A DNA stretch of 64,000 bases. It comes from an uncultured Alphaproteobacteria bacterium. GTDB taxonomy: Bacteria; Pseudomonadota; Alphaproteobacteria; Rhizobiales; Rhizobiaceae. The stretch spans positions 338,181 through 402,180 of the forward strand of contig CAWGHM010000009.1 in assembly GCA_963822365.1 (NCBI GenBank), written 5' to 3'. A program made the position numbers and the translations under genes. The notes under the pieces are model-generated. The model did not search any database. It was not told the DNA's origin and saw nothing but the letters and a program-made list of their open reading frames with translations. Shown one piece after another: positions 1 through 64,000 of this stretch; the first letter of the stretch is position 1, and each line of letters begins with the position of its first letter.

Positions 1-677
1 GCCGATCATAAAGGTCGAGCGGACGCCCCTGTTGCTCGATAATGCCATCGCGCATGACGACGACATGGTCGGCCATCGTCATCGCCTCGACCTGGTCGTG
101 CGTGACATAGACGGATGTTGCGCCCAGACGGTCGTGCAGCATGCGGATTTCCTTGCGCATATGCACACGCAGCGCCGCATCCAGGTTCGACAAGGGCTCG
201 TCAAACAGGAAGGCCTTGGGATTGCGGATGATCGCCCGGCTCATGGCGACGCGCTGGCGCTGGCCGCCGGATAGCTCGCGCGGATAGCGCCCGAGAAGTT
301 CCGATAGGCCAGTGGTTGCCGCAACCTCCGCTGCCGCCTTTTTCATCTCGGCCTTGCTCGCACCGCGAATGCGCAGGCTGTAGGTCAGGTTCTGCTCGAC
401 GGTCATGTGCGGATAGAGCGCATAGGTCTGGAAGACCATGGCGACATCGCGCTTGCGCGGCGGCACGTTGTTCATGAGATCGCCGGCAATGCGAAGATCG
501 CCGGTCGATGATGCTCTCAAGCCCTGCCAGCGACCGCAGAAGGGTCGACTTGCCGCAGCCGGACGGACCGACAAGCGCGACGAAGCTTCCCTTCTCGATC
601 GCCAGATCGATATTCTTGAGCGCGTGGAAGGCGCCGTAGTATTTGTTGACGCCGGACAGTTCGATCTGAAGGGTCAT
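1..677 (-). pseudogene. sugar ABC transporter ATP-binding protein (MalK/UgpC family); 3' part runs off window; apparent +1 frameshift near 505-512
   Basis: Minus-strand translation from ATG at 677 gives [47 protein letters not shown] (Walker A). The frame breaks after LAGLESI. A second minus frame continues DLRIAGD...[15 protein letters not shown]...[24 protein letters not shown] down to position 1. Start overlaps the upstream permease stop (ATGA at 674-677). Confidence 0.8.
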
Positions 678-1501
678 TTGAGGGCTCCCGAGGTGAGGCC
701 GGAAACGATACGGCGCTGCAGAAGGACAAAGATGGCGAGGATTGGCGTCACATACATCGTCGCGTAGGCCATGATGTTGTTCCATTCATTGGTGTTCGGC
801 CCCATGAAGGAATTGAGCCCGACGCTGGCCGGCTGCAGTTCCACCGCCTGGATGATCGACTTCGAATAGACGAACTCGCCGAAGGCCTGCATGAAGATCA
901 GGATGGCGCTGACCAGAATGCCGTTGCGCGCCAGAGGCAGAACGATGTGCCAGAAGGCCCCGATGCGCGAATTGCCGTCGACCAGCGCCGCCTCCTCGAG
1001 TTCCTGCGGCACGCTCATGAAGGTGGCACGAACGAGAACAACGAAGAACGGCATGCTTTTCGCGGCGATTGCGAGGATCACCGCAAAGCGCGGGCTGGCG
1101 AGCAGACCGATCTGCGAGAAGCCGACGAAGATCGGCGTGATCATCAGCGAGGCCGGAAGGACCTGCAGCATCAGGATCAGGAACAGGCCGATATCGACCC
1201 AGACATTGCGATACCGCGCCAGAACATAGGCGCAGCCGACGCCGAGCACGCAGATCAGCGAGACGGCACCAAGGGCAATGACCAGCGAGTTTCCGAGATA
1301 TCGGCCCATGTTGCGGCTCTGCCAGACATCGCCGTAAATATGCCACTGCGGATCGCTTGGCCAGAACTGCGGCGGTGTGGCAAACATCGCCGAGCCGGTC
1401 TTCAGCGCGGTGATGTACATCCAGTAGAGCGGAAACAGGTAGATGGCGGCCAGAAATATGGCGATGGCCAGCATCAGGCGGTTGCGCATCATGTCGCTCA
1501 T
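674..1501 (-). CDS. carbohydrate ABC transporter permease (MalG/AraQ-like)
   Basis: 275-aa intact ORF, multi-TM, typical CUT1 inner-membrane component. Stop overlaps the ATPase start. Confidence 0.9.
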
Positions 1502-2400
1502 CCCCGCACCTCATGACGTGTGGAACGCACGTAGACGACCGACGCAAACATCACGAAGACGATCATGATGACGGAAATCGTCGCGCCCTTGGCGAAATCA
1601 TACTGCCGGAAGGACAGGTCCCAGGCCCAGTATTGCGTGACATTGGACGAATTGTTCGGCCCACCGGAGGTGATGGCCGCGAACAGATCGAATTGCTGCA
1701 GCGTGAAGATCAACCCCAGCGAAATGATCGCGCCGATGCTCGAGCGCATCATCGGCAGGGTAATCGTCCAGAAACGCTGGAAGGCATTGGCGCCGTCAAG
1801 TTCGGCCGCCTCATAGAGGTCCTTGGGGATCGCAGACAGACCGACGGACAAAAGGATCATGTTGAAGGCCATGCCGAGCCAGATATTGGCAAGAATAACG
1901 GCCCAGAGCGAAAAGTCCGGGTCCGACCGCCAGAAGATGTTTCCGTCGATGATGCCGCTTTCGCGCAATAGGAAATTCAGGACGCCGAAATCGCCTGATA
2001 GAATCCAGTTCCAGATCGCACCGACGACGAGGCCGGGCATCACCCAGGACACGAGAAAGAGGCCGCGAAGCCAGGAAGCACCCGGAAAATTCGTCCAGAA
2101 GAACAGCGCCAGTCCGAAGCCGAGCAGGAATTGTCCGGCGATCGAGGCGACGACGAAGATGCCGGTATTGTAGAGGATCGGCAGTGTTTCCGGCTGGGCA
2201 AACAGGTCCCGATAGTTCTTCAGGCCGACGAAGGGCCGCCAGAAAGTCCCCAGGCTGAACATGTCAACTTCCTGAAAGCTCATCAGGACATTGTAGAGGA
2301 GCGGCAGGCCGGACATCAGAAAGAGATAGCCGAGAGGAAAGGCAACGAGCAGGATGTCGAAGCCTTTGCCATCGGTGATGCTGGAGAGGAGCCTCTTCAT
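1498..2400 (-). CDS. carbohydrate ABC transporter permease (MalF/AraP-like)
   Basis: ORF 1498..2598, but the permease-like sequence begins at MKRLLSSITDGKGFDILLVAFPLGYLF (ATG at 2400). The upstream 66 aa are low-complexity read-through. ATGA overlap with the next permease. Confidence 0.8.
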   Translation of the reverse strand: MKRLLSSITDGKGFDILLVAFPLGYLFLMSGLPLLYNVLMSFQEVDMFSLGTFWRPFVGLKNYRDLFAQPETLPILYNTGIFVVASIAGQFLLGFGLALFFWTNFPGASWLRGLFLVSWVMPGLVVGAIWNWILSGDFGVLNFLLRESGIIDGNIFWRSDPDFSLWAVILANIWLGMAFNMILLSVGLSAIPKDLYEAAELDGANAFQRFWTITLPMMRSSIGAIISLGLIFTLQQFDLFAAITSGGPNNSSNVTQYWAWDLSFRQYDFAKGATISVIMIVFVMFASVVYVRSTRHEVRG

Positions 2401-2501
2401 GGGGCCTCCGATGCTCCGAACGGGGCTGCCTCGTGCATTCGCGCGGGAGGCAACCCCTTCCGGGAGGAAAAGTTGGATGGCATGGGCCATCGGTGAAACC
2501 T

Positions 2502-2636
2502 CTTCTCCCCAGCGGGGAGAAGTGCCGAGCAAGCGAGGCGATGAGGGGCTCCGGCAACGCCGGAGCAGGAAATGTGGCCCCTGCGGTATCCCTCTCATCC
2601 GGCCCTGCGGGCGACCTTCTCCCCGCCGGGGAGAAG
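2502..2636. repeat. REP/RIME-like intergenic element: two near-identical 21-bp perfect palindromes (CTTCTCCCC-NNN-GGGGAGAAG at 2502-2522 and 2616-2636) flanking a third palindrome (GGCTCCGGC AAC GCCGGAGC, 2547-2566)
   Basis: Read directly in the 270-bp SBP-permease intergenic spacer. Resembles stem-loop elements found between malE-type SBP and permease genes. Confidence 0.6.
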
Positions 2637-2671
2637 ACGGAGACAGCCGTCCCCTTCACCGCAACCGAAGC

Positions 2672-3949
2672 TTAGCCGAGCACAGCCTTGATCTTCTCGG
2701 CAGCCTGGTCCAGCGCGTCCTTGGAGCTCATCTGGCCAGTCAGGGCACCCTGGATTGCGTCCTGGATCGCCTTGGAGATCTTTGGCCATTCCGGATGCGG
2801 TCCGCGCGGCTTGGCATATTTCAGCTGCTCGGTGAAGACCTTGAGGGCTTCATCCTTGAGCGGCTTTCCGGTTGCCGGAATGGCGATATCCGAGCGGGCC
2901 GGCAATTGTCCGAAGTCCGCGAACATCCTGCCATCCTGCGAGGCGAAATATTCGAGCACCTTGAACGCTTCCGCCGGATGCTGCGTATTGGAGAAGATCG
3001 CCCAGTTGAAATCGCCCATGGCCGATGAACGCTCGGCGCCGGCTTCAGGAACCGGCAGCAATGCGACACCCCAGTCGAACTTTGCCTCCGTCAGCATCCG
3101 GTCCAGTTCCCACGGACCGGAAATCGCCATGGCGGCATTGCCGGAATTGAAGGTGCCGGTCGAATCCCACTGGCCGCGGGTCAGGCTGTCCTGGGAGGCC
3201 AGTTTCTCCTCGATGATCGTCTTCCAGACGTCCAGCGCCTTGATCGACCCCTCCGAATTGATGTTTTCATAGCCGCCGCCCGCCATCTGGGCCCAGGGAA
3301 GGAACTGGAACGTGCCTTCTTCACTGGCTTTGGCGGAGAAAGCGAGACCATAGACGTTTGCGGCAGGGTCCGTCAGCTTGCGCGCCGCGTCGACCAGTTC
3401 GTCCCAGGTCTGCGGCGGCTTGTTCGGATCAAGCCCCTTCGCCTTGAACATGTCCTTGTTGTAGTAGAGGGCGATCGTGTTCGTTGCCTTCGGCACGCCG
3501 AAACTCTTGCCGTCCCACATGGTCGATGCCAGCGGCCCCGGGAAATAGTTGGCGGTCTTGATATCGCTGGACTTGGCGATCATGTCCGTCAGGTCGAGAA
3601 ACGCACCACGCGACGCGAACAATGCATGCTCGGGATTGTCGACGGCGATGATGTCAGGCGCCTGTCCGGTCGAATAGGCGCGCATCGCTTCGCTGACAAC
3701 ATCGTCAAACTGGATCTGGCGATACTCGACCTTGATGCCGGTGTTGAGCTTGTTGAAATCCGCCACCAGATTTGGCGCCGGCTGGATATCGCGGTCGAGC
3801 GACCAGACGCTGATCGTCACATCCTCTGCCTTGGCCGAAACGGCAAAGACTGACACGCTTGCAAGGGCGAATGCCCCCATGATTACGAGATTTCCGGATA
3901 CCCATTTTTTCCTCCTGTTGGTTATCCCTGAAATGCCGGCATCCTCCAT
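2672..3949 (-). CDS. carbohydrate ABC transporter substrate-binding protein (family 1 extracellular solute-binding protein)
   Basis: 425-aa ORF with a signal-peptide-like N-terminus ([33 protein letters not shown]) and SBP-like body. Start uncertain: a perfect SD AGGAGGA + 5 nt + ATG sits out of frame at 3905. Confidence 0.8.
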
Positions 3950-3968
3950 GCCGGCACGGCATGCACGC

Positions 3969-4874
3969 TCAGGCCGGATCGACGACGAAATCGCCGCCCC
4001 GGCATGTCTTCAGATAATTCAGCCCGTGAACCTGGCCGGTCATTTCCAGCGCATCGCGATAGACCGGATCGTGCCAGCCCTCGATATCGATCGATCCGGA
4101 CCAGCCGGCCAGCCGCAATTCGGAAATCACATCCGTCCAGTTGGTATCGCCGAAGCCGGGCGTGCGCATGAAGACGAATTTTTCCTTGCCGAAAATGCCG
4201 TGCTCGCGGATCACGTCCCAGCGGATCGTGGCGTCCTTGCCATGCACATGGAAAATCTTCGGTGCCCATTTGCGGATCTGCGGCAGCGGATCGATGAGAT
4301 AGACCATCTGATGGCAGGGCTCCCATTCGAGCCCGATATTGTCATCCGGCGTCTCGTTGAACATCAGCTCCCAGGCATCCGGGTTGTGCGCGATGTTCCA
4401 GTCGCCGCTGGCCCAGTTGCCATCCATCGCGCAGTTCTCGAAGGCGATCTTGACGCCCTTATCGGCAGCGCGCTTGGCAAGATCGCTCCAGATCTCCTTG
4501 TAACGCGGCAGGCTATCGGTAAGCGGCTTATTACGAATGCGGCCGGTGAAGCCGGCAACACAGGTCGCGCCGAAATGATGTGCATTGTCGATGCAGTCTT
4601 TCCAGCCCTGCAGCGTGTCGAGATCGATATCGGTCGTTTCCAGCGGATTGCCGAACATGCCGAGCGTCGAGATGGTGATATCCCGGTCGCCGATCGCCTC
4701 GATGCAGCGTTTGCCGAGTTCGGCCAGATCCTGACCGTTGGTCGTCTGCCAGAAGAAGGGCTCGAAACTTTCGAACCCCATATCGGCGATCTGCCCGATG
4801 CGGGTAGCGGCCTGGCCCGCAGATGCGCTGACCATGGTGCCGATGCGGATGGATTTTGCCGGATTGCTCATCAA
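3969..4874 (-). CDS. sugar phosphate isomerase/epimerase (xylose isomerase-like TIM barrel)
   Basis: 301-aa intact ORF. AP-endonuclease/xylose-isomerase-like fold motifs (KIAFEN, HVHGKD). Confidence 0.8.
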
Positions 4875-4946
4875 ACTGTCCTGTCTTGAATGGTCACGCG
4901 TTGCTGGCTGCGGGCGCTCTTGATCGCCGCAAAAACCATGGCAAGG

Positions 4947-5930
4947 CTATGAATATTGTCGCTGCTGGCCGTTTCCGGCTCGGATCCATCGCGGATAGCG
5001 GTCGATGAAATCCAAGATGACGCTGGCATGGCCGTGCGTCTGCGCGTCATCGGCCAGTGGCGGTACATCGACGGGCTCCAGGTCGCGCAGGAAGCCGTCC
5101 GTGCCGATGACGCGATGTGCCTGGAATGTGTCCGCACCGTCCCAGAGGAGGGTGCCTTTCGTGCCGATGATGCGCCACTGGCTTTCCCAGCTGGTATTGG
5201 CGCCCTCGGCACACCACGAGCCGCGATAGGTGAAGGTCACGTCGTCGGAGAATTCGAAGATCGCATTGGCAGCCGCATCGCGACCATACCACGATCCCTT
5301 CGGGTTGCTTTCCTGGCAATAGACGGCAAGCGGCGTCTTGTTGGCGACGAAACGCGCAGCATCGAACGTGTGGATTGCCATATCGAGCAGAAGAACATTG
5401 TCCATCGCCTCGCGGAAACCGCCGAAATGCGCACCGATGAAGAAGTCGCAGTGAATGCCCGTCAATTCGCCAATGGCGCCGCTTTCAAGAAAGGCCCGCA
5501 TGCGGCGGACACCGGAAATGAAGCGCCTGTTCTGCACCACGGCATGAATGCGGCCGGCCTTCTCGGCGCGAGCAACAAGATCACGGCCCTCCTCCAGCGT
5601 GACCGCCATCGGCTTTTCACTCAAGACATGGCAACCCAGACGCAGACCGGTCGAGACGACGCTGTGGCGGGCAGTCGGGATGACGACATCGAAAACAATA
5701 TCGGCACTGGTCTTTTCAAGCACGGCTTCGAGGTCGGAACCGATCACGACATCTTTCAACTGGAAGGCTTCGGCAAGATCTGTCGCCGCCTGCGGATTGA
5801 CATCCACAAGCCCGGCAATGCGCACGGCCGATTGTAACCCTGGGGTTTCCGCGATCGCCTTCAGCCATCCTTTGGCCATAGCTCCGCACCCGCATAAAAC
5901 AGCGTTTAAAATGGGATTCTCCTCCTGCAA
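4947..5930 (-). CDS. Gfo/Idh/MocA family NAD(P)-dependent oxidoreductase
   Basis: 327-aa intact ORF. N-terminal Rossmann motif LNAVLCGCGAMAKGWL. Typical partner of sugar isomerases in inositol/sugar catabolic loci. Confidence 0.85.
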   Translation of the reverse strand: MQEENPILNAVLCGCGAMAKGWLKAIAETPGLQSAVRIAGLVDVNPQAATDLAEAFQLKDVVIGSDLEAVLEKTSADIVFDVVIPTARHSVVSTGLRLGCHVLSEKPMAVTLEEGRDLVARAEKAGRIHAVVQNRRFISGVRRMRAFLESGAIGELTGIHCDFFIGAHFGGFREAMDNVLLLDMAIHTFDAARFVANKTPLAVYCQESNPKGSWYGRDAAANAIFEFSDDVTFTYRGSWCAEGANTSWESQWRIIGTKGTLLWDGADTFQAHRVIGTDGFLRDLEPVDVPPLADDAQTHGHASVILDFIDRYPRWIRAGNGQQRQYS

Positions 5931-6052
5931 AGCTTACGGATTTCACTCCTACCCGATTTCCGTAAACGTTTACGGTACTATGCGGCATTTTCGAAACGTG
6001 TCAATAGAAATTAGAACCACGCACTGTTTGGGGATGGGAGAGAGACCGAAGC

Positions 6053-7090
6053 ATGAAGGGAATTCGCCGGCTTGCGCAGCATCTCGATATCTCGATCGGA
6101 ACCGTTTCGCGCGCGCTGAATGGCCGCCCGGATGTCAATGAAGAAACCCGCAAACGGGTGCTGGAGGCGGCTGTCGAACTTGGCTACGTCCCCAATCAAT
6201 CCGGCCGCAGCCTGCGCCAGGGAACGACCAACACCATCGGCCTGATGATGGAATCGAGCGCCCAAACCGTTGAAAACAGCGATAACTTTTTCATGGGCGT
6301 CGTGGATGGCGCGCAAGGTGTCTTCGCCCGTCACAAGCTCGACCTCATTCTGCTGCCGTGTTCGACCGATGAGGATCCGAACGCCTATCTGCAACGCATC
6401 GTCGCCCGCCGCCTCGTCGATGCCATGATCATTTCCGCGACCCGGAAAATCGACAAACGCATTGACCTGCTCGAAAAGGCGAAAATTCCGTTCATCGCGC
6501 TGGGACGCAGCGAATCCGGGCACAATCCGCCCTGGCTCGATCTGGATTTCGAGGGCGTGGCCAGCCGGGCGATCGACAGGCTGGTCGCTCGCGGCCATCG
6601 GCGCATCGCGATTGCGGTCCCGCACAACGAGGCCAATCTCGGCTATATCTTCCTCGACGGATACAAACAGGCCCTGGCACGACATGGCCTGGCCTTCGAT
6701 CCGGACCTGGTCATCCGCACCAGTTCGAGCGAACAGGGCGGCTATTTCGCGGCGGACGAACTTTTGCGCTCCGGCAAGCAGCCGACGGCAATCCTCCTGA
6801 TCTACGAGGTCATGGCGATCGGGCTTTACCGTCGATTGGCGGAAGCCGGCATACATGCCGGCCGGGACTTTGCGGTGATCGGCTTTCGCGAAAGCCCGCA
6901 GTCGCGCTTTCTGTCGCCACCTTTGACCTGCTTCCGGCTGTCGCTGCGCGACCTCGGCATTGCGTTGGCGGAATCGCTGCTCGCCTCCATGCCCAGCTTC
7001 AAGCACCACTATCCACAGACGCCGGCCCACAGGATCTGGCCGATGGAACTTGTCGAGGGTGAAAGTGATGCCTTCGAGCTACCGGCCTGA
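6053..7090 (+). CDS. LacI family transcriptional regulator
   Basis: N-terminal HTH (IRRLAQHLDISIGTVSRALNG) plus periplasmic-binding-protein-like sugar-binding domain. Divergent from the oxidoreductase gene. Confidence 0.9.
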   Translation: MKGIRRLAQHLDISIGTVSRALNGRPDVNEETRKRVLEAAVELGYVPNQSGRSLRQGTTNTIGLMMESSAQTVENSDNFFMGVVDGAQGVFARHKLDLILLPCSTDEDPNAYLQRIVARRLVDAMIISATRKIDKRIDLLEKAKIPFIALGRSESGHNPPWLDLDFEGVASRAIDRLVARGHRRIAIAVPHNEANLGYIFLDGYKQALARHGLAFDPDLVIRTSSSEQGGYFAADELLRSGKQPTAILLIYEVMAIGLYRRLAEAGIHAGRDFAVIGFRESPQSRFLSPPLTCFRLSLRDLGIALAESLLASMPSFKHHYPQTPAHRIWPMELVEGESDAFELPA

Positions 7091-7160
7091 AATCAGGCTT
7101 GATATCCGCCCCGACCGATGAAACTCTCGCAATCAGTTTGCAACGCAGCGAGACGTAAAC

Positions 7161-8492
7161 ATGCCGGGTCCACCTCTTGATGTAGCTGAAACAGACCGCA
7201 GTCTGCCGACCAAGGCGGATGTCGTCATTATCGGTGGCGGCATCATCGGTGTCAGCACGGCCCTCTTCCTGGCGGAGCGCGGCGTCGATGTGGTGTTGTG
7301 CGAAAAAGGCGTGCTCGGCGGCGAACAGTCCAGCCGCAACTGGGGCTGGGTCCGCGTCATGGGCCGTGACCGACGCGAAATCCCGCTGGCAATGGAATCC
7401 CTGAAAATCTGGGATGGGCTCGATGCCCGCGTCGGCGGCGAGACCGGCTTTCGCCGTTCCGGCATTCTTTATCTTGCGCAGACTGACAAGGAAATCGCCA
7501 ACCAGGAAAAATGGCTGGTACACGCAAGGGCCAACGGCCTCGACAGCCGTGCGATCGGCAGCGACGAAACGCACGCCCTGATGCCGGGTGCCGTCACCCG
7601 CTACAAGGGTGCGATGTATACCGCGAGCGATGCCCGTGCCGAGCCGCAGAAAGCGGTTCCGGCGATTGCAGGCGGTGCGCGTCGGGCCGGTGCGAGACTG
7701 GTCATCGGCTGTGCCGTGCGCGGCATCGAAAGAAGCGCCGGGCGGGTTTCTGCAGTGATTACCGAAAAGGGACGCATCGAGACGTCCGCTGTCGTTCTGG
7801 CTGGCGGTGCCTGGTCGCGGCTCTTCTGCAAGGGGCTGGGGCTGCGTCTGCCGCAACTCAAGGTGCGCAACTCCGTCCTGCGAACCAGCCCGGTCAGCGG
7901 CGGACCGGATGGCGCCGCGGCGGACTGGACCTACGCCTATCGCAAGCGCCTGGATGGTGGTTACACGATTGCCCACAGCGCCGAGAACCTGCACGCGCTC
8001 GTGCCGGACAGCCTGGCATTCTATCGAGAGTTCCAGCCGGCCCGCAAGGCAGAGGCAGACAGCGTGCAAGTGGGGTTCAGCGCCCGCAGCTGGCAGGAAC
8101 TGTGGGAGATCGTATCGCCGCCGCTGGACCGGCCGGGCGCATTCGAGAAGCACCGCATTCTCGACCCCAGGCCCGACGAGCGCTCTGCCCTTTCGGCCCT
8201 CAAGGCCGCCATGGACGCAATCCCTGCCTTGAAGGGCGCCAGGCCGCTGCAGATCTGGGGCGGGCTGATCGACGTTACGCCCGACGCCGTGCCGGTCATC
8301 TCGTGCATCGACGCTGTCCCCGGCCTGACGATCGCCACCGGGTTCTCCGGTCATGGGTTCGGCATTGGTCCGGGTGCCGGGCATCTGACCGCCGATCTGG
8401 TGATGGGCCGCACGCCGATCGTAGACCCGCAACCGTTCCGCTTCTCGCGTTTTTCGGATGGCTCACCGATCGAGATCGCACCCTCCGTCTGA
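7161..8492 (+). CDS. FAD-dependent oxidoreductase (DAO/DadA/PuuB-like)
   Basis: 443-aa intact ORF. GXGXXG FAD motif VVIIGGGIIGVSTALFLAERG. Confidence 0.8.
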   Translation: MPGPPLDVAETDRSLPTKADVVIIGGGIIGVSTALFLAERGVDVVLCEKGVLGGEQSSRNWGWVRVMGRDRREIPLAMESLKIWDGLDARVGGETGFRRSGILYLAQTDKEIANQEKWLVHARANGLDSRAIGSDETHALMPGAVTRYKGAMYTASDARAEPQKAVPAIAGGARRAGARLVIGCAVRGIERSAGRVSAVITEKGRIETSAVVLAGGAWSRLFCKGLGLRLPQLKVRNSVLRTSPVSGGPDGAAADWTYAYRKRLDGGYTIAHSAENLHALVPDSLAFYREFQPARKAEADSVQVGFSARSWQELWEIVSPPLDRPGAFEKHRILDPRPDERSALSALKAAMDAIPALKGARPLQIWGGLIDVTPDAVPVISCIDAVPGLTIATGFSGHGFGIGPGAGHLTADLVMGRTPIVDPQPFRFSRFSDGSPIEIAPSV

Positions 8493-8502
8493 AAGAGCGG
8501 GC

Positions 8503-9498
8503 TTACCAATTCAGGGCAGCAGTGGCAACGGGCGCATCCCACAGGGTCGTCAATGCGTCGTCGAGCAGCGTCACCGTAATCGACATGCCGGCCATGTCGA
8601 GCGATGTCGCATAGGTGCCGACAAGCCTGCGGGAAATAACGAGGCCACGCTCTTCGAAAAAGCGCCGGGCAAGGCCAAACATGACGTAGAGCTCGGAGGG
8701 CGGTGTTCCGCCAAGGCCATTGACGAAGAGCAGGATGCGCTGCCCTGCGGCCGGCGCCAGATCGGCGAGTATCTGGTTGCAGACCATCGCAGCAATGGCG
8801 GATGCATCGGCAATCTTCTGGCGCGAGCGACCTGGCTCGCCATGGATGCCGACACCAATCTCCATCTCATCCTCGCCAAGCGCGAAGGTCTCCCGCGTTA
8901 TCTGCGGCACCGTCGCGCCCCGCAAGGCAACCCCCATGGTCCTGGTCGCGGCAATGGCTGCTTCACCGACTTTCGCCAGCGCTGCGAGATTGGCGCCAGC
9001 CTCGGCCGCAGCACCGACAAGCTTCTCGACAATGAGCGTACCCGCAACGCCGCGACGTCCGGTACCGCGCAGGGTCCGCTCGATGGCGATGTCGTCATTG
9101 ACGATCAATGTTTCGATCCGGTGTGAACCCGCCGCCACGGCCATCTCGGCCGCCATTTCGAAATTCATCAGGTCGCCATCATAATTCTTGACGATCAGCA
9201 GCACGCCCGCGCCATTGTCCGCCTCCTGGATGGCACTGAGGATCTGATCCGGCGTCGGTGACGTGAAGACATGCCCCGTACAGGCGGCATCCAGCATGCC
9301 CTTGCCGATAAAGCCGATATGCATCGGCTCGTGACCGGCTCCACCACCGGCGATGACGGCGACTTTTCCCGGCGTGAAGACCCGGCGACGAACATGGTTT
9401 CGTCCCTCTCCGAACGAAACGAGATCATCATGCGCAGCAACGAACCCCTCCAGGCTGTCGTTGGCCAGCGATGCCGCATCGTTCATGAATTTCTTCAT
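8503..9498 (-). CDS. dhaK: dihydroxyacetone kinase subunit DhaK (PTS-dependent type)
   Basis: 331-aa intact ORF. Conserved DhaK motifs (GGGAGHEPMH, LLIVKNYDGD). Confidence 0.9.
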   Translation of the reverse strand: MKKFMNDAASLANDSLEGFVAAHDDLVSFGEGRNHVRRRVFTPGKVAVIAGGGAGHEPMHIGFIGKGMLDAACTGHVFTSPTPDQILSAIQEADNGAGVLLIVKNYDGDLMNFEMAAEMAVAAGSHRIETLIVNDDIAIERTLRGTGRRGVAGTLIVEKLVGAAAEAGANLAALAKVGEAAIAATRTMGVALRGATVPQITRETFALGEDEMEIGVGIHGEPGRSRQKIADASAIAAMVCNQILADLAPAAGQRILLFVNGLGGTPPSELYVMFGLARRFFEERGLVISRRLVGTYATSLDMAGMSITVTLLDDALTTLWDAPVATAALNW

Positions 9499-9591
9499 CG
9501 ATCTCCCCCGGAGACGATCCTATCCAGCCAAGCGAAATTTGCCAGCCCGGCCCCGGATTTGGCCCCTCCGAAAACCACGGCAGCCCGCATT

Positions 9592-10002
9592 CTAATCCGC
9601 CTCGCGCGAAAGGGAGACGATTTTCTGGATGAAATCCTGGATGGCCTCGTCGAGCATCTGGTTCTTCTTGTCGTCTCCGAAATCGGCGACCATCAACGTC
9701 AACTGCCGCAATCCGGCGGCATGGCCGAGATCGGGCAATTTGCCGGGATGGGCGAGTTGGTAGGCATCGAGAAAACGATCCTGCTCGCCCTTGCTGACGT
9801 GGCAGACCTGGAAGATCGTCGCAAGGTGTCTGGCTGGCAGCGGCGTCGCATAGCCAGGGCTGGTGATCTGGGTGACAAAGCTGCGATGTTTGCCAAGCGC
9901 CGCGGCCAGCCGTTGGCGCGTTCCCGACGGACGGTTGTCGATGATGGCCGCAAGGATTGCCTTATAGGCGGTGATCGCATCCTCGTTTGCGTCGCGCGCC
10001 AT
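9592..10002 (-). CDS. hypothetical small protein with putative HTH, embedded in the dha operon
   Basis: 136-aa ORF, co-directional and tightly packed between dhaK and the EI gene. Segment RQRLAAALGKHRSFVTQI resembles an XRE-type HTH. Confidence 0.45.
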   Translation of the reverse strand: MARDANEDAITAYKAILAAIIDNRPSGTRQRLAAALGKHRSFVTQITSPGYATPLPARHLATIFQVCHVSKGEQDRFLDAYQLAHPGKLPDLGHAAGLRQLTLMVADFGDDKKNQMLDEAIQDFIQKIVSLSREAD

Positions 10003-10003
10003 G

Positions 10004-11567
10004 GTCAGCTTCCCGTCTTTGCAAGATGAAGCGCTGTCTGTAGAGCCTCAAGCTGCTGAGGGGCAACGGAAAACTGTGTGAGACCGCAGGCCAGCAGATC
10101 GGGCAATGCCTCCGGCATGCCGGCGAGATCGCCGCAGATGCCGATCGGCTTGCCCATGTCCAGAGCCATTGCCACCGTCTGCCGGATCGAGCCGCATCAG
10201 AGCCGGCAGCGTCCGGTCGTGAAGGCTGGAAACCGCACCGCTGTCTCGGGCTGCAGCGCTCAGATATTGGGCGAGATCATTGGTGCCCAACGAGAAGAAG
10301 TCGGCATCCACGAAAGTGTCGAGCATCAACGCTGCCGCCGGAACCTCGACCATCATGCCGATCTCAGGCATGCGCGCCGCGACATGCCGTCGTGAAAGCC
10401 CCTCTGCCTCTTCTGCAAAGATGCGCCGCGTCTCTGCGATCTCGGATGCAACCGTTACCATCGGCAGCATCACCTTGAGATTTCCAAGCACCGCAGCCCG
10501 CAGCAGGGCACGCGCCTGCACCCGCAACAGATCCGGATGCGCCAGAAGCAGGCGAATGCCCCGCATGCCCAGAAACGGATTGCGTTCGGTATCGCCAAAC
10601 CCGCCAAGCGTCTTGTCACCGCCCAGATCCAGCAGGCGCACCGTGACCGGTCGCTCGCCGGCCCACTGCAGGACCTCGCCATAGAGACGATATTGCCGCT
10701 CCTCATTGGCAAGATCGGCGACGGACGCCATCAGGAACTCGCTGCGCAGCAGGCCGATGCCGGCGCAGTCCGCATTGACCGCCGCAAGCTCCGAAGGATG
10801 GCCGATATTGATCAGGCAGGTCAGGCCGTTCTCGATTGTTGACATCCGACGGCAAGCGGGCATCGGCCGGGATCGCGCCCATTGATCCTTCCGATCGCAA
10901 GGCTGCGGCAATATCCACATCTGCTGGCTCGACGAGAACGGCCCCCTGACTGCCATCGACCATCAGCCGCATGCCGTTTTCAACCGGGAATGGTCCGAGG
11001 CCGACGACCATGGGCACCGAACGGGCCCGGGCGAGCAGGGCAACATGGCTCACGAGACTGCCCGCGCTCAAGGCGATGCCGCCCCCCCTCCAGTCGTGGG
11101 ACAAGAAAAGGCTGGGACCGATATCCGCACCGACGAAGATCGATCCAACGGGAAAATCGTCCGCCTTCGTGCCGTTCAGCACATCAAGAACCCGATTGCG
11201 CATGTCGATCACATCGACGGCTCGCGCACGGATATCGTCATCATCAGAGCTTTCAAAGCCGGCAATATAGTCTTCCAGTGCAGCGACCCAGGCCAGAACG
11301 GCGCCCGCACCGGCATCCGCCCGATCAGCGCCCATCTCGCAAATGACAGGATCGGAGAGCATTTCCACCTGAAACTCGAGAACCGTTGCGGCTGTGCGGA
11401 TCCGAAACCGCCATCAGGGCCTGTAGATCGCCAATCGCCGTTTCAATTGCCGATGCCAGCATTTGATGATCACCGGCATGAAGAGCAGAGGCGGCCGCCA
11501 CGAAAGGAGCTGGCCCGATATATGCCGGCCCGACGGCTGGGCCGATGCCATTGCCCTGCCCGCGCAT
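10004..11567 (-). pseudogene. ptsI: PEP-protein phosphotransferase enzyme I (PtsI-like, DhaM phosphorelay); at least 3 frameshifts
   Basis: Four overlapping minus-strand ORF fragments together reconstruct EI: N-term GIGPAVGPAYIG; phospho-histidine domain GSLVSHVALLARARSVPMVVG; PEP-utilising TIM barrel LGTNDLAQYL; C-term GKPIGICGDLAGMPEALPDLLACGLTQFS in a third frame ending TGA 10004-10006. Confidence 0.75.
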
Positions 11568-11568
11568 G

Positions 11569-11931
11569 TCACGTATTCCGGGCATGTGACGCGTCCGCGC
11601 CTTTATCGGCGACCTCTCCGAAATCACTGGCAAACAGCGCTTCCAGACTGAAAATTGCCTCTTCGGCACGCAGGCCATGGGCGCGGATGCGCAAAGTCGA
11701 TCCCTTGCGGATGCGGGCACCCATGACCTTGACGATGCTCTTTGCACTCAGCCAGAGGCCGGAGCGATTGACCTCGATCTCGATCGTGCAGGGAAAGCTT
11801 TTCGCAAGCCGCGTAAACAGAACCGAGGGACGGGCGTGCAGGCCCACGCCGTGGGAGATCAGCAGCTCGGTCGACGCCGCCGACCCGGCGGACGAGACCT
11901 CCCCTTGCAGCCCCTGGCCTTTTTCCCTCAT
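11569..11931 (-). CDS. HPr-like phosphocarrier protein (DhaM HPr domain)
   Basis: 120-aa ORF with the HPr signature GLHARPS. ATGA overlap with the upstream EIIA gene. Stop is 1 nt before the EI start. Confidence 0.7.
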   Translation of the reverse strand: MREKGQGLQGEVSSAGSAASTELLISHGVGLHARPSVLFTRLAKSFPCTIEIEVNRSGLWLSAKSIVKVMGARIRKGSTLRIRAHGLRAEEAIFSLEALFASDFGEVADKGADASHARNT

Positions 11932-12326
11932 GATGGCGAAAGCTCCTCGGCAGTCGCCACGACCCGCGCCAGCGATGCGCCGCCCGAGGCTTCGGCCGCC
12001 GCCATCACCGCACCTTCGACGATCGGGGCATTGCAGATCGTGATCAGGGCCGAACGCGGCGCACCAATCGCCTCGACAGCCATCTCGCTGTTGGTTTCCG
12101 CACCCCCGAGATCAACGAAGATAGCGACACCGGCATCCGACCAGGCATCCTCGATCGCCTGAAGGATCGCGGCCATGTCGGTGCCCAGGCCACCGACCGG
12201 ATTGCCGCCGCACCAGGCAAGCGGCACGCTGTCGCCGACCATCTGGCGAACCATATCGGCGGCCCCCCTGGCGATCAGCGGCGAATGAGACACGATGACG
12301 ATGCCGACATTCCTGGTGGCACTCAT
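11928..12326 (-). CDS. dhaM: PTS EIIA (mannose-type) dihydroxyacetone kinase phosphotransfer subunit
   Basis: ORF 11928..12380. Likely start MSATRNVGIVIVSHSPLIARG (ATG 12326) overlapping the dhaL stop. EIIA-Man fold motif IVSHS. Confidence 0.7.
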   Translation of the reverse strand: MSATRNVGIVIVSHSPLIARGAADMVRQMVGDSVPLAWCGGNPVGGLGTDMAAILQAIEDAWSDAGVAIFVDLGGAETNSEMAVEAIGAPRSALITICNAPIVEGAVMAAAEASGGASLARVVATAEELSPS

Positions 12327-12961
12327 GCGCTGCATCCTTCGTGCAACGCGCGGCAGACCGCCGCAACCAGCAGCGCGCAACTCGCGGCCCCCGGATCCAT
12401 GTGACCGATAGACCGCTCGCCAAGAAACGAAGCGCGTCCGCGCATCGCCTGCAGGGGAACCGTCCTGTCTGCAAACGCGGATGCCATGTCCGGCAGCACT
12501 TCGACAACGTATTCTTCAGCCAGCAGATCATTGAGCGGATAGAGGACGTCGAGCAGCGTCTTGTCACCGCGTGCTGACCTGCCGCGTTTGGCCACCCCGT
12601 CCACAGCCTGCTGGAACGCAGTCGGAAACCTGTCGAACAAAATGCCGCCGTCCAGCGCTTTGCCGAGCTCGATCAGAAAGGTGCCATAGAGCGGGCCTGA
12701 TGCCCCACCGATTGTCATGACGAGGATACGCCCGGCCTCGGCAAGGGCTTCGGCAAGCGGCAGGGCGTCGAGCCGTGCTTGCGCGGCAACCAGCGCGTCC
12801 CAGCCGCGCAGCATGTTCGTTCCGTGATCCCCGTCGCCTATGGCACAATCAAGTCCGTTCAGGCGATCCATATGGGTGGCGATTTCCGACCGGCAGGCCT
12901 CGATCAAGACCCCGATCGACACGGCCGCAGGCGCCTGGACAATCTTGAAGACAGCGTTCAT
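12323..12961 (-). CDS. dhaL: dihydroxyacetone kinase subunit DhaL (ADP-binding)
   Basis: 212-aa intact ORF. DhaL motifs (DGDHGTNM, GGASGPLYG). Confidence 0.9.
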   Translation of the reverse strand: MNAVFKIVQAPAAVSIGVLIEACRSEIATHMDRLNGLDCAIGDGDHGTNMLRGWDALVAAQARLDALPLAEALAEAGRILVMTIGGASGPLYGTFLIELGKALDGGILFDRFPTAFQQAVDGVAKRGRSARGDKTLLDVLYPLNDLLAEEYVVEVLPDMASAFADRTVPLQAMRGRASFLGERSIGHMDPGAASCALLVAAVCRALHEGCSA

Positions 12962-14604
12962 GCGGGCTCCAGAGCGCCGGCAAGCGCTGCAAAGACCTGT
13001 GCCACCGCATGGGCGCCGGGGTCCATCACACCATCAAGTTCGCGCTCTGCGATATAGGCCGAGCGACCGGCTTTGGCCTTGCGCATCGACTTCGTTGCCT
13101 CGGCCCCTTTCGCCGCGGCTGCGGATGCCGCCTGATAGCCGCCGGATGCCAGGGCCAGAAGAGCCGGTTCCAGCGCATCGATCATGGTGCGGTCGCCGGG
13201 CTTTGCGCCACCATAGAAGGTCATGCGTTCCAGCCCCGAAAGCAAAGCCGCAGCCATGTCGCCCTTTTCCGCCTTCGCCTTTCCGGCCGCCGTGAAGAAG
13301 ATGGACAGGAGAACACCACTCGATCCGCCCATCACGGTCCCGAGCGTATCGCCGATCACGGCCAGAAGGGCAGCAGGATCGGCGAGCGGCAGCCGGTCCT
13401 TCTGCGCAAGAATGCTGCGCGCGCCCGTCGCCACCGTCGAGCCGGTATCGCCGTCTCCGGCTTTTGCATCCAGCCGGTTCAGCTCCGTCTCAATCGCGAT
13501 CAGGCTTTCGCAAACCGTCGTCAACACCTTCGCGGCCAGCACATCCTCGCTTGCGGACACCTTTTGTGAAGCGGTCGGCATGGCCGGTGCCGGCAGGATC
13601 GCCACGTCATGGACCTTTACCGGCGGCACCCAGGCATGCGGCGCAACAGGCGCGCTCAGGGCTTCTTCCCGTGCTGCATCCAGCCGGATCAGCGACAGCG
13701 AGAAACCGTTCATGTTCAGCGCCGTCATCAGCGGCGCCGGCCCGATGGTCAGCGCGATACGCTTTGCAAAAGGCGAAGAGAGGACAGCATTGGCGATCAG
13801 CGTCATTTCCACCGGCGGCACGGCGCCGAGATTGTTGATCAACAGGCCGTAGCGCGCCTCAGCCTCCATGGCGGCTGCAAGCCGCTCCGTCATGATCGCC
13901 ACAATGTCATCCGCCCGCTGGACAGCGATCCGCTCGACGCCCGGCTCGCCATGAATACCAAGGCCAAGCTCGCCCTCCTGCGGCCCGAGCCGATCCTCAT
14001 ACTCCTGACCCGGGATCGAGCAGGAGGAGTAGGAAACACCGAGCGAAACGATTTCACCGGCCGCTGCCCGAGCCGCAGCGGCGACGTCGGCAAGGGACTT
14101 CCCGCCTTCAGCCAGATAACCGGCAATCTTGTGGACGAAAAGCGTCCCCGCGACGCCGCGCGGTTGGTTGATATCGGGCAGCGCGATGTCATCTGCAACG
14201 ATGACCATCTCGACATCGAAGCCCTCGGCACGGGCCTTTTCCGCAGCCAGACCGAAGTTCAGCCGGTCGCCGGTGTAGTTCTTGACGATCAGCAGGCAGC
14301 CCGGCTCGCCCGTCACGGCACGGATCGCGGTCAGAACCGCATCGACGCTTGGCGACGCAAAGATTTCCCCTGAAACCGCCGCAGTCAGCAGACCCTTGCC
14401 GACGAAGCCGGCATGGGAAGGCTCGTGCCCGGCACCTCCGCCGGAAATCACCGCAACGCGGGATCTGTCCCAGTCGGCTCGAACGATCACCTTGATGTCA
14501 GGATAGCTGTCGAGGCGGGCCAGCATACCCGCCGGTGCAGTCCGCAGAAGCCCATCGAGCGCTTCAGTGACGATGTTTTCCTTGCTGTTGAAGAAGTGTT
14601 TCAT
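12958..14604 (-). CDS. ATP-dependent dihydroxyacetone kinase (fused DhaK-DhaL domains, Citrobacter DAK-like)
   Basis: ORF 12958..14703. Homology-consistent start MKHFFNSKENIVTEALDG at 14604. Both the DhaK (GGGAGHEPSH, LLIVKNYTGD) and DhaL (DGDTGST) domains are intact. Confidence 0.85.
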   Translation of the reverse strand: MKHFFNSKENIVTEALDGLLRTAPAGMLARLDSYPDIKVIVRADWDRSRVAVISGGGAGHEPSHAGFVGKGLLTAAVSGEIFASPSVDAVLTAIRAVTGEPGCLLIVKNYTGDRLNFGLAAEKARAEGFDVEMVIVADDIALPDINQPRGVAGTLFVHKIAGYLAEGGKSLADVAAAARAAAGEIVSLGVSYSSCSIPGQEYEDRLGPQEGELGLGIHGEPGVERIAVQRADDIVAIMTERLAAAMEAEARYGLLINNLGAVPPVEMTLIANAVLSSPFAKRIALTIGPAPLMTALNMNGFSLSLIRLDAAREEALSAPVAPHAWVPPVKVHDVAILPAPAMPTASQKVSASEDVLAAKVLTTVCESLIAIETELNRLDAKAGDGDTGSTVATGARSILAQKDRLPLADPAALLAVIGDTLGTVMGGSSGVLLSIFFTAAGKAKAEKGDMAAALLSGLERMTFYGGAKPGDRTMIDALEPALLALASGGYQAASAAAAKGAEATKSMRKAKAGRSAYIAERELDGVMDPGAHAVAQVFAALAGALEPA

Positions 14605-14677
14605 CGCATTCATCCAGTCTGTTTTCGAGCAGGCATCCTTTCCGCTGGCGGCAAGGAAAGCAATCGCGTGTTGGGCA

Positions 14678-15689
14678 TCACAGCAGACGCTGCCCGTCCG
14701 CACCGAAATAGAGCGGATCCTTCAGCGTCAAGGTAATATTGTCGCCGGGCTTGACCGGGACGTAAGGGTTGGCCAACGTGACCAGCTTGTGACCGTCGAT
14801 GCGCAGATGCAGATGGCTCTGGTCGCCCAGATGCTCGATCCAGTCGATCTGGGCATTGGCATTGCCGTTTGCCGCGTTGATTTCCAGATGTTCCGTGCGG
14901 GCACCGATCGTCCGCGTTCCCGCAGGCGGCTCCACACCCGGCACGAGCCCGGCCGGAATGAGGTTGATATGCGGCTGACCCAGCCGCGCCGCCACGTGAA
15001 GATTGGCCGGATTGCTGTAGATTTCCCGAGGCGTGCCGACCTGCACAAGCCGGCCGCCATCCAGAATACCGATACGATCGGCCATGGTCATGGCTTCGAT
15101 CTGGTCATGGGTTACGTAGAGCAGGGTCGAGCCCAGCTCGCTCTGGATGCGCTTCAGTTCCAGCCGCAATTCTCCGCGAAGCTTGGCATCGAGCGACGAA
15201 AGCGGTTCGTCCATCAGGTAGATCGCCGGCTTTCGCACCAGCGCCCGGCCGATCGCCACGCGCTGCATCTCCCCGCCCGATAACCGGGTCGAGCGGTTTT
15301 CCAGCTTGTGGTCGATCCGGACCATCTTTGCGACCTCGCGAACCCGCCGGTCGATCTCGTCAGCGGCCATCCGGCGGGCCGGCGAACGCAGCGGAAAAGC
15401 CAGGTTCTCGTACACGGTCAGGTGCGGATAGAGCGAATATTGCTGGAAGACAAAGGCAACGTCGCGGCTGGCCGGCGCAAGGCTCGCCATATCCTGGCCG
15501 CCGATCGTGACGCGGCCCTTGTCCGGCCGCTCCAGCCCGGCGATCAGCCGAAGCGTTGTGGTCTTTCCGGCCCCCGTCGGACCGAGCAACACGACGAACT
15601 CGCCGTCGCGAATGGTCAGCGTCAGCGCGTCGACGGCCTTGTTGTCCCCGAAGGACTTTCGAGATGGATTGCAGCGAAACCTCAGCCAT
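14678..15689 (-). pseudogene. ABC transporter ATP-binding protein (UgpC/MalK-like, first of tandem pair); +1 frameshift at ~15655
   Basis: True start MAEVSLQSISK (ATG 15689) lies in a different frame from the body SFGDNKAVDALTLTIRDGEFVVLLGPTGAGKTT...LSGGEMQRVAIGRAL. The junction tcgAAAgtcc has one extra A relative to an in-frame reading. Confidence 0.8.
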
Positions 15690-16781
15690 GACGGGCCTCC
15701 GTGTGAAGCGAGGACGGAACGGCGCGACCGGAGGCGCATTCGAAGAGCGACAGCTTTTCGCTGTTGAGTTCCAGGCCGACCGTTTCGCCGATCCGGAATG
15801 TGCGATCCGCCGACACGCGGGCCTTGAGCAGCCCCTTGCCCGTCTCGACAGCAACGATCTGGTTGGTGCCGAGATATTCCGCACCATAGACAGAGCCGCG
15901 CAGAGCCGAGCTATCGTTGAAGCGGATATGCTCCGGCCGTACGCCAAGCGCCAGTTCGCCCGGCGCCAGATCCTGATGCACCTCCGGAAGGCCGATCTCC
16001 ACGCCCTCCAGCGAAACCGAGCGCGCGCCCTTGCTGTACGCCTGCGGTGAACTTGAGGAAGTTCATCGGCGGCGAGCCGATGAAGTCTGCGACATACATG
16101 GAGGCCGGACGATTGTAGATTTCCTGTGGCGTACCGAACTGCTCGATGATGCCGTGGTTCATCACGGCGATCTTGTCGGCCATCGCCATGGCTTCGTGCT
16201 GGTCATGGGTAACGTAGACAGTCGTCGCATGGATGCGGTTGTGCAACTCGCGCAACTCATGGACCATGACCTCGCGAAATTCGGCATCCAGCGTACCGAG
16301 CGGTTCGTCCATCAGGAAACATTTCGGCCGCCGCACGATCGCCCGCCCCAGTGCCACGCGCTGCCGGTCGCCGCCGGCAAGACCCGAGACGGACTTGTCG
16401 AGGATATGGCCGATCTGCAGGAGCTTTGCCGTTTCCTCGACGCGCGCCCTGATCTCCGCCTTCGGCACGCCCTGGCTCAGCAGCGGAAAGCCGATGTTCT
16501 TGCGCACGTTCATGTGCGGATAGAGCGCAAACAGCTGGAACACGAAGGCGATGTCGCGGGCGCTGGCCCGGTTGAAGCTCACATCCTCGCCATCGAGAAA
16601 GATCTGGCCGCTGGTCGGCAGTTCCAGTCCGGCAATCATCCTGAGCGTCGTCGTCTTGCCGCAGCCGGATGGTCCAAGCAGCGCCAGGAACTCGCCATCG
16701 GCCACGGTGAAACTCGAATTCCTGCACGGCGACGAATTCACCGAAGGCCTTGCGCAGATTTTCGACCCTGATCTCCGCCAT
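15682..16781 (-). pseudogene. ABC transporter ATP-binding protein (UgpC/MalK-like, second of tandem pair); 2 frameshifts
   Basis: Start MAEIRVENLRKAFGEFVAV (16781) in one frame. Walker A body FLALLGPSGCGKTT...LSQGVPKAEI...YVTHDQHEAMAMADKIAVM in a second frame. C-terminal TOBE domain VEIGLPEVHQDLAPGELALGVRPEHIRF in a third (ORF 15682..16002). Confidence 0.8.
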
Positions 16782-16989
16782 GATCTACTCCGGAAATTTC
16801 GAGACGATGATGAACATCACGGTCCCGGCGAGAAGCGTGAGCCAGCGAATAGGTGTAGAGCACCAGCGCGAATGGCTGGAACAGCATCAGGAATCCAAGC
16901 CGCGATCAAGGCGGTGGCGAGGTTCTCCATCGGCCCGCGCCGCAGAAAGAATGGCACGTTTGGGCTTTGTGGGGGTGTGTTTTCCTGCG

Positions 16990-17950
16990 TCATTTGCGGA
17001 CCGCTCCGAAGGTGATGCCGCGCAGGAGTTGCTTGCGCAGAAGAATGGTGAAGACGAGGATCGGCACGAGGAAGATCGTCGTTCCCGCAGCCACCGCCGG
17101 CCAGTCCTGCCCGCCCTCGCCGATGATCGTCGGAATGAAAGGCGGAGCGGTCTGGGCCGATGCCCGAGGTCAAGCAGAACCGCGAAGGCATATTCGTTCC
17201 AGGCAAAGATCAGGCAGAAGATCGCCGTTGCCGCAATGCCGGTGGTCGCCTGTGGCAGCACGACCTTGAGGAACGCCTGCAGCCGCGTATAGCCGTCGAT
17301 CATCGCCGCTTCCTCATACTCGCGTGGGAATTTCGTCGATGAAACCCTTGAGCAGCCAGACGGCGAGCGAGACATTGACGGCGGTGTAGAGCAGGATCAT
17401 GCCGAGCGCCGTGTCGGACAGGCCAAGCTCGCGATACATGAGATAGATCGGGATCGCGACGGCGATCGGCGGCATCATGCGTGTCGACAGGATGAAGAAC
17501 AGAAGATCATCGGCCAGCGGCACCTTGAAGCGCGAGAACCCGTAGGCCGACAGCGTGCCGAGGAAGACGGCAAGGAAGGTCGAGCCGAAGGCGATGATCA
17601 GCGAGTTCTGGAAGCGCGGCCAGTAGTTGGATGCACCGGCGATCACCATGTTGCGGTTGCGGGTGATCTCGTCGCAGGTCGAGACTGCGGCGCCCCGAGC
17701 GACTGGATATATTCCGGCGTCTGCCGGGTCCGCGTCGTGAACAGGTTGCAATAGCCCTCCAGCGTCGGCTGGAAGACGATCTTCGGCGGATAGCTGATGC
17801 GAATCCGGTGGCGACTTGAAGCTGGTCAGGAAGATCCAGGCAAGCGGCACCATGGTCATCGATCGCATAGAGGATGACGATCGCCCCGGCGATGCGCTTG
17901 GACGTGTTGCTCGGTTCGACGACAGAATGGGCTGTGTTCGCGGCGCTCAT
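16990..17950 (-). pseudogene. carbohydrate ABC transporter permease (UgpE/MalG-like); at least 3 frameshifts
   Basis: Fragments MSAANTAHSVVEPSNTSKRIAGAIVILYAI (start 17950), MVPLAWIFLTSFK...IPIYLMYRELGLSDTALGMILLY, EAAMIDGYTRLQAFLKVVLPQATTG and C-term ...TFGAVRK-stop (TGA 16990-16992) lie in different minus frames. Confidence 0.75.
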
Positions 17951-18923
17951 CGTTGTTTCACCTTGTTCAGCGCTTTGACATAGATGTTGGCGAGACCAAA
18001 GACGGCAACGAAGAGGATGATGGCAAAGGCCGAGGCCCGGCCCGTGCGCCAGCTTTCGAAGGCCTCGCGCTTCAGCGTGATGGAGGCAACCTCGGTGGTC
18101 GAGCCCGGTCCGCCACCGGTCAAAAGCACCACCATGTCGAACATCTTGAAATTTTCGATGCCCCGGAACAGCACGGCCAGCATGATGAAGGGCAGCGCCA
18201 TCGGCATGGTGATCGACCAGAACTGCCGCCAGGCCGACGCGCGGTCCACTTCGGCCGCCTCGTAGATATAATCCGGGATGGAGCGCAGACCGGCAAGGCA
18301 GATCAGCATCACATAGGGCGTCCACATCCAGGTATCGACGATGATGATGGCCCAGGGCGACAGCGTGCACGGAACCGAGCATTTCGAAGGAGGACGGCTC
18401 GATGCCGGTGAAGAAGGAATACGATGTAGTTGAACAGGCCGATCTGCGGCTGGTAGAGAAATCGCCAGAAATTGCCGACCACCGCCGGCGACAGCATCAT
18501 CGGGATGAGGATGACGGTCGTCCAGAAGGCATGGCCGCGAAACTTGCGGTCGATCAGATAGGCCAGCGCAAAGCCGATCAGCATCTGCAGAAGGATCGTC
18601 CAGAAGACGAAATGCGCAGTCGTCTGCATCGCCTGCCAGATGTCGGGATCGTTCAGAACGCGTTGGTAGTTCGAAAGCCCGACGCCTTCGATTTCGGCAT
18701 TCGGCCGGTTCGCCCGGAAATTCGTGAACGAGAGATAGACCGCCCAGATCAGCGGGAAGATATTGATGGCCAGAAGCAGCACGATCGTCGGCAGGATGAA
18801 AACCCAGGCAATCGAGCGATCGGACAGGCCGCGGACACGGTACACAAGCGGCACGGGCGTTGCCCGTACGGCCTTATCCGCGGCCTTGTCCAGAACAGTT
18901 GAATTGGTATCGGTCACGGGCAT
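17947..18923 (-). pseudogene. carbohydrate ABC transporter permease (UgpA/MalF-like); frameshift near 18320-18400
   Basis: N-terminal fragment MPVTDTNSTVLDKAADK...IFPLIWAVYLSFTNF (ORF 18309..19001) and C-terminal fragment IPDYIYEAAEVDRASAWRQFWSITMPMA (ORF 17947..18327) are in different frames. Confidence 0.75.
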
Positions 18924-19014
18924 CACCTGGCACGAAGAAAAGGCGAAAGAAGAAACGGCGCGTCGAGAAACGGCCGCCCGGCTTTCAAACCGGGCGACCA
19001 TTCCGGGAGGATGT

Positions 19015-20334
19015 CAGAGTTTCCCGTCGTCTTCGAAGACTTCCGTCCAGTCCTTGACCAGTCCGTCCAGCGCTTCCTTGGCCGTGCCCTGATCGGCGAC
19101 CACGTAGTCGTGCAGGCGCTTCTGCGTGGCCTGCAGCAGGATGGCGTAGGACGGTTCCTGCCAGAAGTCCTGGACCTGGTTCATCGCGACCAGGAAGTCG
19201 GCCGCAAAGGGCTGGCTGTCCTTGAACGATCGGATCGTTCAGCACGGCATTGTGCACGGCATAACCGCCAAGCGACCACCACTTCTTCTGAACGTCGGGC
19301 TGGGCGAACCATTTGATGTAGGCCAGCGCGCCATCCATGTTGTCGGTATTGGCAACAACCGAGATGCCCTGCCCGCCAAGCGTCGAGGCATTGGATCGTG
19401 CCCTTCGGATTGTCGAAGAAGCCGATCTTGTCGCCGCCGACATTCTCATCCTTGGCGAGGCCCGGGAAGAAGGCAAACCAGTTCATCGCCATCGCCGACC
19501 TGTCCGGATTTGAACGCGTCAAGGTCTTCGCCCATATAGGCGTCGGTATAGCCCGGCGGCGTGCAGCACTTGTAGAGTTCCTTGTATTCCTCCAGTCCCT
19601 TGACGGCCTCGTCGGAATTCACGGCGCCTTCCATGTCATACTTGCCCGGCGTCATTTCATACTTGAAACCATAGGCATAAAGCGCCGCGTGGCGCCCATG
19701 GTGATGCCTTCCGAAGCGCGCTCGGTGAAGATCGCCGCGCCATAGACCTTCTTGCCGTCGATATCGCTTGCCATTGAAGAACTTCGCGGTTTCGAGCAGT
19801 TCCGTGCCAGGTCGTCGGCGGAGCGAGATCGCGACCGGTCGTCGCCTTGAATTCGGCCTGGATTTCCGGCTTGGAGAACCAGTCCTTGCGATAGAACCAG
19901 GCATTGGCGTCGCCCATGGCCGGCAGCGCCCAGTAGTTCGGCGTGCCCTTCGGCCAGGTCGAATAGGCATTCACCGCGGCCTGTGCGAAATCGCTCATCT
20001 TGATCCCTTCCTTGTCGAAGAAATCATTGAGCTTGACGTAGTAACCGTTTTCGGCCGAGCCGCCGAGCCACTGGCTGTCGCCGATCAGCAGATCACAGAG
20101 TTTGCCGCCGGAATTGAGTTCGTTGAGGATGCGATCGGCGAAGTTCGGCCACGGCACGAATTCGAATTTCATCTCCGTGCCGGACTGCGCCGTGAAATCC
20201 TTCGACAGTTCCACAAGCGCGTTTGCCGGATCCCATGCTGCCCAGCACAGGGTGAGTTCGGCCGCCTGCGACACACCTGCCGAAAGCGTCAGCGCCGTTG
20301 TTGCTCCCAGGAGAGCCTTGGTCATTTTCCGCAT
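19015..20334 (-). pseudogene. carbohydrate ABC transporter substrate-binding protein (CUT1 family); at least 4 frameshifts
   Basis: Signal peptide MRKMTKALLGATTALTLSAGVSQA (start 20334), then SBP body scattered over ORFs 19657..20400, 19446..19970, 18985..19476. A fourth frame ends ...WTEVFEDDGKL-stop (TGA 19015-19017). Confidence 0.75.
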
Positions 20335-20682
20335 GTATTCCTCCCAGATACAGAAGCAGGCACCACGCCGGCTTCGGGAATTCCATTTTCCGCACAGCAT
20401 GGCCCCGGTTCAAAAGGGCGCAAAGCTGCGCGACTGCCATCCACCGGGGCCGCCACCAAACCTTACAATTTCACCTGAGCTCCCCGCCCTTCGCCCGACG
20501 GCCAAATCTCGCCGTGTTGAGCAATATGTTTAGTGATATTTATTTTACTCAACATGACAAGAGGCAATCGTTGCTGCACCGCAACCATGCCGCAATGGCT
20601 TGTTGAGAATGATTTCCCGGAAAAAACAAAATCAATCGACTAAACAAATAGTTCAGAGAATGGACTGTCGTGAGCATGCGCA

Positions 20683-20720
20683 AAACAAAAAAATCCCCGA
20701 ACGCGACAAGCGTTCGGGGA
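20683..20720 (-). terminator. rho-independent terminator downstream of purU (stem CCCCGAACGC / GCGTTCGGGG, then U-tract on minus strand)
   Basis: Perfect 10-bp GC-rich stem at 20695-20719. The minus-strand downstream sequence reads ATTTTTTTGTTTTG. Confidence 0.7.
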
Positions 20721-20760
20721 TTTCACAATGTCAGGCCATCGACGATGCCGAAGCGCCGGT

Positions 20761-21646
20761 TCAGCCCATGCGTTCGGAGGCGTAGGAGCCGGGGCTCGCC
20801 GGGAAGACGACGGTGCGGTTGCCGTTGATGAAGGTCCGGTTGTGGATATGGGCATGCACGGCGCGGGCCAGAACCTGGCTCTCGACGTCGCGACCGATCG
20901 AGACATAATCCTCTGCAGACTGCGCATGGGTGATGCGGGCAATATCCTGCTCGATGATCGGGCCTTCATCGAGATCGGCCGTAACGTAGTGCGCTGTCGC
21001 ACCGATCAGCTTCACGCCGCGCTCATAGGCCTGCTTGTAGGGGTTGGCGCCCTTGAACGACGGCAGGAACGAGTGGTGGATGTTGATGATCTTGCCGGAC
21101 ATCTTCTGGCACATGGAATCCGACAGGATCTGCATGTAGCGGGCCAGCACGATCAGTTCGGTTCCGGTCTGCTCGACCACGTCCATGATGCGGGCTTCGG
21201 CCTGAACCTTGTTGGCCTTGGTCACCGGGATGTGGTGGAACGGAATGTCGTGATTGACGACGACCTTCTGATAATCGAAGTGATTGGACACAACACCGAC
21301 GATCTCGATCGGCAGCGCGCCGATCTTCCAGCGATAGAGCAGATCGTTGAGGCAGTGACCGAAGCGCGACACCATCAAGCAGCACCTTCATGCGATGCTC
21401 GCTGTCACGGATGTCGGCATTCATGCCGAAGCGGGTCTTGACGGCTTCGAAGCCTTTTTCAAGCGTCTCGAGCGAAGCGCCCTCCTGGCTGATAAAGGTG
21501 AGGCGCATGAAGAACAGACCGGTTTCCAGATCGTCGAACTGCGAGCTGTCTGTGATGTAGCAGCCCTCGTCCGCCAGATAACCGGTGATCGCCGCGACGA
21601 TGCCGCGGGTGGATTTGCAGGAAACGGTCAGCACATAGCTCTTCAT
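20761..21646 (-). pseudogene. purU: formyltetrahydrofolate deformylase; one frameshift near 21370-21430
   Basis: N-terminal ACT domain MKSYVLTVSCKSTRGIVAAITGYLADEGCYI (ORF 21023..21697). Formyltransferase domain ...VVSNHFDYQKVVVNHDIPFHHIP...SFLPSFKGANPY (ORF 20761..21378) is in another frame. Confidence 0.8.
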
Positions 21647-21808
21647 GGTCTTTAAGTCTTTCGTTTTGGGTCTTGGCTGGCCCTTCCGGCCCAGCATCGT
21701 GGAACGGAAGCTAGCGCGACGCCGGCCCGCCCGTCCATCCGTTTCGCGACATCGGATAGCAGGAACGGGCCATGCCGTCTGTTCTCATCTGGGAACTTGG
21801 TCCGGCGC

Positions 21809-23122
21809 TCAGATATCGAGCGTCGTCTGCCGCTCCCATTCGGTAAAGTGGGAACAAAAGGTATTCCACTCGCCATGCTTGAGCTTGAGGTAGGCGGCGG
21901 AGAATTCCGTCGCCCAGCGCCGCCTGAAGCTCGGTGTCCTTGTCGTATTCGCGCAGCGCGTCGAGCAGGTTGAGCGGCAGCTTCGGCGCGTCCTTGACGG
22001 TGTGGCCGTGCTGGTACATGTCGATGTCGTAGCGCGGCCCGGGATCGGCCTGCGGTGCGGATGCCGTCGAGACCGGCCGCGATGATGATCGCCTGCAGCA
22101 GATAGGGATTGACCGCGCCGTCCGGCAGGCGCAGTTCGAAGCGGCCGGGACCCGGCACGCGGACCATGTGGGTGCGGTTGTTGCCGGTCCAGGTCACGGT
22201 GTTGGGCGCCCAGGTGGCGCCGGAGATGGTGCGCGGCGCGTTGATGCGCTTGTAGGAATTGACCGTCGGATTGGTGATCGCGGCCAGCGCCGAGGCATGC
22301 TTCATGATGCCGCCGAGGAAGGTGCGGCCCTTGGCCGACAGGCCGAGCTCGCATGCTCTTGTCGGCGAAGACGTTGATCTTGCCGTCGACTTGTCCCAGA
22401 CCGAGATATGGGCATGGCAGCCATTGCCGGTCAGGCCCTTGAAGGGCTTGGGCATGAAGGTGGCGCGCAGGCCGTGCTTCTCGGCGACCGACTTGACCAT
22501 GAACTTGAAGAAGGAGTGCTTGTCGGCGGTGGCGAGCGCGTCGTCATACTCCCAGTTCATCTCGAACTGGCCGTTCGCGTCCTCGTGGTCGTTCTGGTAG
22601 GGCTCCCAGCCGAGCTCCAGCATGTAGTCGCAGATTTCGGCGATGACGTCGTAGCGGCGCATCACCGCCTGCTGGTCGTAGCAGGGCTTCTCGGCGGTAT
22701 CGGACTCGTCGGAAATCTGCGTGCCGTCCGGCGAGATCAGGAAGAATTCGGACTCGACGCCGGTCTTGACCCGCAGGCCCTCGCCGGCGGCTTCCGCGAT
22801 CAGCCGCTTCAGCATGACGCGCGGCGCCTGTTCGACGGGCTTGTCTTCCATGACGCAGTCGGCCGCGACCCAGGCGACATCCGGCTTCCACGGCAGCTGG
22901 ATGACGCGAGTCGGCATCGGGCACGGCGAACAGGTCGGGATGGGCCGGCGTCAGGTCGAGCCAGGTGGCGAAGCCGGCAAAGCCGGCGCCGTCCTTCTGC
23001 ATGTCGGCGATCGCCTGCGCCGGCACCAGCTTGGCGCGCTGGCCACCGAACAGGTCGGTGTAGGAGATCATGAAATATTTGATGCCACGCTCCTTGGCGA
23101 AGGCGGCAAGATCGATTGTCAC
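21809..23122 (-). pseudogene. gmaS: glutamine synthetase family protein, candidate gamma-glutamylmethylamide synthetase; at least 3 frameshifts
   Basis: N-term MTIDLAAFAKERGIKYFMISYTDLFGGQRAKLVP (ORF 22544..23122). Catalytic core ...KPFKGLTGNGCHAHISVWDK...NPTVNSYKRI (ORF 21652..22917). C-term ...EFSAAYLKLKHGEWNTFCSHFTEWERQTTLDI (ORF 21809..22354) in a further frame. The GS next to NMG synthase genes implies the NMG pathway. Confidence 0.7.
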
Positions 23123-23211
23123 TGTGTTCCCCTTTGGATTATTCAGACACTTTTTCGTGGAAAGGCCGCTACCTGTCTTGGGAGATCAGGCAACGGCCAG
23201 ATTGTGCTTGG

Positions 23212-24545
23212 TCAGAAGCCTCCCTTGCCCGGAATCCAGCTCGTGCCGGCCAGCGGCACCTGCGCCATGGCGGCGGCCTCGATGGTCAGCGCGCACGAGA
23301 TCTTCCGGCTCGAGATTGTGCACGTGGTTCTTGCCGCAGGCGCGCGCGATGGTCTGCGCTTCCAGCGTCATCACCTTGAGATAGTTGGCAAGCCGGCGTC
23401 CGGCCGCGACCGGATCGAGGCGCTTCGGCAAGCTCCGGGTCCTGCGTGGTGATGCCGGCCGGGTCCCTGCCCTCGTGCCAGTCGTCATAGGCGCCGGCCG
23501 TGGTGCCGAGCTCGTTGTACTCGGCTTCCCAGCGCGGATCGTTGTCGCCGAGCGCAACCAGCGCCGCCGTGCCGATCGAGACCGCGTCGGCGCCGAGCGC
23601 CAGCGCCTTGGCGACATCGGCGCCGTTGCGGATGCCGCCCGAGACGATGAGCTGCACCTTGCGGTGCATGCCGAGATCCTGCAGCGCCTGCACGGCCGGG
23701 CGGATGCAGGCGAGCGTCGGCAGGCCGACATGCTCGATGAACACTTCCTGCGTCGCCGCCGTGCCGCCCTGCATGCCGTCGAGCACGACGACGTCGGCGC
23801 CGGCCTTCACCGCCAGCGCGGTGTCGTAATAGGGCCGCGCGCCGCCGACCTTGACGTAGATCGGCTTTTCCCAGTCGGTGATCTCGCGCAGTTCCAGGAT
23901 CTTGATTTCGAGATCGTCCGGGCCGGTCCAGTCGGGATGGCGGCAGGCCGAGCGCTGGTCGATGCCCTTGGGCAGGGTGCGCATCTCGGCGACGCGGTCG
24001 GAAATCTTCTGGCCGAGCAGCATGCCGCCGCCGCCGGGCTTGGCGCCCTGGCCGACCACGATCTCGATGGCGTCGGCGCGGCGCAGATCGTCGCGGGTTC
24101 ATGCCGTAGCGCGACGGCAGATACTGGTAGACGAGCGTCTGCGAATGGCCGCGCTCCTCCTCGCGTCATGCCGCCGTCGCCGGTGGTGGTCGAGGTGCCG
24201 GCGAGCGTGGCGCCGCGGCCGAGCGCTTCCTTGGCCGGGCCCGACAGCGAGCCGAAGCTCATGCCGGCGATGGTGATCGGGATCTTCAGCTCGATCGGCT
24301 TCTTGGCAAAGCGCGTGCCGAGCACGACGCTGGTGTCGCATTTCTCGCGGTAGCCTTCGAGCGGATAGCGCGAGATCGAGGCGCCGAGGAACAGCAGGTC
24401 GTCGAAATGCGGCACCTTGCGCTTGGCGCCGCCGCCGCGGATGTCGTAGATGCCGGTCGCCGCCGCGCGGCGGATTTCCGACAGCGTGTAGTCGTCGAAG
24501 GTCGCGGACTTGCGCGGCGTGGTGCGGCGGGTTCTGGTAGGTCAT
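23212..24545 (-). pseudogene. mgsC: N-methylglutamate synthase subunit C (glutamate synthase FMN-binding domain, GltB domain-2-like); at least 4 frameshifts
   Basis: Start MTYQNPP (24545). MPHFDDLLFLGASISRYPLEGYREKCDTSVVLG (ORF 23807..24415). FMN/Fe-S domain GQGAKPGGGG...VKVGGARPYYD...IVSGGIRNGADVAKALALGADAVSIGTAALVALG (ORF 23286..24059). C-term ...AMAQVPLAGTSWIPGKGGF-stop (TGA 23212-23214) in another frame. Confidence 0.7.
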
Positions 24546-24557
24546 GGCTGTCCCGCC

Positions 24558-25249
24558 TCAATACGCGTCGGCGTTGTCGATGTTGAAATTGTAGAGCTTG
24601 CGGGCCGAGCCGTAGCGCGTGAACTCTTCCGGCTTCACGTCGGTGACGCCGGCCTTGTCGAGAAGTCCGGCAAGCAGCTCGAGATGCTCGGGCCGCATCT
24701 CCTTCTCGATGCAGTCGGCGCCGAGGCTCTTGACCGCGCCGCGCACGAACAGCTTGGCCTCGTAGATGCGAATCGCCGAGCGCATCGCCGGCATCGCCCA
24801 GCACGACGAGATTGCCCGACTGCGCCATGAAGGCCGACATGTGGCCGATATTGCCCTGCACGACGATGTCGATGCCCTTCATCGAGATGCCGCAGCGCGA
24901 CGAGGCATTGCCCTCGATGACCAGCAGGCCGCCGCGACCGGTGGCGCCGGCATACTGGCTGGCATCGCCCTTCGATGACGACGGTGCCCGACATCATGTT
25001 TTCGGCGACGCCCGGTCCGGCAGAGCCATGCACGGTGATCGTGCCGCCGTCGTTCATGCCGCCGCAATAATAGCCGACGCTGCCGCGCACATCGACGGTG
25101 ACCGGCTGCGTCGATGCCGACGGCGACGGCGTGGCTGCCGCGCGGGTTGACGACCTCGAAGGCCGTCTCATTGGCGCCGGCCGGACAATGGTGTGCAGCG
25201 CGCTGTTGAGTTCGCGCAGCGGCGTGGTGGCAAGATCGAAGGTACGCAT
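24558..25249 (-). pseudogene. mgsB: N-methylglutamate synthase subunit B (glutamate synthase GXGXXG C-terminal-domain-like); at least 4 frameshifts
   Basis: Fragments MRTFDLATTPLRELNSALH, VTVDVRGSVGYYCGGMNDGGTITVHGSAGPGVAENMMSGTVVIEG, MKGIDIVVQGNIGHMSAFMAQSGNLVVLGDAGDALGDS and YEAKLFVRGAVKSLGADCIEKEM lie in three minus frames. Confidence 0.7.
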
Positions 25250-25289
25250 CGCTTCCAGACTTTCTTGTCTTAGACTGACATTCACGTTC

Positions 25290-26196
25290 AGGCGGCCTTC
25301 TCATGCTCCCAGAAATAGACGGTGGCCGGCTCCGGCTCCCAGACCCGCGCATTCTCGATGCCCGGCAGGTTGACGAGCGCGCGGTATTCGGAGCCGAAGG
25401 CGACATAGTGGTCGGTCTCGGCCATGACGGCCGGCTTGCAGGCGATCGGATCGCGCACGACGCCGAAGCCGGATCTTGGTGCCGACGACGAAGGTGAAGA
25501 AGCCGTCGAGATCGTCGAGCGCGCCGGTCAGCGCCTGCGCCGAGATCCTTGCCCTTGGCCATCTCGGCGGTCAGATAGGCGGCGGCGACTTCCGAGTCGT
25601 TCTCGGTCTCGAAGGTCATGCCTTCGCGCTTCAGTTCGCGGCGCAGGTTGTTGTGGTTGGACAGCGAGCCATTGTGCACGAGGCACTGGTCGGCGCCGGT
25701 CGAGAACGGATGCGCGCCGAGCGTGGTGACGGCCGATTCGGTCGCCATGCGGGTGTGGCCGATGCCGTGCGTGCCGCCCATCTCGCGGATCGCCGAACCG
25801 GGCGACCACATCCTTCGGCAGGCCGACTTCCTTGTAGATCTCGACGCTGTCGCCCGAGCCCATGACCCGAATGTCGGGGCGCTCCTGCGCCAGCTTGTCG
25901 CGCACGGCCGAAGCCTGTGCCGTGGCCGTCTCGATGACCGCATGCGAGCTTTTCAGCTCGACGGTCACGCTGGCGTCGACAGGCTTCAAAAGCGCTTCCA
26001 GCCCTGCAAAATCCGTCGCCGGCTTGGCCGACTGAACCGTGAGTTTTGCACGACCATCGGAGGGTGCTCCGTAAATCGCAATGCCGGCGCTATCCGGCCC
26101 ACGGTCCGTCATGATGACCAACATATCGGACAGCATGGCGCCCAATTGCGGCTCCAGGCTCTTGTCCTTCAAAAATAATCCGACAATTCCGCACAT
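25290..26196 (-). pseudogene. mgsA: N-methylglutamate synthase subunit A (class-II glutamine amidotransferase, GltB domain-1-like); at least 3 frameshifts
   Basis: Start MCGIVGLFLKD (Cys2 nucleophile; ATG 26196). Middle LVHNGSLSNHNNLRRELKREGMTFETENDSEV (ORF 24879..25943). C-term ...VYFWEHEKAA-stop (TGA 25290-25292) in a third frame. Confidence 0.7.
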
Positions 26197-26354
26197 GGGC
26201 AAAATCCTTCATTGCAACGATGAAAGATCGATAGCAGCTGTTGCACCGCATTTCAACTCTGAAGAAACTTATTTTCTTCTAAGGCAATATTTTGTGATGT
26301 GACGGCAACGTGTGTCTTCGTTGCGCGAAATAGCGGAAAATGCTATATGACTAA

Positions 26355-26618
<264 letters not shown>

Positions 26619-26641
26619 GACGATCCGATCGAGGTCAGTTC

Positions 26642-27064
26642 ATGTTTTACATTGACACTTCAGTTCTTGTGGCCGCATTGACGCACGAGACCAGAACGGT
26701 GAGCATGCAACAATGGCTGGCAGAACAAAGTGCTAATCAGTTGGCGACCAGCGACTGGACGATCACGGAGTTCTCATCAGCGCTCTCGCTAAAAATGCGC
26801 ACAGGCCAAGTGCAACTGCAGGGGAGAAATCGGTCGCTGACTGCATTTCATCAGCTCGTTTCGGAATCCTTTATACTCTTGAGCATCTCGGCTCTCCATT
26901 TTCGTGCGGCTGCACGGCTGGTCGACCATTATTCGCTGAACCTGCGATCCGGCGACGCGCTGCATCTGGCTGTAGCGATGGAACATGGCGCCACTCTGTG
27001 CACGCTTGATCAAAGACTGGCTGCGGCCGGCCCGGAACTTGGCGCCGAAACATTACTTTTATAG
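26642..27064 (+). CDS. vapC: type II toxin VapC (PIN domain ribonuclease)
   Basis: ORF begins MFYIDTSVLVAALTHE (PIN acidic residue in the DTS motif). Conserved D in LHLAVAMEHGATLCTLD. SD GAGG 7 nt upstream of ATG 26642. Confidence 0.75.
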   Translation: MFYIDTSVLVAALTHETRTVSMQQWLAEQSANQLATSDWTITEFSSALSLKMRTGQVQLQGRNRSLTAFHQLVSESFILLSISALHFRAAARLVDHYSLNLRSGDALHLAVAMEHGATLCTLDQRLAAAGPELGAETLLL

Positions 27065-27082
27065 GCAGCGCATCCTATCCGC

Positions 27083-27778
27083 CTACATCCCCTGCTTCTG
27101 CGGATAGGAAATGATCGAGAGATAGCGGATCGGCAGCTTCACCAGTTCTTCCGGTCCATGGCGGGCGTCGGCGTCGAAGAACAGGCTGTCGCCGGGCTGC
27201 ATGGTGAAAAGGCGATCGCCATGGCGATAGACCACCTCGCCTTCCAGCATGTAGAGAAACTCCATGCCTTCATGCTGAAACGCCGGAAACGTATCGGAAT
27301 TGGCGCTGAGTGTAATCAAATAGGGCTCGACGACGACCCCGGCCGTGTTGTTGTCGATATGACCGAGCAGGTTGTACTGATGACCGGCCCGCGTCCCGCG
27401 CCGCTCGAGCTCCACCCCCTCGCCGGCTTTCACGAAGACGGCATTGCGCGGTTCCTCGTAGCGCCGGAAAAACGCCGTGACCGGAACGCCAAGCGCCCGT
27501 GACAGCGACTGCAGAGTGGTCAGCGATGGAGAGATATTGCCGTTCTCGATTTTCGACAGCATGCCGAGCGAAATGCCGGTGGCGGTTGCCAGATCGGTGA
27601 CGGTGATGCCGAGCTTTTTGCGGAAGGCCCGCACCTCATGGCCGATGGCGATTTCGAGATTGTTTTCCTTCGGTTCGCGCAGGGCATGCGGGTCCTGAAG
27701 GAAGGCTGCCTTCAATGCCGGTCGTTCATCGTCGGTCGTGCGGCCAATGTCGATCTCTTTCGCCTTGCTTTTCGCCAT
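27083..27778 (-). CDS. XRE family transcriptional regulator with C-terminal cupin domain
   Basis: 231-aa ORF. HTH LGITVTDLATATGISLGMLSKIENG. Cupin-like C-terminus (YLITLSANSDTFPAFQHEGMEFLYMLEGE). Confidence 0.8.
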   Translation of the reverse strand: MAKSKAKEIDIGRTTDDERPALKAAFLQDPHALREPKENNLEIAIGHEVRAFRKKLGITVTDLATATGISLGMLSKIENGNISPSLTTLQSLSRALGVPVTAFFRRYEEPRNAVFVKAGEGVELERRGTRAGHQYNLLGHIDNNTAGVVVEPYLITLSANSDTFPAFQHEGMEFLYMLEGEVVYRHGDRLFTMQPGDSLFFDADARHGPEELVKLPIRYLSIISYPQKQGM

Positions 27779-27866
27779 GCCAGCCGCGCCCTTTCTGATG
27801 TCCAGCCGGTCAGAGCCTATCCTGAGAGTGAAATTTTCTCAACCCGGAAGAAATTATACACATTTG

Positions 27867-28835
27867 CTAAATGCGCGCGCCCAGCCGGTGACTGCCGGGC
27901 GCCTCACCGAAGGCGGCGCGATAGCTGCGCGAAAAATGCCCGGCACTGGAAAAGCCGGTTGCGAAGGCGATTTCGGAGATCGAAAGCGGGCTCTGCTGCA
28001 GGAGACGCCGCGCATGGTCGAGCCGGATCTTCCTATATTCGAGAAGGAAGGAGGATTGCATGAGGCCGGCAAACAGCCGGTCGAGATGCCGTGGCGAAAC
28101 ACCCGCCAAAGCCGCCATGGCCTGCCGGTCGAGCGGCGCCTCGATCGTCGCCTCCATCTTCTCCAGCACGGTCAGAAGCCCCGGATGGTTGACACCGTAG
28201 CGCTCCGCCAGCGACCCGCGCTGCGGAGCGCCCGATGCCTCGACATGGGTGTGCAGATACCAGTCGCTGACCCTCCGGGCGAAATCCGACCCCATGCGTT
28301 CGGTAATCAGCGCGTGCATCATATCAAGCGGCGCGACGCCGCCGCCGCAGGTGATGCGATTGCCATCAAGCACATAGCGCGCCTGTCGCGGAGCAAGATC
28401 CGGAAATGCCTCCATCAAGGCGGGAGCATGCTGCCAGTGAATGGTGAAGTCCCGATCTTCGAGCAGGCCAGCCGCAGCCATCAGATAGGGGCCCCCGGAA
28501 ATGCCGCCGATGCGCACGCCGTCACGGGCAAGCTGGCGCAGACAGGCAAGAACGCCGGGCGCATCCCAATCGACGGGCGTGCCCCCGGCACAAACAAACA
28601 CCATGTCGAGACCGGTGCCGCGACCGGGCAAGGGATCGACCGGAACCGGAACGCCTGAGGAGGACAGGGACATGGCCCCCTCGGGACCATGGTTCGACAA
28701 TATATAGATGTCGCGTCCGGCCAGGAGATTGGCGGCCCGCAGCGGTTCTGTTGCAGACGCATAGGACATCAGCGCAAAACCCGGCACGAGGAGGAAACCG
28801 ATCTTCTGGGTGTTTCTGCGGTCTTCAGTGGCCAT
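27867..28835 (-). CDS. GlxA family transcriptional regulator (DJ-1/PfpI domain + AraC-type HTH)
   Basis: 322-aa ORF. N-terminal DJ-1/PfpI-like KIGFLLVPGFALMSYASATEPLRAAN. C-terminal AraC HTH ...ISEIAFATGFSSAGHFSRSYRAAFG. Divergent from mgdA. Confidence 0.8.
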   Translation of the reverse strand: MATEDRRNTQKIGFLLVPGFALMSYASATEPLRAANLLAGRDIYILSNHGPEGAMSLSSSGVPVPVDPLPGRGTGLDMVFVCAGGTPVDWDAPGVLACLRQLARDGVRIGGISGGPYLMAAAGLLEDRDFTIHWQHAPALMEAFPDLAPRQARYVLDGNRITCGGGVAPLDMMHALITERMGSDFARRVSDWYLHTHVEASGAPQRGSLAERYGVNHPGLLTVLEKMEATIEAPLDRQAMAALAGVSPRHLDRLFAGLMQSSFLLEYRKIRLDHARRLLQQSPLSISEIAFATGFSSAGHFSRSYRAAFGEAPGSHRLGARI

Positions 28836-28925
28836 GTCCTAATCATGCATCAGAAGGTCTCTTATCTGCAAGAGCCGATTGCGGATCCTGTCATGATCAC
28901 CACCAGCTTTCACGGTGAATCGATC

Positions 28926-30180
28926 ATGCGCTACTCCGCCTTTTCCGTCTTTCTCAATGCGCTTCGCGGCAACAAGAACTGGCAGCCGGCCTGGCGCAGC
29001 CCGGTTCCGAAGAGCCACTATGACGTGGTTATCGTCGGCGGCGGCGGGCATGGACTGGCGACGGCCTATTACCTCGCCAAGGAATTCGGCATCACCAATG
29101 TCGCGGTGCTGGAAAAGGGCTATATCGGCTCCGGCAATGTCGGCCGCAACACGACGATCATCCGCTCCAACTACCTGCTGCCGGGCAACAACCCGTTCTA
29201 CGAACTGTCGATGAAGCTCTGGGAGGGGCTGGAGCAGGATTTCAACTTCAACGCCATGGTCTCCCAGCGCGGCGTGCTCAACCTCTACCACTCCGACGCC
29301 CAGCGCGACGCCTATGCCCGGCGCGGCAATGCCATGCGGCTGCATGGCGTCGATGCCGAACTGCTGGATCGCGAGCCGTGCGCGCCAGATGCTGCCCTTC
29401 CTCGATTTCGACAATGCCCGCTTCCCGATCCAGGGCGGGCTGCATGCAGAAGCGCGGCGGCACGGTGCGCCACGATGCGGTGGCCTGGGGCTATGCCCGC
29501 GGCGCCGACAGGCGCGGCGTCGACATCATCCAGAATTGCGAAGTCACCGGCATCCGCCGCGAAAACGGCCGCGTGACCGGCGTCGAGACCAGCCAGGGCT
29601 TCATCGGCTGCGACAAGCTGGCGCTGGCGGTCGCCGGCAATTCCATCGCCGTTGCCGACATGGCCGATCTGCAGCTGCCGATCGAAAGCCATGTGCTGCA
29701 GGCCTTCGTCTCCGAGGGCCTGAAGCCGTTCATCGACACCGTCGTCACCTTTGGCGCCGGGCATTTCTACATCTCGCAGTCCGACAAGGGCGGCCTGGTC
29801 TTCGGCGGCGATATCGACGGCTACAATTCCTACGCCCAGCGCGGCAATCTGCGCGACGGTCGAGGACGTGGCCGAGGCCGGCATGGCGATGATCCCGGCG
29901 CTGTCGCGCGTTCGCGTGCTGCGCTCCTGGGGCGGCGTCATGGACATGACCATGGACGGCTCGCCGATCATCGACCACACCCCGATCGACAATCTCTATC
30001 TCAACGCCGGCTGGTGCTACGGCGGCTTCAAGGCGACGCCGGCCTCCGGCTTCTGCTTCGCCCATCTGATCGCCAAGAACGAGCCGCATGAGACCGCGAC
30101 GCGCCTTCCGGCTCGATCGCTTCGCGCGCGGCCGCATGATCGACGAAAAGGGCGTCGGCGCCCAGCCAAACCTGCACTGA
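28926..30180 (+). pseudogene. mgdA: N-methylglutamate dehydrogenase subunit A (sarcosine oxidase beta-subunit-like, FAD); about 4 frameshifts
   Basis: MRYSAFSVFLNALRGNKNWQPAWRSPVPKSHYDVVIVGGGGHGLATAYYLAKEFG... in frame to ~29375. Then MLPFLDFDNARFPIQGGLH, QKRGGTVRHDAVAWGYARGAD...GHFYISQSDKGGLVFGGDIDGYNSYAQRGNL, TVEDVAEAGMAMIPALSRVRVL...GWCYGGFKATPASGFCFAHLIAKNEPHETA and RFARGRMIDEKGVGAQPNLH-stop (TGA 30178) are in alternating frames. Confidence 0.75.
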
Positions 30181-30190
30181 GGACCTGATC

Positions 30191-30438
30191 ATGGCCAGCC
30201 TGATCGCCTGCCCCCATTGCGGCCCGCGCCCCAAGGAAGAATTCACCGTTCGCGGCGATGCCGGCATGACACGTCCGGCACCGGATGCCGGCGAAGACGC
30301 CTGGCATTCGACTATGTCTATCTGCGCGACAATCCGCGCGGCCGGCATCGGGAACATTGGCACCACACCTCCGGCTGCCGGCGCTGGCTGGTCGTCGAGC
30401 GCGATACGATGACCCACGCCGTCTGTCCCGCGTGTTGA
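30191..30438 (+). pseudogene. mgdB: N-methylglutamate dehydrogenase subunit B (sarcosine oxidase delta-subunit-like); one frameshift at ~30307
   Basis: MASLIACPHCGPRPKEEFTVRGDAGMTRPAPDAGEDAW in one frame. FDYVYLRDNPRGRHREHWHHTSGCRRWLVVERDTMTHAVCPAC-stop in the next frame. Confidence 0.7.
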
Positions 30439-30463
30439 CGCCGCAGGTCTGGGAGAGCCGCGC

Positions 30464-33443
30464 ATGAGTTCGTTTCGCCTGCCAGGCGGTGGTCGCATCG
30501 ACCGCAGCACGCCGCTCGCTTTCACCTTCGACGGCAAGCCGATGCAGGGTTTTGCCGGCGATACGCTCGCCTCGGCACTGCTTGCCAATGGCCGTCAGCT
30601 GGTTGGCCGCTCGCTTCAAGTATCACCGCCCGCGCGGCATCCTGACGGCCGGCGCCGCCGAGCCGAATGCGCTGCTGACGATCGGCGCAGGCGGGCGCAC
30701 CGAGCCCAACACCCGCGCCACCGTCGCCGAACTGTACGACGGGCCTCGATGGCCAGCAGCCAGAACCGCTGGCCGTCGCTCGATTTCGATCATCGGCGCG
30801 GTCAACAGCCTGCTCGTCGCCCTTCCTCGGCGCCGGCTTCTACTACAAGACCTTCATGTGGCCGGCGGCCTTCTGGGAGAAGCTCTACGAGCCGATCATC
30901 CGCAAGGCCGCCGGTCTCGGCCGGGCCACCTATGAGGCCGATCCGGACACCTATGAAAAATGCTGGGCGCATTGCGACCTGCTGGTGATCGGCGCCGGCC
31001 CGGCGGGTCTTGCTGCCGCGCTGACAGCCGGCCGCGCCGGCGCACGCGTCATCCTCGCCGACGAGGGCTTCGAGCCCGGCGGTTCGCTGCTGTCGGAAAC
31101 GGCACAGATCGGACGGACAACCCGGCGGAACTGCTTGCCCGGCACGATTGCGGAACTGGAGAGCCTGCCGAATGTCCGCGTGATGACACGCACCACGATG
31201 TTCGGCTGGTATGACGGCAATGTCTTCGGCGCGCGTCGAGCGTGTGCAGAAGCATGTCGGCGCAGTCCGATCCCAACCGCCCGATCGAACGGCTTTGGCG
31301 GATCGCGGCCAAGCAGGCGATCCTCGCCACCGGCGCGGAAGAGCGGCCGATGGTGTTTGGCGGCAACGACATTCCCGGCGTGATGATGTCGGGCGCCATG
31401 CGCAGCTATCTCAACCGCTATGCCGTCGCGCCCGGCCGGCAGACCGTCATCTTCACCACCAACGCAGTCCGGCTATCGGACCGCAGCCGATCTCGAGGCA
31501 CAGGGTCTCGATGTCGCGGCCATCGTCGACAGCCGCACGGACGCGCCGACGCGATGGGCCGGCAAAGCCCGCATCATTGCCGGCGGGGTCGTGTCAGGAT
31601 GCGCGCGGCGGCAAGATGCTGTCGGGTGTCACCATTGCCAGCCCCGGCTCTTCAGAGACGATCAAGGCCGATGCGCTGGCCATGTCCGGCGGCTGGAGCC
31701 CGATCATTCACCTCGCCTGCCATCGCGGCGGCGGCCTGTCTGGTCGGATGCGAAGTCTGCCTTCCTCGCCCCCGAACGCCTGGATGGCCTGACGCTCGCC
31801 GGCTGCTGTCGCAGGCCTCGAAACGCTGGCGGCCTGCCTTGCCGATGGCGCGCGGAAAAGCCCGCCAGATCGTCGCGGACCTTGGCTTCGGCAATGCAAG
31901 CGCCGCCTTTGCATCGGCCGCCGAGGCGAAGCCTCGAGCGACGTCCAGGCCGACTCTGGTTCGTGCGCGGCGTCGAAAGGCAAGGCCTTCGTCGACTACC
32001 AGAACGACGTGCACCTCAAGGATCTCGTCTCGGCGGTCAGGGAAGGCTATGGCCATGTCGAGCTTGCCAAGCGCTACACCACCAACGGCATGGCGACCGA
32101 CCAGGGCAAGCTGTCCAACATCAACGCCATCGGCATTCTGGCCGAAGCACGCAAGCGTCTCGCCGGCCGATGTCGGCACCACGACCTTCCGGCCCTTCTA
32201 CACGCCGCGTCTCCTTCGGCGCGCTCGCCGGCACGTCGAGAGGCAAACATTTCCAGCCGGTGCGCAAATCGCCGCTGCATGACTGGGCGAAGAAACACGG
32301 CGCGATCTTTGTCGAAACCGGCCTCTGGTACCGCTCCTCCTGGTTCCCGCAGGGCTGGCGAAACGACCTGGCGCGAAAGCGTCGATCGCGAGGTTCTGAA
32401 TGTCCGCGAGAATGCCGGCATCTGCGACGTCTCGACGCTCGGCAAGATCGAGATCTTCGGCAAGGACGCGGCCGAATTCCTGAACCGCATCTATTGCAAC
32501 GCCTTTCTGAAGCTGCCGGTCGGCAAGGCGCGCTACGGGTTGATGCTGCGCGAAGACGGCATGATCTATGACGACGGCACCACCAGCCGGCTGAGTGAGG
32601 ATCATTTCTTCATGACGACCACGACGGCCTATGCCGCCGGCGTCATGACCCATCTGGAATTCTGCGCCCAGGCGCTCTGGCCCGATCTCGATGTCCAGTT
32701 TGCCTCCTCGACCGACCAGTGGGCGCAGATGGCAGTGGCCGGTCCGAAATCGCGCGCCGATTCTGCAGAAGCTCGTCGACGAGGACATTTCGGACGCAGC
32801 CTTCCCGTTCCTCGGCGCAAAGGAAGTATCGCTCTGCGGCGGCAAGCTGTCCGGCCGGCTGTTCCGCATCTCGTTTTCCGGCGAACTGGCCTATGAGCTG
32901 GCAGTGCCGGCAGGCTACGGTGAAGCCATCGCCGATGCCATCATGGAAGCCGGCAGCGAGCATGGCATCTGCCCTTACGGCGTCGAGGCGCTGGGCGTGA
33001 TGCGCATCGAGAAGGGCCATGTCACCCATTCCGAAATCAACGGAACCGTCACTCCTGCCGATCTCGGTTTTGCCAAGATGGTTTCCGCCACAAAGCCGGA
33101 TTTCATCGGCAAGGCCATGCTGTCGCGCGAAGGCATGACGGATCCGGACCGGCTCTCGCTGGTCGGTGTCAGGCCGATCGATCCCGCGACAACATTCAAG
33201 ACCGGTTCGCATATTCTGGCAGACGGCGCGACACCCTCACTTGAAAACGATCAGGGCTACATATCGTCCAGCTGCTATTCGCCGAACATCGGGTCGACGA
33301 TCGGGCTTGCCCTGGTCAAGCGCGGACCGCTAAGGCACGGCGAGCATGTTACCGTCTGGAATGACCTGAAAAACGAATATTGCAAGGCCGTGCTGTGCAG
33401 CCCGGTCTTCTTCGATCCGGAAAATGGAAAGCTCCATGGCTGA
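30464..33443 (+). pseudogene. mgdC: N-methylglutamate dehydrogenase subunit C (sarcosine oxidase alpha-subunit-like, ~990 aa); about 10 frameshifts
   Basis: Start MSSFRLPGGGRIDRSTPLAFTFDGKPMQGFAGDTLASALLANGRQLVGRS. Then KYHRPRGILTAGAAEPNALLTIGAGGRTEPNTRATVAELYDG, dinucleotide-binding CDLLVIGAGPAGLAAALTAGRAGARVILADEG, aminomethyltransferase-like middle (VLNVRENAGICDVSTLGKIEIFGKDAAEFLNRIYCNAFLKLPVGKARYGLMLREDGMIYDDGTT). C-terminal 250 aa ...GVEALGVMRIEKGHVTHSEINGTVTP...DPENGKLHG-stop are intact (ORF 32691..33443). Confidence 0.7.
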
Positions 33444-34008
33444 ATTTTCGCTTGTTCACCGCCCCGCCCTTTCCGGCGCAAAATCGGGATCTTTCGGCGC
33501 AACAGCGACTGACGGAAGGATTGTGCTCGAAGCGCTGCCGGAAGGACATGTGCTGCAGGTTCTCGCGTCCGGGGGAACGGGCGACCTTTCGACTATTGTT
33601 GCCTCTCTCGGCGATGGTTCGGACCATGCGGTCCGCGCTCTCGGCCCCGGCCAATGGTTCCTTGTCGGCGATGCAGGGCTCGCGCATTCGGATGTGACAG
33701 ACAAACAGGCGATCCTGTCCGGCAAGGCGTCGGTCGCCGACCAGTCCCATGGACGCGTGCGGATCGGCATCAGCGGCGCCGCTGTCGAGGCCGTGCTTGC
33801 CAAGGGCACGGCCGTCGACCTGCACCGGTCGCAGTTTCCGGTGGGCCGCTCGGCCATGACGCTGATCGGTCATATCTCGGCGCTGATCACGCGCACCGGC
33901 GAGACCCGCTTCGAAATCCTGGTTCTGCGGGGTTTTGCCGAGAGCCTCTGGGACGAACTGATCGAAATGAGCCTCGAATTCGGCGTCGATGCGCGAACCG
34001 GGTTCTGA
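33436..34008 (+). CDS. mgdD: N-methylglutamate dehydrogenase subunit D (sarcosine oxidase gamma-subunit-like)
   Basis: Intact ORF MAEFSLVHRPALSGAKSGSFGATATDGRIVLEALPEGHVLQVLASG... Start ATG 33436 overlaps the mgdC stop (33441-33443). Confidence 0.75.
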   Translation: MAEFSLVHRPALSGAKSGSFGATATDGRIVLEALPEGHVLQVLASGGTGDLSTIVASLGDGSDHAVRALGPGQWFLVGDAGLAHSDVTDKQAILSGKASVADQSHGRVRIGISGAAVEAVLAKGTAVDLHRSQFPVGRSAMTLIGHISALITRTGETRFEILVLRGFAESLWDELIEMSLEFGVDARTGF

Positions 34009-34311
34009 CCAGCTGCAGCGTCTTTCCGGTCTCATTTAAACCGCAATTGGCACTAGGCTGAAGTCTGACCGCTCTTTGGCCAAGGCCCCATTGTGCGGCT
34101 CAAATTTCCGAGCCAACCGCAACCGGCATTGCGGCTGAATGCAGCTCGGTTATCCTCTACGACCTGATGATGCAGCCTGCCTTCCGGCAGGAATTGACGA
34201 CGGACGCACTGGCAGTTCCCGACCCGGCAGACGCCCCTTAGAAAAAGCGGATATGACGAAACGGATCCAGCCTCCGATTTCTCATTCACGCCTTTTTCAA
34301 GGAGAATGCCC

Positions 34312-34554
34312 ATGGCTTCCACCTCCACCCCGCCGGGTGCCCGTCAATCGCAAACCCGCCTTCATCGTTTTTCGGTCGGCCAGAAGGTCCGGATGAGAAG
34401 TACGGTCGGTTTGTCATTGCGCGATGAAACGATTTTTCGCATTCTCGCAAAATTGCCTGTTCGGGATGGCTCGCCGCAATACCGCGTCCGCAGCGAAGGC
34501 GAAACCTACGAACGTGTAACGACGGAAGACAATCTCGAAGACGCCAAGGGGTAG
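34312..34554 (+). CDS. hypothetical small protein (80 aa; possible SH3/KOW-like small domain)
   Basis: ATG 34312 preceded by SD AAGGAGA at 6-nt spacing. Sequence MASTSTPPGARQSQTRLHRFSVGQKVRMRSTVGLSLRDETIFRILAKLPVRDGSPQYRV... Lies in an 800-bp gap between mgdD and hutC. Confidence 0.4.
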   Translation: MASTSTPPGARQSQTRLHRFSVGQKVRMRSTVGLSLRDETIFRILAKLPVRDGSPQYRVRSEGETYERVTTEDNLEDAKG

Positions 34555-34600
34555 GCACCATAAGCGCCACCCCGATCATCCACTGAGGAAGGACACGACC

Positions 34601-34741
34601 ATGGCCAAGGGGCAAGCGAAGAGCAACAAGGAAGTCAGAAAGCCGAAAAAGGACAAGGAAGCCGTCAAGGCTGCAGCGCCGTTCGCCGCGACGCTCAATA
34701 AGGAAGTGCCCAAGCTTTCCGGCGCAAAGCCCAAGAAATAA
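34601..34741 (+). CDS. hypothetical small lysine-rich basic protein (46 aa)
   Basis: ATG 34601 with strong SD GAGGAAGGA at 7-nt spacing. MAKGQAKSNKEVRKPKKDKEAVKAAAPFAATLNKEVPKLSGAKPKK, stop TAA 34739-34741. Below the 60-aa cutoff of the ORF track. Confidence 0.35.
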   Translation: MAKGQAKSNKEVRKPKKDKEAVKAAAPFAATLNKEVPKLSGAKPKK

Positions 34742-34804
34742 GGGCCGTCCGAAACCGGCAGGTGGCGGGATCTCCGCCACTTGGTCCGCTGGCCAGGTCT
34801 GGTT

Positions 34805-35591
34805 TTACTTCGGCTGGGACGGGGTAAAGTTCGCCACCAGCGCATGCCGCTCGCCGGGGTAGATCAGCCGGACATGGGTGATGTAGGCACCATTGCTCCA
34901 TGTGCGCCGCTCGACGGTGAGACAGGCCGTTCCGATGGCAATTCCCAGAGCCGCCGCAATCGTTTCATCGGCTGCAACAGCGCGGATCGTGTGTTCGGCC
35001 GCACTCCAGGGCACCCTGTTCAGCAGCCAGGGGCCCGGTGCCAGTTCCTCGAAGGTCTCTGACACGGCATCCGGCACGGCGGCCAGATTGATCAGGCGCT
35101 GCTCGACGCAAAATGGCCGCCCACCCGCAAGATGGACGCAGTCGATATCGAGGACAGCGGCTGCAGCCTCCAGCCCCAGACGACGCCGATCCTCCGCCGT
35201 GCTGCGGCGCTTGCTCTTCGCCAAAAGCCTGTAATCATAGGCAAGACCGAGGGACTGGACCTCAAGCTTGATATCGCGGATTTCAAGCACCGCCGACTGT
35301 GCCCGCGGCTGAGTCACATAGCTGCCGGACTTGCGCCGCCGCTCGATCAGGCCGGTCTTTGCCAGTTGCGTCAGCGCCTTGTTCACGGTCATCCGTGAAC
35401 ATTTGTACTGCTCGGCAAGATCGACCTCGAAAGGTATGCGAAACCCTGGGTGCCCATTCGCCCGTCAGGATCCGGTCCTCGATGTCGCCGAGGATGCGCT
35501 GGTGCAGCGAAAGCTCGCCTGCGCCATCGGCTGGAACCGCTCCGCTTTCCAACCCTGCATCACTCTCTGCATAACTGCGCGATTTTACCAA
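34805..35591 (-). pseudogene. hutC: histidine utilization repressor (GntR family, UTRA effector domain); one frameshift at ~35448
   Basis: N-term ...ELSLHQRILGDIEDRILTGEWAP (ORF 35283..35591). Shifts at cccAgggtttcg to ...FRIPFEVDLAEQYKCSRMTVNKALTQLAKTGLIERRRKSGSYV plus UTRA domain (ORF 34805..35392). Confidence 0.75.
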
Positions 35592-35683
35592 GGTCCCACT
35601 TCCATAGGCCGGTCGAGATGCCGGTCGTTATCGTTCTTGCCGAGATCATTCGTCAGGGACACCCCTTATCGGAATGCGATCGG

Positions 35684-37027
35684 TCAGGCCAGAAGCGCAT
35701 GCATGACGGCACGAAACCGGGACGCGATCTGGGCACGCTTTGCATGCTGTCCGTTTTCGACCTGCTTGACGCCGGCGACCCAGACACAATCCGGCTTTGT
35801 CCCATTGGCAAACAGCCAGGAATCGAGCACGGCATCATCTGTCAGTTTGCCGATATCCGGCTGCCGCAGGCTGACGAAATCGGCAGGTTTGCCGACGCTG
35901 AGGCCGACCTCCGAGCCGAGCGCCCTGCCGCCGCCGTCAACGGAACCGTCAAACAATGCCCGTCCGGTCGATTGCCCCGGCGCCGTCAGGACATTGCGCG
36001 AGCGATGCAGCAGGCGCTGCGAATATTCGAGCTGGCGCAACTCGTCTGGAATGCCGATCAGGATGTTGGAATCGGAACCGATCCCGAACCTGCCACCGGC
36101 CTCGCCAAAGACGACTGCGTTGAACGTGCCGTCACCAAGATTGGCTTCCGTCACCGGGCAGAGCCCGGCAATTGCGCCGGCCTTCGCCATCCGGCGCGTT
36201 TCATCATCGGTCATGTGGGTTGCATGGATCAGGCACCAGCGATCGTCTATCCCTGCATTGTCGAGCAGCCATTCAACCGGCCGCGCTCCCGACCAGGCCA
36301 CGCAATCCTCAACTTCCCTGACCTGTTCGGCCACATGAATATGGACCGGCCCGTCCTTTGCCATCGCCACCACCGCGGAAAGCTCGTCCGGCGTTACCGC
36401 CCGCAGGCTGTGGGGCGCGACACCGACATTGCCGCCCGGCAGACCGCCAACAGCGCGATGGCAGCCTTCGAGCAGGCGCGCGAAGCTTTGTGGATCATTG
36501 ATGAACCGGCGCTGCCCCTCGTTCGGCTCCGCCCCGCCAAAGGTCGAATGGGCATAGAAGACGGGAAGCAGGGTGAGGCCGATGCCGGTCTGCGCGGCCG
36601 CAGCGGCGATCCGCTGCGCCATCTCGGAAATATCGGCATAGGGCCGTCCGTCAATATCGTGGTGCAGATAGTGAAATTCACCGACGCGGGAAAATCCGGC
36701 TTCCAGCATCTCCATGTAGAGCTGGGCAGCAACGGCCTCGACATGATCCGGCGTCATCGACAGCGCAAACCGGTACATGACATTGCGCCAGCTCCAGAAG
36801 CTGTCAGCGCCAGGGCCGCGCATTTCGGCAAGTCCCGCCATGCCGCGCTGGAACGCGTGGCTGTGCAGATTGGGCATGCCCGGAACGAGGATATCGTGGC
36901 GCTCGTCGCCTGAGGTCGCCTCGACGCCCGCCTCAACGGAAACGATCCGGCCCGACTGCGCCTTTAGCCGCACATTCTTTTGCCAGCCCGCCGGCGTGAG
37001 TACCGATTTCCCATGAATGCTGGTCAA
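35684..37027 (-). CDS. hutF: formimidoylglutamate deiminase
   Basis: 447-aa intact ORF. Amidohydrolase metal-binding motifs (NLHSHAFQRG; HIHVAEQ). Confidence 0.85.
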   Translation of the reverse strand: MTSIHGKSVLTPAGWQKNVRLKAQSGRIVSVEAGVEATSGDERHDILVPGMPNLHSHAFQRGMAGLAEMRGPGADSFWSWRNVMYRFALSMTPDHVEAVAAQLYMEMLEAGFSRVGEFHYLHHDIDGRPYADISEMAQRIAAAAAQTGIGLTLLPVFYAHSTFGGAEPNEGQRRFINDPQSFARLLEGCHRAVGGLPGGNVGVAPHSLRAVTPDELSAVVAMAKDGPVHIHVAEQVREVEDCVAWSGARPVEWLLDNAGIDDRWCLIHATHMTDDETRRMAKAGAIAGLCPVTEANLGDGTFNAVVFGEAGGRFGIGSDSNILIGIPDELRQLEYSQRLLHRSRNVLTAPGQSTGRALFDGSVDGGGRALGSEVGLSVGKPADFVSLRQPDIGKLTDDAVLDSWLFANGTKPDCVWVAGVKQVENGQHAKRAQIASRFRAVMHALLA

Positions 37028-37128
37028 GGTCTCATCCCTTCCTGACTGTCGTCACATCAAAAAAACACTTGCGCTGATTTTCTATATGTCTATACATAAT
37101 ATCATGAAAAGGAAAGGCGCAAAAATCG

Positions 37129-38383
37129 ATGTCTTCCACAAATTCGACGACGGAACCTAAGAAAAAAGCGGCCTGCGACAGGCTCTGGCGCAATGCCCGC
37201 CTTGCGACACTCGACCCGAAACTGCCGGGCCTTGGCATCGTTGAAAATGGTGTCATTGCCGTCGAAGACGGACGGATTCTCTATGCCGGCAGCGAAGACA
37301 ATCTTCCCTTTGCGATCGTCGACGCAGCAGACATCATCGATTGCGAAGGTCGCTGGATCACGCCCGGCCTGATCGACTGCCACACCCATCTGGTCCATGC
37401 CGGCGATCGCGCCAACGAATTCGAGATGCGGCTGGCAGGTGCCACCTATGAAGAGGTCGCCCGTGCCGGCGGCGGTATCGTCTCCTCGGTTCGCGCATTG
37501 CGCGAGGCGAGTGAAGACGAGCTTGTCCGCCAGACCCTTCCTCGGCTTGATGCACTGATCGCCGAAGGGGTCACCACCGTCGAAATCAAATCCGGCTACG
37601 GCCTCGACCTCGAAAACGAGGCAAAGACCCTGCGCGCCGCCCGCCGTCTCGGCGAAGAGCGCGACGTCGCCATCCGCACCACCTTTCTCGGTGCCCATGC
37701 CCTGCCGCCCGGAGTTCAAGGGCGATCAGGCCGGCTATATCGCCAACGTCGTCGAGGAAATGCTGCCGGCGATTGCCGCTGAAGGGCTTGCGGATGCAGT
37801 CGACGGCTTCTGCGAGGGGATCGCCTTTTCGACGGATGACATGCGGCTGGTGTTCGATGCGGCCAAGGCCCATGGCCTCCCGGTCAAGCTCCACGCCGAC
37901 CAGCTTGTCCAATCTGCACGGCGCCGCCCTTGCCGCCGAATATGGCGCGCTCTCGGCCGATCATCTCGAATATACCGATGAAGCCGGCGCGCAAGCCATG
38001 GCAAACAGCGGCACCGTTGCCGTCATCCTGCCGGGCGCCTTCTATTTCATCCGCGAGACGAAGAAGCCGCCGATCGATCTGTTCCGCAAGGCACGGCGTT
38101 GCGATGGCCATCGCAACCGACAGCAATCCCGGCACCTCGCCGCTGACCTCGCTGCTTCTGACAATGAACATGGCGGCCACCCTGTTCGGCATGACGGTCG
38201 ATGAATGCATCGCCGGCGTAACCCGCGAGGCCGCCCGCGCACTCGGGCCTCGTCGACGAGGTCGGCACGTTGGAGCCCGGCAAATGGGCCGATTTCGCCA
38301 TCTGGAACATCGAGCGACCGGCCGAACTCGTCTACCGCATGGGCTTCAACCCGCTGCATGCGCGCGTCCGCAACGGACAATGA
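37129..38383 (+). pseudogene. hutI: imidazolonepropionase; about 4 frameshifts
   Basis: N-term to ...FLGAHALPP intact ([23 protein letters not shown]). Later [39 protein letters not shown]..., [35 protein letters not shown] and [44 protein letters not shown]-stop in shifted frames. Confidence 0.8.
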
Positions 38384-38432
38384 CATTGAAAGACGCGTGA
38401 GCCCTGCTCCGCGCATTGGTGAGGACTTTGCA

Positions 38433-39985
38433 ATGACCATTATTCTTCAGCCCGGGCGCCGTCCCGCTTTCGACCCTTGAGACCATCTACTGGACCGGCG
38501 AGCCCGCCCGGCTTGATCCCTCCTTCGACACGGGCATCGAGAAGGCCGCCGCCCGCATCGCCGAGATCGCCGCCGGCAATGCGCCGGTCTATGGCATCAA
38601 TACCGGCTTCGGCAAACTGGCCAGCATCAGGATCGATGCCGCCGACGTCGCCACCCTGCAGCGCAATCTCATCCTGTCGCATTGCTGCGGCGTCGGCCAG
38701 CCGCTGGCGGAAAACATCGTCCGCCTGATCATGGCGCTGAAGCTGATCTCGCTCGGCCGTGGCGCATCCGGCGTGCGGCTCGAACTGGTGCGCCTGATCG
38801 AGGCCATGCTCGAAAAGGGCGTCATTCCGGTCATCCCGGAAAAGGGCTCGGTCGGCGCCTCCGGCGACCTCGCACCGCTTGCCCATATGGCAGCCGTGAT
38901 GATGGGTGAAGGCGAAGCCTTTTTCAAGGGCGAACAGCTTGACCGGCGCGCACCGCGCTGGAACGCGCCGGCCTGCACCCCGGTCGTTCTGGCCGCCAAG
39001 GAAGGTCTGGCGCTGATCAACGGCACGCAGGTCTCCACCGCGCTGGCGCTGGCCGGCCTGTTCCGCGCCCATCGCGCCGCACAGGCGGCGCTGATCACCG
39101 GCGCGCTGTCGACCGATGCCGCCATGGGATCGTCGGCACCGTTCCATCCCGATATCCACACGCTGCGCGGCCACAAGGGCCAGATCGATGCAGCCGCCGC
39201 CCTGCGCGGCCTGCTGGCCGGTTCGGTGATCCGCGAAAGCCATCTCGAGGGCGACGAGCGCGTTCAGGACCCCTATTGCATCCGCTGCCAGCCGCAGGTC
39301 GATGGCGCCTGCCTCGATCTCCTGCGCTCGGTTGCCCGCACGCTCGAAATCGAAGCCAATGCGGTGACCGACAATCCGCTGGTTCTGTCCGACGATTCAG
39401 CGTCGTCTCGGGCGGCAATTTTCACGCCGAGCCGGTGGCCTTCGCCGCCGATCAGATCGCCCTTGCCATCTGCGAGATCGGCGCCATCGCCCAGCGCCGC
39501 ATCGCGCTTGCTGGTCGATCCGGCCCTGTCCTACGGCCTGCCGGCGTTTCTCGCCAAGAAGCCCGGGCCTCAATTCCGGCCTGATGATCGCCGAAGTCAC
39601 CTCCGCCGCGCTGATGAGCGAAAACAAGCAGATGTCGCATCCGGCCTCGGTCGATTCGACACCGACCTCGGCCAATCAGGAAGACCATGTCTCCATGGCC
39701 TGCCATGGCGCCCGCCGCCTGCTGCAGATGACCGACAACCTGTTTTGCAATCATCGGCATCGAGGCGCTGACGGCCGCCCAGGGCGTCGACTTCCGCGCC
39801 CGCTGACCACCAGCCCGGAACTGCAACAAGGCCATTGCCGCGATCCGCACCGTCGTCGCCGACACTGGAAGTCGATCGCTATATGGCCGACGATCTGCAG
39901 GCAGCCAGCGATCTGATCGCCACCGGCATCGCTGAACGCTGCGGTTTCGGCCGGCATCCTGCCGGTCGCTGGAGGCTTGAGATGA
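38433..39985 (+). pseudogene. hutH: histidine ammonia-lyase; about 10 frameshifts
   Basis: MTIILQPG then shift. ...[45 protein letters not shown]...[26 protein letters not shown] (MIO-forming ASG). Further fragments ...[99 protein letters not shown]-term ...SLNAAVSAGILPVAGGLR-stop (TGA 39983) overlaps the hutG ATG. Confidence 0.8.
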
Positions 39986-40805
39986 ACCGTCGTTCGAAGT
40001 CACACAGGGCACATCCCCGGTCATCCTCGGCTTTCCGCACACCGGCACCGATGTGCCCGCCCGCAATCTGCGAGCGGCTGAACGACAATGGCCGCATCCT
40101 CGCCGATACCGACTGGCATATCCACCATCTCTATGACGGCCTGCTGCCGGATGCGACGACGGTGCGCGCCACCTTCCACCGCTACGTCATCGACGCCAAC
40201 CGCGACCCGGCAGGCGCCAGCCTCTATCCCGGCCAGAACACCACGGGTCTCGTGCCGCGACACGGATTTTGACGGCGTGGCCGATCTGGAAGGACGGCGA
40301 AGAGCCGACCGAAGCCGACATTGCGCTCCGGCTTGCCGATTTCCACGCGCCCTATCACGCGGCTCTGGCAGGCGGAGATCGAGCGGGTCAAGGCCATCCA
40401 CGGCATTGCCGTCCTCTACGATTGCCATTCGATCCGCTCGCAGATCCCGTTCCTGTTCGAAGGCACGCTGCCGGATTTCAACATCGGCACCGACAGCGGC
40501 AAGACCTGCGATCCGTCGATCGAGACCGCCGCCGTCGAAGTTGCGTCGAAGGCCGCAGGGCTACACCTGCATTCTCAACGGTCGCTTCAAGGGCGGCTGG
40601 ACGACGCGCCACTACGGCAAGCCGGCAGACCGGCGTGCATGCGATCCAGATGGAACTGGCGCAGTCCACCCATCTGACCACCGAGACGCCGCCCTTCGCC
40701 TATGACGACGCCAAGGCGGCCAGACTTCGCATTCACCTGAACAGACATTCTCACGCGCATCGAATCCGCTGCGCTGACACTGGCACCCACCAGAAGGGGA
40801 ACCAG

Positions 40806-40809
<4 letters not shown>
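39982..40809 (+). pseudogene. hutG: N-formylglutamate amidohydrolase; frameshifts, 3' end uncertain (40740 or 40809)
   Basis: SD GGAGG then ATG 39982, MN then a 1-nt deletion (cc vs ccc). Continues [51 protein letters not shown]... Later fragments [26 protein letters not shown] and ...[34 protein letters not shown] in other frames. Confidence 0.65.
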
Positions 40810-42483
<1,674 letters not shown>

Positions 42484-42486
42484 GGC

Positions 42487-42879
42487 TTAGATCAGCGGAT
42501 ATTTCGGAAGACCGGGATACCGAAGAACTGCATCATCGACAGTGATCAATGGGACCCCTTCGATGATTGCCTGAGCAATCAGGATGCGATCAAAGGGGTC
42601 TTTGTGAAGCAACGGCAAACCTGCAATCGCAATTGCGTGTTCGCTGTTTATGGGAAGCTCGGTATATCCGTTTTCGAGAAGGCGATACCGCAGGACGAAG
42701 GGATCGGTGCGAAAATCGTCCCGCCCTAGACTGTGTTTTGTCGCCGTTTCCCAGATGCTCGCAGGACTGAAATTGAGCTCGTTGTTCGTATCTTCAATGA
42801 GCTTTCTGATGCCGGTGGACAGCATATCGAGATCGCCCGCCGCCCAGATCAGAATATGTGTATCGAGCAGCAGTCTCAT
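42487..42879 (-). CDS. vapC: type II toxin VapC (PIN domain)
   Basis: 130-aa [19 protein letters not shown]...[21 protein letters not shown] with conserved PIN acidic residues. ATGA overlap with the antitoxin. Confidence 0.8.
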
Positions 42880-43145
42880 CGGTCTTTGAATTTGTCGGGA
42901 TTGCCGTAGAACATCTCTTCGATTTCATCGGCCATCATCGTATCGAAATCATCCGGCATGACGATTTCGCCTTTCATGAAACCGATCCGGCGCTTCTTCG
43001 GCGTGTCCGCGTCATCCAACGGCACAAGTTTTCCGATCGGCTTGCCGGCCTTGGCTATGATGAAGGATTCACCTTTGGAAACCTTTTCCATCAGGCGTGA
43101 GAGATGCGTCTTCGCTTCGTGTATATTGATGGTCTCCATCACCAT
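42876..43145 (-). CDS. type II antitoxin, Phd/YefM family
   Basis: 89-aa ORF METINIHEAKTHLSRLMEKVSKGESFIIAKAGKPIGKLVPL. Stop overlaps the vapC start. Confidence 0.75.
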   Translation of the reverse strand: MVMETINIHEAKTHLSRLMEKVSKGESFIIAKAGKPIGKLVPLDDADTPKKRRIGFMKGEIVMPDDFDTMMADEIEEMFYGNPDKFKDR

Positions 43146-43196
43146 CCTCCTTCGGACTTAGTCCACTGAACTTAGTCCGCTCCATAGAGGTCTACA

Positions 43197-43796
43197 ATGC
43201 CCGACGAACGATCTCCAGCGCGCAGCCAGCTTCAGGTTCTAAGGGCCAGGGATTACCGACGCATGCCGTGGAAGAATGGCGGCGGAGAGACGACGGAGAT
43301 CGCAGTGTTTCCGCCGGGCGCCGATCTGTCTGCCTTCGGCTGGCGCATCAGTATGGCGACCGTGGCGAGCGACGGTCCGTTTTCGGTCTTTACCGGTGTA
43401 GATCGGACCTTATCGATTCTACAGGGCGAAGGCATGGAACTCGATATCGACGGGCAAAAATCCGTTATACTAACACAGACATCCGAGCCGCTGGCTTTTC
43501 CCGCCGATGCGACAACGTCGGCCCGGCTCGTCTCAGGCACGATTGTCGATCTGAATGTCATGACGAGACGCGGACAATGGAACCATCGGGTCGAAAGGCG
43601 CACGTTCGAAGACCAGCATCATTTGAATGCCGAGGGCGGAGTGACGATGCTGCTGTCGCTCGGTAACATGCGGCTCGATGGTGGAGGTCATGCCCAGGAG
43701 CTCGGCCGGCTCGACTGCGCGATAATCGAGGGCATCGTCTTGATCACATCCGATATGCCGACAGAGGCATACCTCATCCGCATCACCGCGAAATAG
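43197..43796 (+). CDS. hutD: HutD/Ves family protein (histidine utilization)
   Basis: 199-aa ORF with HutD signature RRMPWKNGGGETTEIAVFP. Exact start uncertain. Confidence 0.7.
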   Translation: MPDERSPARSQLQVLRARDYRRMPWKNGGGETTEIAVFPPGADLSAFGWRISMATVASDGPFSVFTGVDRTLSILQGEGMELDIDGQKSVILTQTSEPLAFPADATTSARLVSGTIVDLNVMTRRGQWNHRVERRTFEDQHHLNAEGGVTMLLSLGNMRLDGGGHAQELGRLDCAIIEGIVLITSDMPTEAYLIRITAK

Positions 43797-43921
43797 GCGC
43801 TATCCTCTGCGGCGGGTGTCCCATTAGGCGGTGTCCAACAACCGGTGCCACAGCCCCGCAAAGGCGAGGTGATATGGACAGACCGGGAACTGTTGCGCTC
43901 GTCAATTCCGAAAATGGCGGC

Positions 43922-44503
43922 TTATTTCGGCCAGCACTGCAGGGCCATGTCTATGACCTTGTACAGGGCGGCACGATCAGCACCGGACGCCGCCTGAACC
44001 GCCGTGCCCTGCGTCACCGTCATGATATACCGGGCAACATCGGTTGGCGAACAGGCGCCAGGGAAATCTCCCTCTTGGGCAGCACGTTCAAACCGCTCGG
44101 CCAGCGCGTGTTCGACCCGGCGCCGGCCTTCGATCAGGCATTTCTGGATTTCGGCCGCGGCCTCGCTGCAGGCCAGTGCGCCGTTGATGCCGAGGCAGCC
44201 ATTGGGGTTGCATTCCGCCGTCTGCATGTCGGCATACCCCTTGAGGACACGTTCGGCGACGGTGCGTGCCCTGGGCTCTTCCAGAGCCTCGCGAAAAAAC
44301 ACCATCTGCTTCTGCTCGTAGCGGTCAAGCGCCTTCAGGAAGAGTTCTTCCTTGTTGCCGAAGAAGCCGTAGAGGCTGGGCCGGGTGATGCCCATGCCCT
44401 CGGTCAGATCCGTCAGAGATGTGCCTTCGTAGCCTTTGCGCCAGAACAGCTCCATCGCCGTCTGCAAGGCCTCATCGACATCGAACTCCCTGGGCCGCCC
44501 CAT
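43922..44503 (-). CDS. TetR/AcrR family transcriptional regulator
   Basis: 193-aa ORF. N-terminal TetR HTH ALQTAMELFWRKGYEGTSLTDLTEGMGITRPSLYGFFGNKEELF. Divergent from the RND efflux operon. Confidence 0.85.
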   Translation of the reverse strand: MGRPREFDVDEALQTAMELFWRKGYEGTSLTDLTEGMGITRPSLYGFFGNKEELFLKALDRYEQKQMVFFREALEEPRARTVAERVLKGYADMQTAECNPNGCLGINGALACSEAAAEIQKCLIEGRRRVEHALAERFERAAQEGDFPGACSPTDVARYIMTVTQGTAVQAASGADRAALYKVIDMALQCWPK

Positions 44504-44535
44504 TTTTCAGATCCTCCAGATTATTTTGTACTTAT

Positions 44536-44593
44536 CGGTATAGAATCCATTGACAGCCGATCATGCTCACGCCTATTTCTATACCGAACGGTA
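44536..44593. promoter_or_regulatory. candidate TetR operator(s): inverted repeat GGTATAGAA (44536-44544) / TTCTATACC (44576-44584) and palindrome ATACCGAACGGTAT (44580-44593)
   Basis: Read directly in the 172-bp divergent intergenic region between the TetR gene and the RND adaptor gene. Confidence 0.4.
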
Positions 44594-44675
44594 TTGAACG
44601 TCAATGCGCATGTCGTCCTCCCAAGACCAGCGCACCCTAGTCGCCAAAAAGCGTCAGAAACAAGGATAGATCCCG

Positions 44676-45905
44676 ATGTCTCTTGCAAACATCAGACGAA
44701 AGCTCCTCGCCACAGGCCTCGTGCTGGCGGCAGCTACCCTCGCGCCAACCGTCTTCTTCGATATCCAGGGCAGCCCGGCCGGCAACGGCAATGCTGCCGA
44801 AACTGCCGCTGCTCCGCCCGCCGTGCCCGTTTCGGTGGCAGTCGTCGAAGCCAAGCCCATTACGCAATGGAGCGAGTTCTCCGGCCGCCTCGAAGCCGTG
44901 GATCATGTTGAGCTTCGCTCGCGTGTCGCCGGTGCAATCCAGTCGGTGCATTTCCAGGAAGGCGCCGTCGTCCATCAGGGCGATCTCCTGGTGACGATCG
45001 ATCCCGCACCCTATGCGGCGGAAGTTGCCCGCGCCCGTGCGGCGGTGGCAGCGGCGGAGGCCCGCGCCTCGCTGGCCAGCATCGAACTGAAGCGCGGAAA
45101 GCAGCTCCTGAGCTCAGCCGCGGTCTCGCAAAGCGACTACGACCAGCGCATCAATGGGCAAGCCGGTGCAAAGGCCGACCTTGAAGCGGCCCGCGCGGTC
45201 CTGCAAACGGCGCTGCTCAATCTCGGCTATACGGAAATCCGGGCACCGATCACCGGCCGCATCGGCAAGATCGAGATGACACCCGGCAACCTGATCGCGG
45301 CCGGCCCCTCCTCGCCGGTCCTCACCGAGCTTGTTTCGCTGAGCCCCATCTATGCAAGCTTCGAAGCCAACGAAGACGTCGTTGCCGGCATTCTTGCCGA
45401 GCTGCCCGAAGGCATCAATGCGCGCAACTTCATCGACCGTGTCCCGGTGCAAATGGACGTGGCCGGCGCCAGCGACGTCAAGGGTGCCCTGCAATTGATC
45501 GACAACAGCGTCGACCCTGAAAGCGGCACCATCCGCGTGCGCGCCAGGTTCGACAATGCCGATGGAAAGCTCCTGCCTGGACAGTTTGCGCGGCTGAGCC
45601 TGGGTCAGGCAAAGGCCACCGACGCCGTGCTCGTGCATGAACGTTCGATCGGCACCGACCAGAACAAGAAGTTTGTCATGGTGGTGAAGCCCGACAATAC
45701 GACCGAGTATCGCGAAATCTCGGTCGGTCCGAAAGCCGATGGCCTGCGCATTGTCACCAGCGGCCTGAAGGCCAAGGAGCGCATCGTCGTCAACGGCCTG
45801 CAGCGTATCCGGCCGGGCTCGCTCGTTGCGCCGGAAATGGTGTCGATGACAACAGGCACCAGCACGCAGCTTCAGGCATCGATTGCCGGCACCGCCAAGA
45901 ACTGA
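44676..45905 (+). CDS. RND efflux periplasmic adaptor subunit (AcrA/MexA-like)
   Basis: 409-aa intact ORF. Lipoprotein-like N-terminus MSLANIRRKLLATGLVLAAATLA. Membrane-fusion-protein coiled-coil and beta-barrel segments. Confidence 0.9.
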   Translation: MSLANIRRKLLATGLVLAAATLAPTVFFDIQGSPAGNGNAAETAAAPPAVPVSVAVVEAKPITQWSEFSGRLEAVDHVELRSRVAGAIQSVHFQEGAVVHQGDLLVTIDPAPYAAEVARARAAVAAAEARASLASIELKRGKQLLSSAAVSQSDYDQRINGQAGAKADLEAARAVLQTALLNLGYTEIRAPITGRIGKIEMTPGNLIAAGPSSPVLTELVSLSPIYASFEANEDVVAGILAELPEGINARNFIDRVPVQMDVAGASDVKGALQLIDNSVDPESGTIRVRARFDNADGKLLPGQFARLSLGQAKATDAVLVHERSIGTDQNKKFVMVVKPDNTTEYREISVGPKADGLRIVTSGLKAKERIVVNGLQRIRPGSLVAPEMVSMTTGTSTQLQASIAGTAKN

Positions 45906-45943
45906 GCGGTCCCTCCAAACCACGCGAAAAGGCGGGTCGAGAT

Positions 45944-48900
45944 ATGAACATCTCCAAATTTTTCATCGATCGCCCCGTTTTCGCGGGCGTTTTATCCTTC
46001 ATGATCTTCATCGGCGGTCTGATTTCACTGACCGTGATGCCGATTTCTGAATATCCCGACGTGGTGCCGCCATCTGTCGTGATCCGCGCCAACTATCCCG
46101 GCGCCAACCCCAAGGTGATCGCCGAGACCGTGGCGACACCGCTGGAGGAATCGATCAACGGCGTCGAGGGCATGCTCTACATGAGCAGCCAGGCGACGAC
46201 CGATGGCCTGATGACGCTGACGGTCACCTTCAAGCTCGGCACCGATCCCGACCAGGCGCAACAGCTCGTCCAGAACCGCGTCTCCCAGGCGGAACCGCGC
46301 CTGCCCGAAGAGGTGCGCCGCCTCGGCGTGACGACGATCAAGAGTTCGCCGGACCTGATGATGGTCGTGCACCTGACCTCCCCCGAGGGTCGCTACGACA
46401 TGACCTACCTGCGCAACTATGCGCTGATCAACGTCAAGGACCGGCTGGCGCGCATCGACGGCGTCGGTCAGGTCCAGCTTTTCGGATCGGGCGACTATTC
46501 GATGCGGATCTGGCTTGATCCGCAGAAGATGGCGCAGCTTGGCCTTTCCGCTTCCGATATCGTCAATGAGATCCGCGCCCAGAACATTCAGGCCGCCGCC
46601 GGTGTCATCGGCTCCGCGCCCAATCTCGAAGGCGTCGACCTGCAGCTTTCCGTCAATGCGCAGGGGCGCCTCCAAAGCGAGGAGGAATTTGGCGAGATCA
46701 TCATCAAGACCAGCGCCTCGGGTGCCATCACGCGCCTGAAGGACGTGTCGCGGATCGAACTCGGCTCCGCCGAATATTCCCTGCGCTCGCTGCTCAACAA
46801 CAAGCAGGCGGTCGCCATTCCGGTCTTCCAGGCGCCCGGATCGAACGCGATCGAGATCGCCGATCAGGTTCGCAGCGTCATGGAGGAAATCAAGACGACC
46901 ATGCCGCAGGACGTCTCCTACGAGATCGTCTATGATACGACGCAGTTCGTGCGCGCCTCGATCGAGGCCGTGGTCGATACGCTGCTGGAAGCCATCGCGC
47001 TCGTCGTCATCGTCGTCATCCTGTTCCTGCAGACATGGCGTGCCTCGATCATTCCGCTGATTGCCGTTCCGGTCTCGATCGTCGGCACCTTTGCCGTGAT
47101 GCAGATGTTCGGCTTCTCGATCAATGCGCTCAGCCTCTTCGGCCTGGTACTCGCCATCGGCATCGTCGTCGACGATGCGATCGTCGTGGTCGAGAACGTC
47201 GAGCGCAACATCGAGAATGGTCTTGCACCGCGCGAGGCAACCTACAAGGCAATGACCGAAGTCTCCGGCCCGATCATCGCGATCGCATTGGTGCTGGTCG
47301 CCGTCTTCGTGCCGCTCGCCTTCATCTCCGGCCTCACCGGCCAGTTCTACAAGCAGTTTGCCCTGACGATTGCCATCTCGACAGTCATCTCGGCCTTCAA
47401 CTCGCTGACGCTTTCGCCGGCGCTGGCAGCACTTCTCCTGCAGTCGCATGATGCGCCGAAGGATCGTCTGACACGGGTGATGAACGGCATGTTCGGCTGG
47501 CTCTTCCGGGGCTTCAACGCCGTGTTCACGCGCGGTTCGAACGCCTACGGCACCGGTGTGCGACGGGTGATCTCACGCAAGACGCTGATGATGGCGATCT
47601 ATCTCGTTTTGATCGGCTCGACCGTGTTCATGTTCAAGGCCGTGCCGGGCGGTTTCGTGCCGCCGCAGGACAAGCAATATCTGGTCGGCTTCACGCAACT
47701 GCCGGATGGCGCATCGCTTGACCGGACGGAAGACGTGATCCGCCGCATCAGCGATATTGCGCTCAAGGTGCCGGGCGTCGAAAGCGCCATCGCCTTCCCC
47801 GGCCTGTCGATCAACGGCTTCACCAACTCGTCGAACGCCGGCATCGTCTTCCTGTCGCTGAAGCCCTTCGAGGAACGCGAGACGCCGGAGCTTTCGGCGG
47901 GCGCGATTGCCGGGCGGCTCAACCAGGAACTGGGTGTTATCCAGGATTCCTTCAGCGCCATCTTCCCGCCGCCGCCGGTTCAGGGCCTCGGCGCGATCGG
48001 CGGCTTCAAGCTGCAGATCGAGGACCGCAATGGCCTCGGCTATGAGGCGTTGGACGCAGCCGTGAAGGGCTTCCTGGCCAAGGCCTATGCGACGCCGGAA
48101 CTGGTCGGCCTGTTCTCCAGCTATCAGGTCAACGTGCCGCAGCTCTATGCCGATGTCGATCGTGCCAAGGCCAGGCAGCTGAATGTCCCGCTGCCGGATA
48201 TCTTCAACACGCTGCAGATCTATCTCGGCTCGGTCTATGTCAACGACTTCAACAAGTTCGGCCGGACCTATTCCGTCCGCGTTCAGGCGGATGCCGCCTA
48301 CAGGGCGCAGGCGGAGGATATCGGCAAGCTCGAAGTCCGCTCGACCTCAGGCGAGATGATCCCGCTTTCGGCCGTGCTCAAGGTGACCTCCAGCGCCGGG
48401 CCGGAGCGCGCCATGCGCTACAACGGCTTCCTCTCGGCCGATATCAACGGCAATGCGGCGCCCGGTGTATCCTCAGGCCAGGCGCGCGCCATTGTCGAGC
48501 AGATCGCAGCCGACACTTTGCCGGCCGGCATCAGCTTCGAATGGACGGAGCTGACGTACCAGGAAATCATCGCCGGCAATTCCGGCGTGCTGATCTTCCC
48601 GCTGGCCATCCTTCTGGTCTTCCTCGTGCTGGCGGCCCAGTATGAAAGCCTGACGCTGCCGCTCTCGATCATCATGATCGTTCCGCTCGGCATCCTCGCC
48701 GCACTGACAGGCGTCTGGCTGACAGGCGGCGACAACAATGTCTTCACCCAGATCGGCCTGATCGTTCTGGTCGGCCTGTCGGCGAAGAACGCCATCCTGA
48801 TCGTCGAGTTTGCGCGGGAGCTCGAATTCGAAGGCGCCAAGCCCTTCGATGCCGTGATCACCGCCAGCCGCCTGCGGTTGCGGCCGATCCTGATGACCTC

Positions 48901-49144
48901 GATGGCCTTCATCATGGGCGTCGTGCCGCTGGTCGTGTCCACCGGTGCAGGTGCCGAAATGCGCCACGCCATGGGTGTCGCGGTGTTCTCGGGCATGATC
49001 GGGGTCACGTTGTTCGGCCTGTTCCTGACGCCCGTCTTCTACGTGCTGGTGCGGGCGATGACCGGCAACAAGCCCCTGCGCAAGAGCGGCGCCGTGGAAC
49101 AAGCCCACTCGCCCGCGCTCGCTGCGCATCCTGCGGCCGAATAA
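45944..49144 (+). CDS. RND multidrug efflux transporter permease (AcrB/MexB family)
   Basis: 1066-aa intact ORF MNISKFFIDRPVFAGVLSFMIFIGGLISL..., 12-TM HAE1 architecture. Confidence 0.9.
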   Translation: MNISKFFIDRPVFAGVLSFMIFIGGLISLTVMPISEYPDVVPPSVVIRANYPGANPKVIAETVATPLEESINGVEGMLYMSSQATTDGLMTLTVTFKLGTDPDQAQQLVQNRVSQAEPRLPEEVRRLGVTTIKSSPDLMMVVHLTSPEGRYDMTYLRNYALINVKDRLARIDGVGQVQLFGSGDYSMRIWLDPQKMAQLGLSASDIVNEIRAQNIQAAAGVIGSAPNLEGVDLQLSVNAQGRLQSEEEFGEIIIKTSASGAITRLKDVSRIELGSAEYSLRSLLNNKQAVAIPVFQAPGSNAIEIADQVRSVMEEIKTTMPQDVSYEIVYDTTQFVRASIEAVVDTLLEAIALVVIVVILFLQTWRASIIPLIAVPVSIVGTFAVMQMFGFSINALSLFGLVLAIGIVVDDAIVVVENVERNIENGLAPREATYKAMTEVSGPIIAIALVLVAVFVPLAFISGLTGQFYKQFALTIAISTVISAFNSLTLSPALAALLLQSHDAPKDRLTRVMNGMFGWLFRGFNAVFTRGSNAYGTGVRRVISRKTLMMAIYLVLIGSTVFMFKAVPGGFVPPQDKQYLVGFTQLPDGASLDRTEDVIRRISDIALKVPGVESAIAFPGLSINGFTNSSNAGIVFLSLKPFEERETPELSAGAIAGRLNQELGVIQDSFSAIFPPPPVQGLGAIGGFKLQIEDRNGLGYEALDAAVKGFLAKAYATPELVGLFSSYQVNVPQLYADVDRAKARQLNVPLPDIFNTLQIYLGSVYVNDFNKFGRTYSVRVQADAAYRAQAEDIGKLEVRSTSGEMIPLSAVLKVTSSAGPERAMRYNGFLSADINGNAAPGVSSGQARAIVEQIAADTLPAGISFEWTELTYQEIIAGNSGVLIFPLAILLVFLVLAAQYESLTLPLSIIMIVPLGILAALTGVWLTGGDNNVFTQIGLIVLVGLSAKNAILIVEFARELEFEGAKPFDAVITASRLRLRPILMTSMAFIMGVVPLVVSTGAGAEMRHAMGVAVFSGMIGVTLFGLFLTPVFYVLVRAMTGNKPLRKSGAVEQAHSPALAAHPAAE

Positions 49145-49157
49145 GCGGCAAAAAGCC

Positions 49158-49193
49158 GACCGACCTCCACCTCTGCAACGGTGGAGGTCGGTC
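49158..49193. terminator. GC-rich hairpin after RND pump gene (14-bp perfect stem GACCGACCTCCACC / GGTGGAGGTCGGTC)
   Basis: Begins 14 nt after the acrB-like stop. U-tract (GCTTTTTGCC) is on the minus-strand side rather than the plus side. Confidence 0.4.
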
Positions 49194-49378
49194 CTCATGC
49201 GCATCTGAACCAGCGACACCTGCGACGGCTAAAAAGTCAAATCTTGCGCAACTGCAGCAAAAACTTCTGGACGATCGGTCTCTCCGCCCTAGGTCTGAAA
49301 TAGCGTTTCGCCGAAATGGCTTCTCCGCAAAATTCTACCGGGCCTTCAAAATTCCGGTTGATTCAAGGAAACGAAGAT

Positions 49379-50716
49379 ATGACCACTTCCGCTGATCCCG
49401 GGCGTTTTCCCCGCATCGCACTGATTTCGACCCATGGCTATGTTGCCGCAATCCCGCCGCTCGGCGCCGCCGACACCGGCGGACAGGTGGTCTACGTCAT
49501 TGAACTGGCCCGCAAATTTGCCCAGCTCGGCTATACCGTCGATGTCTATACCCGCCGCTTCGAGGACCAGCCGGAGTTCGACGAGGTCGATGATCGGGTC
49601 CGGGTGATCCGCATTCCCTGCGGCGGTCCCGATTTCATTCCGAAGGAATATCTGCATCGCTCGCTGATGGAATGGTGCGAGAACGCGCTGCGCTTCATCA
49701 AGCGCGACAACCTCAACTACGTTTTCATCAACAGTCACTATTGGGATGCCGGCGTTGCCGGCCAGCGTCTGTCGGAAGCCCTGTCCGTGCCGCATGTCCA
49801 TACCCCGCATTCGCTGGGACTCTGGAAGAAGCGGCAGATGGAAACCGACTACCCGGAAAAGGCCGATACGTTCGAGACGGAGTTCAACTTTTCCGAACGC
49901 ATCAAGCATGAACTGATCATCTACCGAAGCTGCGACATCGTCATTGCCACGACCCCGGTCCAGCTGGACGTTCTTGTCGATGACTACGGAATGGCCAAGA
50001 GCCGGGTGCACATGGTGCCGCCGGGCTATGACGACAATCGTTTCTTCCCGGTTTCCTCCGCCTCCCGCGAAATGGCCCGCCAGCGGCTCGGTTTCGAAGG
50101 CAAGGTCGTGCTGGCGCTCGGACGACTGGCAACGAACAAGGGCTATGATCTGCTGATCGACGCTTTCGGGGTGCTGGCCGAGCGCGAGCCGGAAGCACGC
50201 CTGTTGCTGGCTGTGGGCGGTGAAAACATCGATGATGCGGAAAAGGCCATTCTGGACGAATTGAAGGCCAAGGCTAAAGAACTGAACCTGGAAGACCGCA
50301 TCGACTTTTCCGGCTTCGTCGCCGACGACGACCTGCCCGACTATTATCGCGCGGCCGATCTCTTCGTCCTGTCGAGCCGCTACGAGCCGTTCGGCATGAC
50401 GGCGATCGAGGCCATGGCGAGCGGCACGCCGACGATCATCACCGTCCATGGCGGCCTCTATCGTGCCATCAGCTACGGACGCCATGCGCTGTTTGCCGAT
50501 CCGTTCGACAAGTACGACCTCGGCATCACCATGATGAAACCGTTGAAGCACGAGCGGCTCTATGGGCGCCTGTCCCGCATGGGTGCACACAAGGCACGCA
50601 GCCTCTTCACCTGGACGGGCATTGCACAGCAGATCATCGCCGTCGTTGAAGGGCGTCCGATGCTGCAGGCGCTGGATGACAAGGAATGGGCGGAACCATG
50701 GAACGACGGAGATTGA
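49379..50716 (+). CDS. GT4 glycosyltransferase, sucrose-phosphate synthase / mannosylfructose-phosphate synthase (MfpsA)-like
   Basis: Intact ORF (list 49316..50716). Preferred start MTTSADPGRFPRIALISTHGYVAAIPPLGAADTGGQVVYVIELAR at ATG 49379 (SD AAGGA). SPS-type glucosyltransferase-domain motifs. Confidence 0.8.
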   Translation: MTTSADPGRFPRIALISTHGYVAAIPPLGAADTGGQVVYVIELARKFAQLGYTVDVYTRRFEDQPEFDEVDDRVRVIRIPCGGPDFIPKEYLHRSLMEWCENALRFIKRDNLNYVFINSHYWDAGVAGQRLSEALSVPHVHTPHSLGLWKKRQMETDYPEKADTFETEFNFSERIKHELIIYRSCDIVIATTPVQLDVLVDDYGMAKSRVHMVPPGYDDNRFFPVSSASREMARQRLGFEGKVVLALGRLATNKGYDLLIDAFGVLAEREPEARLLLAVGGENIDDAEKAILDELKAKAKELNLEDRIDFSGFVADDDLPDYYRAADLFVLSSRYEPFGMTAIEAMASGTPTIITVHGGLYRAISYGRHALFADPFDKYDLGITMMKPLKHERLYGRLSRMGAHKARSLFTWTGIAQQIIAVVEGRPMLQALDDKEWAEPWNDGD

Positions 50717-51690
50717 AACCGGTCCGGCTTTTTTCCTCCGATCTCGACGGGACCCTGGCCGGAAACCGGGAAGCCGAAGCGCGATTTGCGGAAGCCTGGG
50801 GCAGGCTCGATCCCTCAACCCGACCGCTCCTCGTCTACAATAGCGGTCGACTGATCGAGGACATGCAGTCGTTCCTGCCGCAGACAGCCCTTCCGACCGC
50901 CGATTTCCTCATCGGCGGCGTCGGGACCATGCTTGTGAACATCGACCAAGCGGACGAGGCTGCGATTTACACCGCATCGCTCGGGCAACCTTTCGATGTC
51001 AACAGCATCCGGTCGATCCTGGAAAAAAGTGGCGCGATCACCTTGCAGCCCGACCAGTTCCAGCATGCGCATAAATCCAGCTGGTATCTGCACGACGCAT
51101 CTGAAGAGGCCATCGCGCAGATCGAGCAGGAGCTACAACAGGCCGGCCAGAATATCCGTGTCGTCTATTCCAGCGCGCGCGACCTCGATATCCTTCCGTC
51201 AGGAATCGACAAGGGCGCGGCGCTGAGCTGGCTCTGTCAGCGACTGGGTATTGCGCTCGATGAGGTCGTTGTCGCCGGCGACACGGGAAATGATTCCAGC
51301 ATGTTCCTGCTGGATGACGTGCGCGGGATCGTCGTTGGAAACGCGCTGCCCGAGCTTGCGGCTCTCGCCCCGGAGCGACCGAACATCTATGTCGCTCAAC
51401 AGCGGATCGCCGATGGCGTCCTGGAAGGTTTCCGCCATTGGGACATCATTGACACCGGCGCAAATAAGGTAAGTAGAAACTTACAATCTGAGAGCCCACA
51501 TCGTCGCATTGACCACGCTGCCGGGGGCAGCCTTCAGCCTGGCGGATCGTACAGGTGCGAAACCATCCAGGCGTTTTGTGCCGACCCAGCGGCCATCATC
51601 GGCAAAGACCTCGATAGAGCCATAGTCCAGGAAGATCCGCAGCTTTTTCGGTCGGGCACCGCGCGCCACGTAATCTGGGGAAGGCCCTGA
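50698..51690 (+). CDS. HAD-IIB sucrose-phosphatase / mannosylfructose-phosphate phosphatase (MfppA)-like; ORF probably over-extended at 3' end
   Basis: MERRRLKPVRLFSSDLDGTLAG (DxDGT HAD motif I)...SGIDKGAALSW...VVAGDTGNDSSMF. Start overlaps the GT stop. The ORF runs ~200 nt into the convergent GH32 gene without a stop; real end likely ~51470. Confidence 0.6.
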   Translation: MERRRLKPVRLFSSDLDGTLAGNREAEARFAEAWGRLDPSTRPLLVYNSGRLIEDMQSFLPQTALPTADFLIGGVGTMLVNIDQADEAAIYTASLGQPFDVNSIRSILEKSGAITLQPDQFQHAHKSSWYLHDASEEAIAQIEQELQQAGQNIRVVYSSARDLDILPSGIDKGAALSWLCQRLGIALDEVVVAGDTGNDSSMFLLDDVRGIVVGNALPELAALAPERPNIYVAQQRIADGVLEGFRHWDIIDTGANKVSRNLQSESPHRRIDHAAGGSLQPGGSYRCETIQAFCADPAAIIGKDLDRAIVQEDPQLFRSGTARHVIWGRP

Positions 51691-53201
51691 ACCCTCGACT
51701 TCATGACGAATCCACAGTCCCTGCTCGTCGACGAAGACGCCAAGCTGGACGCCGGGGCGATCCAGTTCCAGCTCGAATTGCGTGCCCGGCTCGGTCAGTT
51801 CGAACAGGATTTCGGCAGCACCGGTCTCGAGTTTCACAGCCTGCCCCGCAGCCAGGCGTGTCCTGTCGAGCATCTGGCCGCGCAGGCTTTCGGCCGGGCC
51901 GATCGGCGGCGTGCAGAGCACCCCGTTTGCGAGCAGGATACGGCGTGGCAGGGTCATGGCTGTCGGAAAATCGATCGTCGGTCCGGCATCGGCCCAATTG
52001 GCAAGCCAGCCGATGCCGACCGCCGTATCGCCATCCATGAAAGCCTGGAAGGCATAATTGTCCGTGCCGAAATCGAGCTCCTGCTCATATTCCTTGACGA
52101 AGCTGCGGCCATCGAACCAGCCGACGGCCGCCATGGTCAGGTTTTTGCGCCGCGTCACCGCGTCTTCGCTGGTCATGAGGCCGTAGATCAGCGCCCATCG
52201 CGTCGCCGGATCGGTCGCCGGACCATCGAGCGGCAACATGCACGGGCATTCGGTCGCGGTGGTCCTGTAGCGCTTCTCGACGGAGAGCTTGCCTATAAAG
52301 TCCAGCCGCCGGCTGCTGTATGATCCTTCGTCTCATAGAGCAGGATGACGCCACCCTCGTCGCTCTGGCTGCCGAGCAGCATCTTCCACAGCCCATCCGG
52401 CCCCTTGAAGACGTAAGGGTCCCGGAAATCCAGCGTCAGCCCCTGATTTTCCGGGCGATGCGGCAGGATAACCTCGGCCTGGCCGGCCATGATCAGATCA
52501 CCGGAGGTCGCCGTCAGTTGGATCTGCTGTTCAGGCTGGCGATCCTGCACCTGTTCGGTAAAGAACACACGGATACCCGGCCCATCGGGCAGAGGGATTG
52601 CGGATCCCGAGAAGGCGCCGCCGCGTTTGTCGGCTCGGGCCGCAACGTCTTCGGACGGAAACAGGAAGATCGGCAGATGCCGCCAGCGGAGATAGTCGGA
52701 GGAAACCGCATGGCCCCAATGCATCGTGTTCCAGCGCAGCCCGTGGGAATAATGCTGGTAGAACAGATGCGGTCGCCCGCCGAAGCGGCCAAAACCGTTG
52801 GGATCGTTCATCCAGCCGAACGGTGGACGAAAATGGTAACCGCCCGGCAGATCCGGTGGCGCATTGACGGGATTGGTGTGGATGACGGTGATGCCCGTTT
52901 CCAGAACATCCGCCGGCGTGAACCAATAGGCGACCGACACCGAGGTTTCCGCGGTATCGTAGCTGAGTTCGATCGGTCCGCCGCCGAAGACATGGAAGAT
53001 GCGAAACTCGTTTTCCTCGGCATTGGTAACCAGCACCTCGCCGAACTTGCCACGGGCGCTGGTGAAGGACAGGGAGCCCTGCCTGCCCTCGGCAACCGCC
53101 TTCAGCCAGATATGCAGCGTCGCATTGACCGGCAGTTCGACCGGCAATGTGCGCATAGTGGCGGACACGTCCGTGGTTGCAGTCTGGTCCATTGTGCTCA
53201 C
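51481..53201 (-). pseudogene. glycoside hydrolase family 32 (beta-fructofuranosidase/sucrose-6-phosphate hydrolase-like); one frameshift at ~52290-52320
   Basis: N-terminal fragment (ORF 52293..53201) carries the GH32 signature WMNDPNG after a ~125-aa N-terminal extension. C-terminal beta-sandwich fragment (ORF 51481..52239) is in another frame. Confidence 0.75.
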
Positions 53202-53393
53202 CTCATCCGAAAAAACATCGCGCCGCCCGACAGGTCATTCAAAGCTGCGAAGACGAGCAGATCATTGAAGTCAGGCACGGACATGCTGCCTCCGGCCCAA
53301 ACGACATCGGGGAGGGATATGGCTCCCTCCCCGATGATTTCAACGATGATCTCAGGCGAATGTGCCAGCGCGCGGGAGCGCACCCGTGAAACG

Positions 53394-55062
53394 TCACGCC
53401 TTTTGGGGTTCGTCCTTCCTGGGTGCATCGAGACCCGACATCAGCGAACTGATCGCATTGTCGCCGTCGAAACCGGCTTCCTTCATCAGCCGGTCCAGGA
53501 TCGGCTTGTTTGCCTGATAGGCGAGAAGCTGGCCGGCCAGCCCTTCGCCCATGCCGATCCCGCCTCCGGACGCGCCGCCCGCACCGCCGCGGCCGAGCAT
53601 GCCGCCGGTGTCGAAGATGCGGATATCCGAGATCTTCTCGATCGGCTTGACGGCTTCGGCAAGGGCAGCCGGGATGACGCGGATGCGCTCGCGGGTGATT
53701 TCGAATTCGATGATGGCGGCACTCAGCCGGTTGCGGGCTTCGTTGAGAAGCGCTTCGCTCTCGGCCTGCGCCTTGCCGGTTTCGAGGATCGCCTTTTGCC
53801 TTGATGATCGCCGCATCGGCTTCGGCCAAGGCCAGCGTCTTGATGGCATCCGCCTGGTCGGTCGCGGCCTGTTTTTCAGCCTCGGCGCCAACGGTCACGG
53901 CCGTCGCCTCGGTTTCAGCCTTCTTGCGCGCATCGATCACCGCGATCAGTTTCTCGCGCTCGGCGATTTCCACGGCCTTGGCGGTATGCACTTTTTCTTC
54001 CGCCGCAATCGCCAGTGCGCGGGCAGTTTCGGCCCTTGCCCTGGCTTCGGATTCCTCGCGGCTCTTGTTGGCAACGGCAATCGCGCTTTCCTGCGAAACG
54101 ATCTGCAGGTCGCGCTGGGCTTCGGTATCGCGCTGGCGCACAGCCCGCGACGCATCGATATTGGCACTTTCGCGGGCCTGTTTGGCGGTCGCTTCGCGTT
54201 CGGCAATCGCCTGTTCCGCCGCAATGCGCGCCTCTTCCTCGGCGCGCTTGGCGGCCTGTTCCTGCTGCGCCGTTTCCGCTCGCGTTGCGGCCGACTTGTT
54301 GGCGATGTCGCGCTCCTGGCTGAGCTCCGCCTCGCGCTTGGTCCGCTCGATCGTCAGGGATTGCTGTCTCGCCTCGAGATCCTTCTGGGCAATCGCCACT
54401 TCGGTGTCGCGGACGATTTCGTTGCGCTCTTTCTTGCGGCCTTCGGTAATGCGCGTCAGCGCCGCCAGACCATGCGCATCGAAGAAGTTGTTGGCGTTGA
54501 AATGCTTGATATCGGTCTGGTCGAGCCGCGTCAGCGACACCGATTCCAGTTCGAGACCGTTGGATTGAAGGTCGGCACCGACCGCCTCCTGCACCGCCTT
54601 GACGAAGTCCATGCGCTGTTCCTGCAGGGCATCGAGCGTCATCGTTGCCGCAACCGAACGCAGGCCGTCGACGAATTTCGCCTCGATCAGGATGCGCAAC
54701 TGTTCGGCATCGTTGGTCCTGTCGCCGAGCGTCTGGGCCGCAAGGGCAATCGACGAAGCGTCCGGCTTCACACGGACGTAGAATTCCGCGCCGATATCGA
54801 CACGCATGCGATCCTTGGTGATCAGCGCATCGCCTTCGCCGCGGCGGACTTCGAGCCGCAGGGTCTTCAGGTTGACCCGTGCGATCGAATGGAAGATCGG
54901 CAGCACGATCGAGCCGCCGTCGAGCACGACCTTCTGGCCGCCGAGGCCGGTGCGCACATAGGCCTCGTCACGGCTGGAGCGCGTATAGAGAGATGCGAGA
55001 ACAAAACCGATGGCAAAAAAGAGTACGACACCGATCGCGACAGGCCAAATGAGTTCAAACAT
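53394..55062 (-). pseudogene. flotillin-like SPFH/band-7 protein (YqiK/FloA-like); one frameshift at ~53800
   Basis: ORF 53239..55062 has N-terminal TM + SPFH domain + long Ala/Glu-rich coiled coil to ...AIIKAKG. The true C-term ...ILETGKAQAESEALLNEARNRLSAAIIEFEITRERIRVIPA...RKDEPQKA-stop is in ORF 53394..53891. The junction gcAAAAggcgatcctc has one extra A. Confidence 0.8.
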
Positions 55063-55064
55063 GG

Positions 55065-55721
55065 TCAGTGCTCCGTTGGGGGGTGGTCCGTCGCGGCCTG
55101 CAGGTCGGGCGGCGCGACGATGGCGGTAAAGATATTCTTGGTGCGATCGACCAGAAGCACGATGGTGCGGACAGGGATGGCCGCTTCACCGCGGGCGGCG
55201 CAGGCACGCACCGTATGCCAGTTTCCATGGGCATCCTTCAGCTGCACCTGTCCGGGCAGCCCCTGGTCGAGGGGGCCGACCGTCACCTGCCCCGTGCGAC
55301 CGACAAGTTCGGTGAGATCGACGGCATAGGTTTCGTCGCGGGGCACGATACGGGCCACCGCACGGGTCGAATGGCGCGTCAGGGGGATCGTGCAGATGAC
55401 CGACAGGGTGGCTGCGATGCTGGCCGGCAAGAGCCCGTATAGCTGACTGGCAACCATCTGGATCAACAGGCCGCAGATCGCGAAGATGCCGAGAAACAGC
55501 ATCACCAGAATAAGGATGGGCACGCCGCCGACATTGAACCAGGAGAAGAGCCAGGACAGGCCATCATGGCTGTCGATGGGATCGCCGAGCATATCGCTGA
55601 AGGAAAACCCGATCACCATCGCCATGACCTCGATAACGGTCAGCGCAACCAGGATCGCGGCAGCGATGAAGAACGGGGCAGATTCAGGAGCGAGAAGCAG
55701 GCTCATCAGGGGTTTTTCCAT
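55065..55721 (-). CDS. NfeD-like membrane protein (YqiJ family), partner of flotillin
   Basis: 218-aa ORF. N-terminal multi-TM region plus C-terminal OB-fold-like soluble domain. ATGA overlap with the flotillin start at 55062. Confidence 0.8.
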   Translation of the reverse strand: MEKPLMSLLLAPESAPFFIAAAILVALTVIEVMAMVIGFSFSDMLGDPIDSHDGLSWLFSWFNVGGVPILILVMLFLGIFAICGLLIQMVASQLYGLLPASIAATLSVICTIPLTRHSTRAVARIVPRDETYAVDLTELVGRTGQVTVGPLDQGLPGQVQLKDAHGNWHTVRACAARGEAAIPVRTIVLLVDRTKNIFTAIVAPPDLQAATDHPPTEH

Positions 55722-56358
55722 CCGACTTCAAAAGGGCAAGTCTTGCTTCGATGGCCCGTTCGCGATGCAGCCGATCAAGCTCGTCGAGTTCCATTATACC
55801 GTTTCGCTCGCCGGCTGGAACTCCCGTCACGCGCGATACCGCAGCACTGGCGCGGGCCGATCGATCCGTCGGCTCCCGGCGCCGGGGTGCTGACGTTTGG
55901 TCGTCTGGATAACGGTTCAGACTGCGTTTCAATTCGGTCAACCGTTCTTCCGCTTCGCGCCGGGCAGCCAGAACCGCCTGAAGCGCCTTTTGCCCCTCGT
56001 CGACCTGGCTGCGGGCGTCATCGAGCGCCTTGTCGAGGGCAGCGATCTGCGACTCCAGATCGATCTGCCGGGCGACACCGGCCTTTGCCAGATCATCGCG
56101 GCCGGCTTCGATCGCAACCTGGATTTTTTCGCCCAAGCTGGCGATATCCGCGATGATTTCGCCGCGCCGGCTCTGGATGCGATAGTCCTGCGCCTGCGCC
56201 TTGCCGAGATCGGCCCGCGCCTCTTCGGCCGCCGCATCGATCTCCCGGATCGCCTGCTCGACCACAGCCACCTTGTTGACGTCTTCCGCCTTGTCGATCG
56301 TGGCATTGGCAATGCCTGCGATCAGACGGCCCATGCGGGAGAGAATTCCTTCGTTCAT
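55684..56358 (-). CDS. PspA/IM30 family protein (phage-shock protein A-like)
   Basis: 224-aa segment MNEGILSRMGRLIAGIANATIDKAEDVNKVAVVEQAIREID... (coiled coil) matches the PspA N-terminus. Own SD AGGAG 9 nt upstream of ATG 56358. The ORF stays open in frame upstream to 56853/57093. Confidence 0.7.
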   Translation of the reverse strand: MNEGILSRMGRLIAGIANATIDKAEDVNKVAVVEQAIREIDAAAEEARADLGKAQAQDYRIQSRRGEIIADIASLGEKIQVAIEAGRDDLAKAGVARQIDLESQIAALDKALDDARSQVDEGQKALQAVLAARREAEERLTELKRSLNRYPDDQTSAPRRREPTDRSARASAAVSRVTGVPAGERNGIMELDELDRLHRERAIEARLALLKSDGKTPDEPASRS

Positions 56359-56853
56359 CGCACTGCGCTCCTGTGTTCGCGGCGTGTTCGGCGTCACGCC
56401 GATGTGGATTTCGTAGTGATCGGGAAAGGCAACCAGACTGGCTGGAAAGGCACCTTCCCACCCCCTGGAATAACCGGCAACATCAAAGCCGGCCGTGACA
56501 CGCCCGCGGACAGTCGCCAACGTCAGCAGCGACGGCCCCTTGATGGCAAAAAGCTTGTCGTCCAGCGGCAGGCGCGGCGGCACCGGAAGCACCCCGCCAT
56601 GAGTGGCGAAATCCCGAAGCCCGAGCGTGACCAGACGCGAGGGCAGCCCAGTCTGTTCACGCACGCGTTCATAGGCAAGATCATGCAGTGCCACGAGATT
56701 GGCACCGGCCTGCGGCGTCGCCACCTCCTGTAAAATCCGCATCATTGCCGCATAGGCTTTGAACGTTTCTTCCAGCGATTGCAGACCATAGTCATCCAGC
56801 GCCAGCTCATAGCGCAGATGCGATGGATGGGTCGGTGTCGGGTCTCTTTTCAT
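56359..56853 (-). CDS. hypothetical protein, in frame and contiguous with the PspA-like gene (no intervening stop)
   Basis: 165-aa stretch MKRDPTPTHPSHLRYELALDDYGLQSLEETFKAYAAMMRILQEV...AFPDHYEIHIGVTPNTPRTQERSA is followed directly by MNEGIL of PspA. No family recognised. Confidence 0.3.
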
Positions 56854-57152
56854 GGCTTGAACATAAAGCACTTCTTTGGTGCTTTCAAGATGCACGATCA
56901 GAAAATTCCCGTTTGCGAAGGGTGGCAGCGGAGCCAACTCGAACCAAGAGCACATTGCGAAGAGGCGTTTCCCGGACCAGGAACATTTTCCCCGCACGCA
57001 CCCTCGGCAGATTTTCAGCGATCGCGAATATACTTGATAGACCTGTATTCGGACCGTTGCCCGATGGACGGGTTGAAAGCGCGATGACATCATGGCGCGC
57101 GGGCGGGTGTCGGGAGAGCAGCCAGCCGTTCGAAAATGACCGGGAGGAATGC

Positions 57153-58253
57153 ATGAAAAAAGTCGGTATCGGCATCATCGGGTGCGGGAATATTTCAGGC
57201 GCCTATCTGAAGGCCATGACTTCGTTTCCGATCCTCGACATCCGTGGCATTGCCGATTTGAACAGCGATCTGGCGGCCGCAAGGGCAGCCGAATTCAAGG
57301 TGCCGGCCCGGGATATCGCCGCGCTTTTGGCAGATCCCGAAATAGAGATCATCGTCAACCTCACGGTTCCGAAAGCCCATGTGACTGTCGCGCTGCAGGC
57401 GCTTGATGCCGGCAAGCACACCTATTCGGAAAAGCCGCTCGGCATCAATTTTGCCGAGGGCAAAAAGCTGGCGGAGGCTGCGAAGACCAGGAACCTGCGC
57501 ATCGGCGCTGCACCGGATACCTTCCTTGGCGGCAGCCACCAGACGGCCCGCGAACTCGTCGATCGGGGCGTCATCGGCCAGCCGGTCGGCGGAACCGCAA
57601 CCTTCATGTGCCCGGGCCACGAGCGCTGGCATCCGAACCCGGATTTCTACTACGAGACCGGTGGTGGCCCGATGCTGGACATGGGTCCCTACTACATCAC
57701 CGATCTGGTCAACCTGCTCGGCCCGGTTTCGCAGGTGGCCGGTTTTGCGATCACGCCGCGCAGCGAACGTGTGATCACCAGCGAACCCCGCAACGGGCAG
57801 CGCATCCCCGTGCATGTGCCGACCCATGTCGCCGGCGTCATGGCCTTTGCCAATGGTGCGGTGGTGCAGATCGGGATGAGTTTCGACGTTGCCGGCCACA
57901 AACATGTCCCGCTGGAAGTCTACGGCACGGAGGGAACGCTGATCGTACCGGATCCGAACAATTTCGGCGGCGAGGTCGAACTGTTGAAAAAGGGCGGCAC
58001 CTTCGAGGTTCAGCAAACGACGCAACCCTACGCCGACGGCAACTATCGCTCGATCGGCGTGGCGGACCTCGCGCATGCGATCCGCTCGGATCGTCCGCAC
58101 CGGGCCGATGGCAATCTCGCCCTGCATGTGCTTGAGGTCATGGAAGCTTTTCAGACCGCGTCCGATACCGGACGGACGATCACGATCACCACCGCAACGG
58201 ACCGGCCCGAAGCCCTGTCGGCCTCGCTCGTCGACGGCCGACTGGCCCGTTGA
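57153..58253 (+). CDS. Gfo/Idh/MocA family oxidoreductase (ThuB-like)
   Basis: ORF 56823..58253. Start MKKVGIGIIGCGNISGAYL at ATG 57153 with SD GGGAGG. 366 aa, intact. Confidence 0.85.
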   Translation: MKKVGIGIIGCGNISGAYLKAMTSFPILDIRGIADLNSDLAAARAAEFKVPARDIAALLADPEIEIIVNLTVPKAHVTVALQALDAGKHTYSEKPLGINFAEGKKLAEAAKTRNLRIGAAPDTFLGGSHQTARELVDRGVIGQPVGGTATFMCPGHERWHPNPDFYYETGGGPMLDMGPYYITDLVNLLGPVSQVAGFAITPRSERVITSEPRNGQRIPVHVPTHVAGVMAFANGAVVQIGMSFDVAGHKHVPLEVYGTEGTLIVPDPNNFGGEVELLKKGGTFEVQQTTQPYADGNYRSIGVADLAHAIRSDRPHRADGNLALHVLEVMEAFQTASDTGRTITITTATDRPEALSASLVDGRLAR

Positions 58254-58286
58254 CCATCATGAAGATTGCATTCAGGAGGAAAGACC

Positions 58287-58928
58287 ATGCGTGAAGCACT
58301 GATCGTCTGGGGAGGCTGGAGCGGCCATGAGCCGGAGGAATGCGCCGCCGTCATCAAGGGCATACTGGAGGAGGACGGCTTCAAGGTTCGCGTGGAGGCA
58401 AGCACGGAAGCTTTCGCCGATCCCGCAATCCATGATCTCTCGCTGGTGGTCCCGATCGTCACGATGTCGAAGATCGAAAAGGCGGAAATCAGCAACCTCG
58501 CCGCCGCCATCGAAAGCGGCGTGGGCATTGCCGGATACCATGGCGGCGCCGGCGACAGCTTCCGCGACTGCGTCGATTACCAGTTCATCATCGGCGGCCA
58601 GTGGGTGGCGCATCCGGGCAACATCATCGACTACCGCGTCAACATCACCCGGCCGGACGACCCGGTGATGCAGGGCATCACCGACTTTCCCTACACGTCG
58701 GAGCAATATTACATGCATGTCGATCCATCCAACGAGGTGCTGGCGACGACGACCTTTACCGGCGAGCACGCCTCCTGGATCGACGGCGTCGTCATGCCTG
58801 TGGTCTGGAAACGGAACTACGGCAAGGGCCGCGTTTTCTATTCCTCCCTCGGCCATCAGGCCAAGGAGTTCGACGTGCCGCAGATGAGGACGATCTTCCG
58901 CCGCGGCGCTGCCTGGGCCGCGCGCTGA
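58287..58928 (+). CDS. ThuA domain-containing protein (trehalose-utilisation ThuA-like, class-I glutamine amidotransferase-like fold)
   Basis: MREALIVWGGWSGHEPEECAAVIKGILEEDGFKV... ATG 58287 with SD AGGAGGA. 213 aa, intact. Confidence 0.75.
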   Translation: MREALIVWGGWSGHEPEECAAVIKGILEEDGFKVRVEASTEAFADPAIHDLSLVVPIVTMSKIEKAEISNLAAAIESGVGIAGYHGGAGDSFRDCVDYQFIIGGQWVAHPGNIIDYRVNITRPDDPVMQGITDFPYTSEQYYMHVDPSNEVLATTTFTGEHASWIDGVVMPVVWKRNYGKGRVFYSSLGHQAKEFDVPQMRTIFRRGAAWAAR

Positions 58929-59053
58929 AGCAATTCTCCGCATCGTGCCGACTGACCCTCGGCACGATGTAGACAAATTTTCCACAGAAGACTTTACAGT
59001 CTACTTCTCCGGGATTACAGAGAGGGCTCAGCCAATCGTTCCGGAGAGTCCCC

Positions 59054-60160
59054 ATGCAGATCGAGGAATTCACGCTTGAGCGGATTCAGTCGCTTTATGA
59101 AAATCTGGTCGAATTCAATCTCTCCGACAGCGGCGTTCATCCCTATTCGCTGAAGGAACTGCTGACACCGGATCAGCTGCTTGGTCTGCATGACGTCGAA
59201 CTCGGCTATGGCTGGACCAATGGCGGCGTCGAGCTGCGCGACACCATCGCCCGGCTCTACACGGGCCGCGACCGCGATAACGTCATGGTCACCAACGGCT
59301 CGGCTGAAGCCAATTTCATTCTCGTGATGACCCTGCTGGAGCCGGGCGACGAGATGGTTCTGGTCGTTCCGAACTACCTGCAGATCCGCGGCTGGGCCAA
59401 GGCGCTGGGCGTCACCGTCAAGGAGATCGTGCTGCGCGAGGAACTGGGTTGGCGGCCTGATCTCGATGAAGTGCGCGCCGCGGTCACGCCGAAGACCAAG
59501 CTCATCAGCCTCTGCAACCCCAACAACCCGACCGGCAGCCTGCTGCCGCGCGAAACCATGGACGCGTTGGTCGATATCGCCCGCGAACACGACGTCTATC
59601 TGCATGCCGACGAAATCTACAAGGGCTCGGAACTCGACACCGAGGAATCCATCAGCTTCGCGGACCTCTATGAGAAGGCCGTTGTCACCGCCGGCCTGTC
59701 CAAGGCCATGGCCCTGCCCGGCCTGCGCCTCGGCTGGCTGGTCGGACCTGCCAGGGAGATCTACGCCACATGGCAGCGCAAGGACTACACCTCGATCACG
59801 ACAGGCGCGCTCAGCGAGCATATCGCCAACATCGTACTGCAGCCGGCCAAGCGCGGCGAGATCCTGTCGCGCAGCCGCCGGCTTCTCCGGGAAAACCGCG
59901 CCTTCCTGACCTCGTGGATCGAAGCGCACAACAACCTGTTTTCCTACCTGCCGCCACAGGCCGGCGGCATGGCCTTCGTCCGGTACAACCGTGACATCAA
60001 CTCCTCCGTGCTGGTCGATCGTGTCCGCGAGCAGAAAAGCGTCATGCTGGTCCCCGGCGACGTCTATGGGCTCGACGGTTACATCCGCATCGGCATCGGC
60101 GCGCAAAAACATCATCTGGAGGCAGGATTGGGCCGTCTTGCAGATTTCATGCGAAGCTGA
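59054..60160 (+). CDS. PLP-dependent aminotransferase (class I/II)
   Basis: 368-aa intact ORF. PLP-lysine region TAGLSKAMALPGLRLGW. Confidence 0.85.
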   Translation: MQIEEFTLERIQSLYENLVEFNLSDSGVHPYSLKELLTPDQLLGLHDVELGYGWTNGGVELRDTIARLYTGRDRDNVMVTNGSAEANFILVMTLLEPGDEMVLVVPNYLQIRGWAKALGVTVKEIVLREELGWRPDLDEVRAAVTPKTKLISLCNPNNPTGSLLPRETMDALVDIAREHDVYLHADEIYKGSELDTEESISFADLYEKAVVTAGLSKAMALPGLRLGWLVGPAREIYATWQRKDYTSITTGALSEHIANIVLQPAKRGEILSRSRRLLRENRAFLTSWIEAHNNLFSYLPPQAGGMAFVRYNRDINSSVLVDRVREQKSVMLVPGDVYGLDGYIRIGIGAQKHHLEAGLGRLADFMRS

Positions 60161-60170
60161 GATCGCTTGA

Positions 60171-60788
60171 ATGAAACCCGAGCTCGCCCCTTTTGCGGCC
60201 GTCTGCGACGGTATCGCCCAGCTGTTCCAGCCTTTCGTCGAGGTCGTGCTGCATGATCTCGAGACGGAGACGGCAGCCCATATCGCCGGCAACTTTTCCA
60301 AGCGCGAGATCGGCGAGCCATCGCTCTTGAACGAGATTGACTTCCGACCGACCGAGCGCATTCTCGGTCCCTATGAAAAGGTCAACTGGGACGGGCGGCG
60401 GATCAAGTCGATCAGCATCATCCTGCGCGACGCCAAGGAGCGGCCGATCGCCGTGCTCTGCATCAATGCCGACGTCTCGCATTTCCATGCGGTGATGCAG
60501 ACCCTGAGCGCCTTTGCCTCGGTGCCCGTCGATCACGACAAGCCGGCAAGCCTCTTCAAGGAGGACTGGCACGAGCGCATCAACGAATACATCCAGAACT
60601 GGACAACGTCGCGCGCGCTGATCGTCGCCACGCTGACGCGCGAGCAGAAGCAGCAACTGGTCAAGGACCTGTCGGCCGACGGCGCTTTCGGCGGCAGGAA
60701 TGCGGCCGCCTATATTTCCCGTGTGCTGGGCATGGGCCGCGCCACGGTCTACAAATACCTCAATCAGGAACGAGCGACGGACGAATGA
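60171..60788 (+). CDS. YheO-like PAS-domain transcriptional regulator with C-terminal HTH
   Basis: 205-aa intact ORF. C-terminal HTH AAYISRVLGMGRATVYKYL. 10 nt downstream of the aminotransferase; overlaps the OCD gene start. Confidence 0.7.
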   Translation: MKPELAPFAAVCDGIAQLFQPFVEVVLHDLETETAAHIAGNFSKREIGEPSLLNEIDFRPTERILGPYEKVNWDGRRIKSISIILRDAKERPIAVLCINADVSHFHAVMQTLSAFASVPVDHDKPASLFKEDWHERINEYIQNWTTSRALIVATLTREQKQQLVKDLSADGAFGGRNAAAYISRVLGMGRATVYKYLNQERATDE

Positions 60789-61741
60789 TCACCCTGTCGC
60801 GTACCGAAATCGAAGCCCTTGTCGATCTCGACGCCGGCCTGCAGGCGATCGAGCTGGCCTATATCGCAGCCTCGCAAGGGCAAGCCACGATCCCGCCGGT
60901 CGGCTATATCGCGTTTCCGGATGCCGACGGTGATTGCCATATCAAATACGGGCACATAGCCGGGGATCCGATCTTCGTCGTCAAGATCGCCTCTGGCTTT
61001 TATCGGAACCCGTCAATCGGCCTCTCCACATCCAGCGGCGTGATGCTGGCATTTTCAGCGACGACCGGCCAGTTGGAGGCAATCCTGCTGGACGAAGGCT
61101 TGCTCACGGACTTGCGCACCGGGCTTGGCGGCGCGCTTGCAACACGGGCGCTTTGCCGAAAAGACGCGCGCCGTGTTGCCGTTATCGGCTCAGGCATACA
61201 GGCCGGCATGCAGATCCGCTGCCTGTACCGGGCGATGAAGGATCAGGCGCTTACCTTCACACTCTGGGCACGGTCCGAAACGAAAGCAGGCGGGATTGTC
61301 GAGACGCTTGCAAAGGAAGGCATAGCGGTCGAACTCGCGGACGATCTGGAAGCCCTTTGCCGAAACGCCGATATCATCATCACCACCACGCCGGCGCGCG
61401 AACCGCTGATCCGCAGTGACTGGATCCAGCCGGGAACGCACATCACCGCCATCGGCGCCGATGCGCCCGGCAAGCAGGAACTGGAAACGGCACTGGTGGC
61501 GCGCGCAGACCTTCGGATCGCCGATCGCCTCGAACAATCGCTGGCGCACGGCGAATTTTCCACAGCCTTCAACGCCGGATTGATCGCTCCGGAAGGCTGC
61601 CATGAATTGGGCGCAGTCCTCGACGGGACCGCGAAGGGCCGGCAAAATCGGGATGAAATCACCATAGCCGACCTGACGGGCATTGCCGTTCAGGACATCG
61701 CCATCACCCGGGCAATCCTCGACGCGCGTCAACACGCTTGA
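60785..61741 (+). CDS. ornithine cyclodeaminase / mu-crystallin family protein
   Basis: 318-aa intact ORF. Rossmann motif VAVIGSGIQAGMQIRCL. Confidence 0.85.
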   Translation: MITLSRTEIEALVDLDAGLQAIELAYIAASQGQATIPPVGYIAFPDADGDCHIKYGHIAGDPIFVVKIASGFYRNPSIGLSTSSGVMLAFSATTGQLEAILLDEGLLTDLRTGLGGALATRALCRKDARRVAVIGSGIQAGMQIRCLYRAMKDQALTFTLWARSETKAGGIVETLAKEGIAVELADDLEALCRNADIIITTTPAREPLIRSDWIQPGTHITAIGADAPGKQELETALVARADLRIADRLEQSLAHGEFSTAFNAGLIAPEGCHELGAVLDGTAKGRQNRDEITIADLTGIAVQDIAITRAILDARQHA

Positions 61742-61775
61742 CAAAACGGTCCCGCTTCTTTCAACTTGAGCCATT

Positions 61776-63837
<2,062 letters not shown>

Positions 63838-63838
63838 C

Positions 63839-64000
63839 ATGCGCATCCTGATCAAGGGGGCCGGCGTTGCCGGCCTCACGGTTGCCTATGAACTTGCCGT
63901 TTCGGGTGCGAAGGTCGAGGTCATCGACACGGCACCCGGTGTCGGCACCGGCGCCTCCGGCTTTGCCGGCGGCATGCTGGCCCCCTGGTGCGAGCGCGAA
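63839..64000 (+). CDS. thiO: glycine oxidase ThiO (5' part; runs off window)
   Basis: MRILIKGAGVAGLTVAYELAVSGAKVEVIDTAPGVGTGASGFAGGMLAPWCERE. FAD GXGXXG motif. Start is 1 nt after the thiC stop. Confidence 0.75.
   Translation, partial: MRILIKGAGVAGLTVAYELAVSGAKVEVIDTAPGVGTGASGFAGGMLAPWCERE

Follow-up and report, generated by a model that had tools for sequence, protein, structure and literature searches.

A probable mannosylfructose operon with a convergent GH32 gene in a rhizobial contig, and the likely assembly origin of its frame breaks

The closest described system is the mfpsA-mfppA pair of Agrobacterium tumefaciens/fabrum C58, for which the mannosylfructose pathway was reportedly described by Torres and Salerno in 2007 (PNAS 104:14318). 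Its enzymes are mannosylfructose-phosphate synthase (EC 2.4.1.246) and mannosylfructose-6-phosphate phosphatase (EC 3.1.3.79). Agrobacterium exposed to salt is documented to accumulate mannosucrose (PMC2918589). The window analysed here, a stretch of 64,000 nucleotides from an uncultured member of the Rhizobiaceae, is best read as carrying a two-gene mannosylfructose operon orthologous to that pair together with a convergent GH32 gene, with single-base indels for which errors of assembly or sequencing are the most likely cause; we put the probability of this reading at roughly 0.8. It would represent an ordinary rhizobial operon for a salt-protective sugar, of a type already known and annotated as such in close relatives.

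The glycosyltransferase-phosphatase pair and its surroundings

The cluster comprises the following features (window coordinates).

49158..49193, no strand assigned: perfect 14-bp inverted repeat with an 8-nt loop, after the RND pump stop and ahead of the glycosyltransferase (GT) gene
49379..50716, plus strand: mfpsA-like GT4 glycosyltransferase, 445 aa, intact
50698..51472, plus strand: mfppA-like HAD-IIB (S6PP family) phosphatase as corrected, 257 aa, ending ..IIDTGANK, TAA at 51470-51472
51469..51484, no strand assigned: inverted repeat GTAAG-N6-CTTAC, containing the stops of the two convergent genes
51481..53201, minus strand: three-domain GH32 beta-fructofuranosidase; relatives have about 570 aa, the window the two ORFs 52293..53201 and 51481..52239

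Pfam and NCBIfam place the three proteins in the GT4, S6PP/HAD-IIB and GH32 families. The GT matches Glyco_transf_4 (PF13439), Glycos_transf_1 (PF00534) and an N-terminal sucrose-synthase-like motif (PF00862), and an EX7E-type motif, EPFGMTAIEAMASG, is visible in its translation. It is 81% identical to the A. larrymoorei orthologue over 445/445 residues without gaps, where its partner is an S6PP phosphatase, and all orthologues are 445 aa long. Proteins 95-97% identical to the GT are named mannosylfructose-phosphate synthase at their source (JGI or UniRef), and the JGI name of an 83%-identical phosphatase homologue is mannosylfructose-6-phosphate phosphatase. These families, names and the A. 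larrymoorei identity bear out the sequence-only reading of an SPS/SPP-like, and specifically MfpsA/MfppA-like, pair, which is assigned by homology as mfpsA-mfppA orthologues. We infer a specificity for GDP-mannose and fructose-6-phosphate, GDP-Man and UDP-Glc donors not being told apart by sequence similarity by itself.

A true sucrose-phosphate synthase and sucrose-phosphate phosphatase, with sucrose rather than mannosylfructose as the product, is a very improbable identity for the pair. TIGR02472 (SPS glycosyltransferase domain) and TIGR01485 (SPP) are among the best-matching named models, and the PDB neighbours include the SPS structures 6kih and 2r60 and the SPP structure 1s2o, but the scores lie far under the equivalog cut-offs (204.4 vs 576 bits for the GT against TIGR02472 and 138.8 vs 183.65 bits for the phosphatase against TIGR01485). 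The MshA model scores on the GT as well as the SPS model, and NCBIfam contains no MfpsA model. Sucrose as product is also disfavoured by the closeness of the GT to its Agrobacterium orthologue, by the mannosylfructose names of the close homologues, and by the accumulation in Agrobacterium under salt of mannosucrose and not sucrose (PMC2918589).

The GT4 open frame as listed spans 49316..50716 on the plus strand; the start at 49379 agrees with every 445-aa orthologue, and AAGGAAA lies about 7 nt 5' of this ATG. The GT stop is the TGA at 50714-50716, and the HAD ORF spans 50686..51690 on the plus strand (334 aa as written). Its orthologue-supported ATG at 50698 gives 330 aa and a 19-nt overlap with the GT gene (50698-50716), exactly where the overlap had been placed from the sequence. 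The same order of a GT followed by an overlapping S6PP gene is present in the loci L001, L083, L084 and L085. In the proposed pathway, the GT4 would join GDP-mannose and fructose-6-phosphate to form mannosylfructose-6-phosphate, and the overlapping S6PP-type HAD-IIB phosphatase, probably translationally coupled, would convert this to mannosylfructose (mannosucrose), an osmoprotective disaccharide. An RND pump (45944..49144) lies directly upstream of the GT gene, so the earlier placement of the cluster directly downstream of the pump holds in the window, but the adjacency is not conserved in relatives. The hairpin at 49158-49193 is probably a transcription-unit boundary; the promoter and terminator scan found no sigma-70-like promoter and, this hairpin excepted, terminators only at chance level. 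An Rfam search gave no match in or near the cluster, and a plasmid megablast with the 4.1-kb region returned only weak GH32 matches (71-74%) with no synteny.

The phosphatase stop and the GH32 frame

Three further features concern the reading frames of the two convergent genes.

51468..51469, plus strand: GG in place of the single G of relatives (window-specific 1-nt insertion), putting the TAA out of frame
51469..51690, plus strand: spurious tail of 73 codons plus stop, antisense through the GH32 3' end, lacking both a homologue and its own coding-type GC3 signal
52296..52298 (at 52297), minus strand: window-specific 1-nt deletion breaking the GH32 frame; GGWTL followed by a stop in the window vs ..GGWTYIGKL.. 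or equivalent in four relatives

The phosphatase ORF as written extends to 51690, which is 210 nt into the GH32 gene (minus strand, stop 51481-51483), in line with the convergent arrangement and the overrun of about 200 nt noted from the sequence. A single additional G at 51468/51469, directly ahead of the ancestral TAA, changes AAT AAG TAA to AAT AAG GTA A.., and set against the relatives this insertion substantiates the suspicion that a terminal frameshift took away the real stop. The phosphatase ends at this TAA in three of four relatives, including the 98.5%-identical L001, and 15 nt earlier in L002; where it ends at the TAA, an 8-nt intergenic gap separates it from GH32. The last 77 or so residues of the as-written protein are extra because the Pfam S6PP profile (PF05116, 213 bits) is already covered in full, with HAD residues 14-254 matching profile positions 3-247 of 247, and HAD motifs I-IV are present as DLDGT, NSGR, DKG and GDTGND, invariant in alignment A1. 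Homologues of the phosphatase (the best 120) are 245-279 aa long and none exceeds 279 aa, so that orthologues of about 330 aa with a similar tail, which would have spoken for a genuine overlap, do not occur among them. The 98%-identical protein P0001 has 257 aa and ends in IIDTGANK. The single-domain length of about 245-265 aa is exceeded as written (330-334 aa) and regained (257 aa) once the extra G is removed. The exact 334- and 330-aa ORFs are absent from the protein collection, which has no bearing on the source annotation, and a scan of genome contigs found no genome above 84% for the phosphatase, with single-sequence patterns giving mostly Opitutaceae loci.

The 73-residue tail and the 210-nt antisense overlap could in principle be a selected feature, such as an overlapping gene or a product of readthrough or recoding, the sole point in favour being that the ORF is open as written, but the comparison with orthologues effectively refutes this: the tail is absent from every homologue, the relatives terminate at the TAA or, in L002, before it, and the tail lacks its own codon-position GC signature. 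Programmed frameshifting or readthrough was likewise discarded, since each relative carries an ordinary stop codon either at the site or, in L002, shortly before it. The chance of 73 stop-free codons in random sequence of 60% GC is 0.968^73, or about 0.09, which is not improbable, and such a run should be likelier still on the strand opposite a GC3-rich gene. The other two frames have stops at 51465-67 (TAA), 51470-72 (TAA) and 51474-76 (TAG); the TAA/TAG stops earlier assigned to 51467-51475 thus exist, but those coordinates miss by 2 nt at the first position and by 1 nt at the last.

The GH32 gene, which the sequence-only reading took to be intact, is split by the deletion at 52297 into two ORFs of 302 and 252 aa and lacks a single continuous frame in the window. 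L001 (570 aa), L002, L003 and L085 have it unbroken, at 570-574 aa. If the indels are artefacts, the real products would be a 257-aa phosphatase and a GH32 protein of about 570 aa.

Origin of the frame breaks

A neighbouring gene outside the cluster is also broken.

53394..55062, minus strand: flotillin (Band_7 + Flot), 555 aa in relatives, split by one surplus base near 53791

The contig L001, labelled 3x coverage, is 98.5% identical to the window over 10.2 kb, lacks the extra G, and has both GH32 (570 aa) and flotillin (555 aa) intact. In a five-way alignment of the window, L001, Rhizobium sp. 32-5/1, Rhizobiales AFS086343 and P. antarcticum, both window indels (the G at 51468/51469 and the deletion at 52297) are autapomorphies, and the GT gene, intact in the window, has +4 and +1 indels private to L001. 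By Pfam, at least seven further genes of the window are truncated or broken into pieces that lie in different frames (SoxA, SoxB, HutH, HutG, HutU, glutamine-synthetase-like and glutamate-synthase-like), with flotillin as the eighth. The phosphatase frameshift is not the local oddity it had seemed: the window has many such single-base breaks, among them the one that splits GH32. Substitutions between the window and L001 fall at third codon positions in 59 of 69 cases (86%) in these genes and in 15 of 18 in the GH32 halves, and the 86% indicates that these genes are under purifying selection. As purifying selection persists and single-base frame breaks are scattered across the window, the indels are most likely errors of assembly or sequencing in a long-read-type assembly, with very recent mutations a less likely cause. 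Of the three coding indels, a single one extends a homopolymer (G to GG), and an association with GANTC methylation motifs, judged by eye, fits only the 53791 site.

It is improbable that the indels are real, which would make GH32, flotillin and the hut and sox genes recent pseudogenes and MfppA a 330-aa protein with a 73-residue nonsense tail. In favour, the deposited sequence does contain the indels, two of the three coding ones lie outside homopolymers, and the related L001 too has frame breaks in another cluster gene. Against this, roughly 10 or more frame breaks fall in 64 kb of housekeeping-type catabolic genes, yet 86% of the substitutions relative to so close a relative are at third positions; indels would have had to come in a burst while selection on substitutions did not relax. 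The different private indels of the 3x L001 are the pattern expected of noisy assemblies. The practical value of the locus under the assembly-error reading is a warning: since single-base indels are frequent in the window, its missing stops, fused ORFs and split genes should be presumed assembly artefacts until checked against relatives or reads.

The GH32 protein and comparison with known systems

The Pfam domain Glyco_hydro_32N begins at residue 123 of the GH32 protein, confirming the N-terminal extension of about 125 aa seen earlier. The three domains of the protein are a catalytic propeller and two beta-sandwiches, one N-terminal and one C-terminal, and it has no evident signal peptide. 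The catalytic motifs FGWMNDPNGF, FRDPYVF and TATECPCM are present in the translations and invariant in alignment A2; they supply the nucleophile (WMNDPNG), the transition-state stabiliser (RDP) and the acid/base (EC). The P. antarcticum orthologue, 91% identical, has an AlphaFold model (pTM 0.81) with the five-bladed propeller and the C-terminal beta-sandwich and a pLDDT of about 85-95 in the N-domain, and the best Foldseek matches of this model are all GH32 structures; PDB sequence matches cover residues 116-560. A literature search (GH32 + Rhizobium) found no characterisation of the rhizobial three-domain GH32 family, and to our knowledge this family is unstudied.

The convergent, cytoplasmic three-domain GH32 could cleave mannosylfructose or other beta-fructofuranosides, and its putative role as the degradative counterpart of the pair, proposed from the sequence, is plausible chemistry. 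Among the loci compared, GH32 lies next to mfps-mfpp only in the Pararhizobium antarcticum clade; none is found beside the GT-HAD pair in A. larrymoorei or R. herbae, and the Opitutaceae/Verrucomicrobia loci have no GH32 match. Elsewhere the same family occurs in a sugar ABC operon in S. fredii and beside an MFS gene in A. rubi. That the three-domain cytoplasmic GH32 was recruited tail-to-tail to mfpsA-mfppA as a dedicated mannosylfructose hydrolase in the P. antarcticum-like clade is a tentative and rather unlikely idea; if true, the locus would form a compact synthesis and degradation module for osmolyte turnover. We know of no described mannosylfructose-degrading enzyme, and the clade-specific juxtaposition is a mildly useful lead to a candidate enzyme for mannosylfructose breakdown.

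The three-domain GH32 architecture already has a solved structural precedent. The P. antarcticum model superposes on all three domains of the Bifidobacterium adolescentis GH32 (PDB 6NOB), including the N-terminal beta-sandwich, with a query-normalised TM of 0.80 but a sequence identity of 21%. With cyanobacterial and bacterial SPS and SPP (6kih, 2r60; 1s2o), the pair would share the use of a sugar-nucleotide and Fru-6-P followed by dephosphorylation, the GT-B/GT4 and HAD-IIB folds, and the S6PP match over the full profile; it differs in missing the NCBIfam equivalog cut-offs by a wide margin and in its putative GDP-mannose donor. The Agrobacterium mfpsA-mfppA pair has the same layout, a 445-aa GT4 followed by an overlapping S6PP-type HAD-IIB phosphatase of about 250 aa, and the A. 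larrymoorei proteins, taken as a stand-in for the characterised C58 proteins, are 81% (GT) and 55% (phosphatase) identical to those of the window. The window differs from the Agrobacterium arrangement in the loss of the phosphatase stop as written, in the convergent GH32 that abuts the phosphatase only in its own clade, and in the gene overlap, 19 nt in the window and its close clade as opposed to the 4 nt (ATGA) of A. larrymoorei and R. herbae.

Gene layout and the end of the phosphatase gene

The cluster consists of a GT4 glycosyltransferase gene (mfpsA-like; GT), an S6PP-type HAD-IIB phosphatase gene (mfppA-like) and a convergent beta-fructofuranosidase gene (GH32), with the following features in and around it.

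45944..49144, RND pump, directly upstream of the GT
49158-49193, hairpin with a perfect 14-bp stem and an 8-nt loop, between RND pump and GT
49316..50716, plus strand, GT ORF
50686..51690, plus strand, phosphatase ORF as written, 334 aa
51481, minus strand, end of the GH32 gene
53394-55062, flotillin gene (Band_7 + Flot), split by one extra, window-specific base at ~53791
~57155-58930, Gfo/Idh/MocA oxidoreductase and ThuA-family genes, a thuAB-like disaccharide-oxidation pair (4815-6590 in the Pararhizobium antarcticum locus, L085)
61770-61902, plus strand, TPP riboswitch (Rfam RF00059, 69.5 bits, above the gathering score)

The GT start is placed at 49379, just 3′ of an AAGGAAA, in line with orthologues that are all 445 aa and begin MTT, and the phosphatase starts at the ATG at 50698, which is preceded by AAGGAA and matches orthologues beginning MERRRLKPV. 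With the GT stop at the TGA at 50714-50716, the overlap between the genes is 19 nt, as proposed in the sequence-only reading, which also correctly placed the cluster directly downstream of the RND pump. The minus-strand GH32 gene has its end at 51481, and the phosphatase ORF in the written sequence extends 210 nt into it, confirming the reported lack of a stop; the other two plus-strand frames have stops at 51465-67, 51470-72 and 51474-76.

The Pfam S6PP profile is matched over all of its 247 positions by phosphatase residues 14-254. The best 120 database homologues are all 245-279 aa long, not the ~330 aa that the sequence-only reading had named as the mark of a real overlap, and none of them covers the last ~77 residues. 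The closest, P0001 (98% identical, 257 aa, C-terminus HWDIIDTGANK), is encoded on the metagenome contig L001, which matches the window with 98.5% identity across 49347..59528. At the phosphatase end L001 reads AAT AAG TAA GTAG, versus AAT AAG GTA AGT AG in the window, which has an additional G at 51468/51469. When the window, L001, Rhizobium sp. 32-5/1 (L002), Rhizobiales AFS086343 (L003) and P. antarcticum are aligned five ways, only the window has this G. The TAA serves as stop in L001, L003 and P. antarcticum, where 8 nt separate the phosphatase and GH32 stops, and L002 stops 15 nt earlier. The suspected terminal frameshift is therefore real in the sequence as written, the extra G putting the TAA out of frame. 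The resulting 73-codon tail has neither a homologue nor a coding-type codon-position GC pattern; by our own arithmetic the chance of such a stop-free run in random sequence of 60% GC is ~0.09, and an open run of this length, once the stop is lost, is not unusual at that composition.

An inverted repeat, GTAAG-N6-CTTAC (51469-51484), encloses the stop codons of both convergent genes and is kept in 4/4 relatives compared. The hairpin upstream of the GT has a T-run on its minus-strand side only. Adjacency to the RND pump is not conserved in L002, L003 or P. antarcticum: in L002 and L003 the 4-5 kb before the GT contain no RND match, and FGase/MATCAP genes take its place in P. antarcticum.

Frame breaks and their origin

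The GH32 gene is itself broken: one ORF of 302 aa covers 52293..53201 and another of 252 aa covers 51481..52239, and the Pfam GH32 N-domain profile is shared out between them (positions 1-166 and 196-304). This split is absent from the sequence-only reading. In the same alignments, the break is a 1-nt deletion at 52297 unique to the window, which turns GGWTYIGKL into GGWTL and a stop. L001, L002 and L003 each have an unbroken flotillin gene of 555 aa. The L001 contig, labelled 3x coverage, has private indels of its own, +4 (GTCT) at 441-444 and +1 (A) at 789, which split its GT at positions equivalent to window ~49786 and ~50130, where the window GT is intact.

Genes fragmented across frames or short of their Pfam profiles also occur at 28659-34005, 38437-42480 and 21652-24095. 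By Pfam, the GCV_T profile of sarcosine oxidase alpha is spread over two ORFs (28-150 and 149-252), a SoxB-like DAO matches 1-130 and 285-352, the match of histidine ammonia-lyase (HutH) breaks off at position 371 of a 466-position profile, formylglutamate amidohydrolase (HutG) is in two pieces, of which the second is joined in frame to urocanase, the urocanase gene (HutU) is in at least two pieces, and glutamine-synthetase-like and glutamate-synthase-like genes are fragmented or truncated. The whole window thus appears to carry frequent single-base indels.

Substitutions between window and L001 fall at third codon positions in 59 of 69 cases over six coding stretches (15/18 in the GH32 halves), an excess that indicates purifying selection on the genes compared up to the present. 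Such selection makes it improbable that the indels are genuine, very recent mutations, as does their being private and frequent in both of two near-identical sequences. Private single-base indels over clean synonymous divergence are the pattern that noisy long-read, low-coverage assemblies produce, and we place the probability of an assembly artefact at roughly 85%. The extra base that first drew attention to the phosphatase is most probably non-biological.

Role and architecture of the GH32 protein

GH32 lies tail-to-tail with the phosphatase in the window, L001, L002, L003 and P. antarcticum. Agrobacterium larrymoorei and R. herbae carry the GT-phosphatase pair without GH32 beside it, and the Opitutaceae/Verrucomicrobia loci fetched (L004-L081) have no GH32 match. 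In S. fredii the gene is part of a LacI-SBP-permease-permease-GH32-ATPase operon, and in A. rubi it adjoins an MFS transporter. By default, GH32 is read as a general beta-fructofuranosidase that acts inside the cell on imported fructosides; a specialised role as mannosylfructose hydrolase in the window's clade is chemically reasonable but, with one adjacency event behind it, doubtful. The Gfo/Idh/MocA and ThuA-family pair adjoins GH32 in P. antarcticum and is separated from it in the window's clade by a flotillin-YqiJ-PspA membrane-stress module.

The relatives of GH32 form a 567-577-aa family widespread in Rhizobiaceae, and the catalytic motifs WMNDPNG, RDP and EC are present and invariant. 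As its N-terminus, read by eye, has no obvious signal peptide, the protein is probably cytoplasmic. PDB sequence matches span residues 116-560 only. The P. antarcticum orthologue (91% identical) was modelled with AlphaFold (pTM 0.81); residues ~15-110 form a confidently predicted eight-strand beta domain, and the best structural match, aligned over the full length (TM 0.80), is the three-domain GH32 of B. adolescentis (PDB 6NOB). Going by this model, the ~125-aa N-terminal extension reported earlier is a genuine domain with structural precedent and not an annotation oddity.

Identity of the glycosyltransferase-phosphatase pair

Pfam finds both GT4 domains, N- and C-terminal, in the GT, together with a sucrose-synthase-like N-terminal motif, and the phosphatase has all HAD motifs. 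Both fall below the NCBIfam equivalog cut-offs for SPS (204 vs 576 bits) and SPP (139 vs 184 bits), and by these curated thresholds the pair does not qualify as SPS/SPP. Since the GT scores equally on the MshA model, and the nearest structures are mixed (MshA 3c48 and SPS 6kih and 2r60 for the GT; Synechocystis SPP 1s2o for the phosphatase), generic similarity leaves the sugar unsettled. On sequence comparison, orthology is the better guide. The GT is 81% identical, with zero gaps, to that of A. larrymoorei, which is likewise followed by an overlapping S6PP phosphatase gene, favouring the MfpsA/MfppA side of the SPS/MfpsA-like and SPP/MfppA-like pair first proposed. Proteins 95-97% identical to the GT carry the name mannosylfructose-phosphate synthase in JGI or UniRef, and a phosphatase homologue at 83% identity is named mannosylfructose-6-phosphate phosphatase in JGI.

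Rates are uneven within the cluster: compared with L002, L003 and P. antarcticum, the GT (window sequence) is 94-97% and GH32 (L001 sequence) 90-93% identical, and the phosphatase between them only 74-84%. GT proteins of verrucomicrobial genomes (L004-L081) share 65-75% identity with the MfpsA-like GT of rhizobia, and the phosphatases there are only ~45-52% identical, with two phosphatase copies each in L055, L071 and L076; the GT likeness across phyla may reflect unusually high conservation or horizontal transfer.

The mannosylfructose pathway was reportedly defined by Torres and Salerno in 2007. In the window, the GT would convert GDP-Man and Fru-6-P to mannosylfructose-6-P, from which the phosphatase would release mannosylfructose and Pi. 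By orthology, the cluster is a member of the mfpsA-mfppA system and probably works like the pair of Agrobacterium, which shows NaCl-dependent build-up of mannosucrose (beta-fructofuranosyl-alpha-mannopyranoside) (PMC2918589).
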